From Alphaproteobacteria bacterium (GTDB lineage: Bacteria > Pseudomonadota > Alphaproteobacteria > CAAHEQ01 > UBA3637): a stretch of DNA of 63,190 nucleotides. This document shows positions 1 to 63,190 of the stretch, one piece after another. The stretch covers positions 1 to 63,190 of the forward strand of contig JBJEXE010000066.1 in NCBI GenBank assembly GCA_051885475.1. The letters run 5' to 3'. Made by a program: the position numbers and the translations under genes. The notes under the pieces were generated by a model, which ran no database searches, was not told the DNA's origin, and worked only from the letters and a program-made list of their open reading frames with translations. Positions within the stretch are counted from its first letter, which is position 1. Every line of letters begins with the position of its first letter.

Positions 1-726
1 CATACCACCGTTGACATTGACGGTTTGACCAGTGATATAAGCGGATTCTTCGCTGGCCAAAAAAGCCACCACATGCGCGATATCCTGCGGTGTTCCCATA
101 CGCTTCATCGGGATTCTATCCAACATCATCTGTTTAACATTGTCCGGTAAATTTTCCGTCATCGGCGTCGCAATAAAGCCCGGTGCAATACAATTAGCCG
201 TAATGCCGCGCGCACCCACTTCACCAGCCACTGATTTTGTCATAGCAATCAAACCAGCTTTACTGGCGGCATAATTCGCTTGTCCCACATTACCAATCAC
301 CCCAACAATGGAAGCCATAGAAATAATCCGGCCCCAGCGCTTTTTCATCATTTGGGGTAAAACTTCGCGTATCAAACGAAATCCGGCTGTTAAATTGACC
401 GCCAAAACCGCATCCCACATTTCATCCGTCATTCGCATGGAAAGTGTATCTTTTGTGATACCTGCATTATTCACTAAAATATCAATATTTTCAAAGTGTT
501 GTTGAGCGAATTTCACCAAAGACTTTAAGTCATTTATCTGGGTGATATTACCTGCAAAAACGACCACACGGTTCCCCAGTTCGGCCTTTAAACTTTCCAG
601 CGCTTTTATTGATATATCCGTTAAAACCAAATTCGCCCCTAAGGCGTGTAAGGTTTTGGCAATTGCCCTGCCAATCCCCCCTGTTGCCCCCGTAATCAAA
701 GCCGTTTTATTTGTCAAATCAAACAT
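1..726 (-). CDS. fabG: 3-oxoacyl-[ACP] reductase FabG (SDR family); C-terminal few residues cut by window edge
   Basis: The minus frame is open from the window edge to the ATG at 724-726. Translation MFDLTNKTALITGATGGIGRAIA..LVNNAGIT..NYAASKAG..GQTVNVNGGM carries the SDR TGxxxGIG, NNAG and YxxxK motifs. It is absent from the ORF track because no stop lies inside the window. Confidence 0.85.
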   Translation of the reverse strand, partial: MFDLTNKTALITGATGGIGRAIAKTLHALGANLVLTDISIKALESLKAELGNRVVVFAGNITQINDLKSLVKFAQQHFENIDILVNNAGITKDTLSMRMTDEMWDAVLAVNLTAGFRLIREVLPQMMKKRWGRIISMASIVGVIGNVGQANYAASKAGLIAMTKSVAGEVGARGITANCIAPGFIATPMTENLPDNVKQMMLDRIPMKRMGTPQDIAHVVAFLASEESAYITGQTVNVNGGM

Positions 727-802
727 TTTAAAGTATTCCTTTCATCCGTTTTAATCTTTTTTAAGGTTAGCCTGAATCCAAAAACTTGTCAAGTAAAATT
801 TA

Positions 803-831
803 TTGACTTTTTCCTTTAAATTTGTTATAAA
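803..831 (+). promoter_or_regulatory. sigma70-like promoter upstream of the flavodiiron gene
   Basis: TTGACT (803-808), 17-nt spacer, TATAAA (826-831). An AGGAGG RBS lies at 849-854, before the ATG at 861. Confidence 0.45.
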
Positions 832-860
832 CACCCCTATATTTTAACAGGAGGAATTTT

Positions 861-2018
861 ATGAAAGAACTGATTCAAAACATTTTTTATGTCGGTGTGA
901 ATGATAAAGGCATTGATTTATTTGAAGGGCAATACATTGTTCCAAACGGCATCAGCTATAACTCTTATTTAATTAAAGATGAAAAAGTCGCCCTGATGGA
1001 TACAGTGGATGAAAGAAAATGCGATGAATGGCTGGCAAATTTAGAGGAAACTTTGGCCGGAAAAGCACCGAATTATTTGGTTTTATTACATATGGAACCA
1101 GACCATACGGGAAGCTTAAAAACCTTTTTGGAAAAATATCCAGATACTCAAATCGTTTCCAGCCAAAAACTTTTTAATATGATTCCTCAATTTTTTGAAG
1201 GACTCAATTTGGAAGGGCACAAAGTTGTTGTTGGTGAAGGCGACACGTTAAATTTGGGTACACATACTTTAAAATTCATCACCGCGCCTATGGTGCATTG
1301 GCCTGAAGTCATAATGGCGTATGAGGAAAAAGAAAAGATTTTATTTTCCGCAGATGGTTTTGGCAAATTTGGCGCCTTGGATACAGATGAAGAGTGGGCC
1401 TGTGAAGCACGCCGGTATTATTTTAACATTGTGGGTAAATATGGTGTTCAGGTGCAGGCTGTGTTAAAAAAAGCCGCTGCCTTGGACATTCAAAAAATTT
1501 ATCCTTTGCATGGACCAATGTTAAATGAAAATTTGGGGTATTATATTGGAAAATATGATACTTGGAGTTCTTATCGCCCCGAAGACAAAGGCGTTTTTAT
1601 TGCCTATGCCAGCATTTACGGGCACATAAAAGTGGCTGCTGAAAAATTAAAAGAAATTTTGGAAGCCAAAGGTGTAAAAGTTGTCCTTTCGGATTTGGCG
1701 CGTTCCGATATGGCTGAATGTCTGGAAGATGCTTTTCGTTATGACCGGTTAGTATTAGCCTCCCCCACCTATGATGGCGGCATTTTCCCTGTGGTTGAAA
1801 GTTTTATCGCTCATTTAAAGGCTAAAAATTATCAAGGGCGAAAAATCGCTTTTATTGAAAATGGGTCTTGGGCGCCGATGGCTGCAAAAAAAATGCGGGC
1901 TGAATTGGAAAATTTAGAAAAGATAACCTTCGTGGAACCTGTAATCACAATTAAATCCGCTATGAAAGAAGCCGATTTGAAGCAGCTGGATATGTTGGCA
2001 GAAGCCCTAAAAGATTAG
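861..2018 (+). CDS. flavodiiron protein (metallo-beta-lactamase-like diiron domain + flavodoxin-like domain), O2/NO reductase family
   Basis: 385 aa. It has the HxExDH diiron motif (LLHMEPDHTG), an N-terminal IFYVGVND..NSYLI pattern, and a C-terminal flavodoxin-like segment (VFIAYASIYGH..). Confidence 0.8.
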   Translation: MKELIQNIFYVGVNDKGIDLFEGQYIVPNGISYNSYLIKDEKVALMDTVDERKCDEWLANLEETLAGKAPNYLVLLHMEPDHTGSLKTFLEKYPDTQIVSSQKLFNMIPQFFEGLNLEGHKVVVGEGDTLNLGTHTLKFITAPMVHWPEVIMAYEEKEKILFSADGFGKFGALDTDEEWACEARRYYFNIVGKYGVQVQAVLKKAAALDIQKIYPLHGPMLNENLGYYIGKYDTWSSYRPEDKGVFIAYASIYGHIKVAAEKLKEILEAKGVKVVLSDLARSDMAECLEDAFRYDRLVLASPTYDGGIFPVVESFIAHLKAKNYQGRKIAFIENGSWAPMAAKKMRAELENLEKITFVEPVITIKSAMKEADLKQLDMLAEALKD

Positions 2019-2647
2019 TATTTTTCCACTTCATATAAACTGCGTTCAGCACCAATGGTTGTGGGATGACCGTGACCGGGGTAAACTTTGACAGTGTTCG
2101 GCAACTCTTTAAAGAGCTTTTTCAAACTTTGCTGCATGGCTTTATCAGAGCTGGTCGGCAAATCCGTCCGTCCATAGGTCCCCTGAAAAAGAGTATCCCC
2201 GGAAATCAAAAGGTCATCAATCAAAAAGCAACAACATCCCCACGTATGCCCCGGGGTTTCCAAAATCCGGATAGGATGATTTCCCAGCTTAAAAATCGTA
2301 TTCCCGTTGAAAGTACCGTCCACCTTTGGAATATCCACTTTCCCCAAATGGGCATAATGTGTGTAATGATTGATTTCCTTAAGGAGCGCCAAATCATTTT
2401 CATGTACATAAGTCGGAATATGATGTTTTTCCCAAAAATAATTGACGCCCATCACGTGGTCAAAATGCCCATGCGTTAGTAAAATCATTTTTAAAATTGC
2501 CCCCTGACTTTCCACAAATTTCATAACTTCATCATTAGGAACAGAACAATCAAACAAAACCGCCTCTTTGGATTTTGAATCCAAGACCAAATAATTATGG
2601 TTATTCAACGGCGGAAATATAAAATCTTTTATCATTAAATCAGTCAT
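2015..2647 (-). CDS. MBL-fold hydrolase, hydroxyacylglutathione hydrolase (GloB)-like
   Basis: 210 aa with THGHFDH, PGHT, GDTLF and PGHG motifs. Confidence 0.75.
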   Translation of the reverse strand: MTDLMIKDFIFPPLNNHNYLVLDSKSKEAVLFDCSVPNDEVMKFVESQGAILKMILLTHGHFDHVMGVNYFWEKHHIPTYVHENDLALLKEINHYTHYAHLGKVDIPKVDGTFNGNTIFKLGNHPIRILETPGHTWGCCCFLIDDLLISGDTLFQGTYGRTDLPTSSDKAMQQSLKKLFKELPNTVKVYPGHGHPTTIGAERSLYEVEKY

Positions 2648-3422
2648 TTATTTTATCCTTTTGCAGTGTATTAACAACTTTTTTACTTTTTCTATCCAAC
2701 GTTTCAATTAAAGAACTTTTCTCTGATAAATTCTTCAAAAACGCCCCCTTTTCTCCCCCCGCATAATACCATTTATCAGGAATAGAAGTGAAAATATTTT
2801 TTGTTTGTAAATAAAAATTATCCTTTTTCCCGACAAATTCTGCAATGCGTGGCACGGAACCAGTCCGAGTGGAAATCGGATTGACGGAATCAAAAACATA
2901 GTCTTTCTCTTTATCTTGAAAAACAATAAAACTATGGGCTTCAAAATCTGAAAAATCTTCATTTTCAACCAATTCACCCCCCACATAACGTGTTGGAATG
3001 TTTTGACTTTGAAAATAAAGCTGGGCCAAAACGGAAAATTCCCCGCAAGCACAATACCCTTCATTATAGGCCTCAGAAAGACAGTGTTTTCCTTCACTGT
3101 CATAAAAATCGGCACGTTTGGAGCAATTTCTGGTTATATGAGGAAAAGCCTTTTCCATAACCTTATTAAAGGAAAACATATGGCAAAAAAGAGAATAATC
3201 AAAATCCGACTTTGGTTGTGCCAAAAACCACTTTTTCAGCACTTCATTTTTTTCAAACAGGGCCTGATAATCAGCCATCTTTTTAAAAAGAGGCTGAAAC
3301 CTTTTCGCATCCACCGACACATAAAGATCCAAAGCCCCAGCGAAACTGCCCCCGACCGGAAAAAGCTCTTTGTCTTCTATGTGATCCGATATCCAATGAC
3401 CATCGGTTAGTTTTTTATACAT
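2640..3422 (-). CDS. transglutaminase-like cysteine protease-fold protein (hypothetical)
   Basis: Cys-His-Asp pattern: YCACGEFS .. EAHSFIVF .. DSVNP. I start it at MYKKLTDG (3422), which follows an AGGAGGG RBS, rather than at the track start of 3500. Confidence 0.5.
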   Translation of the reverse strand: MYKKLTDGHWISDHIEDKELFPVGGSFAGALDLYVSVDAKRFQPLFKKMADYQALFEKNEVLKKWFLAQPKSDFDYSLFCHMFSFNKVMEKAFPHITRNCSKRADFYDSEGKHCLSEAYNEGYCACGEFSVLAQLYFQSQNIPTRYVGGELVENEDFSDFEAHSFIVFQDKEKDYVFDSVNPISTRTGSVPRIAEFVGKKDNFYLQTKNIFTSIPDKWYYAGGEKGAFLKNLSEKSSLIETLDRKSKKVVNTLQKDKIND

Positions 3423-3556
3423 CTTTACCCTCCTGTCTATAAAACAACTTAACAAATTTTCTTTTAAAAGGCAATTATAAAATTCTTCTTGCTTTTTCAA
3501 AAATTTTGTTCTAGGCTACATATCGTTGTATGTTCAACTGATGAAAGGAAATTAAA

Positions 3557-3709
3557 ATGAAACTTGTAAAATTAGCCGTTGTGGCTGCTGCTTTGTTCAG
3601 CTTGTCAGCTTGTATGGGTATTCGCGGATATCATGGAAATCAAAAAGTATGTGAAAACCAAAGCTTTTTGGGGATTTCCATCATTGAAGTGTTATCTCCT
3701 TGTAAATAA
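3557..3709 (+). CDS. small (50 aa) putative lipoprotein, below the ORF-track size cutoff
   Basis: MKLVKLAVVAAALFSLSACMGIRGYHGNQKVCENQSFLGISIIEVLSPCK has a signal peptide and an LSAC lipobox. A GGAAA RBS-like element lies upstream and a hairpin terminator follows directly. Confidence 0.4.
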   Translation: MKLVKLAVVAAALFSLSACMGIRGYHGNQKVCENQSFLGISIIEVLSPCK

Positions 3710-3717
3710 GGAAACTT

Positions 3718-3750
3718 GAGGGGCTCTGCTTTGGGGCCCCCTGTTTTATT
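3718..3750 (+). terminator. rho-independent terminator-like hairpin after the small lipoprotein ORF
   Basis: GAGGGGC..GCCCCCT stem followed by GTTTTATTTT. Confidence 0.45.
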
Positions 3751-3754
3751 TTAA

Positions 3755-4453
3755 ATGATTATTAAAAATATTTTTTGGGATGTGGATGGCGTTTTGGCAA
3801 ATTTAAATTACGCCTATTTTTATTTCCTTAAAAATCATCCTTCTTATGCCCCAAAATACAAAAACTTAAAATGGGAAGATTTGGATAAAGTTTTGCCTAT
3901 CAACCCGAAATATGGGGCGTTGGATTTAAAATGTCATCCCCAAATGGGCAATCAGATGGATGATGATTTTTGTCATAGCCCTGAATTTTTTGAAAATCGT
4001 CCTCTCTACCCTAATGTCATTGAAACATTGTGTGCCTTGAATAAGGCTGGATATCGCCAATTTACTCTTTCCGCCAGCTTTAATCCAGAAATCAAAAAAC
4101 GTTTTTTAAATAAACTGTTGGCTCCCGTCACAAACTTTTTAACCATTGAATGCGTGGGCCATGGCAAATTCTTGCACGATACCACAAAAGAAGGAAAATT
4201 TTTGGAATGCTTTAAAAAATACAATCTAAAGCCGGAAGAAACACTTTTGGTGGATGATCGTATTTACAATATGTATGCCGCTTTAAAGGTCGGTGTTCTT
4301 CCTGTACGTATGAGATGCGAATTTACAACAGACTTACCCCCTGATTTAAAATGGATACACGAAGTTAAAAACGTGAAAGAAGTAAAAAACTGGCTGACAG
4401 AAAAAGGCTATCTTAAGCTTTCCCTGCCCGCGCAGAAAACAATTCAGGACTAA
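3755..4453 (+). CDS. HAD-superfamily hydrolase, possibly 5'(3')-deoxyribonucleotidase-like
   Basis: N-terminal DxDG motif (IFWDVDGVLANL) and a later VDDR motif. 232 aa. Confidence 0.5.
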   Translation: MIIKNIFWDVDGVLANLNYAYFYFLKNHPSYAPKYKNLKWEDLDKVLPINPKYGALDLKCHPQMGNQMDDDFCHSPEFFENRPLYPNVIETLCALNKAGYRQFTLSASFNPEIKKRFLNKLLAPVTNFLTIECVGHGKFLHDTTKEGKFLECFKKYNLKPEETLLVDDRIYNMYAALKVGVLPVRMRCEFTTDLPPDLKWIHEVKNVKEVKNWLTEKGYLKLSLPAQKTIQD

Positions 4454-4994
4454 TCCCCAGTAATTTTAAGGCTTTTTCCCATCGTTCTTCATAAGGTGTA
4501 TGAAACAAAATTTCAGGATTGGAGGGAGCTGTCAACCAGATATTACCCATAATTTCTTCTTCCATTTGACTGGGGGACCAAGTGCAACATCCCACCGCCA
4601 ATAAATAACTTTCGGGGGCCTTTCCTGAAGCAATATCCGTTAAAATTTCCTGAGTAGCCGTCAAATGAACTTGATTTGTTACCGGCCTTGTTTCTGAATA
4701 AAATAAATCCGGCGTATGAAGAATAAAACCCTGCATTTTATGGTCAGGTCCCCCGTCTAAAACAGGAGGGAAAAAGGTCTTTTCATCATATTGAATTTTC
4801 AATTGTGCCAAAATATCTTGGCACGAAATTTTGGGGATGGGTTTGTTGATAACCAAACCCTTAGCCCCTTCATTTTCTGAATGGTGAGTAATATAAATAA
4901 CCGCCTTTTGAAACCGCTTATCCTCAATATTCGGCATTGCTATCAACAATGAACCGCTTAATGAGGTAAACGGGGGTAAATCCCTGGAAAACAT
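4413..4994 (-). CDS. YqgE/AlgH family protein (UPF0301)
   Basis: LLIAMPNIEDKRFQKAVIYITHHSENEGAKGLVINKP matches the family N-terminal signature. Confidence 0.8.
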   Translation of the reverse strand: MFSRDLPPFTSLSGSLLIAMPNIEDKRFQKAVIYITHHSENEGAKGLVINKPIPKISCQDILAQLKIQYDEKTFFPPVLDGGPDHKMQGFILHTPDLFYSETRPVTNQVHLTATQEILTDIASGKAPESYLLAVGCCTWSPSQMEEEIMGNIWLTAPSNPEILFHTPYEERWEKALKLLGISPELFSARAGKA

Positions 4995-5341
4995 TACATA
5001 TCCTTTTCATAATCATCCAAAAACTCATTTAATTCGGGAGCAGCCTCCATATCGCTTTCTTCTTCGGCGATATCCAACGTGTCATCTGTATCCGTTGCCT
5101 CTTCATCCGTGGGCAAAGAGTCCGTTATTTTCAACAGGGTTTCCGTATCCAAATCTTCATCATCAATCTTGGGCATTTCCCGTTTAACAATTTTACTTAA
5201 ATGTTTTTCTTTGGCTTTTGCAAAAGAATCCTCCGTATACTTTGTTTTGCATTTTGGGCAAACAAATTCCTTTTTTCCCATATCGTAAAAGAAAGATTCG
5301 CATTTCGGGCATTTACGTTTTTGACCCCATTTCGTGTTCAT
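4994..5341 (-). CDS. FYDLN-acid (TIGR02300-like) zinc-ribbon protein with acidic tail
   Basis: MNTKWGQKRKCPKCESFFYDMGKKEFVCPKCKTKY followed by a D/E-rich tail. The track ORF extends to 5542, but the conserved start is the Met at 5341. Confidence 0.65.
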   Translation of the reverse strand: MNTKWGQKRKCPKCESFFYDMGKKEFVCPKCKTKYTEDSFAKAKEKHLSKIVKREMPKIDDEDLDTETLLKITDSLPTDEEATDTDDTLDIAEEESDMEAAPELNEFLDDYEKDM

Positions 5342-5582
5342 AAAAGCTCCTTTCGCTTTTGTTAAAGTTCTTAACACCTCCCGTGTTTTACATATTTTGA
5401 TAAATTTGTCAACAAAAAAAATAAAAAAACTTGCACTTTTATTTTTTTTAAGGTATAATAGCCCCACTTTTCCATTCGGGAAAAGTCCCCATACGTCCTT
5501 GGTCAAACGTTCGGGTGAGGAATAAGACCTTTCAAAGTCCATTGGGAGTTTTCCCTTTGGCCAACAAAAAAGTTAAATTTTA

Positions 5583-7355
5583 ATGACAAAAGAAAAAATG
5601 GAAATGAACACCGAAGATTTTGGTGCTTTATTGGATGAATTTATGTCGGCTCGCCCCTTGCAAGGTCAAGTCGTCAAAGGAACAATTACTGCCTTAACAA
5701 AGGATGAAGCGATTGTGGATGTCGGATTGAAATCCGAAGGACGCATTCCGCTCACCGAATTCGGCGCACAAAGCGTTAAAGTCGGCGATGAAGTTGAGGT
5801 TTATATTGAACGTTATGAAAACCGTGAAGGAAGTGCTGTTCTGTCACGTGAAAAAGCGCGCCGCGAAGAAGCTTGGGGCGACTTAGAAAAAGCTATGCAA
5901 GAAGGAAAACACGTCAACGGAACAATCTTCGGACGTGTCAAAGGTGGCTTTACGGTGGATTTGGGCGGAGCAACTGCTTTCTTACCCGGCAGCCAAATTG
6001 ACATTCGTCCCATTCGTGATGTCTCTCCTTTGATGGGAATTACACAACCTTTTGCAATTTTGAAAATGGATAAAGCCCGTGGCAACATCGTTGTTTCCCG
6101 TCGTGCTATTTTGGAAGAAGAACGCGCAGCTCAATTCTCGGAAATCATCAAAGGAATGAGTGAAGGTCAAATCGTTGAAGGAACTGTCAAAAATATTACT
6201 GAATATGGTGCCTTTATTGATTTGGGCGGCATTGATGGCTTATTGCATGTCACCGATATTTCATGGAAACGTATTGCTAATCCGGCAGACGTGTTGAAAG
6301 TGGGTGAAAAAATCCAAGTTCAAATCATCAAATTTTCACCTGAAAACGGCCGTGTTTCCTTGGGCATGAAGCAAATGGAAGCTGACCCATGGGTGGGTGT
6401 CAATGAACGTTACCAAGTGGGTACCAAGGTAAAAGGACACATCAGCAACATCGCCGATTACGGTGCATTTGTTGAATTGGAAGACGGTGTTGAAGGTTTA
6501 GTCCACGTTTCAGAAATGAGCTGGACAAAGAAAAATGCTCATCCCAGCAAAATCGTTACCATCGGTCAAGAAGTGGAAGCTGTTGTCCGCGAAGTGGATG
6601 AAAGCAAACGCCGCATTTCTTTGGGTATGAAAGAACTTCAAGAAAACCCGTGGAAAGTGTATGCTGAAGAACACAAAGTCGGTGAAATCGTTGAAGGGCC
6701 GATTAAAAATATGATTGAATTCGGTATCTTTATTTCTTTAAACAACGATTTAGACGGAATGATTCATACCTCTGATTTGTCTTGGGACAAACCGGGTGAA
6801 GAAGCCATCAAAGACTACAAAAAAGGTCAAGTTGTTAAAGCCAAGATTTTGGATATTGACGTTGAAAAAGAACGCATTGCCTTGGGGATTAAACAACTGG
6901 AAAAAGATCCGGTCAATGAAGCCAGCGGTTCTTTGAAAAAAGGTGCTGTAGTCACCGGTGTTGTATCTGCCATTACCGAAGATGGTATTGAAGTGGATGT
7001 GGATGGTGTCAAAGGCTTTATTCGTCGCTCCGATTTGGCCAAGGAACGTTCCGAACAAAAACCTGAACGTTTTGCCATTGGCGAAAAAGTGGATGCGAAA
7101 GTAACCGCTTTTGACAGCAAAGCCGGTAAATTGACTTTGTCCATCAAAGCCCGTGAAATTGCCGAAGAAAAACAAGCTCTGGCGGAATTCGGTTCCACAG
7201 CAGCCGGTGCTTCTTTGGGCGATATTTTGGGCGCTGCTTTGGCAAAGAAAGCCAAAAAGTCCAAAAAGGCAGATGCCGATGCTGAAGAAAAGCCGGCAAA
7301 AGCCAAAAAGGCAAAGAAAAAAGAAGAAGCTGAAGAAGCCCCAAAGGCTGAATAA
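5583..7355 (+). CDS. rpsA: 30S ribosomal protein S1
   Basis: 590 aa with six S1 (OB) repeats (G.V.G.V..I..YGAFVDLGG.DGLLH.S), plus a Lys/Ala/Glu-rich C-terminal tail. Confidence 0.95.
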   Translation: MTKEKMEMNTEDFGALLDEFMSARPLQGQVVKGTITALTKDEAIVDVGLKSEGRIPLTEFGAQSVKVGDEVEVYIERYENREGSAVLSREKARREEAWGDLEKAMQEGKHVNGTIFGRVKGGFTVDLGGATAFLPGSQIDIRPIRDVSPLMGITQPFAILKMDKARGNIVVSRRAILEEERAAQFSEIIKGMSEGQIVEGTVKNITEYGAFIDLGGIDGLLHVTDISWKRIANPADVLKVGEKIQVQIIKFSPENGRVSLGMKQMEADPWVGVNERYQVGTKVKGHISNIADYGAFVELEDGVEGLVHVSEMSWTKKNAHPSKIVTIGQEVEAVVREVDESKRRISLGMKELQENPWKVYAEEHKVGEIVEGPIKNMIEFGIFISLNNDLDGMIHTSDLSWDKPGEEAIKDYKKGQVVKAKILDIDVEKERIALGIKQLEKDPVNEASGSLKKGAVVTGVVSAITEDGIEVDVDGVKGFIRRSDLAKERSEQKPERFAIGEKVDAKVTAFDSKAGKLTLSIKAREIAEEKQALAEFGSTAAGASLGDILGAALAKKAKKSKKADADAEEKPAKAKKAKKKEEAEEAPKAE

Positions 7356-7376
7356 GCTTATCTTTTTCAAAAAATT

Positions 7377-7406
7377 TCAGCGGGGTATTTCCCCGCTGAT
7401 TTTTTA
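7377..7406 (+). terminator. rho-independent terminator of rpsA
   Basis: TCAGCGGGG-TATTT-CCCCGCTGA followed by TTTTTT. Confidence 0.7.
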
Positions 7407-7493
7407 TGGTCTTTTTAAAAGAGAAAAGGATCTGATGTTCTGATTTTGCAGAGGGTTTGGGGGATGATACGAAGTGTCTTGGCAAAAATCTTC

Positions 7494-7525
7494 ATAAAAA
7501 AATGGCAGGGTAAATACCCCGCCAT
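7494..7525 (-). terminator. rho-independent terminator of the Cys-rich lipoprotein gene
   Basis: The minus strand reads ATGGCGGGG-TATTTA-CCCTGCCAT followed by a T-run (plus-strand A-run 7495-7502). Confidence 0.6.
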
Positions 7526-7544
7526 TTCTGGATTTGAATGAAAT

Positions 7545-8102
7545 TTAATTCACATCCTGATATTTTGCCCAACAATTATCACGGCCTTTAGCACATTGGG
7601 TACCATTCTTGTTGCAATCATAACCACAAGAATAACCATTTGCGTCCCAACAGTGCATTTTAACGCCCCCATCCGGTCCGCAACTAATCTTCAAAGTGGG
7701 ATGTTGACAAACATAAAATCCGGATCTTCTTCTATAAACAAGATCCCATTTTTGTCCCATCACGTTATCACAATCAGATTGAAGACAATAACCGCTATAG
7801 CAGTTGCTGCCATCCGCCTGACAACCTGTTCCACATTTATATTGCCCCAAACGACAAGTATAGGAATTCTTGTCTGTTTTAATACACTGCAATTTCTTTT
7901 CAGGCATTGCGGGAGCAGCCATACCCACAGCCCCAGATGAAGAAGCAGAAGAAACCAGCTTGGCGGTTGTCTTTTTTTCTTCCGGCCAGGCAATGCCTTG
8001 CGTCTGTTTATAATAGGTATTATCTGTCGGTTGTTTTGAATTATAAGAACAAGCCGACAAAACAATACCTGAAACCATTAAAATAGATAAAATTTTCTTC
8101 AT
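7545..8102 (-). CDS. cysteine-rich secreted lipoprotein (hypothetical)
   Basis: Signal peptide with an LSAC lipobox (MKKILSILMVSGIVLSACS). The mature C-terminal half carries about 20 Cys. Confidence 0.5.
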   Translation of the reverse strand: MKKILSILMVSGIVLSACSYNSKQPTDNTYYKQTQGIAWPEEKKTTAKLVSSASSSGAVGMAAPAMPEKKLQCIKTDKNSYTCRLGQYKCGTGCQADGSNCYSGYCLQSDCDNVMGQKWDLVYRRRSGFYVCQHPTLKISCGPDGGVKMHCWDANGYSCGYDCNKNGTQCAKGRDNCWAKYQDVN

Positions 8103-8113
8103 TTTTATTCCCC

Positions 8114-8596
8114 TTAATACTTTTGGCGAATACGCGTTGTGCCATCAATTTCCACCAAGATAACATTATCCCCAGGACGCAAATTGAGTTCATTGGTTTG
8201 AACAACGGAAATCACATTACTTGTGCCATCTTTTTTAACCAAAAATTCAAAGGCTTTATCCGAAGTTGCTGCCTGTTCAGCGGCGGAACCAATCGCAGCT
8301 CCAGCCAAAGCACCAACAGCAGCGCCCCCGATAGCCAACAATGTGGAGCCTTTACCGCCCCCCAAGGAACCGCCACCAACACCACCCAAGGCGCCACCGA
8401 CACCGGCTCCGACTAAACCACCCGTTGCATTTGTTCCGGCCACATCAATTTGAGTCATAGAAATAATTTTCCCCGTGGATGTCCGGCCCTGACGTCCGAT
8501 TTGTGCACGATTATAGGTCGTATTTGTATCCCCAATTCCACAGGCCGACAATAACAAACCGCCAGCCACTAATGTTAAAATCTTTTTACAGTGCAT
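8114..8596 (-). CDS. glycine-zipper outer-membrane lipoprotein (17-kDa surface antigen / SlyB-Pcp-like)
   Basis: LLLSACG lipobox and a Gly-zipper segment GGLVGAGVGGALGGVGGGSLGGG..AIGGAAVGALAGAAIG. Confidence 0.7.
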   Translation of the reverse strand: MHCKKILTLVAGGLLLSACGIGDTNTTYNRAQIGRQGRTSTGKIISMTQIDVAGTNATGGLVGAGVGGALGGVGGGSLGGGKGSTLLAIGGAAVGALAGAAIGSAAEQAATSDKAFEFLVKKDGTSNVISVVQTNELNLRPGDNVILVEIDGTTRIRQKY

Positions 8597-8738
8597 TTTT
8601 TCTCCTTTTGTTGATTTACACTGCCCAAAGCATAGTCTCTTTGTTTTTTTAATGCAAGTTTTTTATTTTTTTCTTGCTTTTCTGTAAAAAAAGTGTAAAA
8701 TCATTTTTCGTGTTTTTAACTAAAAAAAGGAGAAAAAA

Positions 8739-8975
8739 ATGCCTTCAGTAATTAACGATTCTTGTGTCAAATGCGGTTCTTGTGCAGCTGTATGCCCTGT
8801 GGGAGCCATCAAAGATGGTGAAACACAATATGTGGTTGATCCAAATGTGTGTATTGATTGCGGTATGTGTATTGCCGAATGTCCCCAAGGGGCCATTAAA
8901 TCATCTGATGAAGCAGATGAAAAATGGGTAAAATTCAACGCTGAAAAAGCCCCCACAGCAACACAAGTGGGCTAA
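8739..8975 (+). CDS. 2x[4Fe-4S] ferredoxin
   Basis: Two CxxCxxCxxxCP motifs (CVKCGSCAAVCP, CIDCGMCIAECP). 78 aa. Confidence 0.85.
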   Translation: MPSVINDSCVKCGSCAAVCPVGAIKDGETQYVVDPNVCIDCGMCIAECPQGAIKSSDEADEKWVKFNAEKAPTATQVG

Positions 8976-9032
8976 TCAAAATACTTTAGGGGGCTTCCGA
9001 TGGAGGCCTTCCTTTTTTATATAAAGCATCCA

Positions 9033-9968
9033 ATGATTTTTAAGGCGACAAAAGAAAATATCTTAAAGGCCGGTCAGTTGATTAAAACCGGTGAGACGGT
9101 TGCTTTTCCCACCGAAACGGTTTATGGGTTGGGGGCCAGTGCCTATAATCCAAAAGCTATTGCCAAAATCTATGCCATTAAAAACCGTCCCCATTTTAAT
9201 CCTTTGATTTCGCATATTGCGGAAGTGGATTTTTTACGCGACTATGCCGTGGTGGATGAACGTGTATTGGCTTTGGCCGAAAAATTTTGGCCGGGTCCTT
9301 TGACCTTTATATTAAAAAGAAAAGACGACAATCCTGCCTTGGATTTAGCCTGTGCTGGATTACAAAAAATCAGCGTCCGAATGCCCAACCACCCCGTGGC
9401 TTTGGATTTAATACGGGCAGCAGGTGTGCCGATTGTGGCGCCTTCAGCCAATAAATCCCAGACCATCAGCCCAACAACAGCCGAACATGTGCAACACAGT
9501 TTGGGAGAGGCAGTTCCAATGATATTAGATGCCGGTGCTTGCCAAGTGGGGGTGGAATCCACCATTATTGATGTCAGTGAAAAGCAAATTGTGCTTTTGC
9601 GGGCGGGAGGCATTGCTTTGGAAACTTTGGAAGAATTCTTGAATGAGAAAATTTTAATTTCGGATGGCGACCCCAATAAGCCAAGTTCCCCAGGACAAAT
9701 GCTGCGCCACTATGCGCCAAAGTATGAGTGCAGAATCAATGTGGAACGCCCTACCCCTGATGAATTTTATATCGGATTTGGGGATATGAATGGGGATTTG
9801 AATTTAAGCATAACAGGGGATTTACAAGAAGCAACGGCCAATCTTTTCCAAATGATGCATCAAGCAGAAGAGCAAACTCAAAAGACAAAAATTGCCATTG
9901 CCCCTATTCCCAACATCGGCTTAGGCAGAGCGATTAACGATCGCATTAAACGCGCATCGTATAAATAA
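9033..9968 (+). CDS. tsaC: L-threonylcarbamoyladenylate synthase (YrdC/Sua5 family, with Sua5 C-terminal domain)
   Basis: FPTETVYGLGA, KNRP..NPLI and APSAN motifs. The start is placed at MIFKATK; the track ORF starts at 9000. Confidence 0.85.
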   Translation: MIFKATKENILKAGQLIKTGETVAFPTETVYGLGASAYNPKAIAKIYAIKNRPHFNPLISHIAEVDFLRDYAVVDERVLALAEKFWPGPLTFILKRKDDNPALDLACAGLQKISVRMPNHPVALDLIRAAGVPIVAPSANKSQTISPTTAEHVQHSLGEAVPMILDAGACQVGVESTIIDVSEKQIVLLRAGGIALETLEEFLNEKILISDGDPNKPSSPGQMLRHYAPKYECRINVERPTPDEFYIGFGDMNGDLNLSITGDLQEATANLFQMMHQAEEQTQKTKIAIAPIPNIGLGRAINDRIKRASYK

Positions 9969-9970
9969 GA

Positions 9971-9996
9971 AAGCCCCTCTGTTAAGGGGCCTTTAT
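9971..9996. terminator. bidirectional hairpin between convergent genes
   Basis: GCCCCT-CTGTTA-AGGGGC with T/A-rich flanks on both sides. Confidence 0.45.
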
Positions 9997-10694
9997 TAAA
10001 AGGGCAACGAAAAAATTAAATTTCCTGAAGCATCTTCTTGCATGATACCCCCCCTGATGGCACTTTTTTTCACAGCTTCGTCCACATCAGAAAATACAAC
10101 CTTTCCTTCAGGATAGACGACACACCTTCCTGTAAAAAATTCCGGCGTTGAAATATCAAAAGAGGAACAATCAAACGGCCTTGTCAGACCTTCTCCTCTT
10201 TCATAAACACGCGCCATAATGGCAATTTGACTGGAATAATTTTCCAGCTCTCTGGCTTTATACCTATCCATTGCTATTGTATACCCGGCTACGCCACTAA
10301 CGCCCCAAACTAAAACACTCCAAAGATAGCTAAGGATACCTAAAATGCCCAAAATATACTTTGCCGGGTTGCAAATTTCAAATTCATTTCCTTTGGCATC
10401 CGTATGAATTGTAAAAATGTTAATAATTGCCCATAAATGGGTAATAATAACGCCTATAAAAAATGTCAACAAAGTAATCAGAAGTTGTGTCAAACCTCGT
10501 TTCCAACGACCAACATAAAAGTTATGAATGCCAAATATCCCAAAGAAAAAGGCCAGCAAACAATAGGCTAGCTGATTTTTTCCGCCATTGGTTTGCTGAA
10601 GTAATTTGGTTTTTTGTTGTAAAAATTCTTCTTCAGAAATAGCTCCTTTTTCTTTCAGTTCGTAAAGTTTTTCTATACTCTCTAAATTTTGCAT
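9996..10694 (-). CDS. SHOCT + TM2 domain membrane protein with extra C-terminal domain
   Basis: SHOCT-like LYELKEKGAISEEEFLQQKTKLL and a TM2-like AYCLLAFFFGIFGIHNFYVGRWKRG. The start is taken at MQNLES (10694). Confidence 0.6.
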   Translation of the reverse strand: MQNLESIEKLYELKEKGAISEEEFLQQKTKLLQQTNGGKNQLAYCLLAFFFGIFGIHNFYVGRWKRGLTQLLITLLTFFIGVIITHLWAIINIFTIHTDAKGNEFEICNPAKYILGILGILSYLWSVLVWGVSGVAGYTIAMDRYKARELENYSSQIAIMARVYERGEGLTRPFDCSSFDISTPEFFTGRCVVYPEGKVVFSDVDEAVKKSAIRGGIMQEDASGNLIFSLPF

Positions 10695-10719
10695 TGTTTT
10701 TCCTTTCTTTATAAAAAAA

Positions 10720-10911
10720 TCAATAATGCGGCGGTGGAGTTTCTTCCGATTGGGGTTTAACAAAGGATAAATCCATCGTTTCCTTCAAATTTTTATAATC
10801 CCGCATCAATTGTGCCAACAACCTGTTCAAACGAATCAGTTCCTGATTCATTTCCCCCAGTTGTTTTTCCTGCTCCATAAGGCGCATCTGTAAATCGGTA
10901 ATTTGATCCAT
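10720..10911 (-). CDS. slyX: SlyX-like coiled-coil protein
   Basis: 63 aa. ITDLQMRLMEQEKQLGEMNQELIRLNRLLAQL shows the heptad pattern typical of SlyX. Confidence 0.55.
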   Translation of the reverse strand: MDQITDLQMRLMEQEKQLGEMNQELIRLNRLLAQLMRDYKNLKETMDLSFVKPQSEETPPPHY

Positions 10912-12549
10912 TTAAATCTCCGATAAACGCTTTTTCACTTCTTCCGCCCCCAGCACTTGCATAATAGCAAATAAATCCGGAGATTGAGTCCGTCCCGTCA
11001 TCAAAAGGCGTAAAATGCGCGCGACATCCGCCACGGAACCTTTGTAATTGCTTGGATTGGCTTTGTATTCCTTCATATTGTCCGCAAAACCAAATTTGAC
11101 AGCCAACTGTTTAATTTTGCCAAACCAGACATCTTTATCATCCGAAGCCGCATACATAGCCGCATATTCGGCTGCCAGCTGACGCACTTCATCCATTGTA
11201 AGAGGTTTCAAAGAATCCGCATCCACTATGGGTTTGGTAAAGAAATAGGAAATTTCATTTTCCACATCTTCCCATTTTTGTAAATCTTTACGCGATTTTG
11301 TCCCTATTCCGCGTTCAATATTCAAGATAGCCTTCACTTTATCAGGATTGGCTTTCATCAGAGCAGCCAATTTTTCATTGAACTTTTCGGCCCAAGCCAG
11401 TATTTCATTATATACTTCTTCGGCCGTCATATGCGCAATCACTTCACGGCAAATGCTGTGCAATTTCATAAAGTCAAAAAGCGCCCCTGCCGTATTGGAA
11501 ATTTTTTTGAAATTCACGGGAAAATCAAAAGGAGAAGCCAACGGATTTTCCTTGCGCCATTCTTCAAAATTCGCATTCATTAAGTTTTGCAAATAATCCA
11601 AAACAGCTGTTTGCGGATAACCGTGCTCAGCAAAATATTCAATGTTTGCTTCAGGGTCATAACGCTTGGAAATTTTGCGCCGTTTTCCATTATCCAGCTT
11701 TTGCAAAAGCGCATGATGCGCATATTTCGGGGGCGTCCAACCCATCAAAGCAAATAATTGCAGATGTAAAGGCACAGAAGAAACCCATTCTTCCCCGCGC
11801 ACAACGTGCGTTGTATGCATTAAATGGTCATCCACAACATGCGCGAAATGATAGGTCGGCAAGCCATCCCCTTTAATAATCACGTGGTCAATATTGTTTT
11901 CAGGAAGGGAGAGTTTTCCTTTTAAGAGGTCTTCAAACACAAGCCTTTTTTCATAGTCGCCATTTGATTTAAAACGCAAAATCCAAGGTTTACCAGCCTT
12001 TAAATTTGCCAAAATTTCTTCCTCTGACAAAGTGCGACATTTGGCATATTTGCCATAATAGCCTGTCCTCAAACCTTGCTTTTCTTGAACTTTACGCATT
12101 AAATCCAATTCTTCTGCCGTACAAAAGCAAGGATAGGCTAATCCTTTTTTCACCAATTCTTTGGCATAAGCTTGATAAATTTCTTTGCGTTTGGATTGGG
12201 TATAAGGCCCATAGGAGCCTTTATCGGAATTATCCATTTGGACGCCTTCGTCCGGCAAAACATGGTAATGCGCCAAAGCCTTCAAAACAACCTGAACAGC
12301 CCCATCCACACGGCGCTTTTGATCAGTATCTTCCACACGCAGAAAAAAGACGCCATTATTTTGGTGTGCCAAACGTTCTGCCAAAAAGCCCTGATAAAAA
12401 TTTCCGATATGCAAATAACCGGTCGGACTGGGGGCCAAACGGGACACAACCGCCCCTTCTGGCAATGTGCGAGAAGGATATCTTGCTTCAATTTCAGCAA
12501 TGGAAGGGAGGGGATTGGGAAACAATAAATCAATAATTTCAGGCGACAT
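10912..12549 (-). CDS. gltX: glutamate--tRNA ligase
   Basis: Class I HIGH motif (PSPTGYLHIGN) and KMSKS-type motif (KISKR). 545 aa. Confidence 0.9.
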   Translation of the reverse strand: MSPEIIDLLFPNPLPSIAEIEARYPSRTLPEGAVVSRLAPSPTGYLHIGNFYQGFLAERLAHQNNGVFFLRVEDTDQKRRVDGAVQVVLKALAHYHVLPDEGVQMDNSDKGSYGPYTQSKRKEIYQAYAKELVKKGLAYPCFCTAEELDLMRKVQEKQGLRTGYYGKYAKCRTLSEEEILANLKAGKPWILRFKSNGDYEKRLVFEDLLKGKLSLPENNIDHVIIKGDGLPTYHFAHVVDDHLMHTTHVVRGEEWVSSVPLHLQLFALMGWTPPKYAHHALLQKLDNGKRRKISKRYDPEANIEYFAEHGYPQTAVLDYLQNLMNANFEEWRKENPLASPFDFPVNFKKISNTAGALFDFMKLHSICREVIAHMTAEEVYNEILAWAEKFNEKLAALMKANPDKVKAILNIERGIGTKSRKDLQKWEDVENEISYFFTKPIVDADSLKPLTMDEVRQLAAEYAAMYAASDDKDVWFGKIKQLAVKFGFADNMKEYKANPSNYKGSVADVARILRLLMTGRTQSPDLFAIMQVLGAEEVKKRLSEI

Positions 12550-12608
12550 TTTTTTCCTTTCTATTAGAGGAATTATAACACACTCTTAAAAATTCTTCAA
12601 GAATTATT

Positions 12609-12633
12609 TAAAAAGCCGGCCTGATAACCGGCT
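12609..12633 (-). terminator. rho-independent terminator closing the VirB6-like/unknown-gene operon
   Basis: The minus strand reads AGCCGG-TTATCAGG-CCGGCT followed by TTTTT. Confidence 0.6.
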
Positions 12634-12646
12634 GATTTTACCTGCG

Positions 12647-13126
12647 TTACCTGCGTGACGGAATTTTGATTTGGGCAAAAGCACCCGACGGAATCACATA
12701 CTTGCTATAAACAGGATTTTCAATGGATATAGAATTAATAGGACGTTCCGTTTGACGCAAAACATCCGGATAAAAATCTTCTACACTCTTGTCGTATGGG
12801 GTGATATTCATCATATACAGAATACACGCTTCTGAACGAGAAACACGTCCACACAAGGGAAAGCGCCCTTGAATATCAGGGTTCCGAACATATTGGAAAG
12901 GACATTCCGGTTGAGGAGGAGCCGATTCCCCACCAACCATTATAACCCCCAAGAGCAATCCCATGGCAAAAGTTCCCCCTAAAACATACCACAAATAAGG
13001 TAAAATTTTTTGTTTGGGATCTTCAGGTGCCGGTGCAGACGCTTGTTCCTCCGGTTCTTTTGGTTGAGGGGGGGTAAAACCGCTGCCACTGGGGGGCAAA
13101 GGTGCCTTAAAAATCGGTTCAGTCAT
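12647..13126 (-). CDS. hypothetical bitopic membrane protein (Pro-rich N-terminus, 1 TM, 3-Cys periplasmic domain)
   Basis: 159 aa. A PPSGSGFTPPQPKEPEE head is followed by the TM helix LWYVLGGTFAMGLLLGVIMVGG. It overlaps the upstream gene by 8 nt. Confidence 0.5.
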   Translation of the reverse strand: MTEPIFKAPLPPSGSGFTPPQPKEPEEQASAPAPEDPKQKILPYLWYVLGGTFAMGLLLGVIMVGGESAPPQPECPFQYVRNPDIQGRFPLCGRVSRSEACILYMMNITPYDKSVEDFYPDVLRQTERPINSISIENPVYSKYVIPSGAFAQIKIPSRR

Positions 13127-14279
13127 TTTGTTCTCCTTTTTTAATCAGTTGTATAAATTGAAATTGTAAAGACATCATCAGCTCCCGATAGGGGTTTCCC
13201 GGAACAGGAACACCAATAAGCATTACTTTTTGATCCAAATTATTATTCAAATCAAAAGAGGTAATTTCCCCAGAGGAACTATCCAAAGTCAAAACAGTTT
13301 GAGCTTCATTTTTCTTTTTGACAGAAGTTTTCAAAAAAACAGACAGGTCCGGATAGGACGCTTTAACAGAACATTGGTTAAAATTAAAACGGGTCCGCCA
13401 TCCGCTGGGAACTGCCACCTTTCCGGCAGCAATTAAAACAAGTGAAAAAGTCCCCTGCATTGCGGATAAAAATGTTTGATCATCCACAGAAGGCGCCAAT
13501 GTCAAGGCTTGACCCACCAACCCACTTTGAGTAACGGAAATTTTTCTGGTTCCCAATCTGTCCAAAACAAATTGCCAATGTGTTTCAAAAGACGTTGAAG
13601 AAAGGTCATATAATTTGATTTGAGCTGCCAAAATATACTTTTCCTTTACCATCATTCCCATCAAAGATTGAACTTCAGTCAACTCCGGACGCGTCAAATT
13701 CAACGTAATTTGAAAGTTTGTCCAATCAACGGAAAACGGTTCAAAATGAGCCCCGTTTAAAGCATCCAATACCGCCATCATAACCAACTTATTCGCCGGC
13801 ACTTGGATCACGGCTTTTGCTTTATGGGTCAAAAAAAGAGTCTTGGTATCCGGTTGATAGGTATAAAACAGATTACTTTGACGCACCAACTCTTCCATGA
13901 CAACAGAAAGTTCCCCTTTTAAATCATTGGCAGAAAGAGTTGGATATTTTCCTTCTTCAGCAATGACTTTAATTTGAGCGGAATCCAACAATTCCAAAAT
14001 CGCCACATCAGCTGCCTTATTGGAAAACGAAAAACCATTGACCTGATACCGTGGCAACAAACCGGTTTGTCCCGGCAAACGCACCGTAAAATCCGTTTTA
14101 GAAAGCGCCACAGAGGAAGCGATCCCCTCTCCTTCAACGACTGCATCGGAAGAACAGCGAAAGGGAAGTTCAACATCCAAATAGCGCAAGGAATCCGGAT
14201 TATTCATTAACGGAGCAGACTGGGCGGTCAAACAAACCGTCAGCAGTCCCCAAAACAATCCCTTTTTCATCCAATTCAT
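13119..14279 (-). CDS. exported hypothetical protein, weakly secretin-like
   Basis: Signal peptide MNWMKKGLFWGLLTVCLTAQSA. KYILAAQIKLYDLSSTSFETHWQ and the tail LIGVPVPGNPYRELMMSLQFQFI loosely resemble the start and end of secretin domains. 386 aa. Confidence 0.45.
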   Translation of the reverse strand: MNWMKKGLFWGLLTVCLTAQSAPLMNNPDSLRYLDVELPFRCSSDAVVEGEGIASSVALSKTDFTVRLPGQTGLLPRYQVNGFSFSNKAADVAILELLDSAQIKVIAEEGKYPTLSANDLKGELSVVMEELVRQSNLFYTYQPDTKTLFLTHKAKAVIQVPANKLVMMAVLDALNGAHFEPFSVDWTNFQITLNLTRPELTEVQSLMGMMVKEKYILAAQIKLYDLSSTSFETHWQFVLDRLGTRKISVTQSGLVGQALTLAPSVDDQTFLSAMQGTFSLVLIAAGKVAVPSGWRTRFNFNQCSVKASYPDLSVFLKTSVKKKNEAQTVLTLDSSSGEITSFDLNNNLDQKVMLIGVPVPGNPYRELMMSLQFQFIQLIKKGEQND

Positions 14280-14291
14280 CCAATTCCCCCA

Positions 14292-15392
14292 TTACTTTTT
14301 AGGTTTCAAAGAAAAGCTCAATTTTCTTTGTACACTATTTTTGGACGTTTGTGAAGTCTTTTTTTCAGTTTCCTGATTTTCAGCCAAAACTTCTTTTTCC
14401 AATTTTTGATATTGTTCCTTCACCGCTTTTTCATCCAAGGGCGCATCAGAATCTTGAATCAATTCAAATCCGTCCGGCGCAGGCCCCAGATATTCAGGTT
14501 CCGTACTTTCGTCCAAATTGCCCAAAGTTTTACGCACCTCATCCATATTGATATTTTCATCAATCAATGCCGTTGTCGCCGATTCACAGTTTTGAACAGC
14601 AATTTCAATATCTGCTTCCACCGCCTGTTTTTTACGCAAAAGAGCCTCTTCCCCGCCTTCGTATAAATCAGACAAAACCGTTTTGTCTTCCAAATCCAAA
14701 ACCGCCTGAATATCTTTGACAGTCTGACGCATTAAATCCACGGCAAAACCATAGTAAGGATAGGCAAAAACTTCCATATTATTTAATTGCAAACAACGCG
14801 CAGAAAGCCACGCTTGAACCCCCTCCAAAAGGGCAATTTCATTTTTAGCCTTTTGAACAGCAAAAGCAGACGGAGAATTCATATCAATCGTTGATTTTTG
14901 AGGTGTTTCTTCCCCCTCCTCTAGCTTTTCCGGGGAAACTGTTTCTTGGGGGGCGGGCTCTGTTGAGAGTTCTTCTCTGGGGGCTTCTTCCACCACAGAA
15001 TCGGCCTGAACAATTTCCGGTTGCGGCTCTGCCAATTTATTTTCCAACTGCTGATACAACTCTGTTCCCGGATCGCCGAAAAAATCCAACCAATGTTTTA
15101 AAACCGGTAATCTTTCCTGGACATCTGGCTCCAGCGGCTCTTTTTGTTCCAAATAGCTCTGTGTTTCCTGCCAAGCCATTAAGGCCGCGTAGTAATTAAA
15201 GGTATGGTTGAGTTTTTCCTTTAGCTCTGAAGGAAGCCCCCCCAATTGTTCAAAAACGGTTTCAGTCCAATTATCCCCCAATTCTTCAGCCAAAACAGTT
15301 ACCGTTTCCTTTAAAGAATCCTCGGTGCCTTGATAAGCTGTCAAAGCCTGAACAATTCTTTCCTCATTCATTGGACTTTCCTCCTGAAACAT
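14292..15392 (-). CDS. hypothetical acidic cytoplasmic protein
   Basis: 366-aa ORF, E/D/Q-rich, with no signal peptide or TM helix. It is tightly packed in the operon. The start may instead be MNEERIV at 15371. Confidence 0.45.
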   Translation of the reverse strand: MFQEESPMNEERIVQALTAYQGTEDSLKETVTVLAEELGDNWTETVFEQLGGLPSELKEKLNHTFNYYAALMAWQETQSYLEQKEPLEPDVQERLPVLKHWLDFFGDPGTELYQQLENKLAEPQPEIVQADSVVEEAPREELSTEPAPQETVSPEKLEEGEETPQKSTIDMNSPSAFAVQKAKNEIALLEGVQAWLSARCLQLNNMEVFAYPYYGFAVDLMRQTVKDIQAVLDLEDKTVLSDLYEGGEEALLRKKQAVEADIEIAVQNCESATTALIDENINMDEVRKTLGNLDESTEPEYLGPAPDGFELIQDSDAPLDEKAVKEQYQKLEKEVLAENQETEKKTSQTSKNSVQRKLSFSLKPKK

Positions 15393-15918
15393 CTTCTATA
15401 ATTTCCGAATAATTTTCAAAAGCAGTTTTTTTCTCCGGCGCCTTGGGGGGCGCGGTTTGTCCCAAACTTTCAAAAGTATGCAAAAGGGTTTTTATTTGTT
15501 GAACCAAGGCTTCTTTTTGGATTTTCATTTCCTGCCATTCTGCTTCTGAAATCGTAATCATCCCATTGACTTTTTTAATTTCCAAATCATTATCCGGTGT
15601 GGGCAAATACCCCTTTGTTTGCGAAACATTAACTGTATCTTGTTGTTCTGATTCGGTTTTAGAAAGATGGGCATTTTCTTCCAAAAATTCCAAATAATCT
15701 TCTACTTCTTTCCCCCCCATAAAAGTCCCAAGCAAACGTTTAACACCCGGCTTTACTTGCAACAACATTTGGTTATAACGGGAAATAAAATCTTCCCCCA
15801 AAAAGGGTAAAGAACGATAGAGATTGACCAAACGACGTGCCTCTTGCAAAGAGGTACTGTCCTTCTCTGCTTTCTTTTCTTTAAAGTGTTGTAATAAAAG
15901 CTGCGAAGCTTCCGTCAT
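15364..15918 (-). CDS. hypothetical cytoplasmic protein
   Basis: 184-aa ORF lying 10 nt downstream of the HTH gene. I recognise no motif. Confidence 0.45.
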   Translation of the reverse strand: MTEASQLLLQHFKEKKAEKDSTSLQEARRLVNLYRSLPFLGEDFISRYNQMLLQVKPGVKRLLGTFMGGKEVEDYLEFLEENAHLSKTESEQQDTVNVSQTKGYLPTPDNDLEIKKVNGMITISEAEWQEMKIQKEALVQQIKTLLHTFESLGQTAPPKAPEKKTAFENYSEIIEDVSGGKSNE

Positions 15919-15928
15919 TTTTCATCCT

Positions 15929-16897
15929 TTATAATAAAACAATCCAAACAACACGTTCCAACTGTTCAAAGGCAATATCATCCGTTTTTAAATCAGCACC
16001 CAAAATACGTGCTTGTTTTTCCAAAACAGATTGGACACGGACTAATTTATTTTGAGTTGCCCCTTTATAAACAGCCCAATCCCCTTCCCTTAAAGGCATT
16101 AAGGGAGCAATCACCAAAACTGCCCCTGCCGGTAAGGAACAACTGCCAGCCTGTAAACGCAGCGCATACAGCCCCACTTCATCTGATAAAGTAGAGGGGC
16201 ACAAAACAGCACCGACCGAATTTTCCGGATGCATCATCACTTCATCATTTTCATTGATTGTTCCGGTAATCGGCAAGGTAATTTCACGCGAAGAACCGGT
16301 ACGCATCATCAAACGGCTCATTGGTAAGTCATTATACCCCCCCTTAAACAAGCCCACTCCGGTCTTGCCGGCATTGTGTTTAAGTTCATCCAGAGCCCCT
16401 GCCGCATCCAATTCATAAATCTTCAGTTGCAATTCTTCTTCATTCATTCCCAAGGCACGTGCAATATTGGCAAAAGTTTTTTCATCCACTTCCCGTTGCC
16501 CCATTTCAATGCGATGATAAACAGATAAAGTCAACTTGGACAACTTTGCCACACCGTTCAAGGTCATTTTCTTTTGACCACGAATATAACGCAACCCTGC
16601 CCCCAAAATTTTCAACCCACCACCGATATTCATTTGATGACGGCGGTCTTGTTCATCCTGCCAAGCTTTCAAAACCTCCGGCTGCGAAGAAGTTGTTGAC
16701 ACAAATAAACTTTCGCAAGGACAATCTAAAAAAGCAGCAATTTTACGAATTTGTTCTTCATTTAAACGACGATACCCTTTTTCAATTTTACTCATCGCAG
16801 AAATGGTCAAATCCAATAAATGCGCAATTTCAATCATCCGCTTACCCCGCACACGGCGCAGCATTCTGAGTTGATTCGGGAAAACAATTTCTTCCAT
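15929..16897 (-). CDS. XRE-family regulator with two HTH domains and a C-terminal LexA/S24-fold-like domain
   Basis: Two Cro/C1-type HTH units (LRMLRRVRGKRMIEIAHLLDLTISAMSKIEKG; LRYIRGQKKMTLNGVAKLSKLTLSVYHRIEMG). The C-terminal segment AGAVLVIAPLMPLREGDWAVYKG..LVRV is beta-rich. Confidence 0.6.
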   Translation of the reverse strand: MEEIVFPNQLRMLRRVRGKRMIEIAHLLDLTISAMSKIEKGYRRLNEEQIRKIAAFLDCPCESLFVSTTSSQPEVLKAWQDEQDRRHQMNIGGGLKILGAGLRYIRGQKKMTLNGVAKLSKLTLSVYHRIEMGQREVDEKTFANIARALGMNEEELQLKIYELDAAGALDELKHNAGKTGVGLFKGGYNDLPMSRLMMRTGSSREITLPITGTINENDEVMMHPENSVGAVLCPSTLSDEVGLYALRLQAGSCSLPAGAVLVIAPLMPLREGDWAVYKGATQNKLVRVQSVLEKQARILGADLKTDDIAFEQLERVVWIVLL

Positions 16898-16981
16898 TTA
16901 ACCTCCTTTTTATTCCGTTGTTCCACTATACACTAATTTTTTATTTTAGGAAATAGACAAAAACAAAAATTTTTTAAAAAA

Positions 16982-19372
16982 TTATTTTTTTCCATCAGAA
17001 AATCCTTTTGCAACGGGAGCCTTCATCTTATTCCAGGCTGCCTGTGATTTATTTTTAACCGCTGTTTTGAGGTTTTTAGGTGCGTTTTTAATCGCCTGCC
17101 CAGCCTTTCTTAAATTTTGCGGTGTATTTTTAATCCCCCTGGTTATCGCCCCCGGTGTCTTCACCAGTCCAGAAGCAACTTTCCCTGTGGCACGAATGCC
17201 TGTTGATAAAGTTTTAGCCCCCAAGGTCAAAGGCACCCCCAGGATGGCTCCCACACCTGTTTTTGATAAAGCTTGCCCTAAACCGACCCCGAATTTATCC
17301 ACACCCGAGGCCAAATATTGAGAAGTGCGATTGACAGCGTTGCCCGCTTTTTGTCCAAAATAACGCTTGCTAGCTGCCGGCGAATTACTTTCACCCAAAT
17401 CCTTTAACGGATTTTGACCTGACTTCATACGCCCGTACGCACGCCCAGCCAAATAAGCACCACTTTTCCCATTGGGCACTTTATACGGTTTTACTTTTTG
17501 GGCCACATTGGAGGCCGGCTTCCAAACCTTGTTAGCTGTTCCTTTGATAGCGGCCATTGTCGCCAGCCCCGTTATATCACCACCAATACCACTTGTTCCG
17601 AAAAAGCTTGCAACTGTTTGCGTACAAACAGACAAAATAGAAAGTCCAATAAAAAACAAAGCCACTATCATAAAAAAGAAATACCAGCCACCATTAGAAA
17701 GAATCACATTGAGTAAATTTTCTCCATAGTCTTCGGAATAATTGGCTGTGATAGCTGCTACCAATCTATCTGTATTTCCCAATCCGGTTTCAAAGGAAAT
17801 CATAATAAAGTTGAGTGCCAAAACTAACCCCAAAAAATCGCTGATAATCCCCATCAAAAAGCTAAAACCTTTTTTGGTAAAATCCCGTGTAATCGGAAAA
17901 GCCCAAGTTGCCACAAACAACGGAATCAAAACCAAGACGAAACCGAATCTTAAGAAAATATCAATAATCTTAAAGGCAACCAAAAAGCTGAAAATTGAAA
18001 ATAAAACAACCAAAACAAGACCGACCCCCCACATTTCCAGATCCGGAAACTTCATGAGCCACAAAATCGAGGTTCCTTGGCGAAATGAAAAACCGATAAG
18101 CGATTGGCCGACTGCCGTCATGGGGGAAACTTGACGATACAATTTTTGGGTTAAACAAAGCAAATTTACCTGTAATTCTAGTGTAATCAAACTGTCAGAA
18201 GAATTAGTCAATCTTGAATAATTCTGATCCATGCCCGGAATAACCGCACCCATCAATCGCCTAGCAGGACTATTTTCCGTTCCTGAAGAACTGCTAAAAG
18301 AAAGCGTACAATAATCCGGTCCCCTGGAAGCTATCCCCACACCGGAACGCACGTCATCAGCAAAACTAAACATAGATTCATCCAGATGATCGGAAATATC
18401 CTGAGAAAGACCCAGTCCCAAACTCACAATCGGGGACAAAAAAGAGCCGTATAAAGTTTTCAAATTATCTCCTGATGATAAAATCAGCGCCGCAATCATC
18501 ATACATAAAACGCGGGTCATCAAATCCTTTAAAAAGGAAGCCCCTTTACTGGGAAAAATAACGGCCAAAAAAGCGGCATACAAAATCCACAAAAGCATAA
18601 ATATCTTCAGGATATTTATCCCCGCTTCACGCATATTCGTTTCCAAATGAGAGCTCATTGATTGGACCACCGTCAACGTAATATAGGCCATTTTGCACGG
18701 CCAACAGCCGGAATCATTCGCATCTTTGCGCATAATCTGTCCAACAGTCTTAGCAACTGTGCTCGGATGACGGCGTTCATAGGCGGAACAAAGAGTGGCA
18801 AAATAAGAGGCACAAGCCATTTCTTCCGCATTGATTCCTGCTTCAGAAAAATTTTGCTTCCATTCATTCCAATGTGAATCTTGACGGAAAGAGCGCCATG
18901 TTTTTTGTTCTGCAGCCGTCAGTTTATCCTTTTTAGTAAAACCGTCAGTGGTCTTTTTTAACCCGTTTGTCGCTTGACGAGCCCTATCCCAATCATCCTC
19001 ATCGCAAGGTTGATCCCCTTCCCAATTCTGCGCTTTGGCATTAAAGGTTTGTTGATCATATCTTTCCGCCAACTGACAAAAGGAATCTGCCCACAGAGAG
19101 TTGCTCCACAATAAAGTTCCCCCTAAAAGAACATAAATCAAGTGTTTTTTCCTGAGGAAATTTCTGGACGCCCTTTTTTCAACGACAGGGGAAGCGGCCG
19201 ACTGGCAAAAATAACGACGCCCCCAAAAACACCCCCAAATCCCTATCAACAACAAAATCAATCCCGTCAAAATAAAATGAATATACGGAATTTCAAACAG
19301 GCGAATTTTTAACATTAAGAAAAAAATCGTCCCCAAAAATAAAATTTGCAAAAGGTGTCTGAATAAATGCAT
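16982..19372 (-). CDS. VirB6/TrbL-like polytopic membrane protein, paralog 3, with Lys/Asn/Gly-rich C-terminal tail
   Basis: 796 aa with many TM helices, a CWPC motif and the LVLIPLFVATWAFPITRDFTKKGF core. It is paralogous to the two upstream ORFs, and its start overlaps the upstream stop by 1 nt. Confidence 0.55.
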   Translation of the reverse strand: MHLFRHLLQILFLGTIFFLMLKIRLFEIPYIHFILTGLILLLIGIWGCFWGRRYFCQSAASPVVEKRASRNFLRKKHLIYVLLGGTLLWSNSLWADSFCQLAERYDQQTFNAKAQNWEGDQPCDEDDWDRARQATNGLKKTTDGFTKKDKLTAAEQKTWRSFRQDSHWNEWKQNFSEAGINAEEMACASYFATLCSAYERRHPSTVAKTVGQIMRKDANDSGCWPCKMAYITLTVVQSMSSHLETNMREAGINILKIFMLLWILYAAFLAVIFPSKGASFLKDLMTRVLCMMIAALILSSGDNLKTLYGSFLSPIVSLGLGLSQDISDHLDESMFSFADDVRSGVGIASRGPDYCTLSFSSSSGTENSPARRLMGAVIPGMDQNYSRLTNSSDSLITLELQVNLLCLTQKLYRQVSPMTAVGQSLIGFSFRQGTSILWLMKFPDLEMWGVGLVLVVLFSIFSFLVAFKIIDIFLRFGFVLVLIPLFVATWAFPITRDFTKKGFSFLMGIISDFLGLVLALNFIMISFETGLGNTDRLVAAITANYSEDYGENLLNVILSNGGWYFFFMIVALFFIGLSILSVCTQTVASFFGTSGIGGDITGLATMAAIKGTANKVWKPASNVAQKVKPYKVPNGKSGAYLAGRAYGRMKSGQNPLKDLGESNSPAASKRYFGQKAGNAVNRTSQYLASGVDKFGVGLGQALSKTGVGAILGVPLTLGAKTLSTGIRATGKVASGLVKTPGAITRGIKNTPQNLRKAGQAIKNAPKNLKTAVKNKSQAAWNKMKAPVAKGFSDGKK

Positions 19373-20742
19373 TATTTTTTACCTTCCTTTGAGGGCGCCT
19401 TATTTTGTTTTGAAGCTTTTTGAGAATTGTCCTGCTGCCCTTCTTCTTGTTTATCATCAGCTTTATCCCCGGAACCGTTTTCACCGGATTCAGTGTTTGT
19501 CACCTCTTTAGCTAAATCTTTGGCCGCGCCGGCTATACCGGCCACAGCCCCCACCGGACCAGATAAAAGAGCTGCCCCTACACGAATTCCTTTCACCGCC
19601 AAATTTTTGATGGCATTAACAGCATCAATCATTGAGGATTTTCCGGCACTGTCAAAAAAGTATTTTGAAAAATCTTGAATTTTACCGGATAATTTAACCA
19701 TAACCCAAGCCAACATAGTCAAGATTAAAAAATCTGTGCCAAAGTTTTCGGCCGTCGTACGCATTCCGCCTTCTGTTGTTTGGACCGAAGCCGAAAACAT
19801 ATAGGGCATTTCCTGATTTTCATAAACGCGAAAAGTACTGATTAAGAAGGTGATGTAAATACAGCTGAACAAAATATCAAAAAAGCCGGCAAACAGGTTA
19901 TGAAACACTGTTTTAACAATCCCCTTTGGATAAGAAAAGACCCATCCCACCATCAATAAAGGAGATAACATTATAATTAAACCGATGCGAACAAAGGCAT
20001 CCACAAAAGAAAGCGGCATCATCACCACCAACCAAAGCATTCCGGCAATCAAAATAATTCCGGCAATGGTGGCACTCCAGCCTTTCATGGTCCATAATTG
20101 AAAGCCCAATCCCACATTCGCCCACAAAGCATCATAAATTTGATAGACCATCCCTTGAACACTGACCGCCAAGCCACCAAACATTCTGCTGTCGGAAACA
20201 GAGTTGGAAGAAGAAGAACCAGAAAGAGCATTTATAATATCCTGTATCTCACGTAATATGCCTGATCTATAGTTAAAACCGATTCCCAAACTTTGCTGCG
20301 GCGTTTCCAAAACTATATTTGCCATAGATAAAAATCCGTCCCCAATCGGTTGAATCACCGTCGCCCCAAAAAAATCATAAAGATAGGTCGGGTTATTTAA
20401 AAACAAAGCCACAATCATTGCTTTAAACAACACAGTGATAAAAGAAGAAAATTCCTTTTTCATATTCGGCATTGAAAAAGCGCCAACCACACGAGCGACC
20501 CGAAACAACAACCAAAAAAGCAACGCCAATTCCAACACCATCAATGAATTTTGACAGATAATATTTAAAGAGCCATCCAAGACACCGTCTATTGCTTTAA
20601 AGGCTTGCATATACATTTTGCAGGGCCAACAGTTATCTGGACTTGCCCTAAACATTTCCGCATTATAAGGAACATTGGAATCACATCCCGCCAACCAAAG
20701 CAAGAGCAAAAACATTCCCCAAATACGCATCCGTTTCATCAT
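19372..20742 (-). CDS. VirB6/TrbL-like polytopic membrane lipoprotein, paralog 2
   Basis: 456 aa with an LAGC lipobox, a CWPC motif and the IMLSPLLMVGWVFSYPKGIVKTVF core. An ATGA overlap joins it to the upstream gene. Confidence 0.55.
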   Translation of the reverse strand: MMKRMRIWGMFLLLLWLAGCDSNVPYNAEMFRASPDNCWPCKMYMQAFKAIDGVLDGSLNIICQNSLMVLELALLFWLLFRVARVVGAFSMPNMKKEFSSFITVLFKAMIVALFLNNPTYLYDFFGATVIQPIGDGFLSMANIVLETPQQSLGIGFNYRSGILREIQDIINALSGSSSSNSVSDSRMFGGLAVSVQGMVYQIYDALWANVGLGFQLWTMKGWSATIAGIILIAGMLWLVVMMPLSFVDAFVRIGLIIMLSPLLMVGWVFSYPKGIVKTVFHNLFAGFFDILFSCIYITFLISTFRVYENQEMPYMFSASVQTTEGGMRTTAENFGTDFLILTMLAWVMVKLSGKIQDFSKYFFDSAGKSSMIDAVNAIKNLAVKGIRVGAALLSGPVGAVAGIAGAAKDLAKEVTNTESGENGSGDKADDKQEEGQQDNSQKASKQNKAPSKEGKK

Positions 20743-22874
20743 GTTATGTAGTCCGATACTTGACCTGTTAAGAGGTCAGTTTTTTTATTGGTTTGCAAAT
20801 TGACTTTGAATTTTTCGGTTATGTTATTATCTTTATCGGTGGATTGTGTAAAAAATCCAGTTCTAACACCGCGTGCATCATACTGATTTGTTTCAAGGGT
20901 GGTATTTCCATCGCGATCTTTCATTGTTATTTTGGTTTCATTTCCTCTTGCATCAAATTCAGTTTGTGTAACGTTTCCATCACGATCTTTTACGGTCTTG
21001 CTCGTTTTACTTCCATTTGAATCAAACTCAGTTTTTGTGGTACCAGCGTTTGTTGTTTCCAAGGTAGACTTTTTCCTGTCCAAAGCATCATATTCTGTTG
21101 CCACTTTCGTTGAAGTGCCATCTTTATTATAACGCGTTTCGGTCATCACAGTTCCTGTTTTCATACCATTAGTCATGCTTTCGCGTTTTTGGATTTTAGA
21201 TTCCAGCTGCCCGTTGGCATTTCTGACAATTTCTTCAACTTCTTGATGCGTGACGTTACCATTGGCATCCTTAAAGACCTTAAGGTTTCTTTCTTTTGTT
21301 CCCCCGTTGGCAAGTTGCTCTCTGGAAGACGTTGTTGAAACACTTGGTCTTTGCGGTTGCGGAGTCCCGCCGCTGCCAGCAGGAGAAGGTGCATTTCCGT
21401 CTGTCGGGTTTCGGCCATAGCCTTCTGCTTCCCCTTCATGGAAAGCCTGGACAGTTTTTTTGGCCAACCCTGCCCCCGGCACATCCGACCATCTTAAAGG
21501 TTTACCGGATTTAATACGACCGGCCACAAACCCTGCGGCATAAGGAGTTTTCTTAATTCCTTCCTTGATCTCGGAAGCCCCCTTTTGAAGAACCGGCTTG
21601 GCCACTTTATTCCCCATCAAAGCAACACCAGCCATAGCTGCCCCTTCCAAAGCGGAGCCCATACCACCGCCGGTACTTCCTCCGACAAAATTATTCACAA
21701 AGCTATCCGTTTGTTTAACCAAAGCATTGGCCAGAAAAGTCATTGCCAGCATTGTGAAGAAAGTGCCCGTGGACCAATCAATCATTTTCAACGCCTCTTC
21801 TGTTTTCCCCATAGTTAAAAGTTGCCAAAAGCGAGTACTATTATCACCCAATCCATCCAAAGCAGCCCCCAAAATGGTCAGGCTCATTTGCAAAATAACT
21901 GATAAAACAATAAAAGTGACCAAGACATTTAAAAACATATCAAGGGCTTTTTTACTGTAGCCACGTGTGGCCGGTAAGACCCACAAAACAACCCATAACG
22001 GCATCAAGGCCGAAACGAACATCAACCGGAACATGGAATCTACCAACTTGAACGGAAAGGAAAGGAAAAGGCCAAATGTCATAATAAATAAACAAAGTCC
22101 CACCCCCAACATAGACCACTTTGGAAAAATCAAACCCAATTTGAAGGAATCTGTGATAAAAGTGGCCCCCAAAGCCATATACAGAATTAAGTTAGAAGAA
22201 ACTGTCTTTAAAAAACATTGAATCGCATTATTCACTTCCGGCCCGAAACCATTATTTTGAGAAGTGGTAGAAACAGAGGAAAGAGCATCGCAGGCATTTA
22301 TCCGTGTCGTTGTTCCGCTACGGGAATTCACTTGCACGGTCAATTCTCTTGCCGAATCAGTAGAGAGTATTTCCGTTGAAAAACCAATGGAAAGGGCGGT
22401 TAAAGGATTCACAACTTGCGCATAAAAACTGCCCAAATTGTATAAAACAGCCATTGCCACCAAACACTTCAAAACCGGCATAAACAACTCGGTAAAAAAT
22501 TCTTTCGGACTGGTTGCCCCGAAAGAAACAACGGCCTTCAAAACTTTAAACAAAATATAAAAGCTCAATCCCAACCCCAATAAAAGCTTCCCATCCGCTA
22601 TTAAAGTATCCGAAAGAGAAGCCGTTATCGTGTTGATGGCATTGAATAAGGTCGTAAAAATATCACAAAACCAACAGCCTTCATTAATAGAGGTAAAGGA
22701 TTCCATCACCTTAACAAATGATCCATTATCTCCAAAAAAATAGTTATAGAGCCGATAAATACCGTATGCAGCAGCAATCACAACGACAGGAGCAATCGCC
22801 TGCGCCATTATTGGTGCAAACAAGGCCGAAAGAAAAATTCCCCACCGGGCAAACTGTTTTTTAATTTTTGACAT
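20739..22874 (-). CDS. VirB6/TrbL-like polytopic membrane protein, paralog 1, with YD-repeat-like C-terminal tail
   Basis: CWFC motif and ALMPLWVVLWVLPATRGYSKKAL core. The start is taken at MSKIKKQ (22874), which follows a GGGGGA RBS; the track ORF starts at 22916. Confidence 0.55.
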   Translation of the reverse strand: MSKIKKQFARWGIFLSALFAPIMAQAIAPVVVIAAAYGIYRLYNYFFGDNGSFVKVMESFTSINEGCWFCDIFTTLFNAINTITASLSDTLIADGKLLLGLGLSFYILFKVLKAVVSFGATSPKEFFTELFMPVLKCLVAMAVLYNLGSFYAQVVNPLTALSIGFSTEILSTDSARELTVQVNSRSGTTTRINACDALSSVSTTSQNNGFGPEVNNAIQCFLKTVSSNLILYMALGATFITDSFKLGLIFPKWSMLGVGLCLFIMTFGLFLSFPFKLVDSMFRLMFVSALMPLWVVLWVLPATRGYSKKALDMFLNVLVTFIVLSVILQMSLTILGAALDGLGDNSTRFWQLLTMGKTEEALKMIDWSTGTFFTMLAMTFLANALVKQTDSFVNNFVGGSTGGGMGSALEGAAMAGVALMGNKVAKPVLQKGASEIKEGIKKTPYAAGFVAGRIKSGKPLRWSDVPGAGLAKKTVQAFHEGEAEGYGRNPTDGNAPSPAGSGGTPQPQRPSVSTTSSREQLANGGTKERNLKVFKDANGNVTHQEVEEIVRNANGQLESKIQKRESMTNGMKTGTVMTETRYNKDGTSTKVATEYDALDRKKSTLETTNAGTTKTEFDSNGSKTSKTVKDRDGNVTQTEFDARGNETKITMKDRDGNTTLETNQYDARGVRTGFFTQSTDKDNNITEKFKVNLQTNKKTDLLTGQVSDYIT
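20817..21278 (-). repeat. coding YD/RHS-like short repeats in the tail of VirB6-like paralog 1
   Basis: Recurrent D-x-(D/N)-G-N-x-T ... (Y/F)-D-x-x-G units: KDANGNVT, RYNKDGTST, EYDALDRK, EFDSNGSKT, KDRDGNVTQTEFDARGNET, KDRDGNTTLETNQYDARGVRT. Confidence 0.5.
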
Positions 22875-22957
22875 ATATCCCCCAATCTGAAATAACTTAT
22901 GAAGGTATGCTAACATAAGGATTTTTAAAAAACAAGCCTTTTTTTTGGAAAATTGAC

Positions 22958-22989
22958 AAAAAAATATGCCGGGATGAAAACCGGCATAT
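22958..22989 (-). terminator. rho-independent terminator after secF
   Basis: The minus strand reads ATATGCCGG-8 nt-CCGGCATAT followed by TTTTTTT. Confidence 0.6.
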
Positions 22990-23012
22990 CTTTTGGCAGA
23001 TAAAAAGAATAT

Positions 23013-23954
23013 CTACTTATTAAAATCAGGTTCGGCAGATCCTCTGTCGCCCAGCTTTTTAATATCAAAATACTGCAAAACAGGAACCGCCAAATAAATG
23101 GAAGAATATGTCCCCAAAACAGTTCCCAAAGTCATTGCCAAAGTAAAGCCGAATAAGGTTTCCCCGCCAAAGAACAACAACACCAAGACTACAAATAATG
23201 TTGTCAAGCTGGTCAAAATAGTGCGCGAAAGTGTTTCGTTGATGCCTTTATTTAAAAGCTCCAATACCGACATTTTACGATACTTTTTCAGGTATTCGCG
23301 AATACGGTCATAGGTGACGATGGAATCATTACAGTCATAGCCTGCGAACGACAAAAGCCCCGCCACAACAACCATATTAAATTCAATTTGAAACAAGCTG
23401 AATACCCCCACCACAACAATCATATCATGGGCCAAGGCCAATAAACAGCCGACCGCAAACGGCCATTCAAAGCGAAACCAAATGTAAATAGTAATCGCCA
23501 ACAAAGCCAAAATAGAAGCCAACAGACTTTTATCCTTTAATTCTTTACCGATGGTCGGACCGATAATTTCCACCTTTTGATACGAATAAGTCGGCCCCAA
23601 AGTGGATTTGATTTTTTCCAATAACTGATTGGAATTTAACGTTTCATCCGGTTGAGCCAAAATGAGGATGGATTTACCTTCGGTTCCAACGGATTGAATG
23701 GTCAACCCCTTTAAGAAGCCCAAATTTTCACGGACTTCTTCCATTTGGATGGCATCCACCGAAGAGGCTTCAATTTGAACACCCCCTTCAAAGTCAATGC
23801 CGTAGTTCAAACCCCGCGTCATAAAGGAGATAAGCGACACAATCAGCATCAACGCCGACAGCATATATCCCCATTTGGATTGCTTCATAAAATCAAAGTG
23901 ATATTCACGTTTTTTAAAGAGTTTCTTCATCTTTTTTCCCTTCTTAAAAATCAA
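23013..23954 (-). CDS. secF: protein translocase subunit SecF
   Basis: 313 aa. GLNYGIDFEGG and the six-TM SecDF C-terminal pattern. It follows secD. Confidence 0.9.
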   Translation of the reverse strand: MIFKKGKKMKKLFKKREYHFDFMKQSKWGYMLSALMLIVSLISFMTRGLNYGIDFEGGVQIEASSVDAIQMEEVRENLGFLKGLTIQSVGTEGKSILILAQPDETLNSNQLLEKIKSTLGPTYSYQKVEIIGPTIGKELKDKSLLASILALLAITIYIWFRFEWPFAVGCLLALAHDMIVVVGVFSLFQIEFNMVVVAGLLSFAGYDCNDSIVTYDRIREYLKKYRKMSVLELLNKGINETLSRTILTSLTTLFVVLVLLFFGGETLFGFTLAMTLGTVLGTYSSIYLAVPVLQYFDIKKLGDRGSAEPDFNK

Positions 23955-25515
23955 TCTTTTTCGGATGTTTTAAATGCACCCAAGCAATAATCAAAACTTT
24001 GGACACGAAAATGGCGGCAAACAAAGTGGTGGCTAACCCTAACCCCAATGTGACACCAAATCCGCGCACAGGGCCTGAACCCAACCAGAACAAAAAGAGG
24101 GCTGCAAAAAGTGTCGTCAGCTGGCCATCCAAAATAGCGCTGAATGAACCGGCAAAACCACGGGTCAAAATTTCGGCGGGAACCGTTACACCACGCATCA
24201 TTTCCTCTTTCATCCGTTCAAAGATAATGACATTGGAGTCAACGGCCATCCCGACAGTCAGCGCAATTCCTGCCAATCCGGGCAAAGTCAAAGTAGCCCC
24301 GAACAGGCCTAAAAGCGCCAAAAGTAAAAATCCGTTGATAATCAGTGCTAAATCAGCAATCACGCCAAACACACCATAAACAATAATCATAAAGGCCAGC
24401 ACGACCGCCAGGCCAATCGCACAGGCCAAACTGCCCGAACGGATTGAATCTTCGCCAAGACCGGGGCCCACAACCCGTTCTTCCACAACCGTCAGCGGCG
24501 CCGGCAGAGCCCCCGAACGCAACAAAAGCGCCAAATCATTGGTGGCTTGCACCGTAAAGTTGCCCGTAATAATCCCCTGCCCGCCTGTAATCGGGGTATT
24601 GATGGTCGGTGCACTGATGACTTCCCCATCCAAAACAATCGCCAAACGGCGCCCCACATTTTCACGTGTGGCACGGGCAAACTTTTTCGCCCCCATGGAT
24701 TTAAAACTGAAAGAAACCGCAGGACGCCCTTGTTCATCATAGGTGCCTTTGGCCGAATCCAAACTTTCACCGCCCACAACCACAGAGCGTTTCAAAACCA
24801 AATAGCCCGTTTCATCGCCCACAACCAGCATAGAATCAGCAGGCAAATTGCCAGCTCGCGCCGATTGAACAGAAGTTTCTTCGTCCACCAAATGGAAAGT
24901 CATTTTGGCCGTTTTTCCCATCATTGCTTTGATTTCACTGGGATCTTGAACCCCGGGTAATTGAATAACGATACGGTCTGTTCCTTGGCGCAAAATCTGA
25001 GGTTCTTTTGTGCCCATTTCATCAATACGCTTACGCACGATTTCCAAAGATTGGTCCACTGCCTGAGATTTCATCAAAGTCAAGGCCTCTTCCGTATAAG
25101 CCACCGTCAAAATATCCCCATTGGCCGTGATATTTAAGGGAACGGAATCTTGCTTGCGAATCAATTCACGGGCCCGCGCCAATTCTTCAGATTTTAAAAT
25201 TTTAACCTGCAAGGCCTCATTTTCCACTTTAAGACCAGCAAAGCGAATTTTTTCATCACGTAAAGAAGTGCGAACCAAATCAGCCAAAGAGCCCAACTTT
25301 TCGGCCACCAATGTATCCGTGTCCACTTGCATCACCAAATAAGAACCACCCTGCAAATCCAAACCCAAGGTGACAGGACGATACCAATCGCGCACCTTTT
25401 GGGGGAGTTGATTATACATTGATTTTGGCATAAAGTTCGGGGCCGATAAAATAACCCCCAACGCGATAACAGCACTGACAATTCCGACTTTAATTTTTGT
25501 ATATCCAAACAACAT
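23944..25515 (-). CDS. secD: protein translocase subunit SecD
   Basis: LGLDLQGGSYLV and GPGLGEDSI motifs. The start is taken at MLFGYTK (25515), just after the yajC stop. Confidence 0.9.
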   Translation of the reverse strand: MLFGYTKIKVGIVSAVIALGVILSAPNFMPKSMYNQLPQKVRDWYRPVTLGLDLQGGSYLVMQVDTDTLVAEKLGSLADLVRTSLRDEKIRFAGLKVENEALQVKILKSEELARARELIRKQDSVPLNITANGDILTVAYTEEALTLMKSQAVDQSLEIVRKRIDEMGTKEPQILRQGTDRIVIQLPGVQDPSEIKAMMGKTAKMTFHLVDEETSVQSARAGNLPADSMLVVGDETGYLVLKRSVVVGGESLDSAKGTYDEQGRPAVSFSFKSMGAKKFARATRENVGRRLAIVLDGEVISAPTINTPITGGQGIITGNFTVQATNDLALLLRSGALPAPLTVVEERVVGPGLGEDSIRSGSLACAIGLAVVLAFMIIVYGVFGVIADLALIINGFLLLALLGLFGATLTLPGLAGIALTVGMAVDSNVIIFERMKEEMMRGVTVPAEILTRGFAGSFSAILDGQLTTLFAALFLFWLGSGPVRGFGVTLGLGLATTLFAAIFVSKVLIIAWVHLKHPKKIDF

Positions 25516-25516
25516 T

Positions 25517-25849
25517 TTATTTTCCTTTTTTTGATACTTCTTTTTCATCATACAACACTTGGCTGACATAAGGGCGAAGCACCGTCACCTCTGTATCGGG
25601 CGCAATTTCAACCAGCAATTCCAAAGGCTCTGCTTTTTTCACAACGCCTGTCAAACCACCGACAACAATCCGCGACCCCACCTGAATAGAATCCAATTCC
25701 TGTTCGTGTTTTTTCAGGCGTTTTTGTTGCGGACGAATCAATAAAAAATACAAAATCGCAATAATCAGAACAAACTGAACCAACATCCCCAGTGCTGTCC
25801 CTTGAGGGGCAGCAGCGGCCGTATCGGCAAAAGCAGGTGTAATCAACAT
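25517..25849 (-). CDS. yajC: preprotein translocase subunit YajC
   Basis: ILYFLLIRPQQKRLKKHEQELDSIQVGSRIVVGGLTGVV. Confidence 0.9.
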   Translation of the reverse strand: MLITPAFADTAAAAPQGTALGMLVQFVLIIAILYFLLIRPQQKRLKKHEQELDSIQVGSRIVVGGLTGVVKKAEPLELLVEIAPDTEVTVLRPYVSQVLYDEKEVSKKGK

Positions 25850-25907
25850 TTTTATCCTTTCATTTTTCTGATCTTTTAGCCTTTTTTAAGGAAAAAAGCA
25901 AGTCTTT

Positions 25908-26099
25908 TTATTCTTCGTCTTCGGCAGAGGGGATTTTTGTTTCGGGTGTTTCATCAGTATGCACCACATACACCCCCTTCAACCAACGCCCCAAATCCAC
26001 GTCGGCGCAGTGTTTGGAACAAAAAGGCGCATATTTTGGGTCAACATCAGCCCCACAAATCGGACATTTACTTTTCACGTTTGACATAGCTGCGTTCAC
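25908..26099 (-). CDS. yacG: DNA gyrase inhibitor YacG (zinc finger)
   Basis: CPICG..(x)..PFCSKHCADVDLGRWL. The start may be the second Met at 26087. It overlaps the dksA 3' end. Confidence 0.8.
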   Translation of the reverse strand: MNAAMSNVKSKCPICGADVDPKYAPFCSKHCADVDLGRWLKGVYVVHTDETPETKIPSAEDEE

Positions 26100-26490
26100 G
26101 ACGTTCGCGTTTTTCTTGTTCTTCTATGCATAAAGTGGCCACCGGACGCGCATTCAAGCGCAACAGGCCAATGGGTTCGCCTGACACCAAGCAATAGCCG
26201 TAAGTGCCCTTTTTAATGCGTTCCAAAGCGGCATCAATTTTTTCAAGTTGTAAACGGATTCTGTCGCGGGAATGCATATCCATGACCTGATCCATTTCAT
26301 TACTGGCACGATCGTTTAAATCGGGTTCTTGCAATTCGGCTTCTTTTAATTCCATCAACAATCTGGCTGATTCGCGAAAAAGCTCACGACGCCAATTTTC
26401 CAATTTGAGGCGGAAATATTCCAGCTGGCGTTCGCACATATATTCTTCGTCTTCAGAGGGTTTATACCCTTTAGGGAGTTTAATACTCAT
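26068..26490 (-). CDS. dksA: DksA/TraR-family RNA polymerase-binding factor (2-Cys variant)
   Basis: Coiled-coil region with the DxxDxA-type tip (DLNDRASNEMD). The C-terminal GTYGYCLVSGEPIG..RLNARP.ATLCIEEQE retains only two of the four Zn-finger Cys. Confidence 0.8.
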   Translation of the reverse strand: MSIKLPKGYKPSEDEEYMCERQLEYFRLKLENWRRELFRESARLLMELKEAELQEPDLNDRASNEMDQVMDMHSRDRIRLQLEKIDAALERIKKGTYGYCLVSGEPIGLLRLNARPVATLCIEEQEKRERRERSYVKREK

Positions 26491-26515
26491 CTGTACCTCC
26501 TTGGTTGATATCCGC

Positions 26516-26544
26516 TAGATAGACCATTTTAGGGAAAAAGTCAA
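26516..26544 (-). promoter_or_regulatory. sigma70-like promoter of dksA
   Basis: On the minus strand: TTGACT, 17 nt, TATCTA. An AGGAGG RBS follows. Confidence 0.45.
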
Positions 26545-26963
26545 GAAAAAAAGTTTTTCAGATGGTTTTTAAAAAGAAAAAAACAGAGAGATTATTTTTA
26601 TCTCTTAAAAAAATCAAGCCGAATGTCATTTTCCATCAAATGGGAAATGACAAGTTGTTGTTTACTTCCTTTCTTCATTTTACCTCTTGTTATTCTGAAT
26701 CAATCTGACACGAAGGCTTTACCTTATTTGTTGATATTTTAACAATACAGAAAAAAACTCGTATTTGATGCAGAACCTTCCATACAGGATTTTTCCACCT
26801 TTCAAGAGTTTATAATGCGTTTTCATCATCTTTTAAAAGTATCCTTATCCCTCTCCCCAAAAAAAATTTACACTTTAGTTTACAGCCTCTTAAGGACTTT
26901 TTTTTAAAAAAAATTCTTGCATCCTAAAAATAATCGTGTTAAAGTTAAAAAAGGAGAGAAAAA

Positions 26964-28187
26964 ATGGTCCGCTTTTTATTATTTTGTTGCGTCAGTGTGT
27001 TGTGTCAAGGGGCAATGGCTCAAACATCAGCCTTGGGGATTGAATGCCAAGAAGCCGTGCGGGCCGGCGAAAACATCCGAAATCCGGCCGTCTATGCGGC
27101 GTGCGGGTTTGATGAGCGGCAAAAAGCCTTTGGTGAATGGGCGCTATGGGCCGAAAAAGAAAAAGCGGGACAAGCCCTTTATGAAATCTGTGTCAGGCAC
27201 CCTGAAGCCCCTCAAGCCGAAAGGTATTGTCAAAAGGCTGTTCAATTGGGAAACGGCCCGGCTTTGGTCAGAGCCGCAAACCAAAAATATCAGCAAAAAG
27301 AGTATGCCGCAGCGGCCGGTTTTTACACGCGCGCTTTGAGCTCCCCCCTTTTGAGCGAGGCGGAAAAAGGCGACATTTCCCAAAAAATGGGGCTTCTTTA
27401 TTTAAACCCCGACAGCAATTATTATAATCCAGCCAAGGGGCTGCTCTTGATTGAACGCGCCGTCGGGCGTCGGGGCGCCGAAGCCAATAATTTAATGGGG
27501 GTCTATGCTTTATTTGGAATGCAAGGCGTGCCCCAAAATGCCGAAAAATCCTTTGAATATTTGTGGCGGGCCGTTTTATTAGGGTGTCCCGCTGCCGAAG
27601 AAAATTTAGGCCTGTGGCATTTGGCAAAGCAAAAAAAGATAAGTACTCAAACCACCCGTCAAGAAATGTCAAAACGAATGTTTTCCTGCGTTGCACCAGA
27701 ATATGTGGCGCCAGCTGAAATTCAAAAAAATAACTGCGATTGTCAGGAAGTGGCGGAGCGGGAACGCTTGGCCGGGCTTTATCCTTACCGGTTGGTGGCC
27801 GTTGCCGAAAATTTACAGGCTGCCACGGTGTTGGATCCGCAAGGTCAGCGCATCAATGCTAAGGTCGGGACTGAACTGGGCAACAAAATGAAAGTCAGTG
27901 AAATCAAAAAAAAGGCTGTCTTTTTAACCTCGGGTGGCGCACGCATGGTGTTGAATTTGGCGCCCGTGGATAATTGCCCCGAACTGTGCCGTCAACAAAA
28001 AGCAGGAAGAGCGGCTTTGGCCAAAACAATCAAGCCCTATCACTTGACTTTTACCCCCCGCGAATGTTCGGACATTTTATATTATGCCGAACGTTTGGTT
28101 GACACAAATTTGCCCTTTACCGGCAAAACCGAGTGCAGCTTTTCGGCCGAGATGGATAAAACAACCGATTTGTTGATGAACTTGTAA
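26964..28187 (+). CDS. secreted Sel1-like repeat (SLR/TPR) protein with an extra C-terminal domain
   Basis: Signal peptide MVRFLLFCCVSVLCQGAMA. Sel1-type repeats (AEANNLMGVYALFGMQGVPQNAEKSFEYLWRAVLLGCPAAEENLG). The C-terminal roughly 170 aa do not belong to the repeat region. Confidence 0.65.
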   Translation: MVRFLLFCCVSVLCQGAMAQTSALGIECQEAVRAGENIRNPAVYAACGFDERQKAFGEWALWAEKEKAGQALYEICVRHPEAPQAERYCQKAVQLGNGPALVRAANQKYQQKEYAAAAGFYTRALSSPLLSEAEKGDISQKMGLLYLNPDSNYYNPAKGLLLIERAVGRRGAEANNLMGVYALFGMQGVPQNAEKSFEYLWRAVLLGCPAAEENLGLWHLAKQKKISTQTTRQEMSKRMFSCVAPEYVAPAEIQKNNCDCQEVAERERLAGLYPYRLVAVAENLQAATVLDPQGQRINAKVGTELGNKMKVSEIKKKAVFLTSGGARMVLNLAPVDNCPELCRQQKAGRAALAKTIKPYHLTFTPRECSDILYYAERLVDTNLPFTGKTECSFSAEMDKTTDLLMNL

Positions 28188-28204
28188 TTTTTAAGACAAA
28201 AACC

Positions 28205-28233
28205 TTGACTTTTATCGCAAAAAAGACTATCTA
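28205..28233 (+). promoter_or_regulatory. sigma70-like promoter of secA
   Basis: TTGACT, 17 nt, TATCTA. Confidence 0.45.
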
Positions 28234-28270
28234 ACGCATATTATATTATTGCAACCAAAGGAAGAGCCTG

Positions 28271-30877
28271 ATGAAATTAAAATTGTTTAAGTCCGCCAAT
28301 GAAAGATATTTAAAAAAATTTGATAAAGTTATAAAAAAAATCAATGCCTTAGAGCCAGAAATTCAAGCATTAACTGATGCTGAATTGGCCGCAAAAACAA
28401 CAGAATTTAAAGAACGGCTGAAACAAGGAGAAACTTTAAAAGAGTTATTACCAGAAGCCTTTGGGGTCGTGAGAGAAGCCGCCAAACGGACTTTGGGGTT
28501 GCGTCCTTTTGACGTGCAATTATTGGGGGGAATGGTTTTATTTGATGACAAAATCGCCGAAATGCGTACCGGCGAAGGAAAAACTTTGGTTGCCACCCTG
28601 CCCGTTTATTTAAACGCCCTGACAGGAAAAGGGGTTCACGTTGTGACGGTCAATGATTATTTGGCCAGCCGAGACAGCGAGTGGATGGGGAAAATCTATC
28701 GTTTTTTGGGAATGAGTGTGGGCTGTATTGTCGCCAATATGCCCAATGACAAACGCCGGGAAGCCTATGCGTGCGATATCACCTATGGGACAAATAATGA
28801 ATTCGGCTTTGATTACCTGCGCGACAATATGTGCTTTTCAAAAGCCGAAATGGTTCAACGTCCCTTTCATTACGCCATTGTAGATGAAGTGGATTCCATT
28901 TTAATTGATGAAGCCAGAACACCTTTGATTATTTCGGGACGGGCCGAAGATTCGTCTGACAAATACAAAGCCGTGGATGCCATTATGATTCATATTCGTC
29001 CTGAACATTATGAAAAAGATGAAAAACATAAGAATGTAACTTTGACAGAATTGGGAACAGAATTTGTAGAAAACGCTTTACGAGAAGCCGGGTTGATGAC
29101 AGGTTCATTATATGATACAGCCAATATTCCCTTGGTGCATTATGTGGAACAAGCCTTGCGCGCTCATACTTTATTTAACAAAGATGTGGATTACATTGTC
29201 AAAGACGGCAAGGTGATGATTATTGATGAATTTACGGGCCGTATTATGGACGGACGTCGGTATTCCAACGGTTTGCATCAGGCCTTGGAAGCCAAAGAAG
29301 GCGTCATGATTCAACCGGAAAATCAAACACTGGCCAGTATTACTTTTCAAAATTATTTCCGGATGTATCCCCATTTAGCCGGAATGACCGGAACAGCTTT
29401 GACGGAAGCTGCCGAATTTGATGATATTTATAAGCTGATTGTTATTGATGTGCCGACCAACAAACCTTTGGCACGCAAAGATGAACACGATGTGATTTTC
29501 AGAACAGCTGCCGAAAAATATGATGCCATTATCAAGGACATTGAAGAAGCCCATCGGCGGGGACAACCGATTTTGGTGGGCACAACCTCCATTGAAAAAT
29601 CGGAAATTTTGGCAAAACTGTTAAAAGAAAAAACCAATCTGTCATTCAACGTGCTCAATGCACGCCACCACGAACAAGAGGCTCAGATTATTGCTCAAGC
29701 AGGTGTCCCAGGCGCCATTACCATTGCGACCAATATGGCCGGACGCGGAACGGATATTCAGCTGGGGGGCAACTTTGATATGCGTTTGAAGGCTGAATTG
29801 GAAAAAAATCCGGAAGCTAACCCAGAAGAATTAAGTGATAAAATTCATAATGAAATTGCGGCAGCCAAGGAAGTGGCTTTGAAGGCCGGAGGATTATATG
29901 TGTTGGGCTCAGAGCGGCACGAAAGTCGCCGAATTGACAACCAATTACGGGGACGTTCCGGACGTCAGGGAGACCCGGGATTATCCAAATTTTATGTGTC
30001 TTTGGAAGATGATCTGATGCGGATTTTCGGAAGTGAGCGCATCGGACGTATTTTACAAACAATGGGCTTGAAACAAGGCCAATCCATTGTTCATCCTTGG
30101 ATTAGTAAAGCCATTGCCAAAGCACAACAAAAAGTAGAATCTTTCCATTTTGATGTCCGTAAAAACTTGCTGAAATATGATGACGTGATGAATGAACAAC
30201 GCAAGATTATCTATGAACAACGCCGGCAATTATTGGAAACTGATTCAGTCCACGATATTATCGGGGATATGCGCAAAGATGCCTTTGAAAGTGTGATTTA
30301 TTCTTTGGCCCCCGAACGCTCGGTTCCGGATGATTGGGATGCCGAAGCTTTACGGCAAGCTGTTTTACAACTGACCAATATTGACATTCCCTTTGATTCT
30401 TGGAAAGCCGAACCCGGCATGACTCCGGAAGAAATGGTGGAACGCCTGTGCAAAAAAGCAGAAGAAGTTCAGAATCAAAAATGGGCAGAACTTCCCCAAA
30501 AGACACGTGATGAGCTGGAACGTTCCTTGTTGGTGCAATCAGTGGATCAACTGTGGAAAGAACATTTGCAGAGTTTGGATTTTATGAAAACCTCTATCGG
30601 GCTGCGTGCTTATGGGCAGAAAAATCCGTTAAACGAATATAAACACGATGCCTTTATTTTGTTCCAAAATATGCTGGAGCGCATTCGGGAACGTATTTGT
30701 CAGGTGATGGCTTTTTCAGAACTGCGTGTGAAACAGGCTGAGCAGGAAAAAACCCCTGCGACACCGGCAAAAGAAGAACCAGCGAAACAACAGGAAAATT
30801 TGGACATTCCTCGCAATGCCCCCTGCCCTTGCGGCTCAGGGAAAAAGTATAAGCATTGTTGCGGAAAATTAGCTTGA
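28271..30877 (+). CDS. secA: preprotein translocase ATPase SecA
   Basis: 868 aa. Walker [27 protein letters not shown], and the C-terminal zinc motif [14 protein letters not shown]. Confidence 0.97.
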
Positions 30878-31477
30878 GTTTTTTTGCCAATTCTGATCGG
30901 CAAATTCCCAGTTGAGTAAATTTTGGACAATACCTTCCAAATAATCTTTGCGCAGGTTTTGATAATCCAAATAATAGGCATGTTCCCAAACATCCAAACA
31001 CAAAAGAGGAACCAAATCAGGCTTGACCAAAGGGGTATCAGCATTGGCCGTTGTGATAACCCGTAAATCCCCCTTGCCAGCAACCAACCACACCCAACCG
31101 GAAGCGAATTGATTTAAGCCTTTTTCAATCAGGATATTTTGAAGTTCTGTTAAACTGCCAAAAGTTTTGCTGATTTTATCCAACAATTCTGCCGAAGGTT
31201 GATGTTTTTGCGCATCAGGCGTCAAGGAGTGCCAATAAAACGTATGATTCCAAGTTTGAGCTGCATTATTAAATAACTTGGTGTAAATTGTATCACTGGC
31301 TGATGTCAGAATAATTTGTTCCAACGATTTATTTTCTAGATCGCTCCCTTTAATCAATGTATTCACCGTGTTCACATAACCGGCGTGATGTTTTTCGTAA
31401 TGAAAGCGCAAAGTCTTTTCCGAAACAATCGGAGCCAGTGCAGTAAAGTCATAGGGTAATTGTGGTAATGTAATCAT
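30869..31477 (-). CDS. sodB: Fe/Mn-family superoxide dismutase
   Basis: [16 protein letters not shown] and [13 protein letters not shown] motifs. Confidence 0.9.
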
Positions 31478-31612
31478 TTTTTCCTCCCTTCAATAATAAA
31501 GAGGAAAAAAGTAAAATTGTCAAGTCCCCACTTGAATATGTCTTAAAGATTTTATCATCAAGTGGTAAATAAAAAGCCGCCCCCCCCCCTCAAAAGGGGT
31601 ATGAAATTTTTC

Positions 31613-31641
31613 TTGATTTTTACGGAAAAGTTTGCTAGAAT
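31613..31641 (+). promoter_or_regulatory. sigma70-like promoter of tRNA-Leu(GAG)
   Basis: TTGATT, 17 nt, TAGAAT, ending 9 nt before the tRNA 5' end. Confidence 0.5.
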
Positions 31642-31650
31642 GGATGCGTT

Positions 31651-31735
<85 letters not shown>

Positions 31736-31948
31736 AATTTTTATTGTTGACTTTTCCATTCGTTAGATAGCAGATACATAATTGTAAACTTTTCAACCAT
31801 TCCTTTCAGGTGGTAAATGTTTTTAATAGGAAAAGTAAGGGGGGGCATATCTTTGTATTATATGGATTTTTTGGTCATTTCACGCTTGACAAGAAAAAGG
31901 GTGAAACACACCTGTTAGTTGTTATCAACCAACAAAAAGGAGTAAAAA

Positions 31949-32224
31949 ATGAAATTAAAAACTAAAATGAATCAAGATTCAAATTCTTTAACAGACAAAG
32001 AAAAAGCTCTGTTGAAAGAGGAAATTCGCGAGGCTTGGCCAGAATTTCCTGAGGAAATGAAACGCTTTATCTTTGAAACCAAAAAACAAAAATTACAAAG
32101 TCTGTATATGATGGAATCTTGGGCAAAAGAAAACGGTCATACAACTATCGTTGATTTAATTGCCAGACGCATTGCCCACAAAGAAGCCAAGATAGCACGT
32201 CTGAAAGAAGAACTGGATTCATAA
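31949..32224 (+). CDS. hypothetical small protein (91 aa)
   Basis: ORF preceded by an AAAGGAG RBS. Charged, helical-looking sequence with no recognised motif. Confidence 0.35.
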   Translation: MKLKTKMNQDSNSLTDKEKALLKEEIREAWPEFPEEMKRFIFETKKQKLQSLYMMESWAKENGHTTIVDLIARRIAHKEAKIARLKEELDS

Positions 32225-32249
32225 AAATTTATTAAATGAAAGGAAGAAA

Positions 32250-32486
32250 ATGAAAAATTCTTATCAAAAACAAAATTATGCTTTGGGAAACGGCCTTTTC
32301 CTTTCTGAAAGGCAAGTGGCCGTTTTAAAAGAATTGGCACAAGGAAAATCCAATAAGCAAATTGCGCATGTTTTGGGCGTCGCCGAACCCACCATTAAAA
32401 TGCACGTCAGTGCAATGCTTCGGGCGTTTGGTGTTCAAAACCGTGTTCAAATTTTACTGAAAGCCAATGAAAAAGGATTCATCTAA
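32250..32486 (+). CDS. stand-alone LuxR/GerE-type HTH DNA-binding protein
   Basis: LSERQVAVLKELAQGKSNKQIAHVLGVAEPTIKMHVSAMLRAFGVQNRVQ is a canonical GerE HTH. The 78-aa protein has no receiver or ligand domain. Confidence 0.75.
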   Translation: MKNSYQKQNYALGNGLFLSERQVAVLKELAQGKSNKQIAHVLGVAEPTIKMHVSAMLRAFGVQNRVQILLKANEKGFI

Positions 32487-32508
32487 AAAGAAATCCATTA
32501 TTTTTTTG

Positions 32509-32557
32509 TTGACAAACCTGTTATTTGTGGTAGACTAGACCTTAGAATAACAGGTTT
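32509..32557 (+). promoter_or_regulatory. promoter overlapped by a perfect 12-bp inverted repeat (candidate operator) upstream of the ankyrin gene
   Basis: TTGACA (32509-32514) and TAGACT (32531-32536). The inverted repeat is AAACCTGTTATT (32514-32525) / AATAACAGGTTT (32546-32557). Confidence 0.4.
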
Positions 32558-32579
32558 ATTTATAGCAAAAGGATTGTAG

Positions 32580-35500
32580 ATGGCAGAAATAAACGACATC
32601 ACCAAAGAATTTATCAGTCAAAACTATGCGACTTTGACACCGGAACGCATCCGCGAGTATCACAAAAAAGGGGCGGATTTGAATGCCTTGTGGCGGGACG
32701 GCTCTGCTTTGTTGCACAAATTGTGTGCATTGAGTCAAGATGATATCGCTTCTTTAGGATTATCAGGCAGCCTGCAGGCTTTGTTGGAATGCGGTGCAGA
32801 CCCCAATTTAAAAGATGCCAAGGGCCGGACAATTCTTGATTACCTGAAAAAAGGAGGTATTGAAGATCAAGAAGAAAAAAAAGCTTTGTTGAAAAAATAC
32901 GCTGCAGACATTTTGGAAGCTGTGTATGAAAAATCCCCTGCTACTCCAGAGGCCATTGCAACACCCCAAGAAGAGACTAAAAAAGAAGAGAAAAAAATGA
33001 TTGATACAAATAAAGATCCGAATTCCTTGACACCAGAAGAAGCGACGGAAAAGCTGAAGAAATTGCATTGGACAAGTATGAATGCTGATATGATCAGAAA
33101 ATACCTTGATGCCGGTGCAGATATAAATGTCAAAAATGATAACGGACACACCTTATTGACAACATTGCTCGGCCAAAATGTAGAAAGTGAAAGAGAATTT
33201 GCAAAAGAGATGTTGGCAAGAGGGGCTGATCCTAATTTAAAAAATGAACACGGCTTTGATCCATTGCATTATGCATTAGCAACTCACTCTTTGGAGAATT
33301 TAAAACTGTTAGCAGAAAATAAGGGGGATTTTTTAAGCACGCCTAAAGAACAGTTTTTCAAATATTTAAAAGGGAACCAAGAAGCCTTGGATTTTGTTGA
33401 AGAAATAATCAAGAAGCAAGGCCAAGAAAAAAGAGAATCTGAAACGGAAAAGGATAATGTTGTGGAATTGTCAGAGGCGGACTATACTATTACTCCTCAA
33501 TCTGAAATTCAAACCCAGTCCAGGAAACCTTCTGAAGCAGAATTTGCCGTAGAACAATTCAGAAAGATGAAACTTTATGGAAAAGAGGGTATTCTTTTAG
33601 GTCTAAACGATAGGGAACAAATAAAAAGATTGATAGAAAAGGGCTTAGATATCAACGCCGACTGGAACCCTAAGGAAAATCTGACTTTAGCACACTTAGC
33701 CGCCGTTGTAGGGAATAAAGAAGCTATGCAAATGCTGGACGAGATGGGAATTGATTGGAATCAAATTTGGCTCCACAATAATTTAGAATTTACAACGGCT
33801 CATTTGGCAGCACAATATAACAAAAATAATGAAGCACTGAAATTTTTAATCGGAAAAGTGGATTTTTATGCAAAAGATAAAGACGGCAAAAGTGCTTTAG
33901 ATTACATTCAATCCCCAGAAAAAAGAGCTGAAATAGAAGAGCTGATACGTAAGAGTGCAGAAAATAAGGTGGACAATGTTGTAAATCCTGAAGAACAAAA
34001 AAAACAAGCCGAGCCATCTGCCCCAGAAAATAACAACCACTCCGTTGATCCGAATGATAATGGGGAGCAAGAAGAGGGAGAAAAAAATAATAACAAGACC
34101 CCAGATCATCCCGTAAAAACAAATGATGATGGGGAACAAGACGAAGGAGAAAAAAATAATAACAAGACCCCAGATCATCCCGTAAATACGAATGATGATG
34201 GAGAACAAGATGAAGGAGAAAAAAAACAGTCTCCCACCGAAAATCAGCAAGAAAATGACACTCAGGACAATAAAAATGAGGCCCCCAAAAATGAGGCGCC
34301 CAAACAAGAAGAAAAAACTGAAGGGCGTTCAATATCCAAAGCCTTAAAAAACGCAACAGACACTTTCTTTGCCAATGTGTTCGGAGCAAATCATAAAACA
34401 GCCGAAGATTTTGCTCAAGCCATGTTATTCAACGTCTTGGCTTTCCCGTTGGAGGCGTTGGGAAATTACCTGTCACAAGAGGAAAAAAAGAAGCTGGATA
34501 AACTGGCCCAAAAAATCAATGAAAACGCCAAGCAACAGCCCTTATCCGAAGATGAACAGCGCCTGAAAAACATTATCAAATTGCAGTATTTAATGATGGC
34601 ACGCGATCCGGAAGCTTTCAAAGAACTGTATGCCGGAAAAGAAAGAATAACGCCTGAAGAAGTTGAAGGCTTTTTAAAGAACAATCCGGATTTACAAAAA
34701 CGGATGGAAAAGAATTTGGGGGAAATCGCCCAAGATCCTGAAGGCAGAGCCCTGATTGAAGCCCTATTCCCCGAAGGCTACAACGGTCGATTTTCCAAAG
34801 AAGATTTAATCGGTATTTTAACCGGACGTTTGGGGCAACAAAAACAAAATGAAAACGGTAAAAAAACCGAAGGAAAAGAGGATAACCTCAATCCACATAT
34901 TGACGGTTCCACAAATCCGCCACAAAAGCAGGCTGCAAGTCCGACGGGCACGCCGACACCAACACCTGCTCCATCAGCCTCGAAAACAAGTTCGGGGCCA
35001 ACACCTACTCCGGCGGCACCGAAAACAAGTTCGGGACCAACACCTGACCCGGCGGCACCAAAAGCACCGAAAACAAGTTCAGGACCAACACCTACCCCGG
35101 CAGCACCAAAAACAAGTTCAGGACCAACACCTGCTCCGGCGGCACCGAAAACAAGTTCGGGACCAACACCTGACCCGGTGGCACCAAAAGCACCAGATGC
35201 AAGTTCAGGGAAAACACCTGACCCGGCAGCACCAAAAGGAAAGCCAAAGAGGACTCCCGGAAAAAAATCGGCATCTCCCACCATAGGTAAAGGAAAAGGA
35301 GATGAATTCATTTTTGTAAAAGGAAAAGATGGAATAGTTCATTGGAAACCAGCTCCTCCTGTGCCACCAGTTGTGCCTCCAAAGGGGAAGCAGGCAGAAG
35401 AGCAAAAAGGCAATTCGCCGTTCACTTTGCCCGGCAACATCAGTCAAAAATCCAAAGATAAAATCATGGGCCTTTATGACCAAGTAAAGAAAGCCCCAAA

Positions 35501-35813
35501 TGCGGATAAAATAAAGCCTATTTTTGAAGAATTTATGCGTTCAAAAGAAGGAAGCTTTACGCAAAAGGCGAATGCTTGGGATTTGGCCCAGAATCACAGT
35601 GAAGAATTAAATCGTCTGAAGGATAAGTTGGGACGCTTTAATCACAGCTTAATGCAAAAAGAGCTTAATAAACTGAACGAAGGGAAAAAGAAAAACGAAC
35701 TATTAGATGCGGATACGATGAAACAAGCTTGGGGGCTTAAAAAACGTTTAGAGGCAGCTTCCAAGGCGGGCGCTCCTCATCAAAAAGACCCAAAAGGCCA
35801 TGATGGACTTTAA
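32580..35813 (+). CDS. giant ankyrin-repeat protein with internal tandem repeats and a Pro-rich region (effector-like)
   Basis: 1077 aa. Several ANK units (GADLNALWRDGSALLH, GADPNLKDAKGRTILDY, GADINVKNDNGHTLL, GADPNLKNEHGFDPLHYA, LAHLAAVVGNKEAMQML). Acidic 23-aa repeats and KTSSGPTPxPAAP repeats follow. Confidence 0.8.
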   Translation: MAEINDITKEFISQNYATLTPERIREYHKKGADLNALWRDGSALLHKLCALSQDDIASLGLSGSLQALLECGADPNLKDAKGRTILDYLKKGGIEDQEEKKALLKKYAADILEAVYEKSPATPEAIATPQEETKKEEKKMIDTNKDPNSLTPEEATEKLKKLHWTSMNADMIRKYLDAGADINVKNDNGHTLLTTLLGQNVESEREFAKEMLARGADPNLKNEHGFDPLHYALATHSLENLKLLAENKGDFLSTPKEQFFKYLKGNQEALDFVEEIIKKQGQEKRESETEKDNVVELSEADYTITPQSEIQTQSRKPSEAEFAVEQFRKMKLYGKEGILLGLNDREQIKRLIEKGLDINADWNPKENLTLAHLAAVVGNKEAMQMLDEMGIDWNQIWLHNNLEFTTAHLAAQYNKNNEALKFLIGKVDFYAKDKDGKSALDYIQSPEKRAEIEELIRKSAENKVDNVVNPEEQKKQAEPSAPENNNHSVDPNDNGEQEEGEKNNNKTPDHPVKTNDDGEQDEGEKNNNKTPDHPVNTNDDGEQDEGEKKQSPTENQQENDTQDNKNEAPKNEAPKQEEKTEGRSISKALKNATDTFFANVFGANHKTAEDFAQAMLFNVLAFPLEALGNYLSQEEKKKLDKLAQKINENAKQQPLSEDEQRLKNIIKLQYLMMARDPEAFKELYAGKERITPEEVEGFLKNNPDLQKRMEKNLGEIAQDPEGRALIEALFPEGYNGRFSKEDLIGILTGRLGQQKQNENGKKTEGKEDNLNPHIDGSTNPPQKQAASPTGTPTPTPAPSASKTSSGPTPTPAAPKTSSGPTPDPAAPKAPKTSSGPTPTPAAPKTSSGPTPAPAAPKTSSGPTPDPVAPKAPDASSGKTPDPAAPKGKPKRTPGKKSASPTIGKGKGDEFIFVKGKDGIVHWKPAPPVPPVVPPKGKQAEEQKGNSPFTLPGNISQKSKDKIMGLYDQVKKAPNADKIKPIFEEFMRSKEGSFTQKANAWDLAQNHSEELNRLKDKLGRFNHSLMQKELNKLNEGKKKNELLDADTMKQAWGLKKRLEAASKAGAPHQKDPKGHDGL
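34053..34226 (+). repeat. 69-nt in-frame tandem repeat, about 2.5 copies (NDxGEQxEGEKNNNKTPDHPVxT)
   Basis: Units at 34053-34121 and 34122-34190 are near-identical. A partial third unit follows. Confidence 0.85.
34953..35240 (+). repeat. 39/48-nt in-frame tandem repeats encoding KTSSGPTP(T/D/A)PAAP(KAP), about 6 copies
   Basis: Units start at 34983, 35022, 35070, 35109 and 35148, with a degenerate unit at 35196. Confidence 0.85.
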
Positions 35814-35831
35814 GCGTTTAAGGGGGGAGAA

Positions 35832-36713
35832 ATGAGCAGAATATCAAAGGCAATTTTATGGGTTGTTTGTTATGGAGGCGCTTGTTGGATTGGGATAAAA
35901 GCCAAATTGGGCTTTGACATTTTATCCACAAGCCACTGGTCAATGTTGTTTGACAAATCCGTTCATTCAATATGGCCCCCTGAAATGGCTTCCAAAAAGG
36001 TCGTTTGCAAAGTTTCATTAGCTTTCATTATCGTTGGCATTTTGGGTTTATCCGTCGTTATCAAGAAAAAGAAGCCACGCATCCCCATCGTAAAAGGAGA
36101 ACTGCCGGAAAAAGGAAGTATGCGCCCTGCCCTCATGCCATCTCAAGGAAAGATGAATGTTGGGCCGACACCGACACAAATTGCCGCCACAGGCTCTGCT
36201 CCTGCTCCCAGCGCCAATTCAATGGCAGAAGTACTTCGTCAAATAACCGAAATTGCCAAAACTTTTGAAGTCAGTGTTTTTCCCCATGTTAAATTAGAAA
36301 ATACATTTACACAGCTGGTTGTTTCAGATGATGCAACAGCTTTATTGTTAAAAATTCTGCCTCAGTCAGCTATGTGGCAAGTAGAACAAGCTGCAACAGC
36401 TGAAGAAAGTTTGTGGAAAATTGAAGGAGAAGAAGCAAAGCCACTCCTTAAAGAAATTATGCAAAGTACAGCTATTTTGTCGCGATTGGAGCCGGAAGCA
36501 ACCAGCATCAGTGTCATCATTTTAGCGGGGGGAACTTTGCAAAATCCCGCTGAAGTCAGACAATATCTGGGGCAGCAGGGTATCAGAATTGCCTCTTTAC
36601 AAGAAGGCAGTATGCCGGATATTCCGTCTTGGCGAGAGTTGTTGGCTGAGTTTTATCCATTGAAAGAAAGTGAGGAACAAAATGAAACAAACATTGATTC
36701 ACAAAGCCTATAA
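35832..36713 (+). CDS. hypothetical membrane protein
   Basis: 293 aa. Two N-terminal TM helices (ILWVVCYGGACWIGI; VSLAFIIVGILGLSVVI) are followed by a soluble domain with no recognised motif. Confidence 0.45.
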   Translation: MSRISKAILWVVCYGGACWIGIKAKLGFDILSTSHWSMLFDKSVHSIWPPEMASKKVVCKVSLAFIIVGILGLSVVIKKKKPRIPIVKGELPEKGSMRPALMPSQGKMNVGPTPTQIAATGSAPAPSANSMAEVLRQITEIAKTFEVSVFPHVKLENTFTQLVVSDDATALLLKILPQSAMWQVEQAATAEESLWKIEGEEAKPLLKEIMQSTAILSRLEPEATSISVIILAGGTLQNPAEVRQYLGQQGIRIASLQEGSMPDIPSWRELLAEFYPLKESEEQNETNIDSQSL

Positions 36714-37155
36714 AATCATTGCAGGACTGGGGCCTGTCGGCAATTTACCGGCCAGCGGAACATGGGGATCCTTGGCCGCTTTACCTTTTGCGTGGCTTTT
36801 AAGAGGAAGTCCTTTCTTGCCGTTATTGGTCATTTTATCCTTTATTATCGGTGTATTAGCCATCCGCCCCTTGATTGAAGGAAAACAAGAAAAAGACCCA
36901 AGTTTTGTTATTATTGATGAATTTATGGGACAGTTGGCCGTTTTTTGCCTGATTCCAAAAGAGTGTATGAGCCCTTTGATTTTGATTTTCGGCTTTTTAT
37001 TCTTCAGGCTTTTTGACATTTTAAAGCCGTGGCCGGCCAGCTTCTTTGACCGAAAGGTCCACACCGGTTTTGGTGTCATGATGGATGATTTTGCTGCCGC
37101 TATTTATGCAATGATTTCTCTTGCTTTGATGATGGCAATCAGCTATACTATTTAA
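36682..37155 (+). CDS. pgpA: phosphatidylglycerophosphatase A
   Basis: GTWGSLAALP, IDEFMGQ, FRLFDILKPWP and GFGVMMDD motifs. Confidence 0.85.
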   Translation: MKQTLIHKAYKIIAGLGPVGNLPASGTWGSLAALPFAWLLRGSPFLPLLVILSFIIGVLAIRPLIEGKQEKDPSFVIIDEFMGQLAVFCLIPKECMSPLILIFGFLFFRLFDILKPWPASFFDRKVHTGFGVMMDDFAAAIYAMISLALMMAISYTI

Positions 37156-37183
37156 GAACAACAACTAACCGAAAGGAAAAAAA

Positions 37184-37408
37184 ATGGATATCAATCATTT
37201 TAAACATATTGCCGAACTGTATGCCGCCGCAAAAGGATATGAGTTGACTCCGTTTGCCGACAAAATTATGAACCGTTGTCTGAATGCCTGCAACGGATGC
37301 TGTCCCTGTGATACTTCAAGAGGCTTTTGCCCGTGCAAAGAACACGTAAAAGAAATTGAAGAAATGGGACATTGCCACTGCAATTTATTCAAGAAAAAAG
37401 AAGGCTGA
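37184..37408 (+). CDS. ferredoxin:thioredoxin reductase catalytic-subunit-like mini protein
   Basis: 74 aa containing CPC-x6-CPC-x13-CHCNLF. It matches the CPC/CPC/CHC(M/N)LF signature of FTR catalytic chains, but with atypical spacing. Confidence 0.5.
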   Translation: MDINHFKHIAELYAAAKGYELTPFADKIMNRCLNACNGCCPCDTSRGFCPCKEHVKEIEEMGHCHCNLFKKKEG

Positions 37409-37412
37409 TTCT

Positions 37413-38213
37413 TTATTTCCAATACGTTTCAATCCACGGTGTCGGACGGCAATGTTTATAAAGTCGTTTGATACCGCGGGGGTATTTAGGATTGGAAGAA
37501 TCTGAGCACCAAATACCGTTGATTGCTTCGGAAATACCCGGACAACCGTGAAAGGCAATCATTTTTAAGCCCTTTAGTTTGGGCATTTTCGCATCAAAAA
37601 ACCAACGAAAAATACCAACCGGCAAGCAATGAAAACGATAGCTTTTAAACCAATCATCCGGCCAAAAATTCAAAGCGCTGTATTTTTCAATGACTTTGGC
37701 GGAAAGGTATTCTTGGGAGGCCGTGTAAAATTTGTCCACAACTTCCTTTGGATGTTCTTCAAAATACTTTTTCACATACCCCAAAGTCCCGACAACAAAC
37801 GAATAGCAACTGGCTTGTCCGACTTTGTTTTTCTTTTTACCGTGTCTGGAATTCCAATCATTGATAATATAAAACTTATCCCCTTCGGGGTAATCAAAAA
37901 ATTCATCCAAATTCCCCACAATCAGGGAATCTAAATCAAAGAAAAAGACGCGTTGTCCGTTTAAACCGCCCAAGTTATCATCACACAGGCCTGCTTCTTT
38001 ACAATAAGCGTATTTGTTATCTTCGGGCGCCACATTCAAATGGGTCATCGGTTTGACAATAATTTCTGCATCCAAGCCTTCGGCATTATCCGTGAAGCAA
38101 TAAAAATCCACCGCATAATTTGTATTCCGTTTAATGGAATGGTAAAGTTTATTCACATCCCCCGCAGGATATGCTGTTCCCCATTTGATACAAATAACAT
38201 TAAATTTTTTCAT
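37413..38213 (-). CDS. putative glycosyltransferase-like protein (GT-A/DxD), otherwise hypothetical
   Basis: 266 aa. N-terminal VICIKWGTAY..VNKLY..FYCFTD and FFFDLDSLIVGNLDEFF (a DxD-like motif). The assignment is weak. Confidence 0.35.
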   Translation of the reverse strand: MKKFNVICIKWGTAYPAGDVNKLYHSIKRNTNYAVDFYCFTDNAEGLDAEIIVKPMTHLNVAPEDNKYAYCKEAGLCDDNLGGLNGQRVFFFDLDSLIVGNLDEFFDYPEGDKFYIINDWNSRHGKKKNKVGQASCYSFVVGTLGYVKKYFEEHPKEVVDKFYTASQEYLSAKVIEKYSALNFWPDDWFKSYRFHCLPVGIFRWFFDAKMPKLKGLKMIAFHGCPGISEAINGIWCSDSSNPKYPRGIKRLYKHCRPTPWIETYWK

Positions 38214-38259
38214 AAGACCTCCTTGCTTTCAGGCAGGTTAACAAAAATCAACCGACTTG

Positions 38260-38778
38260 TCAAGTTTGATTCTTATGTTGTAATAATTTAATACCGATTT
38301 CCAATGTTTTTTGGCGCAATGATTCATCAGAGATGGCATTGACCTTATCCAAAAGCGGTTTCAATTCATCTTCCGAAAGAGGCCATTCCGGTTCGGATTC
38401 CTGTATCAAAGGCAAATGGACACCTCCTTGCTCTATTTTTAAACCGGAAACAGCGGGGTAGCCGAAATAGGTATTGACCTTTTCTATAATGCGGCCCTTT
38501 TGGTGTTCCAATAAAAGTGCAAAAGCCCCCCCTGCCGTGCGCACATACAAGGTGCCGTTCATTCTGTCTTTTGCCGGAAAAGTCAGTTTAACAGGCTTCA
38601 CCCCCAAGGCCAATTCTTGCCCCATAATCTCAGACCAATGCGTAATCAGCTCCACCTGAGAAAAACCGTGTTGCCCCAAAAGCGGACGCGCCAATTTTTG
38701 AACTTCTCGTGTCAGATTAGAAAGGCCCTCATAATTACGCGAACGCGGACTTTGCACAAACTCACATTTTTCGGTCAT
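38260..38778 (-). CDS. DUF721 / DciA-like protein
   Basis: [51 protein letters not shown] matches the DUF721 pattern. The start is taken at MTEKC. Confidence 0.65.
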
Positions 38779-39883
38779 CTTTATATTTTTCCTGAAAAGC
38801 AGCCACAAAATCAGCCATTGTATCCGAGGCAATCGCAGCACGGATTTGGGCCATTAAATTTTGATAAAAGTGAATATTATGCTCGGTCAGCAGCATTGCC
38901 CCCAAAATTTCACCGCAACGAAACAGATGATGCAAATAACCACGCGTGTAATTTTGACAAGCTGGACACGTGCATTCGCCGTCCAAGGGAGCGTGATCAT
39001 CCTGATAACAAGAATTTCGAATATTCAAAACACCCCCACTGGTAAACGCTTGGCCCGTGCGTCCAGAACGCGACGGCATCACGCAATCAAACATATCTAT
39101 CCCGCGGGCCACAGACCCCACAATATCACTGGGGCGACCAACACCCATTAAATAACGGGGTTTATCCTCTGGCAATGCTGGAACAGTATAATCCAATACT
39201 TCAAACATTTTTTCTTGGCCTTCCCCGACGGCCAATCCCCCCACGGCGTAGCCATCAAAACCAATCTTTTTTAAAGCCTCCACGGATTCAAGACGCAGCT
39301 TTTTTATCATTTCCCCTTGTACAATACCAAACAAACCATAGCCATCGCGGTCTTGAAAAGCCTGTTTGGAGCGGGCTGCCCAGCGCATAGACCGGCGCAT
39401 AGAGTCAACCACTTTTTTTTCAGGCGAAGGATACGGTAAACATTCATCAAAAGCCATTGAGATATCTGCATCCAACAAATGTTGAATTTCAATGGAGCGT
39501 TCCGGTGTGAGCTCAAATTTTTCCCCAGATAAATGGGATTGAAACGTGACTCCTTTTTCGGTGATTTTACGAAGCCCAGAAAGACTCATCACCTGAAAAC
39601 CGCCACTGTCAGTCAAAATAGGACCAGACCAATTCATAAATTGATGAAGTCCCCCAAAGGATGCCACACGCTCGGGTGTCGGACGCAACATTAAATGATA
39701 GGTATTTCCCAAAATAATACGCGTGCCGGTGCGCCGAAGGGCCTCAACAGACATGGCTTTAACCGTTCCAGCCGTTCCCACAGCCATAAAGGTAGGCAAA
39801 TCCACCGTTCCATGGGCCGTTTGCAATTGGCTGAGCCGTGCCTTTCCGGAAGTTTTAATTTTTTTAAATTTTAACATGGACAA
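38762..39883 (-). CDS. tgt: queuine tRNA-ribosyltransferase
   Basis: [26 protein letters not shown] and the CxCxxC..H zinc site ([16 protein letters not shown]). Confidence 0.95.
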
Positions 39884-39945
39884 ATCTTTCTTTCTGTGCT
39901 AAAATACCTGCTATTGATTATATCATAAAAAAAAGGATAATTCAA

Positions 39946-40752
39946 ATGGAAAACCTAAATCCCGTCGATCAAGAAGAAATACCAAAAGAGCGGCAGGCAA
40001 AAATTGAAAAGCTGAACAAGCAGTTGGAAAAACAAAGTCAAAAAGAAAAATCCGGCTGGTTCGGATTGATGATGGCGGTGTTGGCTGCCTTGGCCATTCG
40101 TTCATTGGCCTTTGAGCCTTATCATATTCCGTCCAGTTCTATGGTCCCAACTCTTTTAATCGGGGATTATTTATTCATTACCAAATTTGATTACGGCTAT
40201 TCACGGCATTCCTTCCCATTTTCATTACCACTGATTCCCACCGGACGTGTCTTTTATGTTCAACCGGAACGCGGCGACGTGGTTATTTTTAAAAAACCGC
40301 CAGAAAATAAAATAGATTATATTAAACGGGTCATCGGTGTGCCGGGGGATACCATACAGTTAAGAAACGGACGGCTTTACATCAACGGTCAATTGGTCCC
40401 GCGCAAAGATCAAGGTCAGGAGTATTGGGATACCGAAGCCGGTCGTCAACTTTACACACGTTATACCGAAACTTTGCCAAACGGTGTTGTGCATGATATT
40501 TATGAATTGACGGATAATAATATCTATGATGAAACAGACCCCGTTTTTATTCCCGAAAACCACTTCTTTATGATGGGTGATAACCGGGATAATTCCTTGG
40601 ATAGCCGTTATTTTGGATTGGTCCCCGCCGAAAATTTGGAAGGTAAAGCAAGGCTGATTTTTTATTCCACCAACGGCGATGGTTGGTTCTTCCAATTTTG
40701 GAGATGGAGCCAATTTTTAAGATTAGAGCGCTTCTTTACCGATATAAAATAA
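39946..40752 (+). CDS. lepB: signal peptidase I
   Basis: SSSMVPTL (catalytic Ser), KRVIG.PGD and GDNRDNSLDSRY boxes. Confidence 0.92.
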   Translation: MENLNPVDQEEIPKERQAKIEKLNKQLEKQSQKEKSGWFGLMMAVLAALAIRSLAFEPYHIPSSSMVPTLLIGDYLFITKFDYGYSRHSFPFSLPLIPTGRVFYVQPERGDVVIFKKPPENKIDYIKRVIGVPGDTIQLRNGRLYINGQLVPRKDQGQEYWDTEAGRQLYTRYTETLPNGVVHDIYELTDNNIYDETDPVFIPENHFFMMGDNRDNSLDSRYFGLVPAENLEGKARLIFYSTNGDGWFFQFWRWSQFLRLERFFTDIK

Positions 40753-40765
40753 AAGGACAATAAAA

Positions 40766-41416
40766 ATGGAAAAAGTAGCAGAAACATTAAGAAATAAGTT
40801 TAATCATCCCGAATTGTTTGATTTGGCAATTCAGGTCGCCAAAGAAGGTCAAAAAGCCGGCTATGAACGGTTGGAATTTTTGGGCGACCGAGTGGTGGGG
40901 TTAGTCGTATCGGAAATGCTGTATACCAACTTCCCAAACGAAGCCGAAGGAGATTTAGCCAAACGTTTTGTTGTATTAGTTTGCGCAAAAACATTGGCAA
41001 AAATCGCCACTTTATGGGGGTTGGACGAAATCATCAAAAAGGAAAATAAGCAGCTGCGTCATAACAAAAATACTTTGGCAGATATGTGCGAAGCGATTAT
41101 GGGCGCCCTTTATTTGGACTGTGGTTTGGAAGCCGTCAAAGAAATAATGCGTCCGACGTGGGAGCCGTTGATGATGTCTTATGAACACGCACCACAAGAT
41201 TATAAATCCAAATTACAAGAATGGACACAAAAAAACTTCCAAGTCTTACCGGTTTATCAGTTATTAGAAAAAACCGGATTAGCTCATATGCCGGAATTTA
41301 CCGTTTCCGTGGATGCTGGCCCTTATCATAAACTGGCGAAGGGAAGCTCCATCAAGCAAGCAGAACAAACCGCCGCCGAACAAGTTTTAATGGAAATCAA
41401 TGCAGCCCTTATCTAA
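40766..41416 (+). CDS. rnc: ribonuclease III
   Basis: ERLEFLGD signature plus a C-terminal dsRBD. Confidence 0.92.
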   Translation: MEKVAETLRNKFNHPELFDLAIQVAKEGQKAGYERLEFLGDRVVGLVVSEMLYTNFPNEAEGDLAKRFVVLVCAKTLAKIATLWGLDEIIKKENKQLRHNKNTLADMCEAIMGALYLDCGLEAVKEIMRPTWEPLMMSYEHAPQDYKSKLQEWTQKNFQVLPVYQLLEKTGLAHMPEFTVSVDAGPYHKLAKGSSIKQAEQTAAEQVLMEINAALI

Positions 41417-42299
41417 ACATTTTGCTTTTGTTGCTATCCTGGGCCCTTCTAATGTGGGCAAATCCACTTTGGTCAATCGTTTGGTGGGACAAAAGGTCAG
41501 CATCGTTTCACCCAAAGTGCAAACAACACGTTCCAGAATACGTGCTTTAATCAATGAGGGCGAAACACAATTAGCCATCGTGGATACACCGGGCATTTTT
41601 GCCCCCCACAGGCGTTTAGATCGGGCAATGGTAGATTCCGCTTGGCGCGGAGCAGATGAATCAGACAAATGTTTATTAGTGTTAGATGCCCAAAAAGGAA
41701 TCAGAGAAGAAGAAGATAAAATTATTAAAAAGTTGCAAAAAAACAAAGTTTCTTTTTGGATTGCCGTCAATAAAATAGATGCTGTTAAACCCGAAAAAAT
41801 AATGCCTTTGTTGGAAAAAATAAATCTTTTAAAGGGGGTAGAAAATGTCTTTTGTATTTCGGCGTTGAATGGCGAAAAAGTCCAAGAACTGAAAGCCGCT
41901 TTGTTAAAGTCGGCGCCCATCGGAGACTGGATGTTCCCTGAAGGAATTGTTTCCGATTTACCGGAAAGTTTGTTTTGTGCCGAAATCACACGGGAAAAAT
42001 TATTTATGTATTTAAGGCAAGAGCTGCCCTATCAACTGACCGTTGAAACAACCCATTTCAAACGCGGAAAAAACGGCTTGACGGTGGAGCAAAATATCAT
42101 TGTTTCCAAAATGGCACATCGGCCCATTATCTTGGGGAATAAAGGAGCAACAATCAAAAAAATCGGAGAAACGGCACGCAAAGAAATGATGCGTCAATTG
42201 GGATGCCCCGTGCGTTTATTCTTATTTGTTCAGGTAAAGGGAAATTGGGCAGAAGACAAAACCCGTTTTCAAACTTGGGGATTGGATTTTAATGCCTGA
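41400..42299 (+). CDS. era: GTPase Era
   Basis: G1 GPSNVGKST, G3 DTPG, G4 NKID and a KH domain at the C-terminus. Confidence 0.92.
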   Translation: MQPLSKHFAFVAILGPSNVGKSTLVNRLVGQKVSIVSPKVQTTRSRIRALINEGETQLAIVDTPGIFAPHRRLDRAMVDSAWRGADESDKCLLVLDAQKGIREEEDKIIKKLQKNKVSFWIAVNKIDAVKPEKIMPLLEKINLLKGVENVFCISALNGEKVQELKAALLKSAPIGDWMFPEGIVSDLPESLFCAEITREKLFMYLRQELPYQLTVETTHFKRGKNGLTVEQNIIVSKMAHRPIILGNKGATIKKIGETARKEMMRQLGCPVRLFLFVQVKGNWAEDKTRFQTWGLDFNA

Positions 42300-42969
42300 A
42301 TTCAAAACAGATAAAGCAATTGTTTTAGGGGCAAAGGCATTGGGGGAAAATGCCTTTGTTTTATCTTTATTGACCCAAGAAAACGGGCGGCATTTGGGCG
42401 TCATCAAACGTAAAATTCCCCCTGAAATCGGAGATATTGTCAGTGCCAGATGGTCAGCACGTCTCCCCGAACAACTGGGGACTTTTTACATTGAAAGTCT
42501 GCATACGACGGCGGCCCCTTTTTTAGATGATATAAAACGACTGAATTGTTTGTCTTGCTTATGCGAAGTGCTTAATAATACTTTACCAGAACGCCAATCT
42601 TTTAAAAAAATATATGAAGAAGTTTTTTTATTTTTAAATCACTTATCTGATGAAAATTATCTGATACATTATATTTTTTTGGAAATGGATTTGTTGGCTG
42701 CTTTGGGCTTTGGATTAGATTTATCCGAATGTGCCGGCGGCGGTGATAAAAACGATTTAGCCTATGTTTCCCCCAAAACAGGACGTGCGGTCAGCCGCGA
42801 AAAGGGGCTCCCCTATCACAAGCAACTTCTTCCCCTGCCCCGCTTTTTATGGCAACCGGCTATCCCCACACAACAAGATCTTCAAAATGCACTTTTTTTA
42901 ACAGGATATTTTTTACGTCAGCACACTGTTCACGGCATTTTACCGCGCAATCGCGAATTTTTAAAATAA
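42292..42969 (+). CDS. recO: DNA repair protein RecO
   Basis: N-terminal OB pattern (AIVLGAKALGENAFVLSLLTQENGRHLGVIK) and position after era. Confidence 0.75.
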   Translation: MPEFKTDKAIVLGAKALGENAFVLSLLTQENGRHLGVIKRKIPPEIGDIVSARWSARLPEQLGTFYIESLHTTAAPFLDDIKRLNCLSCLCEVLNNTLPERQSFKKIYEEVFLFLNHLSDENYLIHYIFLEMDLLAALGFGLDLSECAGGGDKNDLAYVSPKTGRAVSREKGLPYHKQLLPLPRFLWQPAIPTQQDLQNALFLTGYFLRQHTVHGILPRNREFLK

Positions 42970-42972
42970 CCC

Positions 42973-43002
42973 TTGACGAAGCGAAAAAATTTGAATTATA
43001 AT
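42973..43002 (+). promoter_or_regulatory. sigma70-like promoter upstream of the Cys/His-rich ORF and xseB-ispA
   Basis: TTGACG, 18 nt, TATAAT. An AAGGAG RBS lies before the ATG at 43022. Confidence 0.45.
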
Positions 43003-43021
43003 AGAAAAAAAGGAGAAAAAA

Positions 43022-43438
43022 ATGACATCAGATAAATCCATTCAATTAGCCCATCATTTACACCATTTGGAGGAAATGTTAGAAGTGGCGGAAAATCCAA
43101 AATTGTTATTGGAAGAAATGCAAATTTTGGGCCAAAAAGCCTTTAACTTACAGGAAAAAATGGAAGCATTATTAAATGAATTGGAAGCAGAAACACAAGA
43201 AGTTTCTGCCGTTCAAACCATTTTTGAAACACGTGAAAAAATGTGGGATATGATGAATCAGTTGGCTTTAGCAGAATTAAAATTAAAAGAAAAAACGCTC
43301 ACAAAAAAATGTCCGAAATGCCCCCCTTCAAAAGAAGAGCATCAGAAGTGTTGCTGCTCTCACGAGCATGGGGAAAAATGTTGCCACCACGAACAAAAAT
43401 GTTGTCAAGGAAAGGGAAAAAAATGTCAGAAAAAGTGA
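43022..43438 (+). CDS. hypothetical coiled-coil protein with Cys/His-rich C-terminal tail
   Basis: 138 aa. The tail is KKCPKCPPSKEEHQKCCCSHEHGEKCCHHEQKCCQGKGKKCQKK. Its last 16 nt overlap the xseB start. Confidence 0.5.
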   Translation: MTSDKSIQLAHHLHHLEEMLEVAENPKLLLEEMQILGQKAFNLQEKMEALLNELEAETQEVSAVQTIFETREKMWDMMNQLALAELKLKEKTLTKKCPKCPPSKEEHQKCCCSHEHGEKCCHHEQKCCQGKGKKCQKK

Positions 43439-43671
43439 AAGATATTTCCTTTGAAGAAGCTCTGAAAGAATTGGAATCCATTGTCCAAAAATTGGAATCC
43501 GGACAGGTCAAATTGGAAGAAGCCGTGAGCGCCTATGAAAAAGGGGTTCAAATGCAAAAAATTTGCGAAGAAAAATTAAAAGAGGCTCAAATGCGTGTAG
43601 AAAAATTGATTTTGGACAAAAATGGAACACCCCTCGGAAAGGAACCTTTGGATGCAACAACTGAAAAATAA
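43423..43671 (+). CDS. xseB: exodeoxyribonuclease VII small subunit
   Basis: MSEKVKDISFEEALKELESIVQKLESGQVKLEEAVSAYEKG is the canonical XseB N-terminus. The longer track ORF (from 43243) is an upstream out-of-context extension. Confidence 0.85.
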   Translation: MSEKVKDISFEEALKELESIVQKLESGQVKLEEAVSAYEKGVQMQKICEEKLKEAQMRVEKLILDKNGTPLGKEPLDATTEK

Positions 43672-44539
43672 ATTAGCTGAAACACGTTTATTATTGGATA
43701 AATCATTTGACCAGCACCTGACTTTACCGGAAGGAAAAGAAAGACGTTTGGTTGAGGCGATGCGTTATTCTGCCATTGGCGGGGGAAAGGCTTTCCGCGC
43801 CTTTTTAGTTTTAACCGTTGGGCAAATGTTAGGTTTAAAGGAAAAAAGCGCTTTGCAAATTGCAACAGCTTTGGAAATGGTGCACACCTTTTCATTGATT
43901 CACGATGATTTACCGGCAATGGATAACGACACGATGCGTCGCGGCAAACCAACAAACCATATTCAATTTGATGAAGCAACAGCCGTTTTAGCCGGAGATG
44001 CATTGTTGGCCAATGCCTTTGAAGTTTTAAGTGGTTCTGAAACAGATTTAGAGAGTGATGTGCGTTGCGAGTTGGTTCACTTTTTGGCGCAAATGACCGG
44101 AAAATCCGGAATGTGTGGCGGACAAATGTTGGACTTAATTGGTGAAAAAGAGGCTTTACAGTTAGAAGAAATAACACGCTTACAAACATTAAAAACAGGG
44201 GCTTTATTGCGTTTTGCGGTTTTGGCACCGGCCATAGCCGTAAAGGCAGATGAAAAAATTAAAAAAGCGTTGGAAAAATATGCTGCCTGCATCGGATTGA
44301 TGTTTCAGATGAGCGATGATATTTTAGACATTGAAGGCGATGAACAATTGATGGGCAAAACTTTGGGAAAAGATAAAACCGAAAAGAAATCCACTTTTGT
44401 CACTTTAATGGGCTTGGAAGCAACCCGCCAAAAAGCAGAAGAATTGGGAGAAGAAGCCAAAGCTGCTCTTCTGTCCTTTGGTGCAAAAGCTGACCTTTTA
44501 AGGGACGCTTCTGACTTTATTTTGAAAAGGAAAAACTAA
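43652..44539 (+). CDS. ispA: farnesyl/geranyl diphosphate synthase
   Basis: FARM motif LIHDDLPAMDND and SARM motif DDILD. It follows xseB, as in many bacteria. Confidence 0.9.
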   Translation: MQQLKNKLAETRLLLDKSFDQHLTLPEGKERRLVEAMRYSAIGGGKAFRAFLVLTVGQMLGLKEKSALQIATALEMVHTFSLIHDDLPAMDNDTMRRGKPTNHIQFDEATAVLAGDALLANAFEVLSGSETDLESDVRCELVHFLAQMTGKSGMCGGQMLDLIGEKEALQLEEITRLQTLKTGALLRFAVLAPAIAVKADEKIKKALEKYAACIGLMFQMSDDILDIEGDEQLMGKTLGKDKTEKKSTFVTLMGLEATRQKAEELGEEAKAALLSFGAKADLLRDASDFILKRKN

Positions 44540-45187
44540 ATGGCATTATTAAATAAAAAAGAGGTGGAACAATTTTGTGCAGCTTTACACGATTTGCACC
44601 CGGAACCAAAATGTGAATTAGTATGGGAAAATCAGTGGCAGTTGATTATGGCAATCATCTTATCGGCTCAATCCACCGATAAAAATGTGAACCGTGTGAC
44701 GCCCGAATTATTCAAGGCTGTTCCTTCCCCGCAAAAAGCCGTTGAATTGGGGGAAGACGGCGTGCGTCCCTTTGTGAAATCCATCAATTACTTTAACAAT
44801 AAAACACGTTCTATTGTCAGCTTGGCTCAAAAATTGCTAACAGACTTTAATGGGGAACTGCCAACCGATTTTGATACACTGATAACCTTGCCCGGGATTG
44901 GACGAAAAACAGCCAGTGTTTTTTTAAATGTTGCCTATCATAAGCCTTTTATCGGGGTGGATACGCACGTCTTTCGGTTGGCTCACCGGTTGAAATTATG
45001 CACGGGGAAAACACCGGCTGAAGTGCAAGAAAAGCTGGAAAAAATTATCCCGGAAAAATATAAGCCAGATTTTGCATTGGCTTTGGTTTTGGTGGGACGT
45101 TATATTTGTCAGGCAAGAAAGCCAAAATGCCAAGAATGCCCCTTGTGGGATATCTGCCAGGCAGACGAAAAGGAAAAAAGAAAATGA
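44540..45187 (+). CDS. nth: endonuclease III
   Basis: HhH-GPD region (LPGIGRKTA) and [4Fe-4S] cluster loop Cx6CxxCxxxxxC (CQARKPKCQECPLWDIC). Confidence 0.92.
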   Translation: MALLNKKEVEQFCAALHDLHPEPKCELVWENQWQLIMAIILSAQSTDKNVNRVTPELFKAVPSPQKAVELGEDGVRPFVKSINYFNNKTRSIVSLAQKLLTDFNGELPTDFDTLITLPGIGRKTASVFLNVAYHKPFIGVDTHVFRLAHRLKLCTGKTPAEVQEKLEKIIPEKYKPDFALALVLVGRYICQARKPKCQECPLWDICQADEKEKRK

Positions 45188-46458
45188 AAAAAGGGGGGAT
45201 TTTAATCGGGGGACTGATTTTTGCTTTCGTTTTTGAGGCCGTTGCTCAAACGGATATGAACTCAGTGTTTTCCAGCGACAACAAAAATATTCTTTATTCA
45301 AATCAGGCCAAAGATTATACGGGTTCTCCTTTGGTCTTCATTGAAGGAATTTCAGATGTGCCTCAGCCCAAAGATTGGAAAGATGAGTTAAAAATCAAAT
45401 TATTCGGATCCATGGAAATCCCCCAAAAGGAAAGTCAAAAGCCCCTGCCCCCTTTGGCGCAAAGTAATGTTCAAAATTCGTTAAAAATCGTCCCCACCTT
45501 CGGGGAAGAAAAAGAAGTCGCCTTTGTCCCCCATACCAGCGATTGGAACTTCATTATTCAAATTTTAAATGATGAAGATATTTTAATTCAAGAGGATATT
45601 CAATTTATCAAAACTGCAGATGTCCTCGCCCCTGTTCGGGATTGGCCAAAACAAAATTTGACAGTGATTGAAGCACAGATAAACGGTCAAAAAATTCCTT
45701 TAAATTTAGAAGAATATCAAGATACTTTAAGATTAAACTTGCCTGAATTGGAAACCGGTGTTTATAAAATCCGTTTAAATTATTTAATCCAAAATGCCGG
45801 CGTTTTCGGAAAAAAGAACGCTTTTATTGAGCTGCCTTTAACCGGAATGGGGTGGAATTTACCCACAAATACGTTGAATGGAATTGTTTTGTTTCCCACA
45901 AAAATCAACATGGTAAAGGCTGAATTTTTATTGGGAAAGAATCATCAGGAAATTCAAGGGGCCTTTGAAACACAACAGGATAATCAAGGCGCTTTATTTT
46001 TTAAGGCCACCCATTTAATGCCCGCACAATCTGTTCTTCAATTAAATTTGGATTTGGCATTTGATTCTTTTGTCAAAAAAGGATTTTGGGAAAAAAGAGC
46101 GGGCTCTGCCCCATTTTTAATTTTCATTGTTGCTTTGGGGGTTATCTTACTTTATTTAATCTTGAATATCATTGAAATAAAAATAACACCTGTGGAGGAA
46201 GTGTGGTTGAAAAAGAAATATAAAGTTTCGGAAAATTCTTTTAAAAACTTTATGTGGCGCACTGGTGAAATTTGGATAGGTTTGATTTTACTGTGGGGCT
46301 GTGCTTTCCTTTGCCTTTATTTTACCAATACTGCCTTAAGTATTCCGGAAATACAAGTTTTGTTTTTACTGCCCATTGTTTTTGTTTTAATCACAGATTA
46401 TCTTTTATTGTATCCACGTCAGGAAACATTGAAAAAAATTCGGAGGGAAAATGATTAA
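45184..46458 (+). CDS. hypothetical membrane protein (exported N-domain + C-terminal TM helices)
   Basis: Starts at MKKGGILIGGLIFAFVF, with an ATGA overlap onto the nth stop. About 300 aa of beta-rich ectodomain are followed by 3 TM helices. Confidence 0.5.
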   Translation: MKKGGILIGGLIFAFVFEAVAQTDMNSVFSSDNKNILYSNQAKDYTGSPLVFIEGISDVPQPKDWKDELKIKLFGSMEIPQKESQKPLPPLAQSNVQNSLKIVPTFGEEKEVAFVPHTSDWNFIIQILNDEDILIQEDIQFIKTADVLAPVRDWPKQNLTVIEAQINGQKIPLNLEEYQDTLRLNLPELETGVYKIRLNYLIQNAGVFGKKNAFIELPLTGMGWNLPTNTLNGIVLFPTKINMVKAEFLLGKNHQEIQGAFETQQDNQGALFFKATHLMPAQSVLQLNLDLAFDSFVKKGFWEKRAGSAPFLIFIVALGVILLYLILNIIEIKITPVEEVWLKKKYKVSENSFKNFMWRTGEIWIGLILLWGCAFLCLYFTNTALSIPEIQVLFLLPIVFVLITDYLLLYPRQETLKKIRREND

Positions 46459-47233
46459 AAAAAGCCTGTTCATTTTAAGCATTCTGTTATCGCTTTCCGT
46501 CGGGGCAAAAGAATTATCCCCCACTCTTCAAAAAGCACGACAACACCGAGCAGAATTGGTTGAAAAGCAAGATGAGATGTTGGCGCTTTTGTTGCAAGTC
46601 CCTTTTGAGCAACGGCAATACATTTTTCCCATGCTGTCCGCCAAACAAAGTATCCCCAAAAAAATTAAAACCCATCCGCAAGTGTTGGTTTGGAAAGGCA
46701 AAAAGCCAACCCGAATTGCGGACCGGTTTAAAGACGATCAAGAATTGATTGACTATTTACCGGAACAATTTTATTCCTTTTTATCACCGGATGCGTGGGG
46801 CCCCCAACTTGGGCAAAACCAAATGGAGCTGAATCCAAACCAAATCCTGCAAAATATGATTCAGCAAAAAAGTGAAGAAATGTCAGTTATGCCGGAAGAA
46901 TTGGTAGATATTTATGATGGATTGAATATTTTACAAGAATGGATCCAGCAACAAGGAAAACAACCGTCTATGCCCTTATATTTTGAACAATGGGCAAGCA
47001 CGGCCCCAGATGATATTCAAAAACAAATTTTGGAAAAAACAGGCCTTTCGGTGACAGCATTCGGCAAAAAGACAGATGCAATTACCAAAAGCTATCGTTT
47101 GTATCAAAATCAAAAAATCCCCCCGGCTTCATCGGAACAAAAACTGGTCCAAGAATATTGGTCTTTGATTCCTTTCATCTTTAAAAAAACAGGCTTTACA
47201 GATACTTTAAAAGGGCGATTTTATCAAGATTGA
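46451..47233 (+). CDS. hypothetical secreted protein
   Basis: Signal peptide MIKKSLFILSILLSLSVGA. 260 aa, Q-rich. It overlaps the upstream gene by 8 nt. Confidence 0.45.
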   Translation: MIKKSLFILSILLSLSVGAKELSPTLQKARQHRAELVEKQDEMLALLLQVPFEQRQYIFPMLSAKQSIPKKIKTHPQVLVWKGKKPTRIADRFKDDQELIDYLPEQFYSFLSPDAWGPQLGQNQMELNPNQILQNMIQQKSEEMSVMPEELVDIYDGLNILQEWIQQQGKQPSMPLYFEQWASTAPDDIQKQILEKTGLSVTAFGKKTDAITKSYRLYQNQKIPPASSEQKLVQEYWSLIPFIFKKTGFTDTLKGRFYQD

Positions 47234-47258
47234 CAAATGAAATTATTTTCGCTATAAT
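47230..47258 (+). promoter_or_regulatory. consensus sigma70-like promoter of gcrA
   Basis: TTGACA, 17 nt, TATAAT. An AAAGGAG RBS lies before the ATG at 47279. Confidence 0.55.
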
Positions 47259-47278
47259 AGTAAAAAAGGAGTTTTTAA

Positions 47279-47653
47279 ATGGCGTGGACAGAAGACAAAA
47301 TTAAAAAATTAAAAAAACTATGGACGGCCGGAAAAGCAACCGCAGAAATTGCCAAAAATTTGGGGATGAGTAAAAACTCTATCATCGGAAAAGTGCACCG
47401 GTTAAATTTAACGGCACGCCCTAACCCCGTCAAAACAGAAGCAAAGCCACAAAAAAAAGCACCGCCTAAAAAAACGGGAATGGTGCGTTTGATTGATTTA
47501 AAAATCAACACCTGCCGTTGGCCCATTGGCGATCCAAAAGATGAAGATTTTCATTTTTGCGGGGAACAAACCGTTACAGGAAAGCCCTATTGTTTGGCCC
47601 ATTGCCAAGAGGCTTATGCTAATATGACCCCAGAAGTTGAAAAGAAAAAATAA
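47279..47653 (+). CDS. gcrA: GcrA cell-cycle regulator (short form)
   Basis: MAWTEDKIKKLKKLWTAGKATAEIAKNLG.SKNSIIGKVHRL and the C-terminal CRWPIGDP..FHFCG..KPYC..H. Confidence 0.85.
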   Translation: MAWTEDKIKKLKKLWTAGKATAEIAKNLGMSKNSIIGKVHRLNLTARPNPVKTEAKPQKKAPPKKTGMVRLIDLKINTCRWPIGDPKDEDFHFCGEQTVTGKPYCLAHCQEAYANMTPEVEKKK

Positions 47654-50268
47654 TGGAAGCCCCCCAAAAAACACTGTGTTTGGTGGATGGTTCGGGGTAT
47701 ATTTTTCGGGCCTTTTATGCCTTACCCCCAATGATACGTTCTGATGGAATACCGGTGGGCGCCGTTTATGGCTTTAGTGCAATGATGATGAATTTATTGC
47801 AAGAAAACGCCTCGGATCACATTGTGGTTGTTTTTGATGCTGCCAGACATAACTTCAGAAACGAAATTTACCCTGAATATAAAGCCAATCGGCGTGAAAC
47901 ACCACCGGATTTAATTCCTCAATTTCCACTGATTCGTGAAGCCTGTGAAGCCATGAATGTCGCTTGGATTGAAAAAGAAGGCTATGAAGCAGATGATTTA
48001 ATTGCGACTTTGGCGCATCAGGCAAGAAAGCAAGGAATGAAAGCACGAGTTATTTCTGCGGATAAAGATTTAATGCAGCTGATGGATGACAATACCAGCC
48101 TGTATGATCCGATGAAGAAAAAGGAAATTACCTTGGAAGATGTCTTGCAAAAGTTTGGTGTGGCCCCCGATAAAGTCACAGAAGTTCAAGCTTTAATGGG
48201 GGATTCAACCGATAATATCCCCGGCGCAAGCGGCGTGGGTCCCAAAACAGCAGCTGCCTTGATTCAACAATTCGGCAGCATCCAAAATATGTTTGAACAT
48301 TTGGGGGAAATTTCTTCTGACAAAAGGCGTGCTGGATTATTGGCCGATAAAGAAAAAATTGAAATGTCCCAAAAGTTAGTTTTACTGGATAAATATGTTC
48401 CTTTGAAAGGCGATTTAGAAGCATTTAAACGTCAAGAAACTGACCCCCAAAAATTGATTTCTTTTTTAAGCAAAAATAATTTTCAAAGTTTGGTTAAAAG
48501 AATCCATTTGATAGCGGCTCACTTTAATGAAACACCATCAAAAGAAATTCAAATCCTTTCATTGACAACGCCCAAAGAAGTTCAAACAGCCGTAGAAAAC
48601 CTCTCTCAAAAGAAAAGTTTTTCCTTTTATTTGAACCAAGATGAAAACAAAAATTTGTCAGGCATTTCATTGGCAGATGAAAACCAAATTTATATCATTA
48701 AAAAGGGCAATACTCTTCAAGGGGATTTATTTGAAACAAGTACCCCCCAAACAATCAGTCAAGAGTTTTTGAAATTACTGGCCCCGCTCTTTGGTTTAAA
48801 AAATACAGTTAAAATAGGCTATGATATAAAGGCGTGCATTCATTTATTGGCCAAAAATGAAATTGTTTTGCAAGAGCCCTTCTGGGATGTGATGTTGATG
48901 AGCTATGATTTAGACGGGTCCAAACATTCACACGATTTGGAAACTTTAAAAGGCCTTTATTTTCCAAACGAAGACGGCCAAGATAAAGAAGCCTTTTTTA
49001 TCCATCAAATGGCCCAGAAAATAAAAGAAGAACTGATTGCACAGAATGAGTGGGCAACCTATGAGGATATTGATGCTCCTTTGATTCGTATTTTAGCCGA
49101 TATGGAAAAAGAAGGGATTTTGTTGAATGAAGAGCATTTAAAAAAATTAGAAGAAATTTTAAATCAAAGATTAGAAAATTTGAGTCAGCAAATTCACACA
49201 CTGACGGGTGAAGAGGTCAACATCAATTCCCCTGCGCAGTTGGGCGTCGTTTTATTTGAAAAAAGAGGACTAAAAGGCGGAAAGCGTGGGCCGAACGGCC
49301 ATTGGGTGACAGATGTGAAAGTGTTGGAACAATTGGCTGACGAACAAGAAGATGCATTAGCCCAACTGATTTTAGAGTACCGAAAAGCCGCCAAATTAAA
49401 GTCAACCTATATAGATGCTTTATTGGAAAGAATCAAAGAAAATCCACGCGTTTCTACCACCTTTTCGTTGGTGGCGACCAATACAGGACGACTGGCTTCT
49501 GCAAATCCAAACTTGCAAAACATTCCCGTTAGGACAGAAGAAGGCAAAGAAATTCGGGAAAGCTTTATTGCAAAAGAAGGCTGCCTGCTCTTATCTGCCG
49601 ATTATTCACAAATAGAACTGCGTTTAATTGCAGATGTCGCCAAGGTGGTCAAGCTGCGCGAATCCTTTTTAAAAAACGAAGATATTCATGCCAGAACCGC
49701 CAGTGAAGTATTGGGGCTTCCTTTAAATGAAATTACGGCAGATTTACGCCGACAAGCAAAAGCCATCAATTTCGGCATTATTTATGGCATTTCGGGTTTT
49801 GGCTTGGCTCGGAATTTAAAAATTTCCAGAACTGAAGCAAATCGTTATATTGACTCATACTTTGCTCAATACCCGGAAATCAAAGAATATATGAAAAAAA
49901 CAATTCAATTCGCAACTGAAAAAGGCTATATCAAAACACCTTTCGGGCGTAAAATTTATATTGAAGGATTGAATGCGGGTAAAACAAAATCTTTTGCCGA
50001 ACGCGCCGCCATCAATGCCCCCATTCAAGGAGGCGCTGCCGACATTATCAAAATGGCCATGATTCGCGTTCAAAAAGTGTTAAATCAAAAGAAGATACCA
50101 GCGAAACTCCTGTTGCAAATTCATGACGAACTGGTCTTTGAAGTAGCGGAAGAATTTGCTGAAGAAGCCGGCCGGATTATTAAAGAAAATATGGAACAAG
50201 TCGTCAAGTTATCTGTTCCTTTGGTGGTGGAAGTGGGTATCGGTAAAAACTGGCGCCAAGCGCATTAA
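47653..50268 (+). CDS. polA: DNA polymerase I
   Basis: 871 aa. 5' nuclease domain (LVDGSGYIFRAFYA), polymerase motif A (LSADYSQIELR) and motif C (QIHDELVFE). Confidence 0.95.
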   Translation: MEAPQKTLCLVDGSGYIFRAFYALPPMIRSDGIPVGAVYGFSAMMMNLLQENASDHIVVVFDAARHNFRNEIYPEYKANRRETPPDLIPQFPLIREACEAMNVAWIEKEGYEADDLIATLAHQARKQGMKARVISADKDLMQLMDDNTSLYDPMKKKEITLEDVLQKFGVAPDKVTEVQALMGDSTDNIPGASGVGPKTAAALIQQFGSIQNMFEHLGEISSDKRRAGLLADKEKIEMSQKLVLLDKYVPLKGDLEAFKRQETDPQKLISFLSKNNFQSLVKRIHLIAAHFNETPSKEIQILSLTTPKEVQTAVENLSQKKSFSFYLNQDENKNLSGISLADENQIYIIKKGNTLQGDLFETSTPQTISQEFLKLLAPLFGLKNTVKIGYDIKACIHLLAKNEIVLQEPFWDVMLMSYDLDGSKHSHDLETLKGLYFPNEDGQDKEAFFIHQMAQKIKEELIAQNEWATYEDIDAPLIRILADMEKEGILLNEEHLKKLEEILNQRLENLSQQIHTLTGEEVNINSPAQLGVVLFEKRGLKGGKRGPNGHWVTDVKVLEQLADEQEDALAQLILEYRKAAKLKSTYIDALLERIKENPRVSTTFSLVATNTGRLASANPNLQNIPVRTEEGKEIRESFIAKEGCLLLSADYSQIELRLIADVAKVVKLRESFLKNEDIHARTASEVLGLPLNEITADLRRQAKAINFGIIYGISGFGLARNLKISRTEANRYIDSYFAQYPEIKEYMKKTIQFATEKGYIKTPFGRKIYIEGLNAGKTKSFAERAAINAPIQGGAADIIKMAMIRVQKVLNQKKIPAKLLLQIHDELVFEVAEEFAEEAGRIIKENMEQVVKLSVPLVVEVGIGKNWRQAH

Positions 50269-50321
50269 AAACGGGATTTTAAACTGAATTGAAGGGAATG
50301 TCCTTTACAGCCAAAATTTTC

Positions 50322-50350
50322 TTGACTTTTTTTAAGCGATAAGCTAAAAT
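50322..50350 (+). promoter_or_regulatory. sigma70-like promoter of tRNA-Leu(CAG)
   Basis: TTGACT, 17 nt, TAAAAT, ending 10 nt before the tRNA. Confidence 0.5.
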
Positions 50351-50360
50351 AGCCTCCGTT

Positions 50361-50445
50361 GCCCAGGTGGCGGAATTGGTAGACGCGCTCGTTTCAGGTG
50401 CGAGTCCCGCAAGGGGTGGGGGTTCGAGTCCCTTCTTGGGCACCA
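50361..50445 (+). tRNA. tRNA-Leu (anticodon CAG), CCA encoded
   Basis: Acceptor GCCCAGG/(C)CTTGGGC, anticodon loop TTCAGGT, long variable arm, T-loop TTCGAGT. Confidence 0.85.
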
Positions 50446-50475
50446 AAAAAGCCTTTTTATCAAAGGCTTTTTTTA
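50446..50475. terminator. bidirectional terminator between tRNA-Leu(CAG) and chpT
   Basis: AGCCTTT-TTATC-AAAGGCT flanked by an A-run and a T-run. Confidence 0.6.
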
Positions 50476-50503
50476 TTTGTTTTCAAAATCTGATAAAAAA
50501 AGT

Positions 50504-51040
50504 TCAGGCGATTTTTAAGCACATCGTCCCTTGATTTTGAGTGAGTTTCAGGGTTTTCCCCTGCTCTTTTAATTGATGCATCAACCATTCAGCTTCAACA
50601 GTTTCCGGTGAAGGAGAAACCACCTGATCGGACAGGGATGCCATAAAAGCTGGGCGTGCTGTGATTTCCGGTCCCGTTAAGGTCATTTGGCCGTCAGTTA
50701 GTTTTATAGAGCCGCCTTGGGCCAACAAAAGGATACCAACGGCCACCAACGATAATTGCAAGCGGTTTTGAGGAATACCGTCAAAAGTGATTTTTTGCCC
50801 CCACGTTTTCAAATAATCCGTGATAATAGAAGCGTTGATTTCTTTTGTTTCGGCCCCAAACAAAGCGCGGTAAAAACGAAGACGTGCCATCAACATCAAA
50901 CTGTTTTGTTTCAGCATTTCTCCTGCTTCATTTTGAAAACCTGGATCAATTTCCATCAATTCCGCCGTAGAGGCCATTGCCCCTATTCCACCGGCTAAAT
51001 CATGACTTATTTTTACAACAATTGCTTCTGTCAATGTCAT
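50504..51040 (-). CDS. chpT: histidine phosphotransferase ChpT-like
   Basis: VVKISHDLAGGIGAMASTAELME matches the ChpT H-box region. 178 aa. Confidence 0.65.
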   Translation of the reverse strand: MTLTEAIVVKISHDLAGGIGAMASTAELMEIDPGFQNEAGEMLKQNSLMLMARLRFYRALFGAETKEINASIITDYLKTWGQKITFDGIPQNRLQLSLVAVGILLLAQGGSIKLTDGQMTLTGPEITARPAFMASLSDQVVSPSPETVEAEWLMHQLKEQGKTLKLTQNQGTMCLKIA

Positions 51041-51915
51041 TTCTTTTTTCCTTTTACCCTTTCCGAAAGAACCTGACCGATTTTATCAGGCGCATCAATC
51101 CAAATCGCTGTTGCTTTGGTCAGAAGTTTTTTCTTTTCGTCAATCACATCCGAAAATAAAACGGATTTCATTCCCAATAAAGGCGCTTTATCCGAGCGCG
51201 CCAAGGCTTTTCCGGGAATATACACAAACAATTTTTTAGTATGTTTTTTCGCATAAAAGGCGGCCAATTCCTGCTCTAACGTGCCATGCACTTGCCCTAC
51301 CACCAAAATAGCTTTCGTTGCTTCATCGGCGTATAAGGCCTGCATCACCGGTATAAAATCTGTGCCAATTAAATGATCCGCCCCCAATGAGATACATTTG
51401 GAAACACCCAAACCACAAGCCGAAAGCTGACCCGCAGCTTCAAACATCAAAGATGCAGAGCGCCCGATAATGGCAATATTTCCTTTTTCAAAAAGGGGCG
51501 TTGGCATAGTGCCCGTTAAGGCCGAATTGACAGCCAAAACACCTGCAGAAGAAGGACCTAACAACGTGATTTTTGCCTTTTGGGCAGCCAATTTCATTTT
51601 TAAAGCATCGTGCATCGGCACATGTTGAGTCGTGCAAATAATGAAAGGAATTTTGGCTTTGATGGCTTCTAATACATCCTTTAGGGCCTTTTCCGGCGTT
51701 GAAAAAACAACACTGATTTTGGGATGTTTCGCACGTACGGCTTGAGCCACAGAACGATATAAGGGAATTCCGTTCAATTTTCCCGATATTTCAGAGCCGA
51801 CACCAGCCACAACATTTGTCCCGTAGGCCAGGGCTTTTTCCGTTTGATAGCGTCCCATCATTGAAGTAATCCCTTGAAACAAGACAGGGGTTCGGTTATC
51901 TGCAAAAAAGAACAT
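51037..51915 (-). CDS. succinyl-CoA ligase alpha-subunit-like protein lacking the phosphohistidine loop
   Basis: It aligns by eye with SucD along its whole length (VLFQGITS..AYGTNVVAGV, IIGRSASLMFEA, CISLGAD). The position of GKRMGHAGAI reads SDKAPLLGMKSVL, with no His. Confidence 0.6.
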   Translation of the reverse strand: MFFFADNRTPVLFQGITSMMGRYQTEKALAYGTNVVAGVGSEISGKLNGIPLYRSVAQAVRAKHPKISVVFSTPEKALKDVLEAIKAKIPFIICTTQHVPMHDALKMKLAAQKAKITLLGPSSAGVLAVNSALTGTMPTPLFEKGNIAIIGRSASLMFEAAGQLSACGLGVSKCISLGADHLIGTDFIPVMQALYADEATKAILVVGQVHGTLEQELAAFYAKKHTKKLFVYIPGKALARSDKAPLLGMKSVLFSDVIDEKKKLLTKATAIWIDAPDKIGQVLSERVKGKKK

Positions 51916-53054
51916 TACTTACCCCCTTTCACTTGTTTCACAATTTCCGAAACAGCATCCGTCATTTGATTCATAACCCAAAAAGGCGAAATGGAATGAT
52001 TCAGAAGGTGCGTCCCTTCCGCTGCATCCAAACCCGCCATACGCACAACAACCGGAATCCCTGTGGCAATTTCGGGTGAAGCCGCCAAAACCCCTTCAGC
52101 AATCGTTTTACAGCCCGTCAATCCACCAAAAATATTGACAAGAATACCATCTACGTTTGGTTCTGCCAAAGCCAACTTCATTGCCTTGGTAATCGCATTG
52201 GCCGAAGGTTCGGTCCCAACATCCAACAAACAAGCCACACGTCCTTTTTTTTGATGGATTAAATCTATCGTCGCCCAACCAAGCCCTATACCATTGACCA
52301 AACACGCAATATTCCCGTCCATTTTCGTATAGCGAAAGGCATTTTTTTTGGCCAGTGCTTCCCGTTCGTGTCCCCATTTTATTTCTTGGCATTTCACAAT
52401 TTCCGGAAAACGAAAGAGGGAATCAGGGTCAAAAATCAATCGTCCGTCCACCACAACCAACGTCTTATCATTTTGAACAATAGGGTTCAATTCCACAGCC
52501 ACTGCCCCATAAAATGTAAAAAGATGGTAGGCTTTTTCCAAGATTTCCCACAACATTTTGGCTACCACACGGTCATGAATTTTCATCATTTTTAAAATTT
52601 CTTTTTTATGAGAAGCCTCTAATTTCAAATCTTTTAAATAAAAAGTTTTTTGGGCGTGTTCGGAAAAAAGTGTCAAAGTATAAGTTTGTTTGTTAAAATC
52701 CACCCTGAACACAAAACAGCAAAGTGATTTTCTTTGAATTGCTCGTTCCACATAAACACGGTTGATTGTTGCCGGCACATCCGGCGCAAAACCTTGTAAA
52801 GAGCACCCCAAAATGCCATCTGCCGCCGCAAAAGCTTGATCAGGGGTTTCAGCCAATTTTTTTTCCAACAAAGGATTTGACTGTTTTTGAGGGGAATAGC
52901 CCAACAACACCTGGGGCTTTACCCAGAAAGGCCCCTCCCCGATTTTAAGTGCCGCTTCCTTGGCTTCCTGGGGCGTATAAGCCACCCCACCGGCCGGTAC
53001 AGGCAAACCGGCTTGTTCAAAAATAGCTTTCACGTAATATTCATGCAGTTCCAT
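51915..53054 (-). CDS. succinyl-CoA ligase beta-subunit-like protein with degenerate ATP-grasp glycine loop
   Basis: MELHEYYVKAIFEQAGLPVP..FWVKPQV resembles the SucC N-terminus. AGGRGKAGGV is replaced by LGYSPQKQSN, and LDVGGGA is replaced by LDVGTEP. NIFGG is retained. Confidence 0.6.
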   Translation of the reverse strand: MELHEYYVKAIFEQAGLPVPAGGVAYTPQEAKEAALKIGEGPFWVKPQVLLGYSPQKQSNPLLEKKLAETPDQAFAAADGILGCSLQGFAPDVPATINRVYVERAIQRKSLCCFVFRVDFNKQTYTLTLFSEHAQKTFYLKDLKLEASHKKEILKMMKIHDRVVAKMLWEILEKAYHLFTFYGAVAVELNPIVQNDKTLVVVDGRLIFDPDSLFRFPEIVKCQEIKWGHEREALAKKNAFRYTKMDGNIACLVNGIGLGWATIDLIHQKKGRVACLLDVGTEPSANAITKAMKLALAEPNVDGILVNIFGGLTGCKTIAEGVLAASPEIATGIPVVVRMAGLDAAEGTHLLNHSISPFWVMNQMTDAVSEIVKQVKGGK

Positions 53055-53089
53055 AAAAACCCCTTTTGCCTGATTTTATTGTGTTTTAA

Positions 53090-53971
53090 CTAAGTTGTCA
53101 ATCTCTTTTTTAAATCCTGAAGTTTTTCCCGTAACGTTTTGGGATGTTCCTGATAAATCAAAGGCATCAAAAAGGCATTCAATTTTTTATCCAATTCCTC
53201 CATATTTGAAAAAGTGTTGACCTTCCCGTTTTTTACCAAGGACACATCCCCTGTTTCTTCCGACACAACCAGACAAAGAGCATCCGTATTTTCGGAAAGG
53301 CCAATCGCTGCCCTGTGACGCGTGCCATACTTCCAAGAAAGATCCAAGCTGGTGGACAAAGGCAGAATGACCCCTGCCGATACAACACGTTTTCCCCGAA
53401 TTAAAACAGCCCCATCGTGCAACGGCGTATTCACAAAAAAGATATTGATCAACAATTCCGCAGATAAAACGGCATCTAAAGCCACACCACCCGTTAAAAC
53501 CATATCCAAAGGTTCTTGATTTTCAAAAACAATCAATGCACCCGTTTCATGCGTGCGCCAATAGGAAATCGTTTGCATTAAAAGATTAACCAAATCTTTG
53601 CCTTCTTTTTTACGTTTTTTATGCGACCAAGCGTTCCACGAAAGGTTGTTTCCAAAGCGCGCCATTAAACGGCGCAGTTCCGGTTGAAAAATAACCACAA
53701 ATGAAAGAAGAAGTAAAATAATTAAATTCTTTAAAAGGCCGCTTAAAATACGCAAATGAAACAGCGAAAAAACTTCACTGACAAGCCAAACAATGACCAA
53801 GAAAAACAAAATCCCTTTAACCGTTTTTTCCGCCGGAGAATTTTGAAGCAATTTTTTATAGCCAAACCACAAAAAGATAATGATAATACCGACTTGCAAC
53901 AAAAAACTGGCCCAAGATAAACCAGACACCCCCAATAAAGATTGTAATTGTTCGCGTAAGTGTTGAATCAT
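53090..53971 (-). CDS. cdaA: membrane-anchored diadenylate cyclase (CdaA/DacA type)
   Basis: Three N-terminal TM helices and a DAC domain with TGALIVF, LHDGAVLI and GTRHRAAIGLSE..VVSEETG motifs. Confidence 0.85.
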   Translation of the reverse strand: MIQHLREQLQSLLGVSGLSWASFLLQVGIIIIFLWFGYKKLLQNSPAEKTVKGILFFLVIVWLVSEVFSLFHLRILSGLLKNLIILLLLSFVVIFQPELRRLMARFGNNLSWNAWSHKKRKKEGKDLVNLLMQTISYWRTHETGALIVFENQEPLDMVLTGGVALDAVLSAELLINIFFVNTPLHDGAVLIRGKRVVSAGVILPLSTSLDLSWKYGTRHRAAIGLSENTDALCLVVSEETGDVSLVKNGKVNTFSNMEELDKKLNAFLMPLIYQEHPKTLREKLQDLKKRLTT

Positions 53972-53991
53972 TGCCGACCTCCTTTTATCCC

Positions 53992-54020
53992 AGTTTAAAA
54001 GAAGGTTTGCCCCTTGTCAA
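53992..54020 (-). promoter_or_regulatory. sigma70-like promoter of cdaA
   Basis: On the minus strand: TTGACA, 17 nt, TAAACT. An AAGGAGG RBS follows. Confidence 0.45.
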
Positions 54021-54038
54021 GGGCTTTTTACAGTTTTT

Positions 54039-54263
54039 TTAAGTGCTACGTGCTCCTTGTTTTTGACGCATCAAAGTCATCAGTTTTTGTTTTGCTTGTT
54101 CGGCTTTTTGTTTGGCCTCTTGCGCGCGACGCTGTTCTTCTTCTAATTGACGCGTCCTTTCTTCGTAATAAGCGGCCCGTCGTTCTTCCAACTGGCGGCG
54201 TTTTGTGGCTTTTTCCAATTCTTCTTTTGAGCGATCCGTTTCAGGTCTTTCGTTTTCTTGCAT
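54039..54263 (-). CDS. hypothetical highly charged coiled-coil peptide (74 aa)
   Basis: ORF composed mostly of E/R/K/Q (EERRAAYYEERTRQLEEEQRRAQEAKQKAEQAKQK). Whether it is coding is uncertain. Confidence 0.3.
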   Translation of the reverse strand: MQENERPETDRSKEELEKATKRRQLEERRAAYYEERTRQLEEEQRRAQEAKQKAEQAKQKLMTLMRQKQGARST

Positions 54264-54402
54264 TGTGAGACTCCTTTTGCTTCGCTTTTATATTATATCA
54301 CAGTTTTAAAATCTGTCAAAAAGAACTTGCATTCCGCCACAAAATGTGCTTATATAAACGACATCGTTAAATAGTGTCAACAAAAAAAGAAAGGAAAATA
54401 AA

Positions 54403-55410
54403 ATGACATTAAAAGTAGCCATCAATGGCTTTGGCCGTATCGGTCGTTTGGTTTATCGTGCTTGGTTGGAATCCGGTCGCACAGACTTGGACATCGTTGC
54501 CATTAATGATTTGGGCGATGCTGCTGCCAACGCTTATTTGTTAAAATACGATTCTGTCCACAGAAAGTTGGATATGGATATTCGCGCTGAAGGCGAATAT
54601 TTGTTGGCCGGCGATAAAAAGACCCGCGTGATTGCGCAACGTGATCCGACACAACTGCCGTGGAAAGAAATGGATATTGATATTGTCTTTGAATGCACAG
54701 GTATCTTTACATCAAAAGAAAAAGCCTCTGTCCATTTAGCAGCCGGAGCCAAACGTGTGTTGGTTTCTGCTCCGTCAGAAGGGGCTGATAAAACCATCGT
54801 GTATGGTGTGAACCAAAATACTTTAACCAAAGAAGACTTGGTCGTTTCCAATGCTTCCTGCACCACCAACTGCTTGGCCCCTGTGGTCTATGTGTTACAA
54901 AAGGCTTTCGGAATTAAACAAGGCTTTATGACCACCATTCACAGCTATACCAATGACCAAAAGATTTTGGATCAATTACATAAGGATTTGTATCGTGCCC
55001 GCGCTGCTGCGATGAGTATGATTCCCACAAAAACAGGTGCCGCAAAAGCAATCGGTTTGGTGATGCCTGAATTGGCCGGTAAATTGGATGGTGTTTCCAT
55101 TCGTGTGCCGACACCGGATGTTTCCTTGGTGGATGCTAACCTGATTATGGAAAAAGAAATCACCGTTGATGAAGTCAACGCTGCCATGAAAGCCGCCGCC
55201 GAAGGTGAATTAAAGGGCGTGTTGGGCTATAATACAGAAAAATTGGTCAGCATTGATTTTACACACGATGCACATTCTTCCACCTTTGATGCCAACGGCA
55301 CAAAAGTAATGGGTGGAACTCAATTGCGTGTGATGAGCTGGTACGACAACGAATGGGGATTTTCCAATCGTATGTTGGATACAGCCGTTGCTATGGGCAA
55401 ATTGTTGTAA
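54403..55410 (+). CDS. gap: glyceraldehyde-3-phosphate dehydrogenase
   Basis: INGFGRIGR and the active site SNASCTTNCLAP. Confidence 0.95.
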   Translation: MTLKVAINGFGRIGRLVYRAWLESGRTDLDIVAINDLGDAAANAYLLKYDSVHRKLDMDIRAEGEYLLAGDKKTRVIAQRDPTQLPWKEMDIDIVFECTGIFTSKEKASVHLAAGAKRVLVSAPSEGADKTIVYGVNQNTLTKEDLVVSNASCTTNCLAPVVYVLQKAFGIKQGFMTTIHSYTNDQKILDQLHKDLYRARAAAMSMIPTKTGAAKAIGLVMPELAGKLDGVSIRVPTPDVSLVDANLIMEKEITVDEVNAAMKAAAEGELKGVLGYNTEKLVSIDFTHDAHSSTFDANGTKVMGGTQLRVMSWYDNEWGFSNRMLDTAVAMGKLL

Positions 55411-55426
55411 GAAAAACAAAGGAAAA

Positions 55427-55457
55427 AGCACCCTTGATTTTCAGGGGTGCTTTTTTA
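55427..55457 (+). terminator. rho-independent terminator of gap
   Basis: AGCACCC-loop-GGGGTGCT followed by TTTTTT. Confidence 0.65.
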
Positions 55458-55458
55458 T

Positions 55459-55487
55459 TTGCAATTGTGAAAAAATTTTGATAAAAT
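55459..55487 (+). promoter_or_regulatory. sigma70-like promoter driving the structured leader / ParB-like gene
   Basis: TTGCAA, 17 nt, TAAAAT. Confidence 0.4.
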
Positions 55488-55655
55488 GGCCTGGCATACG
55501 GCGATTCCGTATGTGGAGGCCTAGAAACCCCAACGCCTGGTTGTCTTATAAGACATAAAATTTCCAACTGACTCTATCGGTTGGAAGATCGCAAAATAAA
55601 TGGAAACACGAATATGCGATGCTATTCCGAGCGATAGTTTTCTAGCTTCCAACCG
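55488..55655 (+). other. structured untranslated leader or small RNA with mutually exclusive helices and a tRNA-Leu-like fragment
   Basis: Hairpin at 55488-55521 (GGCC..CATACGG/CCGTATG..GGCC). Palindrome GTCTTATAAGAC. TTCCAAC (55562-68) pairs with GTTGGAA (55580-86), while GGTTGGAAG (55579-87) can alternatively pair with CTTCCAACC (55647-55). Confidence 0.35.
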
Positions 55656-55699
55656 CCACTCATCAAGGCGATTTTTATTTTCAAAAAGGAAACCGGAAA

Positions 55700-56254
55700 A
55701 TGAAACTAATAAAATTAAAGAAGAAAAAAGATAGATTTGAAATCTATTTATTCGGAAGCAAAATCATTTTTTATCGTTATTTTAGAATTTTAAGAGAAAT
55801 TTTCTTAATGGTTCATTATAATCAGTTAAAAGAAACATTAAAAACAAAGTTCAACATCACTCTTCCCAAAGAAGCCTATCATCATTTATCAGGGGATGTA
55901 GAATTGGTGGAAGTTCCTTTAAAAGAGTTACGTATTCCATGCGGGCACAGAAAAACATGCACTATTCCTGAAACTTCTGTCTATAAGTTTTTGGAATCAA
56001 AAGGAAAAATGGATTATGATTACAGGCTTCCCGATTATTATTCCGAAGCAAATGTTTTTATTCCAGCAGAGAAAAAAGACACGCTTAAAAGGATGGAAAA
56101 TTTGGTTATTTCTTTGGCCGAAAAGTATGATCCATCCAAATGCGCGATCACTGTTCGCAAAAATAACACCGTGATTGATGGCCAACATAGAGCCGCTGCT
56201 TTATATTATAAATACGGCAAAGAGTATAAAATTTTAGTTGTGAGAGAAAGATGA
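55700..56254 (+). CDS. ParB/sulfiredoxin-fold, DGQHR-motif protein (hypothetical)
   Basis: The C-terminal NNTVIDGQHRAAALYYKYG is a ParB-N / DGQHR-type motif. The start is uncertain; an internal Met at MVHYNQL is possible. The gene ends 5 nt from the tRNA-Leu 3' end. Confidence 0.45.
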   Translation: MKLIKLKKKKDRFEIYLFGSKIIFYRYFRILREIFLMVHYNQLKETLKTKFNITLPKEAYHHLSGDVELVEVPLKELRIPCGHRKTCTIPETSVYKFLESKGKMDYDYRLPDYYSEANVFIPAEKKDTLKRMENLVISLAEKYDPSKCAITVRKNNTVIDGQHRAAALYYKYGKEYKILVVRER

Positions 56255-56258
56255 TTTT

Positions 56259-56341
56259 TGGTGCGGGCGGAGGGACTTGAACCCCCACGCTTGAGGCATT
56301 GGCTTCTAAGACCAACGTGTCTACCATTCCACCACGCCCGC
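56259..56341 (-). tRNA. tRNA-Leu (anticodon UAG), CCA encoded
   Basis: The reverse complement GCGGGCG..GTGGAATGGTAGACAC..CTTAGAA..GGTTCAAGTCC..CGCCCGCACCA folds as a class II tRNA. Confidence 0.85.
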
Positions 56342-56352
56342 AACAAGGGTCA

Positions 56353-56380
56353 TTATAATAAAAATAAAGTAAAAATTCAA
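56353..56380 (-). promoter_or_regulatory. sigma70-like promoter of tRNA-Leu(UAG)
   Basis: On the minus strand: TTGAAT, 16 nt, TATAAT. Confidence 0.45.
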
Positions 56381-56384
56381 GTAC

Positions 56385-56411
56385 AAAAAAAGCCCGTCCT
56401 TAAAGACGGGC
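56385..56411 (-). terminator. rho-independent terminator of the rplU-rpmA operon
   Basis: The minus strand reads GCCCGTC-loop-GACGGGC followed by TTTTTTT. Confidence 0.6.
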
Positions 56412-56417
56412 CTGATT

Positions 56418-56612
56418 TTAATCTTTCACATTCACCGGCATATTGATACCGTTAAACCACATGGGCATAAACCTGTCATGCTCATCCCGTTCACATCCAC
56501 GATGTTTGGCAACCAAACGGGGTTTTTGAGCTTTAAAGACAGCCGCATTCTGCTCCTCGCCAATCCCCTCCAAATGGATGGGAAGCGGTGCAACAGAGAC
56601 ATTATTAGTCAT
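56418..56612 (-). CDS. hypothetical small protein downstream of rpmA
   Basis: 64-aa ORF lying 9 nt after the rpmA stop and upstream of the operon terminator. No motif recognised. Confidence 0.3.
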   Translation of the reverse strand: MTNNVSVAPLPIHLEGIGEEQNAAVFKAQKPRLVAKHRGCERDEHDRFMPMWFNGINMPVNVKD

Positions 56613-56621
56613 AAAAGCTCC

Positions 56622-56876
56622 TTACTTTGTCACCACAGACACATAGGTCCGGTTTTTAACAGAATGTTTAAATTCAACAACACCATCAGCCGTTGCATAA
56701 ATCGTATGATCCACGCCCATCCCGACATTTTCACCAGGATAATATTGCGTCCCACGTTGACGGATAATAATGTTTCCGGCGATAACAGACTGACCACCTG
56801 ACTTTTTTAAACCTAACCGACGACCGGCAGAGTCTTGTGAGTTTTTAACGGAACCGCCCGCTTTTTTATGAGCCAT
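56622..56876 (-). CDS. rpmA: 50S ribosomal protein L27
   Basis: [33 protein letters not shown]. Confidence 0.95.
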
Positions 56877-56888
56877 TTCAAATTCTCC

Positions 56889-57188
56889 TTATGCTTTAAT
56901 ATCCAAAATTTTAATCAAAGTCAATTGTTGACGATGACCATTCTTACGTTTATAACCGTGGCGACGTTTCTTTTTAAAGACCAACACCTTTTCATCACGC
57001 ACCTGACGAACGATTTCGGCAGCGACCGTTGCCCCAGCCAAAGTGGGGGTCCCCACTTTACCGTCAGCCATCAACACTTCAGTGATGGTCAACTTATCGC
57101 CGGCTTTGCCTTCTAATTTATCAACAGCCAAAACATCGTCTTTTTGGACTTTGAATTGCTTTCCGCCTGTTTTAATAATCGCAAACAT
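56889..57188 (-). CDS. rplU: 50S ribosomal protein L21
   Basis: MFAIIKTGGKQFKVQKDDVL.VDKL ... KKRRHGYKRKNGHRQ. Confidence 0.95.
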   Translation of the reverse strand: MFAIIKTGGKQFKVQKDDVLAVDKLEGKAGDKLTITEVLMADGKVGTPTLAGATVAAEIVRQVRDEKVLVFKKKRRHGYKRKNGHRQQLTLIKILDIKA

Positions 57189-57225
57189 TTGTTATCCTTT
57201 TCTTAAAATAAAACTATGAAGCGTA

Positions 57226-57254
57226 TTTATACCCGATTTTAATGCTTTTGTCAA
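57226..57254 (-). promoter_or_regulatory. sigma70-like promoter of rplU-rpmA
   Basis: On the minus strand: TTGACA, 17 nt, TATAAA. Confidence 0.5.
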
Positions 57255-57295
57255 GAAAAAAAAGAAAATTTTTTATATTTTTTTAGAAAAAAGAC

Positions 57296-57324
57296 TTGCA
57301 TTTTCTAAAAAAGGTTGGTATAAT
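57296..57324 (+). promoter_or_regulatory. sigma70-like promoter of tRNA-Arg
   Basis: TTGCAT, 17 nt, TATAAT, ending 13 nt before the tRNA. Confidence 0.55.
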
Positions 57325-57337
57325 GGGCATCACTGAC

Positions 57338-57414
57338 GCGCTCGTAGCTCAACTGGATAGAGCATCTGACTACGGATCAGAAGGCTGTGAGTTCGAATCC
57401 CGCCGAGCGCACCA
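57338..57414 (+). tRNA. tRNA-Arg (anticodon ACG), CCA encoded
   Basis: Acceptor GCGCTCG/CGAGCGC, D-loop AGCTCAACTGGATAGAGC, anticodon loop CTACGGA, T-loop TTCGAAT. Confidence 0.85.
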
Positions 57415-57419
57415 TAAAA

Positions 57420-57443
57420 AACCGCTTCTCAGCGGTTATTTTT
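57420..57443 (+). terminator. terminator after tRNA-Arg
   Basis: AACCGCT-TCTC-AGCGGTT followed by ATTTTT. Confidence 0.55.
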
Positions 57444-57458
57444 ATCAAAAGGAACCGA

Positions 57459-57740
57459 ATGACTCTTTCTTATAAACAACAATTAAAAAAAAATCAATAT
57501 ATCAAAAAATTAAACCGTGTTAAAAAATTTGAAATCATCAATCGCCTGTTATGTTATGCATGCGTGTTTCCTTTTTTCCACACAGCCGCTTGTTTAGGCC
57601 AACAAAAAGAGGTCCCTGTAGTGGATACAGTCGGAAGCATCGGTTTAGTTTTATCAGCAGCTTCTGCTGTCAAATTGCAAAATAAAGAAGAAGAACTGAC
57701 CGAAAAAATAAGCAGAATCAAAGCCTTGGAAAGAGGTTAA
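57459..57740 (+). CDS. hypothetical small membrane protein
   Basis: 93-aa ORF starting at MTLSYKQ after an AAAAGGA RBS, with one hydrophobic segment. The 5' part of the track ORF (from 57387) overlaps the tRNA and was discarded. Confidence 0.3.
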   Translation: MTLSYKQQLKKNQYIKKLNRVKKFEIINRLLCYACVFPFFHTAACLGQQKEVPVVDTVGSIGLVLSAASAVKLQNKEEELTEKISRIKALERG

Positions 57741-58567
57741 AATAAGTCCTCGGGGTTGAGACGTACCCCATACCACGAAAGGCCAAAATGTAAATGAGGC
57801 CCCGTTGCGCGTCCTGTGGAACCAACAGCTGCAATCATTTCACCAGATTTTACCGATTGTCCCGGTTTGACATCTATCCGCGATAAATGACAATAGGTCG
57901 TATAAATTCCAGAACCATGGTCAATCAAAACAGTCGCCCCCGTATAGAACATATCCGGATGAGTCAGAACCACTTTGCCATCAGCTGCGGCCAAGACAGG
58001 CGTTCCTTCTGGAGCAGCGTAATCCGTGCCGGAATGACCCTGCGTTAGCGTCCCATTTAAAACACGACGAGCGCCAAAGGGACTGGAAACACGGGTAAAA
58101 TTTTGGACTGGCAGCGTCCATTTTCGGGCCAGCTGAGGATAATCAGAAACCTTCCGTTTTTCACGCATCAATAAAATTTCCGATAAAATGCGGTCTTGTT
58201 CTTCCTGAGGCGGAATCACTTTTTTTGGGGGAAGACCATTCACAATATCTTCTTTCCAGAGACGTTTTTGAACGGGAAAATCATAGTTTTTTAAGCCAGC
58301 CTGCGTTTTTAAAGTCAATTTTAAATCGTTTGCATCTTGTGGAATTCCAAGGACAAAATGCCCTTTATCCGTGGGAATTTCAAAAAGGCCCGTTTTTTCC
58401 CCGATTCTGCGGTCAGCATTGGCGATAAAGAGTTGATGATTCGGCTTAATACGTCCATAAACCAAGCGCCCATCCATTAAGGGTTGGTCAAAAGTAATCA
58501 GTTCCGTGGGCTTTGATGTTTGGCAAGCCGACAAAAAAAAGAGTAAAGGGAAAAGAAGTTTTTTCAT
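57737..58567 (-). CDS. M23-family (LytM-type) metallopeptidase lipoprotein
   Basis: LSAC lipobox (MKKLLFPLLFFLSACQ) and catalytic motifs HSGTDYAAP and GPHLHFGL. Confidence 0.85.
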   Translation of the reverse strand: MKKLLFPLLFFLSACQTSKPTELITFDQPLMDGRLVYGRIKPNHQLFIANADRRIGEKTGLFEIPTDKGHFVLGIPQDANDLKLTLKTQAGLKNYDFPVQKRLWKEDIVNGLPPKKVIPPQEEQDRILSEILLMREKRKVSDYPQLARKWTLPVQNFTRVSSPFGARRVLNGTLTQGHSGTDYAAPEGTPVLAAADGKVVLTHPDMFYTGATVLIDHGSGIYTTYCHLSRIDVKPGQSVKSGEMIAAVGSTGRATGPHLHFGLSWYGVRLNPEDLF

Positions 58568-58611
58568 AAAGTCTTTATAACTGATTTTTTCCAAAAGAGC
58601 AAGAACCTCTC

Positions 58612-60406
<1,795 letters not shown>

Positions 60407-61465
60407 TTATCCTCCCATCACACCACTCATCAACTGAATTGTTTCAGTTGTAATTTTATCTTGGCGCAAATGACGATATTCACGCGCCAAATTATCCAAC
60501 ATTTCATTCGCGTTATGTGTGGCATTATCCATCGCCATCAAACGAGCCGCTTCATCGCAGACACTGCTTTCCAGCAAAATCGTATGCACATACGCTGTTA
60601 AATAAATCGGCAACATCTGATTCAATAGGGCAACATCTGAGGGTTCGTAATCATAGGCGTCTGGCCGGCGTGTCGTCGCGTGCAAAATTTCCAAATTTAA
60701 TTGTCCCCATGGACCTGTCCAATTTTTATGACCGACAGCTTGATAAAAGGAGCTGGCTTGAAAAGCCGGTTTAGATTTTCCAAAGACATCTTTGTGACGA
60801 TACCCTTCTTCGGGACGAATCAAAAAAGCCCACGGATTTTCGTTTTCATATTCGTGATTGGGAATCAGTTGACGAATGGTGGGGTGTTGAACGGCCATAT
60901 TTTCAAAGTGGTTATAAACCGTCAAACAAGTATCTATACGCCCTTCTTGGAAAGCCTGAATCAAATCCGATACCAAACGACCGGCGGACAAATACCCCTG
61001 CTCTTTTTCCAGTTTTTTTCGGGGAATCAGGTGAATTTTTAAATTGGGAAAAGTGTTCTTTAAAAAGCTGTCTCCTTTTGTCCCAAAACTGACAATTTGC
61101 ACTTCTTTTTGTTGTTCTAAAAGTGTGTTGATGAGCTCTTGTGTTTTTTGTAAAACACTGACAATATTATCGCCCCCAAAACCGGTATCCGAGGTAACAG
61201 CCACCACCGTGTACTTTTTATCGTGGCCGTTGCCGGTTAAAAGCGCAGGAAGTAAACTCTTTCCAGAAGATTCCTGACGCACAGAAACAGCACGAACCAA
61301 CCGGCGCATAATCCTGTCCGTTTCGGTAAGATACGGCATTTCCTGTAAAAGACGTGCGTGTTTTTTCTTTAACTTGGCAAAAGCAACCATTTTCATCGTG
61401 GAAGTCATTTGACGCGTCTGTGTCACAGAAGTTATCCGATTCCGGAGCTGTTTCATTGAGGACAT
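60407..61465 (-). CDS. atpG: F0F1 ATP synthase subunit gamma (with an insertion of about 50 aa)
   Basis: N-terminal LRNRI.SV..T.Q.T..M.MVA..KL and C-terminal ITTE..Q..SG helices. 352 aa against about 290 typical. Confidence 0.9.
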   Translation of the reverse strand: MSSMKQLRNRITSVTQTRQMTSTMKMVAFAKLKKKHARLLQEMPYLTETDRIMRRLVRAVSVRQESSGKSLLPALLTGNGHDKKYTVVAVTSDTGFGGDNIVSVLQKTQELINTLLEQQKEVQIVSFGTKGDSFLKNTFPNLKIHLIPRKKLEKEQGYLSAGRLVSDLIQAFQEGRIDTCLTVYNHFENMAVQHPTIRQLIPNHEYENENPWAFLIRPEEGYRHKDVFGKSKPAFQASSFYQAVGHKNWTGPWGQLNLEILHATTRRPDAYDYEPSDVALLNQMLPIYLTAYVHTILLESSVCDEAARLMAMDNATHNANEMLDNLAREYRHLRQDKITTETIQLMSGVMGG

Positions 61466-63190
61466 TAGTTTTCCCCCTTAAAGAGGGGAATTTCCTCTTG
61501 AATCAATTTTTCAAGGGCCGTTGTTTCTTCGCTAGACAAATCCCCCTGCGTGTTTAAATGATGTCCCCATTCAGGATGGAGAGCCAACGCCTTTTGTCGC
61601 AAATGGGTGGCAAAAGAAGAAACTTTATCAACAGGGAGTTGATCCAAATGACCTTGGACACCGGCAAACAAAGGAAGAGCTTCTTCAGCCAAAGAAAGGG
61701 GATGATTATTTTTTTGTTTTAAAAGTTCTGTTAAACGAGCTCCGCGTTCCAAAAGTTGGTGTGTGGCCGGGTCCAAATCAGAAGCCAATTGTGAAAAAGA
61801 AAGAACTTCACGATATTGAGCCAATTCCAATTTCAAATGTCCGGAAACACGTTTCATAAAAGCGCTTTGAGCACTGGAACCGATACGGCTGACCGACAAC
61901 CCCACATTGATGGCCGGTTTGATGTTTTGATTAAATAAATCATTATCCAAGTAAATTTGACCATCCGTAATGGAAATAACATTCGTTGGAATATAGGCAG
62001 ATAAATCCCCTTCTTGCGTTTCAATAACGGGAATGGCCGTCAAAGAACCGCTGCCTTTTTCCTGATTCAACTGGGCCGCCCGTTCCAACAAACGAGAGTG
62101 CAAATAAAATACATCCCCCGGGTAGGCTTCACGACCAGCAGGACGCTTTAACAAAAGCGACATTTCACGGTAAGCAACCGCATGCTTGGACAAGTCATCA
62201 TAAAACACAATGGCGTGCATCCCGTTGTCACGGAAATATTCCGCAATCGTAGAGCCCGCATAAGGAGCCAAATACCGCAAACAAGCGCTATCAGAGGCCG
62301 AGGCAGAAATAATACACGTATAATCCAGCGCATCATTTTTTTTGAGTTCTTGCATCAAATGGCGCACAGAGGAATGTTTTTGCCCAATAGCCACATAAAT
62401 ACAAAAAAGTTTTTCGGATAAACTTTTGCCTTTGTTATTGCGTTCACGCTGGGCCAAAATGGTATCCAAAATCAAAGAAGTTTTGCCCGTTTGGCGGTCC
62501 CCGATAATCAGTTCCCGCTGCCCACGACCAATCGGAATCAAGGCATCAACGGCCGTAATCCCCGTATGAACAGGATAAGCAACAGGATGACGTGCGATAA
62601 TATCCGGGGCGGGTTGCATCAAAGGCTTTTCATTTGTGCTGACCAGCGCCTTACCATCCAAGGGTTTGCCAAGAGGATCAAGGACGCGCCCCAACACGGA
62701 AAGTCCCGTCGGAATTGTTAAAACAGCATTTGTGCGATAAGCGGCCTCCTCTTCTTGAACTTTATTCCCCCCTTCAATCAAACACACGTCCACCGAGTCT
62801 TCATTTAAATTCATCACCATCCCCGTGGCGCCGCTTTCAAAAACAATTTTTTCACCCGATTGAACAGAGGGAAGACCCACGATATGCGCAACAGAATCTT
62901 GGAGTGATTCAACACGACCCACTTCGGTTAAAAGAGCCCGATCCGGCCAATCAGACATTTTTTTCAAAAGGTGAGCCGGAATCTTTTTAACCGGAATTTC
63001 ATTTAAATTTTCTTGCTGGGCTTGACGCCGGACAGACTGCCATTTTCCCAAAAGGGAATCATCCAAAATAACCGAACCGAAACGAACTTTAATGCCCCCT
63101 GCCAAATCCGGATTGAGCGCGAAATAACACACAACTTTTCGGGGAAGAAGTTTTTCCTTAATAACAGCCGCCAAATGTGTTTGTTGGCCT
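61465..63190 (-). CDS. atpA: ATP synthase subunit alpha, in frame with and not separated by a stop from the C-terminal end of subunit delta (OSCP); open to the window edge
   Basis: Alpha motifs GDRQTGKT, the ATP synthase signature and ITDGQIYL are present. The first roughly 55 codons upstream (..VVCYFALNPDLAGGIKVRFGSVILDDSLLGKWQSVRRQ) read as the delta C-terminus. The frame stays open back to base 63190. The first in-frame ATG of the alpha part is at 62958. Confidence 0.9.
   Translation of the reverse strand, partial: GQQTHLAAVIKEKLLPRKVVCYFALNPDLAGGIKVRFGSVILDDSLLGKWQSVRRQAQQENLNEIPVKKIPAHLLKKMSDWPDRALLTEVGRVESLQDSVAHIVGLPSVQSGEKIVFESGATGMVMNLNEDSVDVCLIEGGNKVQEEEAAYRTNAVLTIPTGLSVLGRVLDPLGKPLDGKALVSTNEKPLMQPAPDIIARHPVAYPVHTGITAVDALIPIGRGQRELIIGDRQTGKTSLILDTILAQRERNNKGKSLSEKLFCIYVAIGQKHSSVRHLMQELKKNDALDYTCIISASASDSACLRYLAPYAGSTIAEYFRDNGMHAIVFYDDLSKHAVAYREMSLLLKRPAGREAYPGDVFYLHSRLLERAAQLNQEKGSGSLTAIPVIETQEGDLSAYIPTNVISITDGQIYLDNDLFNQNIKPAINVGLSVSRIGSSAQSAFMKRVSGHLKLELAQYREVLSFSQLASDLDPATHQLLERGARLTELLKQKNNHPLSLAEEALPLFAGVQGHLDQLPVDKVSSFATHLRQKALALHPEWGHHLNTQGDLSSEETTALEKLIQEEIPLFKGEN

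Follow-up and report, generated by a model that had tools for sequence, protein, structure and literature searches.

A cassette of five genes encoding a small secretin, together with three genes for VirB6-like proteins directly upstream, forms an eight-gene combination that has no match among described secretion, pilus, or phage-export systems. The combination was found in a window of 63,190 nucleotides of DNA from an uncultured member of the Alphaproteobacteria (GCA_051885475.1, JBJEXE010000066.1). Our preferred reading, held with evenly balanced confidence, is that the five genes constitute one self-regulated module in which the small secretin is the working part, with an ancestry in type IVb pilus and T4SS components. 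The five minus-strand open reading frames (ORFs) lie downstream of three larger membrane-protein ORFs, as the original prediction had it, and they are far above chance: in the related loci examined, each of the five is an intact gene and their order is unchanged.

All eight genes share one strand, and the block that they form is flanked by secD/secF and gltX, with housekeeping genes around the locus and housekeeping functions returned by Pfam scans of the neighboring genes. In the secF-B6a intergenic region (22917..23012, minus strand), a terminator-like hairpin after secF is followed by a promoter-like TTGTCA, as read from the sequence, and the B6 genes come straight after this terminator with no virB3 or virB4 before them. 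Most of the spacings originally reported were upheld when measured again: an AT-rich gap of +84 nucleotides from B6c to the regulator, +10 from the regulator to p184, +12 from p366 to p386, and a -8 overlap of p386 with p159 (ATGACTGA). The exception is the overlap of p184 with p366, for which the figure of -29 derives from a longest-ORF call; because p366 begins at its eighth codon, the overlap is 8 nucleotides (ATGAATGA). No terminator hairpin was found in the gap between B6c and the regulator. The hairpin and T-run predicted to close the set ahead of gltX are present on the minus strand at 12633-12614, within an element at 12604..12633 that lies 3' of p159, with an 8-bp stem that includes 5 GC pairs, a 4-nucleotide loop, and a TTTT tail. 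Tight spacing, 8-nucleotide overlaps, the terminal hairpin, and constant gene order all support the reading of the cassette as a module. A promoter-like site for gltX lies at 12600-12572, after the hairpin.

Secretins make up a superfamily of homo-oligomeric (12-17-mer) gated outer-membrane channels. The exported 386-residue protein of the cassette, p386 (13119..14279, minus strand), has the fold of this superfamily according to its AF2 model and to searches with Foldseek, hhalign, and HMMER, so that the secretin likeness first noticed in its sequence holds, and the protein does not model as a soluble periplasmic one. It comprises a signal peptide, a conserved N-terminal peptide (LDxELPFRC), an N0/STN-like domain (residues ~79-151), an N1-like domain (~154-213), and a secretin core (~215-380), and the AF2 model (pLDDT 81, pTM 0.73) places beta-alpha-beta-beta units at 79-151 and 154-213. 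All 24 Foldseek matches to the Protein Data Bank (PDB) with E <= 0.001 are secretins (BfpB, PilQ, GspD, and InvG), either full-length or secretin-domain barrels (prob 0.82-1.0), the best being BfpB (9u5s, E 1.4e-10). Global TM-scores against solved secretins are low (0.15-0.29), as expected where a monomer model is set against ring protomers. By hhalign, residues 56-306 match PilN/TcpQ-type PF00263 secretins with 99.4% probability (E 3e-21), aligning with the N0-N-domain regions of these proteins. When 1.84 billion representative proteins were searched exhaustively with HMMER, 145 matches were obtained, and the weaker ones that were sampled are PF00263 secretins, some of which also carry TcpQ or STN.

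Counted against the module reading is that neither p386 nor any of 29 family members matches the Pfam Secretin profile (PF00263), even at E <= 10; weak STN matches occur in 2 of the 29, and the C-terminal 91 residues of p386 taken alone give no significant profile-profile match. The original prediction took the secretin domain to be of roughly half the normal size, which proved misleading, as the core at 215-380 (~166 residues) is as long as the Pfam Secretin core of canonical relatives. In overall size the protein is close to pIV of phage f1 and, because its core is full length, is better described as pIV-sized than as half a secretin.

Among known systems, the type IVb pilus secretins (BfpB of EPEC, TcpC of V. 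cholerae, and PilN of R64/ICE thin pili) offer one of the closest comparisons, with BfpB as the best fold match and with the same order of N-terminal peptide, N0, one N-domain, and core with no evident S-domain. As with BfpG and TcpQ, a small partner gene, p159, adjoins that of the secretin. A distant p386 homolog of the Enterousia type carries a lipobox (LTGC), as do the type IVb lipoprotein secretins, but in the clade of the window the signal peptide does not end in a conserved Cys and a lipobox is thus absent, which together with the missing Pfam Secretin match sets p386 apart from that group.

The product of p159 (12647..13126, minus strand) is, from its alignment, bitopic in the inner membrane. 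Its N-terminal peptide (MTEPIFKAP), on the cytoplasmic side, is invariant and is followed by a Pro/Gln-rich linker that varies, a single transmembrane helix at ~44-66, and a periplasmic domain of ~85 residues. The single helix and three cysteines originally described are there, the latter at 75, 92, and 101, with Cys92 and Cys101 invariant, and the gene always lies directly downstream of the secretin gene in the loci examined. Unlike BfpG and TcpQ, p159 is a bitopic inner-membrane protein and has no similarity in sequence to the TcpQ/BfpG domains (hhalign 0.2%, no Pfam TcpQ match), which also counts against the module reading.

Two further proteins were predicted to be acidic and to lack known motifs, and both descriptions stand. 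The first, p184 (15364..15918, minus strand), is a cytoplasmic protein with a pI of 5.17 and no transmembrane segment, composed of a helical N-domain, a conserved GYLPxPxxD motif, a coiled-coil-like segment, and an acidic YSEIIE tail. The second, p366 (14292..15371, minus strand), is a very acidic cytoplasmic protein (pI 4.3, no transmembrane segment), whose length was overstated: orthologs and the NCBI record place the start at Met8, preceded by an AGGAGG Shine-Dalgarno site, so that the true product has 359 residues. In its alignment, two domains are highly conserved, the acidic linker varies, and the basic tail (QRKLSFSLKPKK) is invariant; its family comprises 175 clusters, all of them hypothetical proteins of Alphaproteobacteria metagenome-assembled genomes without a Pfam domain. 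Nothing matching p184, p366, or p159 was found in Pfam, NCBIfam, PHROGs, PADLOC, or PDB sequences, so that no placement of these proteins in unrelated, characterized families has emerged.

The regulator (322 residues; 15929..16897, minus strand) resembles LexA and lambda CI in having an N-terminal helix-turn-helix (HTH) portion followed by a C-terminal S24-fold domain, but differs from both in having two tandem HTH units and no conserved Ser/Lys dyad. The two XRE-type units originally noted are recovered by Pfam HTH_3 as two stretches (1.3e-15). The S24-like assignment, likewise borne out, comes through the ortholog at locus L027, which the profile of the C-terminal domain matches at 4e-39 and which itself scores 26.7 bits against PF00717 Peptidase_S24 (cut-off 23.3). 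In the alignment with E. coli LexA, the position of Ser119 reads S, S, L, F, L, or G and that of Lys156 is mostly Arg. Because the catalytic dyad is not conserved among the aligned regulators, RecA-stimulated self-cleavage is unlikely; oligomerization or the binding of a ligand or partner is probably the domain's only function. An RstR-family match (5.7e-7) was also obtained, and PHROGs yields only generic HTH/transcriptional-regulator matches. In the 84-nucleotide gap, 27 nucleotides upstream of the regulator ATG, lies a -10-like element (GTGTATAGT; 16925..16933, minus strand). A comparison of 10 orthologous intergenic regions shows G-T-G-T-A-T-A and the last T of this element to be invariant, against a background that otherwise varies.

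The three proteins encoded upstream have a VirB6/TrbL fold with moderate confidence. B6a (725 residues; 20739..22916, minus strand) is a polytopic inner-membrane protein with transmembrane-like segments, a CWFC motif, and a hydrophilic C-terminal extension; B6b (456 residues; 19372..20742, minus strand) is polytopic with a lipobox (LAGC) and a CWPC motif; and B6c (796 residues; 16982..19372, minus strand) is polytopic with a CWPC motif and a Lys/Gly/Ala-rich C-terminal tail. B6a is paralogous to B6c (BLASTP 3e-28), which in turn is paralogous to B6b, and B6c orthologs occupy the syntenic position. Profile evidence for these proteins lies near threshold: B6a matches Pfam TrbL at 6.9e-5 (23.1 bits against a cut-off of 25.9, profile positions 18-203 of 215), an ortholog at locus L023 reaches 25.2 bits against the same cut-off (PF04610, E 2e-5), TrbL is matched by 3 of 22 B6 proteins in all, and a B6 profile gives no match to PDB VirB6 sequences. 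The VirB6-like label originally given to the triplet is supported at the level of fold, as the top 9 Foldseek PDB matches of the B6b AF2 model are TrwI/VirB6 of R388 (prob 0.84-1.0, TM by target 0.41-0.56) and those that follow are noise (prob <= 0.2); the modest pLDDT of that model (63) is counted against the module reading. Rickettsia RvhB6 proteins are, in part according to PMC2653234, tandem paralogs with long hydrophilic extensions, and B6a-c, as tandem VirB6 paralogs, resemble these Rickettsiales rvh arrays. Unlike known VirB6 proteins, B6b is a predicted lipoprotein (G19 invariant and C20 conserved in at least 90%) and all three carry a CW[FP]C motif. A further departure is that known T4SSs use an outer-membrane complex of VirB7/9/10, whereas here a secretin accompanies the B6 genes.

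Carriers of the cassette are uncultured gut Alphaproteobacteria. The order regulator-p184-p366-secretin-p159 is constant in every locus where it is visible, and the genes remain intact from ~100% down to ~30-40% amino-acid identity in at least four genomic contexts: secF/gltX, tsaB-rimI in two orientations, glycosyltransferase/TspO, and, for the p366-secretin-p159 core, groES/EL downstream. The survey of gene neighborhoods thus found the cassette to be conserved, and it bears out the claimed coupling to VirB6 paralogs in most loci: of the 17 in which the upstream side is visible, 14 have B6 genes immediately before the cassette and three (L022 and L027/L028) have none. Because the cassette has its own promoter-like element and B6-free lineages exist, the coupling is frequent and not obligatory. 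The B6-free cassettes, and the distant secretin homologs of Ca. Enterousia-type genomes, which stand alone, are counted against the module reading.

Some of these observations lend weight to an account in which the B6 genes belong to a scattered T4SS of the Rickettsiales style and merely adjoin a separate secretin operon of unrelated function with a promoter of its own, a chance arrangement that we consider possible if doubtful. The conserved -10-like element, the three loci without B6 genes, and the 84-nucleotide gap favor such an arrangement, and scattered arrays of virB6 paralogs are known in Rickettsia, in part from PMC2653234. Yet the adjacency persists in L023 and L025/L026 despite different flanking genes, the interval between B6c and the regulator holds no terminator, the eight genes share a strand, and what precedes the B6 genes is the secF terminator rather than virB3/virB4.

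The original prediction that no pilin, ATPase, or other VirB gene is nearby also held. There is no prepilin-like ORF in the 63-kb window; tblastn with T2SSE/T2SSF queries found no GspE/PilB ATPase or PilC-type platform, and no VirB9/TcpQ/CagX homolog was seen, in 427 kb of the window and fetched loci; and at none of the loci did a prepilin, PilB/GspE, or PilC/GspF gene turn up within 10 kb of the cassette. No VirB4 ATPase or VirB7/9/10-type outer-membrane complex occurs among the window ORFs scanned, no VirB2-5, VirB7-11, or VirD4 genes lie near the B6 genes, and integrase, relaxase, Zot/pI ATPase, coat, and replication genes are all missing at the locus. Because no ATPase, platform, pilin, or substrate is encoded in cis, the module as described has no known power source for transport.

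A type IV pilus, Tad system, or type II secretion system encoded elsewhere could supply these parts, with the cassette as its detached secretin operon and p159, p184, and p366 as lineage-specific assembly or alignment factors. The homology of p386 to type IVb pilus secretins would fit, as would the limited view of this genome (63 kb), and in other bacteria secretin genes sometimes lie apart from other pilus genes. This account is nonetheless unlikely. Prepilin, ATPase, and platform genes are missing from the window and from the neighborhood of the cassette in every locus, and known pilus operons contain nothing that corresponds to the regulator or to the two large cytoplasmic proteins. In addition, type IV pili are not among the features reported for Rs-D84 genomes in a study that does report them for another lineage (PMC12306168), an argument that covers the Enterousia-type relatives only.

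Like pIV of the filamentous phages, p386 is minimal and similar in size, with N0, one N-domain, and a core, and like phage CI/RstR units the cassette encodes a phage-type HTH repressor with an S24-like domain; unlike filamentous-phage export loci, it has no Zot/pI ATPase, coat or replication protein, or relatives on viral contigs, and it keeps its synteny within the chromosomal core. That the locus is a decaying filamentous prophage or ICE remnant with no present cellular function is highly improbable, for while its repressor-like regulator, the appearance of f1 pIV among viral fold matches of p386, and the location of the closest canonical secretins in conjugative loci would suit a remnant, the genes are intact and ordered across wide divergence, sit among housekeeping genes, and have no relatives in 72,556 plasmids or 2.9 million viral contigs (IMG/VR).

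In the preferred reading of a self-regulated module, p386 would be exported by Sec and multimerize in the outer membrane to form a gated channel that descends from type IVb pilus components (PilN/BfpB/TcpC-like). The inner-membrane p159 would dock its disulfide-bonded periplasmic domain on the periplasmic part of p386, for which the conserved, unmodeled N-terminal peptide and the N0 domain are candidate sites; support by analogy comes from BfpB, which binds its small partner BfpG via a segment upstream of N0 (PMC12531336). The invariant N-terminal peptide of p159 may recruit the acidic p184 and p366 on the cytoplasmic side, the regulator may control the cassette via the promoter-like element before its own gene, and in most lineages B6a-c would supply an inner-membrane conduit or platform, so that the parts could form one structure from cytoplasm to outer membrane. 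Its likely role is in transport across the outer membrane, perhaps of a macromolecule or filament during contact with other cells.

Descent of the module is most likely from the type IVb pilus/T4SS gene set of a conjugative element that would have become fixed in the chromosome with loss of the ATPase, platform, and pilin genes in cis. Unlike type IVb pilus loci, the cassette has no pilin, prepilin peptidase, PilB-type ATPase, or PilC-type platform in cis, and unlike those on mobile elements it is chromosomal and vertically conserved; the lack of plasmid and viral relatives and the surrounding housekeeping genes support chromosomal fixation. The closest canonical secretin relative examined (P0123) lies in a locus with both TrbI and CagX (T4SS) and T2SSE and T2SSF (type IV pilus) genes.

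Encoded on the minus strand of a 63,190-bp contig from an NCBI MAG labeled "Alphaproteobacteria bacterium" is a putative secretin-based envelope machinery with a cassette of five closely spaced genes. These lie where they had been predicted from sequence and specify a 322-aa regulator (15929-16897), p184 (184 aa, 15364-15918), p366 (longest ORF 366 aa, 14292-15392), p386 (386 aa, 13119-14279, locus tag ACI4OR_04330), and p159 (159 aa, 12647-13126). On the same strand, the large membrane proteins B6a (725 aa), B6b (456 aa), and B6c (796 aa) and then secF and secD are found upstream; gltX is the downstream neighbor, and the terminator-like hairpin (12633-12614, minus) and T-run anticipated after the cassette are both present. 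The longest-ORF start of p366 is probably wrong, as both its orthologs and the NCBI annotation begin at Met8 (at 15371), which is preceded by an AGGAGG Shine-Dalgarno site and gives a protein of 359 aa. Because p366 starts at this Met8, its overlap with p184 is 8 nt (ATGAATGA) and resembles the ATGACTGA overlap of the 386-aa and 159-aa genes. Re-measured along the cassette, the spacing is thus +84, +10, -8, +12, and -8 nt, bearing out the original values of +84, +10, +12, and -8 and correcting only the supposed 29-nt overlap of p184 and p366.

Judged by its predicted fold, the 386-aa protein is a secretin. An alignment of 29 family members gave a confident AlphaFold2 model (pLDDT 81, pTM 0.73), which places in order a signal peptide, a highly conserved N-terminal peptide that is left unmodeled, two beta-alpha-beta-beta units (~79-151 and ~154-213), and C-terminal long beta-hairpins (~215-380). 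Compared with the PDB by Foldseek, the model gives 25 matches at E <= 0.001, the first 24 of which are all secretins, led by BfpB (9u5s, E 1.4e-10) and followed by PilQ, GspD, InvG, ExeD, PulD, and XcpQ, with N0-domain crystal structures lower in the list. Recognition by family models is poor, the sole match in Pfam and NCBIfam being a weak STN hit in 2 of the 29 family members, and the p386 alignment used as a profile finds nothing significant among PDB sequences. When 1.84 billion representative proteins were searched exhaustively with HMMER, 145 matched, about 48 of which, at E < 1e-30, are the family itself; of ten weaker matches (E 1e-13 to 1e-3) that were examined, nine proved to be genuine PF00263 secretins, two of these also carrying TcpQ and STN domains.

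Profile-profile comparison with 34 of these canonical secretins aligns residues 56-306 of p386, corresponding to the N0, the N-domain, and the first core strands, at 99.4% probability (E 3e-21). The C-terminal 91 residues give no significant match to canonical secretins by profile-profile comparison alone; a forced alignment is nevertheless collinear (RELMMSLQFQFI versus RSELVxxLxPRV). The last ~90 residues have diverged too far to be detected by profiles, and assignment of the core therefore rests on the fold. Its ~166 residues give this core the same length as the PF00263 regions in related secretins (300-466 in the canonical relative P0123, for instance), so that p386 is a minimal secretin rather than the half-length one that had been proposed. 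The P0123 locus has the T4SS genes TrbI and CagX alongside T2SSE and T2SSF of type IV pili, a combination that points to the type IVb pilus of a conjugative element as the ancestry of p386.

More distant homologs of p386 occur at ~25% identity in Ca. Enterousia-type genomes, where they are lipoproteins and the other cassette genes are missing. This homolog is 444 aa long with the lipobox LTGC (loci L014, L015, L016, L017, and L031-L036). Its L015 copy, in the stretch 9818-13139, immediately precedes lolC-like (FtsX/MacB_PCD) and lolD-like (ABC) genes and is divergent from ftsQ/ftsA; two small bitopic Cys-containing proteins come after lolD.

Three further cassette proteins belong to families of their own, with no match for p184, p366, or p159 in Pfam, NCBIfam, PHROGs, PADLOC, or PDB sequences. 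Both p184 (pI 5.2) and p366 (pI 4.3) are acidic and free of TM segments, and p159 has one TM segment, all in agreement with the original prediction. The p184 proteins share a helical N-domain together with a GYLPxPxxD motif and, as their tail, the acidic YSEIIE. In p366, two domains are highly conserved and the acidic linker varies, whereas the basic tail (QRKLSFSLKPKK) is invariant; the family's 175 clusters are all hypothetical proteins from Alphaproteobacteria MAGs. In p159, the cytoplasmic peptide MTEPIFKAP is invariant and the Pro/Gln-rich linker variable; besides the TM helix, there is a periplasmic domain of ~85 aa with two invariant Cys. A role for p159 as a TcpQ/BfpG-like partner is not supported (hhalign 0.2%). 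In distant lineages, homologs of p184 and p366 are much enlarged, to 879 aa and 537-656 aa (L023 5634-8273, L019 404-2374, and L027 7257-8870), through internal repeats or linker insertions that retain the conserved terminal domains; the 879-aa homolog contains three matches to the p184 profile.

The regulator contains two HTH_3 units followed by a C-terminal domain that, as foreseen, is S24-like and lacks the Ser/Lys dyad. Its C-terminal-domain profile matches the orthologous regulator of locus L027 at 4e-39, and this ortholog scores 26.7 bits against Pfam Peptidase_S24, above the curated threshold of 23.3; the same profile finds nothing significant among PDB sequences. Alignment of the family with E. 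coli LexA indicates that the equivalents of Ser119 and Lys156 are not conserved, so that the domain is taken to be non-catalytic and a catalytic LexA-like regulator is ruled out. Upstream of the regulator gene, 27 nt from its start codon, is a -10-like element, GTGTATAGT, invariant except for its eighth base in ten otherwise variable intergenic regions; the cassette probably has a promoter of its own. Searched for operators, the 84-nt gap yielded just this -10-like motif, with no convincing palindrome. No terminator was found after B6c, and read-through from the B6 genes into the cassette may occur.

The three VirB6-like proteins are paralogs whose Pfam TrbL/VirB6 matches fall just under threshold; across all eight proteins, scans of Pfam, NCBIfam, PHROGs, and PADLOC gave only HTH and one sub-threshold TrbL match. 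The B6b model, of moderate confidence (pLDDT 63), matches nine TrwI/VirB6 chains of the R388 T4SS, the rest being noise. A B6 profile found nothing significant among PDB sequences, and a word-indexed homolog search with B6b returned close orthologs only, without annotation. A CW[FP]C (CxxC) motif just past the first hydrophobic segment is common to all three (16982-22916, minus). In the 456-aa B6b, where the CxxC is at 38-41, a conserved lipobox LAGC (residues 17-20) predicts a lipid-anchored polytopic protein, which is unusual for VirB6/TrbL proteins. At locus L025 (1311-7980), the array upstream of the cassette consists of five to six ORFs matching the B6 profile, two of them short (199 and 204 aa) and matching only its N-terminal part, which suggests that the paralogs there have been duplicated further or split.

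Conservation of the unit was assessed in 36 fetched loci, most with a relative of a cassette gene, scanned with family HMMs. The order regulator-p184-p366-secretin-p159 is constant wherever visible. Its surroundings vary: the secF ... gltX context holds in the clade of near relatives, down to 41% secretin identity; tsaB-rimI lies downstream on the opposite strand in L025/L026 and upstream on the same strand in L022; L027/L028 have a glycosyltransferase/TspO neighborhood; and groES/EL follows a p366-secretin-p159 core in L019/L020. VirB6-like genes stand directly upstream in 14 loci, L023 and L025/L026 among them, and are missing there in three (L022, L027, and L028). No homologs of the GspE/PilB ATPase, PilC platform, VirB9/CagX, or TcpQ were detected in 427 kb (window plus loci), nor any prepilin-like ORF in the window, the rest of which is housekeeping (rpsA, secA, polA, ATP synthase, Sua5). 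Two rival readings, both less likely than the main one, are that the B6 genes and the cassette are independent neighbors and that the secretin operon has become detached from a canonical pilus or T2SS whose genes lie in another part of the genome. The absence of relatives on 72,556 plasmids (tblastn, p386 and p366) and in IMG/VR (pattern scan) argues against a present-day plasmid or prophage origin, and a dead mobile-element remnant is the least likely explanation because the genes are intact across deep divergence. A defense system was also considered and rejected.

A self-regulated, chromosomally fixed secretin module is the best-supported reading. Folds, homologies, gene order, and absences are matters of observation; for multimerization, contacts, cargo, energy source, and origin, we infer. 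In such a module, p386 would form the outer-membrane channel, and p159, whose gene invariably comes next, is the obvious candidate for a tether of the secretin to the inner membrane, p184, and p366, with the VirB6-fold trio probably providing the inner-membrane part in most lineages. A parallel is offered by BfpB, which binds its small partner BfpG via a segment upstream of N0 (PMC12531336); the segment of p386 corresponding to this BfpG-binding part is highly conserved and unmodeled. More ambitiously, and in our estimate doubtfully, the eight genes might constitute an undescribed, categorically new envelope-spanning apparatus, in which a secretin gate is joined via the bitopic p159 and the two cytoplasmic proteins to VirB6-fold proteins without the ATPase, platform, and pilin set of any known secretin system. 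Such a T4SS/type IV pilus chimera would have been retained in gut Alphaproteobacteria and would let them acquire or exchange macromolecules in a contact-dependent way.

To our knowledge, every secretin channel described so far comes from a T2SS, a T3SS, a type IV/Tad pilus, or filamentous-phage export, each of which has a dedicated ATPase and inner-membrane platform, and VirB6-fold proteins are otherwise known from type IV secretion only. Here, a divergent secretin family is fixed in a five-gene unit, and neither this module nor any secretin coupled to VirB6-like proteins was found described in the literature on secretins with VirB6, RF32, or Rs-D84. If the parts work together, they would represent the first link of a secretin gate to a T4SS inner-membrane component and a candidate route for poorly understood gut Alphaproteobacteria to interact with other cells. 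A conservative reading still yields a new secretin subfamily missed by current family models, three protein families without earlier description (p184, p366, and p159), and a family of double-HTH, non-cleaving S24-like regulators. Enterousia-type relatives of these bacteria fall, with the L017 MAG, into order Rs-D84, which may or may not extend to the window's own lineage; the order has genomes below ~1 Mb and has been proposed to be a partner-dependent symbiont or parasite with many uncharacterized membrane proteins (PMC12306168).

Several other features of the window may be recorded. Just past gltX, a 255-aa protein with SHOCT and TM2 domains (9996-10763, minus) has no counterpart at the matching place in L002 and L005; in both, slyX comes next after gltX. 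Two plus-strand ORFs match no Pfam family at E <= 1e-5, one of 407 aa with a signal-peptide-like N-terminus (26964-28187) and one of 450 aa (45106-46458). A 1077-aa protein with ankyrin repeats (32580-35813, plus; Pfam Ank_2 6e-18) lies amid the housekeeping genes, and in L022 a small ankyrin-like ORF follows the cassette; host-associated Alphaproteobacteria typically use proteins with such repeats as translocated effectors.

What the first reader, a model, noticed from the sequence alone, without database searches (positions are those of the whole stretch)
16982..22916. Three translationally coupled VirB6/TrbL-like paralogs with a shared CWxC motif, separated from all other T4SS genes
Three consecutive polytopic ORFs (711-725, 456 and 796 aa) overlap by 4 nt (ATGA) and 1 nt (TAATG). 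They are clear paralogs. Each has an N-proximal CW(F/P)C motif (SINEGCWFCDIF, SPDNCWPCKMYM, NDSGCWPCKMAY) followed by the same helix layout. Each also has a core segment (ALMPLWVVLWVLPATRGYSKKAL, LVLIPLFVATWAFPITRDFTKKGF, IMLSPLLMVGWVFSYPKGIVKTVF) that resembles the GPLF..T(R/K)xFF..W region of TrbL/VirB6. Each carries a different hydrophilic C-terminal tail. Tandem VirB6 paralogs with long tails are a hallmark of the Rickettsiales rvh type IV system, where they follow virB3-virB4. Here the upstream neighbours are yajC-secD-secF, with a terminator at 22958-22989 in between. The triplet is therefore uncoupled from the ATPase genes and is joined to unknown genes instead. I do not recognise the conserved Cys pair as a described VirB6 feature.
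Basis: partly seen in the sequence, partly recalled or inferred. Interest (0 to 1): 0.65.

Follow-up and report, generated by a model that had tools for sequence, protein, structure and literature searches.

The report
Cysteine-marked VirB6-like triplet, no ATPase nearby
Three adjacent membrane-protein genes are distant relatives of VirB6, the central platform protein of bacterial type IV secretion machines, and belong to a large unannotated family from uncultured gut Alphaproteobacteria that carries an almost invariant periplasmic Cys-x-x-Cys pair and is never found next to the usual secretion-machine genes.

Summary
Three minus-strand ORFs (711/725, 456 and 796 aa) overlap by ATGA and TAATG, are paralogs, and share CW(F/P)C.

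The VirB6 reading also holds, but only with profile and fold methods. hhalign against nine classical VirB6 proteins gives 94.8% probability (E 5e-8). All top Foldseek hits are R388 TrwI/VirB6. The window proteins themselves stay below Pfam's TrbL cut-off.

They belong to a family of at least 1,920 cluster representatives. The 30 looked up carry no name or are named 'hypothetical protein [Alphaproteobacteria bacterium]'. CxxC is present in 235 of 238 members and lies just N-terminal to where classical VirB6 begins. A signal peptide or lipobox, and in two relatives an M23 peptidoglycan peptidase, place it in the periplasm.

Arrays of three to five or six paralogs are followed, wherever enough downstream sequence was held, by a double-HTH regulator. 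Four unknown genes follow in at least 14 loci. No VirB2-B11 or VirD4 homolog was found in about 626 kb around the arrays.

Most likely these are extended-VirB6 platform subunits of a divergent envelope machine. I could not test whether canonical ATPases lie elsewhere in these genomes. I rate it a new variant of a known kind, moderately to highly interesting.

The parts
20739..22916 (-). Paralog A, an extended VirB6-like protein. The likely start is 22874 (711 aa). It has a signal peptide, CWFC (22665-22676), a VirB6 core, a loop Cys pair (22290-22292 and 22215-22217) and a tail with 5 YD-like repeats.
19372..20742 (-). Paralog B, a short VirB6-like protein with a lipobox (LAGC, Cys20, Asp at +2). 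It has CWPC (20620-20631) and no loop Cys pair.
16982..19372 (-). Paralog C, an extended VirB6-like protein. It has N-terminal hydrophobic helices, a Cys-rich N-terminal domain, CWPC (18695-18706), a VirB6 core, a loop Cys pair (18308-18310 and 18155-18157) and a basic tail.
15929..16897 (-). Regulator with two HTH_3 domains. It follows the array in every related locus where enough downstream sequence was held.
15364..15918 (-). Conserved accessory gene u184: predicted soluble and helical, of variable length (172-719 aa) in relatives. Function unknown.
14292..15392 (-). Conserved accessory gene u366: an acidic soluble protein with the motif EYLGPAPDGF, invariant except for the Gly before Phe. 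Function unknown.
13119..14279 (-). Conserved accessory gene u386: a protein with a signal peptide, predicted to be periplasmic or in the outer membrane. Function unknown.
12647..13126 (-). Conserved accessory gene u159: a bitopic protein with a Pro-rich N-terminus, one TM helix, and a C-terminal domain of about 90 aa with 2 invariant Cys.
22959..22994 (-). Terminator-like hairpin after secF. It marks the upstream boundary of the operon.
12614..12633 (-). Terminator-like hairpin after u159. It marks the downstream boundary of the 8-gene operon.

Best explanation
The three genes encode paralogous 'extended VirB6' proteins. They belong to a large, previously unannotated, Cys-marked branch of the TrbL/VirB6 superfamily that so far is seen only in uncultured Alphaproteobacteria, mostly from guts.

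Shown: homology and fold; an almost invariant CxxC placed just before the helix that corresponds to VirB6 alpha1; a second, co-varying Cys pair in the large loop of classes A and C; tandem arrays of three to five or six paralogs; and a conserved operon (array, double-HTH regulator, four lineage-specific proteins) bounded by terminators.

Inferred: as in R388, each subunit is anchored in the inner membrane by its two N-proximal core helices, and the rest forms a pentameric periplasmic platform. The paralogs co-assemble or alternate in that platform, and translational coupling would favour matched synthesis. The CxxC sits in the oxidising periplasm at the N-cap of alpha1. There it forms either a local disulfide (structural or redox-switchable) or an inter-subunit or metal site near where VirB5 docks in classical systems. 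The hydrophilic tails (YD-like repeats in A) project into the periplasm or to the cell surface.

The platform most likely serves a divergent type-IV-like envelope machine. Its ATPases and outer-membrane parts, if canonical, are encoded elsewhere, as in the scattered rvh systems of Rickettsiales.

Confidence that these are VirB6 homologs is about 0.9. Confidence in the full functional reading (they work with a T4SS encoded elsewhere) is about 0.45-0.5.
For: Homology:
- hhalign A3 vs A7: 94.8%, E 5e-8.
- Per class: 96.2%, 85.4% and 88.0%.
- Pfam TrbL hit in 27 of 50 relatives, best 6.6e-9; one relative is above the cut-off.
- AF2 model: pLDDT 72.6, all-helical. Foldseek's top hits are TrwI/VirB6 chains 8rt9_F, 7o3v_J/G/F/I/H and 8rtd_L/H/I, probability 0.97-1.0, TM 0.50-0.60 normalised to the target.

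Family size: 1,920 representatives at E<=1e-3.

Cysteines:
- CxxC in 235 of 238 members; the 3 exceptions are SxxS, so both were lost together.
- Loop pair: both present in 176, both absent in 50, Cys220 never alone.

Periplasmic location:
- Signal peptide in A and lipobox in B.
- Extra conserved Cys in the N-terminal domain of C.
- Peptidase_M23 (E 4e-21 and 1.5e-19) inserted between the signal peptide and CxxC in L040 and L041.

Operon and context:
- Overlapping stop/start codons and flanking terminators.
- Conserved context in many species-level MAGs.
- GC equals the genome background, 0.418 vs 0.416.

Architecture of VirB6 (seven helices, only alpha1 and alpha2 in the membrane, pentamer, VirB5 docking) is taken from PMC9259494. 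The extended-VirB6 class is from PMC12857230. Rickettsiales arrays and their surface-exposed tails are from PMC7648143.
Against: No VirB2-B11 or VirD4 homolog was found by phmmer in the window or in about 626 kb around the related arrays. None appears in the Pfam scans of the other window genes I scanned, which were most of the larger ORFs.

The constant partners are proteins with no detectable similarity to T4SS components.

The window proteins themselves do not reach Pfam's TrbL threshold. Foldseek E-values are modest (1.7e-3 at best) and the query-normalised TM-score is only 0.37.

Pentamer formation, hetero-assembly, the redox state of the CxxC and tail location are all inferred, not tested. 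I could not scan the whole genomes.
Confidence: 0.5

Rival explanations
1. Autonomous VirB6-derived module. The paralog array, together with the four lineage-specific proteins (two cytoplasmic, one bitopic, one exported) and its own regulator, forms a self-contained envelope complex. It no longer uses the VirB4, VirB11 or VirD4 ATPases. Possible roles are surface display or release of the variable tails, or a contact or adhesion device.
For: The same gene set always travels with the array, while the flanking housekeeping genes change. No T4SS gene lies in about 626 kb of array neighbourhoods. The partner set includes an exported protein and a bitopic membrane protein, which are the components an envelope-spanning device would need. 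Some arrays carry their own peptidoglycan hydrolase domain.
Against: Every characterised VirB6 homolog works within a T4SS (PMC12857230). There is no energy source in the module. Rickettsiales show that T4SS genes can be scattered, so absence nearby says little about absence from the genome. Whole genomes were not scanned.
Confidence: 0.3
2. The CxxC makes these proteins membrane thiol-disulfide oxidoreductases, analogous to DsbB or VKOR. The CxxC at a helix N-cap plus the loop Cys pair would relay electrons. On this reading the VirB6 resemblance reflects only a shared helical scaffold.
For: The arrangement of a CxxC at the membrane-periplasm boundary plus a second periplasmic loop Cys pair mirrors DsbB and VKOR (my own knowledge). 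Both pairs co-vary as pairs.
Against: Class B and 50 other members lack the loop pair yet keep the CxxC. No DsbB or VKOR match appears among the Foldseek hits shown or the Pfam results listed. Homology to VirB6 spans the whole core (265 columns). No quinone-site features were identified.
Confidence: 0.05
3. The VirB6 similarity is spurious, arising from compositional matches between hydrophobic helices, and the family is an unrelated polytopic membrane protein.
For: The window proteins are below Pfam's threshold. There is no PDB sequence hit, no tblastn hit in plasmids, and only 13-15% identity in the profile and structure alignments.
Against: Three independent lines converge on VirB6 and nothing else: the Pfam HMM in 27 of 50 members, hhalign for each class separately, and Foldseek's top hits. 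The alignments are co-linear over the full core and include the conserved Pro-containing segment.
Confidence: 0.04
4. These are decaying remnants of an ancestral T4SS with no current function.
For: Other T4SS genes are absent nearby.
Against: The ORFs are intact and translationally coupled. Motifs are invariant across orthologs that share only 18-68% identity. Gene order is conserved in many species, and the family has expanded to more than 1,900 clusters.
Confidence: 0.02

Closest known systems
Classical VirB6/TrbL (e.g. R388 TrwI, A. tumefaciens VirB6; Pfam PF04610)
   Same: The helical core is homologous over about 265 columns. The conserved Pro-containing segment (LMPLWV..P.TR here, GPLFI..T..F..W in VirB6) is present. 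The predicted fold matches TrwI chains. The N-proximal helices are hydrophobic.
   Different: There is an N-terminal extension with a signal peptide or lipobox and a near-invariant CxxC, which nine classical VirB6 proteins lack. Most members have a second Cys pair in the large loop. The proteins carry long hydrophilic tails and occur in tandem arrays of three to five or six paralogs. They are not encoded beside virB5, eex, virB8 or virB4. The window proteins are below the Pfam cut-off.
Rickettsiales rvh extended VirB6 paralogs (RvhB6a-e; Anaplasma/Ehrlichia VirB6-1..4)
   Same: Both are tandem, co-transcribed arrays of several enlarged VirB6 paralogs with different hydrophilic extensions. Some paralogs have lipoboxes. 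Both occur in Alphaproteobacteria. In both, T4SS genes do not form one cluster.
   Different: Rickettsiales arrays directly follow virB3-virB4 (with sodB upstream in Anaplasma). Here they follow unrelated genes and precede a regulator and four unknown genes. No CxxC is described for RvhB6. The hosts are uncultured gut MAGs, not known intracellular Rickettsiales. Orthology to RvhB6 was not tested because no sequences were on hand.
Extended VirB6 of Gram-positive MPF_FA systems and Legionella DotA
   Same: A VirB6 core is enlarged by extra hydrophilic domains.
   Different: Those proteins are encoded inside recognisable T4SS clusters and occur as single copies. No similarity beyond the core was seen.
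T4SS-associated peptidoglycan hydrolases (VirB1; PrgK with a LytM domain)
   Same: In two relatives (L040, L041) a Peptidase_M23 domain is part of the system, as cell-wall hydrolases are in T4SSs.
   Different: Here the hydrolase is fused to the N-terminus of a VirB6-like paralog. The window's own three proteins lack it.

Membership tests
TrbL/VirB6 superfamily (PF04610) | Significant profile similarity to TrbL/VirB6 across the hydrophobic core | tested here: met
   hhalign of the family against 9 classical VirB6: 94.8%, E 5e-8, 265 columns. Per class: A 96.2%, B 85.4%, C 88.0%. Pfam TrbL hit in 27 of 50 relatives, best 6.6e-9, and one relative at 26.6 bits, above the 25.9 cut-off. Caveat: window protein A scores 23.1 bits, below the cut-off, and B and C give no direct Pfam hit.
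TrbL/VirB6 superfamily (PF04610) | VirB6 fold (bundle of long helices as in TrwI) | tested here: met
   AF2 model: pLDDT 72.6, pTM 0.66. Foldseek against the PDB: ranks 1-6 and 8-10 are TrwI/VirB6 chains, probability 0.97-1.0, TM 0.50-0.60 by target length, E 1.7e-3 to 0.4. The match is moderate, not strong.
TrbL/VirB6 superfamily (PF04610) | Conserved Pro/Trp-containing segment after the central hydrophobic helices | tested here: met
   P292 in 237 of 238 members, W298 in 200 of 238, T303 in 192 of 238. This segment aligns to GPLFI...T..F..W of TrwI and the A7 set. The register of the downstream Asn differs by one residue.
TrbL/VirB6 superfamily (PF04610) | Encoded within or beside a T4SS gene cluster (virB4, virB5, virB8 and so on) | tested here: not met
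   phmmer with R388 VirB2-B11 and VirD4 found no credible hit in the window plus the related loci, about 626 kb in all. Pfam scans of most of the larger remaining window ORFs showed no T4SS family. Whole genomes were not scanned.
TrbL/VirB6 superfamily (PF04610) | Pentameric assembly and contact with VirB5, VirB8 or VirB10 | not testable with these tools
   No multimer prediction or experiment was available.
Rickettsiales rvh RvhB6 arrays | Tandem array of three or more enlarged VirB6 paralogs with distinct hydrophilic extensions | tested here: met
   Three paralogs in the window, three to five or six in relatives, with tails of 50-370 aa in the window.
Rickettsiales rvh RvhB6 arrays | Array lies immediately downstream of virB3-virB4 | tested here: not met
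   Upstream is secF plus a terminator in the window, and unrelated genes in other loci. The rvh reference arrangement is from PMC7648143.
Rickettsiales rvh RvhB6 arrays | Sequence orthology to RvhB6, and a host within Rickettsiales | not tested
   No RvhB6 sequences were reachable in the collections. Nearly all MAG titles say only 'Alphaproteobacteria bacterium'.
TraG_N (F-type VirB6-like) | Match to the Pfam TraG_N profile | tested here: not met
   No TraG_N hit for the window proteins at E<=1, nor among the families listed for 18 and 50 members.
DsbB/VKOR-type membrane oxidoreductases | Four-helix DsbB or VKOR fold with a CxxC plus a loop Cys pair | tested here: not met
   The Cys pattern is similar, but no DsbB or VKOR match appears among the Foldseek hits shown or the Pfam results listed. 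The loop pair is absent in 50 of 238 members.

The most novel reading that the evidence does not exclude
The array and its five constant partners form a new, self-contained envelope machine that evolved from the VirB6 platform of a T4SS and no longer depends on T4SS ATPases. Its periplasmic CxxC would act as a redox-controlled latch for assembly, or for release of the variable tails. If so, gut Alphaproteobacteria carry a previously unrecognised class of secretion or surface-display system.
Probability: 0.3. Interest if true: 0.85.

Novelty: new variant of a known kind. Interest (0 to 1): 0.62.

Why it matters
VirB6 is a conserved component of type IV secretion systems, yet why some lineages (Rickettsiales) multiply and enlarge it is a long-standing open question.

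This family shows the same behaviour, with tandem enlarged paralogs, in an independent and apparently non-Rickettsiales set of Alphaproteobacteria from human and ruminant guts. It adds a sharply defined and testable feature: an almost invariant periplasmic CxxC at the start of helix alpha1.

The family is large (at least 1,920 clusters at 50% identity). Every named member among the 30 looked up is called 'hypothetical protein', and it is consistently tied to five other genes, four of them without any known relative.

Two outcomes are possible. Either it marks a scattered, highly divergent T4SS in a little-known gut lineage that also encodes ankyrin-repeat proteins, or it marks a new VirB6-derived machine. 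Either result would be useful to T4SS specialists and to people annotating gut MAGs.

Tried and rejected
- Word-indexed protein searches found only 17-22 close relatives. They gave no names or Pfam labels and badly understated the family's size.
- PDB sequence-profile searches with A1 and A2 gave only low-complexity noise and no VirB6.
- tblastn of the A core against plasmids gave no match.
- hhalign against the single TrwI sequence was weak (10.9%, E 0.0028). It became significant only with a nine-sequence VirB6 profile.
- Accessory genes, u386: profile PDB and Pfam searches found nothing beyond one Secretin_N hit at E 0.045 in 1 of 13 members. Single-sequence AF2 failed (pLDDT 36). hhalign against E. 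coli GspD gave 0.3%. My impression that u386 has a secretin-like N0 domain is therefore unsupported.
- Accessory genes, u366, u159 and u184: no PDB hits, and no Pfam hits for u366, the only one scanned as a family.
- No accessory family matched any R388 VirB or VirD4 protein by hhalign.
- The metagenome scan added only 9 short loci.
- The secDF adjacency was rejected as functionally meaningful because it holds only in one subclade.
- fam5 and fam12, the upstream divergent genes in other loci, have no homolog in the window.
- A 7-TM, C-terminus-in topology drawn from hydropathy was not adopted as the preferred model. The R388 structure shows that only two helices cross the membrane.
- An RF32 assignment of the lineage could not be verified.


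Full report
OBSERVATION

The three ORFs are real and lie where stated: 20739-22916, 19372-20742 and 16982-19372, all on the minus strand. Their junctions read ACATGATGAAA (stop TGA inside start ATG, a 4-nt overlap) and AAATAATGCAT (TAA and ATG sharing one A). The first ORF most likely starts at its second ATG (22874, 711 aa). That codon follows a GGGGGA Shine-Dalgarno-like run and is the start used in the public protein record.

BLASTP shows paralogy: A-C 3e-28 over 466 residues, A-B 3e-11, B-C 3e-9. Class profiles match each other at 99.8-100%. CWFC, CWPC and CWPC translate from 22665-22676, 20620-20631 and 18695-18706.

A 14-bp-stem terminator follows secF at 22994-22959. A second one follows the eighth gene at 12633-12614. 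The unit is therefore an eight-gene operon, with GC content equal to the rest of the window (0.418 vs 0.416).

ARE THEY VirB6?

Direct HMM evidence is weak. Protein A scores 23.1 bits on Pfam TrbL, below the 25.9 cut-off, and B and C score nothing. NCBIfam gives nothing, PDB sequence searches give nothing, and tblastn against plasmids gives nothing.

The picture changes once the family is used instead of single sequences.
- An exhaustive profile search found 1,920 cluster representatives at E<=1e-3, and 1,449 at <=1e-10.
- Of 50 diverse representatives, 27 hit TrbL at E<=0.01, the best at 6.6e-9. One relative passes Pfam's threshold at 26.6 bits.
- I built a reference profile from R388 TrwI and eight other plasmid VirB6 proteins. 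hhalign of the family against it gives 94.8% probability, E 5e-8. It is co-linear over 265 columns, from family positions 51-395 to VirB6 positions 9-277.
- Each paralog class matches on its own: A 96.2%, E 2e-9; B 85.4%, E 6e-6; C 88.0%, E 3e-6.
- An AlphaFold2 model of the A core (pLDDT 72.6, pTM 0.66, all-helical) has the TrwI/VirB6 chains of the R388 stalk as Foldseek ranks 1-6 and 8-10. Probability is 0.97-1.0 and target-normalised TM is 0.50-0.60. Nothing else is credible.
- No TraG_N match appeared for the window proteins or among the families listed for their relatives.

I conclude that the three proteins are true but distant VirB6 homologs of the 'extended VirB6' type (for the term, see PMC12857230).

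THE CYSTEINE SIGNATURE

Across 238 family sequences, the two Cys of the motif are present in 235. The three exceptions have Ser at both positions, so the two residues are kept or lost together. Trp follows the first Cys in 213 of 238. CWFC is the commonest form, with 112 of 165 in the census.

The hhalign alignment begins two residues after the motif, at VirB6 position 9. The CxxC therefore sits at the N-cap of the helix equivalent to VirB6 alpha1, on an N-terminal extension that classical VirB6 lacks. TrwI has a single Cys, and none of the nine classical proteins has a CxxC there.

A second pair, Cys195 and Cys220 of A, lies in the long loop. Both are present in 176 members, both absent in 50 (including class B), and Cys220 never occurs alone. 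This is the behaviour expected of two separate disulfide or ligand pairs.

Literature searches found no link between VirB6 and CxxC. The only CxxC in T4SS papers is the thioredoxin-like TrbB of F plasmids.

WHERE THE MOTIF SITS

Four observations place the N-terminal extension in the periplasm.
- A has a signal peptide. Orthologs show clear cleavable ones.
- B has a lipobox, LAGC, with Asp at +2.
- C has a further Cys-rich domain before the motif, with four Cys conserved in its orthologs.
- In two relatives (L040, 948 aa; L041, 982 aa) a Peptidase_M23 peptidoglycan endopeptidase domain (E 4e-21 and 1.5e-19) lies between the signal peptide and the CxxC. That enzyme acts only outside the cytoplasm.

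The motif is therefore periplasmic.

For the rest of the protein, hydropathy alone would allow seven membrane spans with a cytoplasmic tail. The R388 structure, however, shows only alpha1 and alpha2 in the membrane, with the remainder forming a periplasmic pentamer (PMC9259494). On that architecture the tails are periplasmic or surface-directed.

This fits the YD-like repeats in the tail of A: five motifs in A, and at least three motifs in 21 of 148 family tails against 0 in shuffled tails. It also fits the reported surface exposure of Anaplasma VirB6 tails (PMC7648143). This step is inference.

CONTEXT

Relatives come from uncultured Alphaproteobacteria MAGs from the guts of humans (Hadza), yak, sheep, roe deer and buffalo. 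Every name found is 'hypothetical protein [Alphaproteobacteria bacterium]'.

In every locus with enough sequence, the array runs long, short (about 420-495 aa), long, and sometimes has four to six members. It is followed by the same double-HTH regulator, and in at least 14 loci also by homologs of u184, u366 and u386, then in nine of those loci by u159.

yajC-secD-secF upstream, and the tRNA synthetase downstream, occur only in one subclade. Elsewhere a divergent set lies upstream: a 211-aa protein, a Gln-rich protein of about 700 aa, a two-TM protein, and pgpA. In the window only the last two have homologs, at 35832-37155, after a 1,077-aa ankyrin protein.

phmmer with R388 VirB2-B11 and VirD4 found nothing in 536 kb plus 90 kb of these neighbourhoods. 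The window genes I scanned, which were most of the larger ORFs, are housekeeping or unannotated.

The four accessory proteins have no detectable relatives in Pfam, NCBIfam or the PDB, or among R388 T4SS proteins. A single-sequence model of u386 failed, and a comparison with E. coli GspD was negative.

MECHANISM

Best reading, at about 0.5: the three proteins are platform subunits of a divergent type-IV-like machine. By analogy with R388 they would form a VirB6-type pentamer. The pentamer could be mixed, which the translational coupling and the constant long-short-long order would favour. It would be anchored by two helices. The CxxC would form a periplasmic disulfide or an inter-subunit or metal site at the end of alpha1, and the tails would point outward. 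The canonical ATPases would be encoded elsewhere, as in Rickettsiales, where T4SS genes are scattered.

Main rival, at about 0.3: the array and its five constant partners are a self-contained derivative that no longer uses T4SS ATPases.

The data at hand cannot separate these two readings, because whole genomes could not be scanned. That scan is the decisive computation.

The minor rivals are poorly supported: a DsbB/VKOR-like oxidoreductase, spurious similarity, and decaying remnants (see the rival list).

COMPARISON AND NOVELTY

The proteins work like, and are homologous to, VirB6. They resemble the Rickettsiales RvhB6 arrays in being tandem and enlarged, and in part lipoproteins. They fail that system's defining linkage to virB3-virB4, and orthology to it was not tested.

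The new elements are these:
- an almost invariant periplasmic CxxC;
- the co-varying loop Cys pair;
- the conserved operon with unknown partners;
- the occasional M23 fusion;
- the size of a family that public annotation leaves unnamed.

I rate this a new variant of a known kind, with interest 0.62.

LIMITS

- Foldseek E-values are modest.
- The structural model rests on 21 sequences.
- Topology beyond the N-terminus, oligomeric state, redox state and function are all inferred.
- The taxonomic placement of the lineage within Alphaproteobacteria was not resolved.

Noticed in passing
window 32580-35813 (+): A 1,077-aa protein with ankyrin repeats (Ank_2, E 6e-18). It has an acidic repeat region and a Pro/Thr/Ser-rich tandem repeat (PTPAAPKTSSG-like; DNA repeats of period 39-126 at 34958-35238 and period 69 at 34053-34225). 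It looks like a eukaryote-interacting effector or surface protein. It occupies the position that a Gln-rich protein of about 700 aa holds in related loci, but is not detectably homologous to it.
   Followed up: partly
L040:6461-9307 and L041:8137-11085: The last VirB6-like paralog of these arrays carries a Peptidase_M23 (LytM-type peptidoglycan endopeptidase) domain between its signal peptide and the CxxC. I found no report of a VirB6-hydrolase fusion in the papers searched.
   Followed up: partly
window 14292-15392 (-) and orthologs (alignment A8): The accessory protein u366 has a C-terminal motif, EYLGPAPDGF, in which every residue except the Gly before Phe is invariant across 14 orthologs that are otherwise only 24-80% identical. 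It looks like a docking peptide for an unknown partner.
   Followed up: no
window 30869-31477 (-): An Fe/Mn superoxide dismutase gene lies 8 kb upstream of the array on the same strand. In Anaplasma the VirB6 operon is sodB-virB3-virB4-virB6x4 (PMC7648143). Here secA, a Sel1-like gene, dksA and yajC-secDF intervene, so this may be coincidence or a remnant of old synteny.
   Followed up: no
L010-L012, L016, L019, L022, L024, L028, L039 (upstream of the arrays); window 35832-37155: In most loci outside the secDF subclade, a divergent operon sits directly upstream of the array. It encodes a helical protein of about 211 aa, a Gln-rich disordered protein of about 600-730 aa, a two-TM protein of 293-457 aa, and pgpA. 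In the window only the last two are present, 13 kb away.
   Followed up: partly
window 53090-53971 (-): A CdaA-type diadenylate cyclase (DAC domain, E 1.5e-40, with the CdaA N-terminal TM domain). To my knowledge c-di-AMP synthesis genes are not common in Alphaproteobacteria.
   Followed up: no
window 861-2018 (+): A flavodiiron-type protein (ODP metallo-beta-lactamase plus flavodoxin). Together with the gut origin of all relatives, it suggests an anaerobic or microaerophilic lifestyle.
   Followed up: no
window 9996-10763 (-) and 26964-28187 (+): A SHOCT+TM2-domain membrane protein, and a 407-aa protein with a weak Sel1-repeat hit, flank the region. Both are lineage-specific proteins of unknown role.
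   Followed up: no
L013 and L017 (same MAG, JAXFZX01): One genome carries a three-gene array on one contig and a solitary VirB6-like paralog on another. L026 likewise has an extra TrbL-like gene about 10 kb from its array. Genomes can therefore hold more copies than the array shows.
   Followed up: no

Follow-up and report, generated by a model that had tools for sequence, protein, structure and literature searches.

We identified two adjacent genes in a 63,190-nucleotide stretch of alphaproteobacterial DNA (the window) that encode relatives of the two succinyl-CoA synthetase (SCS) subunits and that, judging from the residues that have been replaced, are very probably catalytically dead, that is, inactive as SCS. 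We call these genes sucC' and sucD'. It is also highly likely that selection has kept the pair for another function. As to what that function is, we favor the explanation that SucC'D' has been retained as a pseudoenzyme that binds a ligand and partners with the cell-cycle phosphorelay, and we give it roughly an even chance of being right. A search of the literature on SCS with ChpT, or on SCS as a pseudoenzyme, returned nothing relevant, and we found no paper that describes this operon.

Organization of the operon

Four genes on the reverse strand are considered here: cdaA, which encodes a diadenylate cyclase (positions 53090–53971; 209 bits against TIGR00159, whose cut-off is 189); sucC' (51915–53054), which encodes a protein of 379 amino acids that is similar to SucC (SCS beta); sucD' (51037–51915), which encodes a SucD-like (SCS alpha) protein of 292 amino acids without the phosphohistidine; and chpT (50504–51040), which encodes a histidine phosphotransferase of 178 amino acids. 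The stop codon of sucC' (TAA) and the start codon of sucD' (ATG) have one A in common (TAATG), and the TGA of sucD' overlaps the ATG of chpT (ATGA). Upstream, 35 nt separate the stop codon of cdaA from the start of sucC'. Both couplings and the gap were part of the original prediction, and reading the sequence confirmed them.

A consensus scan identified a sigma-70-like promoter (TTGACA-17-TAAAAT, with 11 of 12 matches; a pattern match only) at 53073–53101 of the reverse strand. This site spans the stop codon of cdaA, lies immediately 5' of sucC', and is followed by a ribosome-binding site (AAAGGGG) before sucC'. At the end of the operon, between the convergent genes chpT and polA, there is a terminator-like hairpin of 12 bp with T and A runs at its flanks (50445–50473, no strand assigned; also just a pattern match). 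In our proposal, SucC'D' and ChpT would be made from one translationally coupled mRNA, and SucC'D' could tie phosphotransfer by ChpT to the metabolic state of the cell.

SucC' and SucD' lack the catalytic motifs of SCS

SucC' contains the Pfam domains ATP-grasp_2 and Ligase_CoA, and SucD' contains CoA_binding and Succ_CoA_lig. Both proteins match SCS chains in the PDB over their full length (E about 1e-41 to 1e-46). They score below the cut-offs of the NCBIfam equivalogs NF001913 and NF004230 (244 versus 370 bits and 208 versus 336 bits). The AlphaFold model of SucC' has a pLDDT of 88, and its top folds in the PDB are SCS beta chains (TMq 0.79–0.84).

In E. coli SCS, His246 of the alpha subunit, on the GHAGA loop, is the active-site histidine that is phosphorylated and swings, and Glu208 of alpha (in GEIGG) and Glu197 of beta assist the phosphohistidine at the two sites. 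When we aligned SucD' to E. coli SucD (2NU7) with HMMER, the position of His246 was occupied by Leu246 (51178–51180), with KRMGHAGA replaced by DKAPLLGM. The former phosphohistidine loop (codons 240–252, RSDKAPLLGMKSV) is at 51160–51198 of the reverse strand. In the same alignment, Gln208 is found at Glu208 (GEIGG is replaced by GQVHG) and Ser123 is found at Cys123. The last histidine in SucD' is residue 225, which is 67 residues before the C-terminal end.

In SucC', the loop that binds the phosphates of the nucleotide in E. coli SucC, HAGGRGKAGGV, aligns with LLGYSPQKQSN (codons 49–60, VLLGYSPQKQSN; 52875–52910 of the reverse strand), and the AlphaFold model has a pLDDT of about 60 in this region. 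A second motif, LDVGGGAT, is replaced by LDVGTEPS; codons 278–284 (52203–52223, reverse strand) encode DVGTEPS where DVGGGAT is expected, and across the order the motif has the form D[VLI]G[TGA]EP[ST]. SucC' from the window still has the equivalents of Lys46, Glu99, Glu197, Asn199, and Asp213, so its nucleotide site is probably crippled rather than erased. The equivalent of Glu197, which is E188 in this protein, is not conserved across the order.

Since the swinging phosphohistidine is gone and the phosphate-binding loop of the nucleotide site is lost, the SCS reaction has presumably been lost as well. The original prediction, which was made by eye, had claimed that the pair is homologous to SucC and SucD over its full length, that the phosphohistidine loop and the two SucC' motifs are replaced in just this way, and that SucD' has no histidine in its last roughly 70 residues. 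The domain assignments and the formal alignments bear all of this out.

The histidine is missing across an order that keeps the genes intact

We surveyed 80 species from 16 genera of one order of gut and rumen Alphaproteobacteria, with genomes of 0.7–2.0 Mb. A SucD-like match is present in 79 of the 80 genomes, and the gene is full-length in 76. Among the four genomes without an intact sucD', three are only 63–75% complete, and in the fourth the gene is split over two contigs. No SucD from the order (0 of 80 genomes) scores above the NCBIfam cut-off, and a search of the window's genome and of all 80 genomes for a second, canonical sucCD, which had been proposed as a check, identified none.

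The catalytic histidine is absent from all 29 SucD' sequences that we aligned, which represent 15 of the 16 genera. At this position there is an asparagine in a near-canonical tier of sequences and a leucine or another residue in a derived tier. In a tree that also includes canonical sucD loci from a contig scan, all 29 sequences group together within proteobacterial SucD, in one clade (SH-aLRT 100) that is set off by a long stem. We propose that sucC' and sucD' encode a heterodimer that descends from the organism's own SCS, that a single loss of the histidine occurred at the base of this order of small-genome bacteria without a TCA cycle, and that purifying selection has maintained the pair as a pseudoenzyme since then.

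The ratio dN/dS for the pair was 0.03–0.2 in every comparison for which dS could be computed, although synonymous sites were saturated or nearly so in all pairs, which makes these ratios rough upper-range estimates and leaves them unable to compare genera with ChpT to genera without it. In the alpha subunit, the relaxed sites are the histidine loop (237–258) with its docking motifs, GIGGDP, and GEIGG; in the beta subunit, they are the glycine loop and the equivalent of Asn199, which belong to the nucleotide site. In alpha, the retained sites are Q14, G15, G120, P121, G125, R152, S153, E159, and G248; in beta, they are K46, NGxGL, LDxG, NIFGG, and VVR. Overall, 31 + 39 positions are conserved both in the His-less clade and in working SucCD. 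Thus, SucC'D' combines homology to an enzyme, the loss of catalytic residues, and intact reading frames under long purifying selection, and it serves as an experiment of nature on where the SCS fold stays constrained after catalysis is lost.

These data also bear on whether sucC' and sucD' are decaying relics of sucCD that happen to be open. The TCA cycle is gone, the catalytic motifs are relaxed, and the branches are long, as decay would predict; but 76 of 80 genomes across 16 genera have intact reading frames, with exceptions confined to incomplete genomes or a split contig, and the low dN/dS, the conserved positions, and the confidently folded models all argue for constraint. We consider decay to be extremely improbable.

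What seems to have been held constant is the fold, the interface between alpha and beta, the core of the CoA domain, and the phosphate cradle of site I, by which we mean R152-S153-x-S155...E159 in alpha and NIFGG in beta. The cradle (R152, S153, S155, and E159, with NIFGG) and the glycines of the CoA domain are invariant in the His-less clade. This pattern suggests that the pair binds a small ligand (CoA, acyl-CoA, and/or phosphate). Several positions that we take to be in contact with CoA in E. coli SCS (Gly17, Lys42, and the region of Asn122) are altered in the SucD' clade, so binding of CoA itself is not assured. In genus g1, two newly conserved histidines (H181 and H210) line the old pocket.

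Metabolic context

We did not find sucA, citrate synthase (gltA), SdhA, or DapD in the window's genome, which is 91% complete, and sucA (2-oxoglutarate dehydrogenase) is absent from all 56 genomes with a completeness of 90% or more. There is no apparent pathway around SucC'D' that makes or uses succinyl-CoA. The proposal that the pair is not a TCA-cycle enzyme is supported: all 29 sequences lack the histidine, the partner enzymes of the TCA cycle are missing, and no second, canonical sucCD was identified. DapD was rejected as a consumer of succinyl-CoA because it was not found in the window's genome. An ATP-yielding cycle of SCS with a succinate/acetate CoA-transferase (ASCT/SCS), as an ancestral or current role, was rejected because the search of the order yielded no such transferase. 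The window's genome does encode a separate ADP-forming acetyl-CoA synthetase that keeps its catalytic histidine (SLSHTGS). AckA is present in 10 of 42 genomes and is absent from the window's genome, which led us to reject a Pta-like acyl-phosphate:CoA transferase working with acetate kinase.

Public pipelines name the proteins of close relatives "succinate--CoA ligase" in some cases. Metabolic reconstructions that rely on this name would wrongly credit the organism with a TCA step or with substrate-level phosphorylation, and the bacteria that are affected are abundant gut and rumen Alphaproteobacteria.

The pair is linked to the cell-cycle phosphorelay by gene order

ChpT carries phosphate from CckA to CtrA. 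The window's ChpT has no Pfam match and only 30 bits against the NCBIfam model for ChpT (cut-off 225), but a profile built from 18 orthologs gives a full-length match to ChpT from Brucella (4QPJ, E 7e-17) and also matches ChpT from Caulobacter (4FMT). The structural model (pLDDT 93.5) has a DHp-like helical hairpin with a conserved histidine and a degenerate CA-like domain, and its seven top folds are all structures of ChpT (TMq 0.77–0.83). His13 (51002–51004) is the predicted phospho-accepting residue, and H13-D14 is invariant. As compared to ChpT from Caulobacter (4FMT) and Brucella (4QPJ and 4QPK), the protein has the same fold, with the H-D-L motif on helix 1, but it is shorter (178 amino acids versus about 210–250), and in canonical Alphaproteobacteria chpT does not sit beside sucCD. 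The window's genome also contains CckA-, CtrA-, and GcrA-like genes. The candidate CckA is a hybrid kinase of 706 amino acids whose best NCBIfam match is CckA (382 bits), and the candidate CtrA is a regulator of 227 amino acids whose best NCBIfam match is CtrA (302 bits); neither score reaches the equivalog cut-off.

As a general caution, gene order in small genomes can stay conserved without physical interaction.

ChpT is present in 67 genomes, and in 62 of them chpT is directly 3' of sucD' on the same strand, so the proposed order sucC'-sucD'-chpT is conserved in relatives. At each of the 22 loci that we read, sucD' and chpT overlap or are at most 11 nt apart. As a control, we used the canonical sucD loci from the contig scan: chpT was within 6 kb of sucD in only 1 of 80. 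The adjacency persists even where SucD' identity is as low as 38%, whereas other neighbors change. In genera g26 and g31, ctrA follows chpT. In genus g3, which lacks both ChpT and CckA, the start of sucC' overlaps a gene for an ortholog of DivK (1M5T, E 1e-40). ChpT and CckA are missing from genus g4 as well, and sucC'D' stays under selection in both genera. An obligate dependence of SucC'D' on ChpT was rejected because g3 and g4 keep the pair without ChpT or CckA.

From these gene orders, we propose that SucC'D' serves the His-Asp phosphorelay of the cell cycle as a partner in binding or regulation. We consider a function in the phosphorelay to be about as probable as not; direct contact of the pair with ChpT, and an effect on regulation, would be predictions of this proposal. 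To our knowledge, there are no known metabolic inputs at the level of ChpT. If the link is true, then SucC'D' would be a new case of a core metabolic enzyme that has turned into a signaling component, and it could convey CoA or acyl-CoA status to the CckA-ChpT-CtrA switch.

Alternatively, the pair could be a selected pseudoenzyme whose job is unrelated to the phosphorelay, and its chpT, ctrA, or divK neighbors would reflect co-expression or frozen gene order. The retention of sucC'D' in g3 and g4 fits with this, as does the variation in the other genes upstream of sucC' (cdaA, a PggH-like phosphodiesterase, or none). On the other hand, depending on the genus, chpT (downstream) or divK (upstream) overlaps the pair, two further genera add ctrA, 62 of 67 adjacencies to chpT have survived extensive divergence while other neighbors changed, and canonical sucCD loci lack chpT. 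We view an unrelated job as somewhat unlikely.

Another explanation is that SucC'D' is still an enzyme that uses only the former site I, either as a Pta-like acyltransferase or as a "split" SCS in which the phosphohistidine of ChpT~P acts in trans and succinate/CoA or acyl-CoA would be a drain on, or a source for, the phosphorelay. This would account for the invariant cradle and CoA-domain glycines, for the translational coupling of sucD' to the gene for a phosphohistidine carrier (chpT), and for H181 and H210 at the old pocket in g1. But because AckA is so sporadic, a Pta-like partner reaction is not general; the Asn loop of the near-canonical tier is itself conserved and would fill site I; g3 and g4 lack ChpT; the motif that might form the carboxylate site (GGGA) is replaced; and the histidine of ChpT, on a helix bundle, is probably sterically unlike a mobile loop. 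We consider continued enzymatic activity at site I to be unlikely, and the split machine, with the ChpT phosphohistidine docking in trans at the cradle, to be highly unlikely. If it were true, an acyl-phosphate/acyl-CoA reaction would take up phosphoryl groups from CckA-ChpT-CtrA or provide them, and a central metabolite would be a direct phosphodonor or sink for the master regulator of the cell cycle.

cdaA is not a general partner

The gene upstream of sucC' varies across loci. The survey of near-complete genomes found cdaA in just 8 of 42, and the gene adjoins sucC' only in part of genus g1, including the window's genome. In five other genera, the gene 5' of sucC' encodes a PggH-like DHH/DHHA1 dinucleotide phosphodiesterase (7D62, E 3e-102), and at other loci there is no such neighbor. 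None of the near-complete genomes with the PggH-like neighbor has cdaA, and the window's genome has no PggH-like gene. These two kinds of neighbor might hint at a role with cyclic dinucleotides, for example if the degenerate nucleotide site served as a receptor for c-di-AMP, the link that the original prediction implied from cdaA. Given that cdaA is so patchy and is absent from the near-complete genomes with the PggH-like neighbor, and that a strong promoter-like site lies between cdaA and sucC', we think that such a role is very highly improbable. A link to c-di-AMP was rejected because cdaA is patchy and because the window's genome lacks a PggH-like gene. Probably, cdaA is transcribed as its own unit and does not belong to the conserved partners of sucC'D'.

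The original prediction was of a pseudoenzyme or scaffold within a signaling operon that included cdaA. The conserved order with chpT, the loss of the histidine, and the selection on the pair agree with the first part, but the inclusion of cdaA does not generalize beyond part of g1 and conflicts with the promoter-like site.

Comparison to other systems

The closest known system is SucCD itself (EC 6.2.1.5; E. coli 1SCU, 2SCU, 1JKJ, and 2NU7; Thermus 3UFX; pig 2FP4), which has the same two-gene overlap and the same order of domains. SucC'D' shares its fold (TMq about 0.8; for beta, 27–31% identity to solved structures), the core of the CoA domain, the phosphate cradle, and the C-terminal domains of alpha and beta. 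Unlike SucCD, it lacks the phosphohistidine, Glu208, and the glycine loop; its GGGA is replaced; it is below the NCBIfam cut-offs; it has no TCA context; and it is in an operon with chpT.

A second His-less pair is found in metagenome-assembled genomes that are named "Azospirillum sp." or "Rhodospirillaceae", which are also from the gut. In this Tyr-type clade, the histidine is replaced by tyrosine (MGYAGD), site I is remodeled (LNVKGGVDKD), and the proteins are automatically annotated as succinate--CoA ligase. Unlike the SucC'D' clade, it keeps the equivalents of Glu197, Asn199, and Asp213 and most of the glycine loop, its upstream neighbor is a SufE-like gene, and there is no chpT in the vicinity. 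Its placement as the sister of the SucC'D' clade has only 60% support in the tree. If both clades share one ancestral loss of the histidine, then their common function would not be specific to the phosphorelay. The SufE-like neighbor of this clade is another point in favor of an unrelated job for SucC'D', which could be a CoA- or acyl-CoA-binding, chaperone-like, or structural role that is common to both clades.

For our preferred explanation, a partner of the phosphorelay, there are precedents from alphaproteobacterial cell-cycle control. KidO from Caulobacter is an oxidoreductase-like regulator without catalytic residues, and GdhZ is another regulator that derives from a metabolic enzyme; both have metabolic-enzyme ancestry, bind a metabolite or cofactor, and provide input to the cell cycle. 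They differ from SucC'D' in their folds and in their targets (FtsZ and DivJ, not ChpT), and the link for SucC'D' is genomic only.

ATP-citrate lyase/citryl-CoA synthetase and ADP-forming acetyl-CoA synthetase share CoA-binding, CoA-ligase, and ATP-grasp domains with SucC'D', but their matches are much weaker than those of SCS. All of these enzymes depend on a phosphohistidine as well.

A SucCD-like pair without its catalytic motifs

The window encodes two adjacent ORFs on the minus strand: sucC' (379 amino acids, 51915–53054) and sucD' (292 amino acids, 51037–51915). As originally predicted, both products resemble succinyl-CoA synthetase (SCS) subunits along their full length: a domain search found SCS domain sets in both, and both had full-length matches to solved SCS chains (E about 1e-41 to 1e-46). 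Both missed the NCBIfam equivalog cut-offs (244 versus 370 bits and 208 versus 336 bits). We aligned SucD' to E. coli SucD with HMMER, and the numbering stays in register, with leucine at the position of His246, so the phosphohistidine is indeed gone; glutamine replaces Glu208 and serine replaces Cys123. In SucC', alignment confirmed that LLGYSPQKQSN stands in place of the glycine loop HAGGRGKAGGV and LDVGTEPS in place of LDVGGGAT, and the equivalents of Lys46, Glu99, Glu197, Asn199, and Asp213 are still present. An AlphaFold model of SucC' has a pLDDT of 88 overall (about 60 in the former glycine loop), and its best fold matches are SCS beta chains (TMq 0.79–0.84), with citryl-CoA synthetase and ATP-citrate lyase ranking behind.

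SucD' also has new conserved histidines in one genus of the order (g1), at residues 181 and 210 (about 51373–51375 and 51286–51288 in the window). They lie within GADHLIG and GQVHG, at the lining of the former phosphohistidine pocket (motifs GIGGDP and GEIGG). His210 is also found in genus g26; otherwise, both are missing from the remaining genera.

Loss of the histidine across the order

We searched 80 species of the order (16 genera in one family, with genomes of 0.7–2.0 Mb) for SucD. There was a SucD-like match in 79 of the genomes, at 200–325 bits, and none reached the SucD cut-off. No second sucD-like copy, canonical or not, was found in any of the 80, and the window's genome (916 kb in 70 contigs, 91% complete) had no second SucC or SucD. 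Full-length SucD' was missing from just four genomes, of which three are 63–75% complete and one has the gene split over two contigs.

The active-site His was missing from all 29 of the SucD' sequences that we aligned (15 of 16 genera). Six genera form a near-canonical tier with TYMGNIGAIV (His to Asn) and an intact GEIGG; in the derived tier, to which the window's genus belongs, the loop is variable (xPLLGx) and GEIGG is gone. No genus keeps the glycine loop or GGGA of the beta subunit unaltered. In a SucD tree, the 29 sequences formed one clade (SH-aLRT of 100) whose long stem arises within proteobacterial SucD, and the derived tier was nested within it (support also 100); hence, within this clade, the His was lost once, early, and further changes were added later.

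Selection and constraint

Relative to the closest sampled species, NG86 dN/dS was 0.10 for both sucC' and sucD', similar to 0.075 for cdaA, and other within-genus pairs with computable dS gave 0.03–0.2 for sucC' and sucD', although these values are rough because dS is near saturation. Selection on both genes is purifying. This argues against decay, as does the near-universal presence of full-length SucD' (missing from 4 of 80 genomes), and we rank decay last among four alternatives. The genes are neither pseudogenes nor paralogs alongside a working copy.

We then compared the 29 His-less sequences with canonical ones (39 alpha and 22 beta). The conserved positions of working enzymes that have become relaxed in the His-less clade are, in alpha, the entire His loop (237–258), GIGGDP, Glu208, Gly210, and the TPGKGG segment and, in beta, the glycine loop, the 107–113 region, and the Asn199 equivalent. 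Both groups keep Q14 and G15 and G120, P121, and G125 of the CoA domain of alpha; R152, S153, and E159 at the N-terminus of the phosphate-cradling helix of SCS (with Thr155 switched to Ser); G248 and K261; and, in beta, K46, NGxGL, LDxG, NIFGG, and VVR. Selection has thus let go of the phosphohistidine shuttle and of the nucleotide site, but it still constrains the architecture of the subunits and what was once the CoA/phosphate site; from this we infer that ligand binding is retained. An alternative, which we rank second of the four, is that some site-I chemistry persists, including with the phosphohistidine of ChpT acting in trans.

Linkage to chpT and other cell-cycle genes

The gene junctions read from the sequence are exactly as first described: cdaA (53090–53971, minus strand) ends 35 nt before sucC', the sucC' TAA and sucD' ATG share one A, and the sucD' TGA overlaps the ATG of chpT (178 amino acids, 50504–51040, minus strand). 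Pattern matching identified a near-consensus promoter-like site across the cdaA stop (TTGACA-17-TAAAAT, 53101–53073, minus strand) and a 12-bp hairpin between chpT and the convergent polA (50445–50473). Given these two sites, the simplest transcription unit would be sucC'-sucD'-chpT; cdaA may be read through into it or be separate.

Past the hairpin, the stop of the cell-cycle regulator gcrA (47279–47653, plus strand) and the start of polA (47653–50268, plus strand) share one base, so gcrA appears to be translationally coupled to the gene for DNA polymerase I. The gcrA-polA pair likewise adjoins the operon in a relative (locus L107).

The window's chpT product scored just 30 bits against NCBIfam ChpT. 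A profile of 18 chpT orthologs matched both Caulobacter ChpT and, along the full length, Brucella ChpT (4QPJ; E = 7e-17), H13-D14 is invariant among the aligned orthologs, and the seven best fold matches to a model (pLDDT 93.5) are ChpT structures (TMq 0.77–0.83). This gene is a real ChpT. Genes for a CckA-like hybrid kinase, a CtrA-like regulator, and GcrA are present in the genome as well.

We ran the ChpT profile against all 80 genomes and checked where its matches lie relative to sucD'. In 62 genomes, chpT is directly downstream of sucD' on the same strand, and in all 22 loci that we read in detail, the two overlap or are at most 11 nt apart. As a control, just 1 of 80 canonical sucD loci of other bacteria had a ChpT-like ORF within 6 kb. 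In five genomes, all from one genus, chpT lies elsewhere. Other cell-cycle genes join the pair too: g26 has the order sucC'-sucD'-chpT-ctrA, in g31 ctrA converges on chpT, and in g3 a DivK ortholog (E = 1e-40 to Caulobacter DivK 1M5T; next match 1e-20) overlaps, with its stop, the start of sucC' (L101:8267–8635 in genome G022; also L138:3010–3375 and L139:2756–3346).

The most likely reading, from the constraint patterns and synteny, is that SucC'D' is an SCS heterodimer that has lost catalysis but would still bind a CoA- or phosphate-type ligand and work together with ChpT, DivK, and CtrA signaling. Our first-ranked alternative is that selection keeps the pair for a role outside the relay. 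ChpT was not detectable in nine genomes with SucD' (genera g3 and g4), and neither it nor a CckA ortholog was detectable in g3 (10 species) or g4, so the pair is kept without them, which weakens the phosphorelay reading. (Loss of the CckA-ChpT arm is unusual for an alphaproteobacterial lineage.) Two different cell-cycle signaling genes, chpT and divK, adjoin the pair in different lineages, a pattern for which frozen gene order by itself accounts less readily. We found no publication on this SucC'D'-ChpT operon in the literature that we searched; close relatives' proteins are publicly annotated as “succinate--CoA ligase” or “CoA-binding protein.”

A second clade without the histidine

When 1.8 billion representative proteins were searched with a profile, more SucD-like proteins without the His came up, including one large further clade from gut and rumen Alphaproteobacteria in which His246 is Tyr (MGYAGD). 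This clade has LNVKGGVDKD for LDVGGGAT, and most residues of the nucleotide site persist in its beta subunit. Among 22 loci from metagenome-assembled genomes (L151–L172), sucCD lies directly behind a SufE-like ORF (GCQSQVWL), preceded at L155 by SufS-like and DUF59-like genes, and no chpT lies within 4 kb. This, too, weakens the phosphorelay reading. Both His-less clades are monophyletic (support of 100 each), but they are sisters with just 60% support and on long branches, so one common loss of the His and two independent losses are both compatible with the tree.

cdaA and PggH-like neighbors

The original prediction placed a pseudoenzyme or neofunctionalized scaffold in a signaling operon, with cdaA 35 nt upstream. 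Motif loss, selection, and chpT synteny support this reading apart from its cdaA component: the sucD'-chpT order is conserved, whereas cdaA adjoins sucC' only in part of g1 and is set off by the promoter-like site. Five near-canonical genera instead have a gene for a PggH-like phosphodiesterase directly followed by sucC'-sucD'-chpT. The PggH-like protein (306–412 amino acids; L104:8209–9222, minus strand, in genome G024, with equivalents at L122, L124, L125, L127, and L133–L135) matches the DHH/DHHA1 pGpG phosphodiesterase PggH (PDB 7D62; 345 bits, E = 3e-102). It had no significant match in Pfam, with a sub-threshold DHHA1 in one member.

With such genes upstream of sucC', a cyclic-dinucleotide role for the pair is our third-ranked alternative. 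The odds of a c-di-AMP role are low: cdaA occurs in just 8 of the order's 42 near-complete genomes, spread over parts of three genera, none of the PggH-linked genomes has cdaA, and no PggH-like gene was found in the window's genome. We regard the PggH-like gene in other genera as a curious coincidence. The patchy distribution of cdaA suggests that c-di-AMP signaling was gained or repeatedly lost within the order.

Downstream of chpT, four of the five PggH-linked genera carry genes for a receiver-only regulator and CheR, though the organisms are not obviously chemotactic. On the other side of cdaA in the window, between it and the gene gap, a 74-amino-acid ORF (54039–54263, minus strand) has an extremely high content of E, R, K, and Q. 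It is conserved in a sister species (63% identity to L097:8905–9150) and is preceded by a perfect TTGACA-16-TATAAT site (54319–54292).

Metabolic context

We found no 2-oxoglutarate dehydrogenase E1, citrate synthase, SdhA/FrdA, or DapD in the 91%-complete genome, no sucA in any of the order's 56 genomes with a completeness of at least 90%, and no acetate/succinate CoA-transferase. Judging from gene content, there is no visible source or use of succinyl-CoA. The only other superfamily member in the window's genome (G000) is an ADP-forming acetyl-CoA synthetase (contig C67:2–1666, minus strand, locus L004; TIGR02717, 469 bits), whose catalytic His (SLSHTGS) is still in place and which is cut by the contig end. 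Copies of about 700 amino acids occur in almost all genomes of the order, and this enzyme probably carries out the real substrate-level phosphorylation in these organisms.
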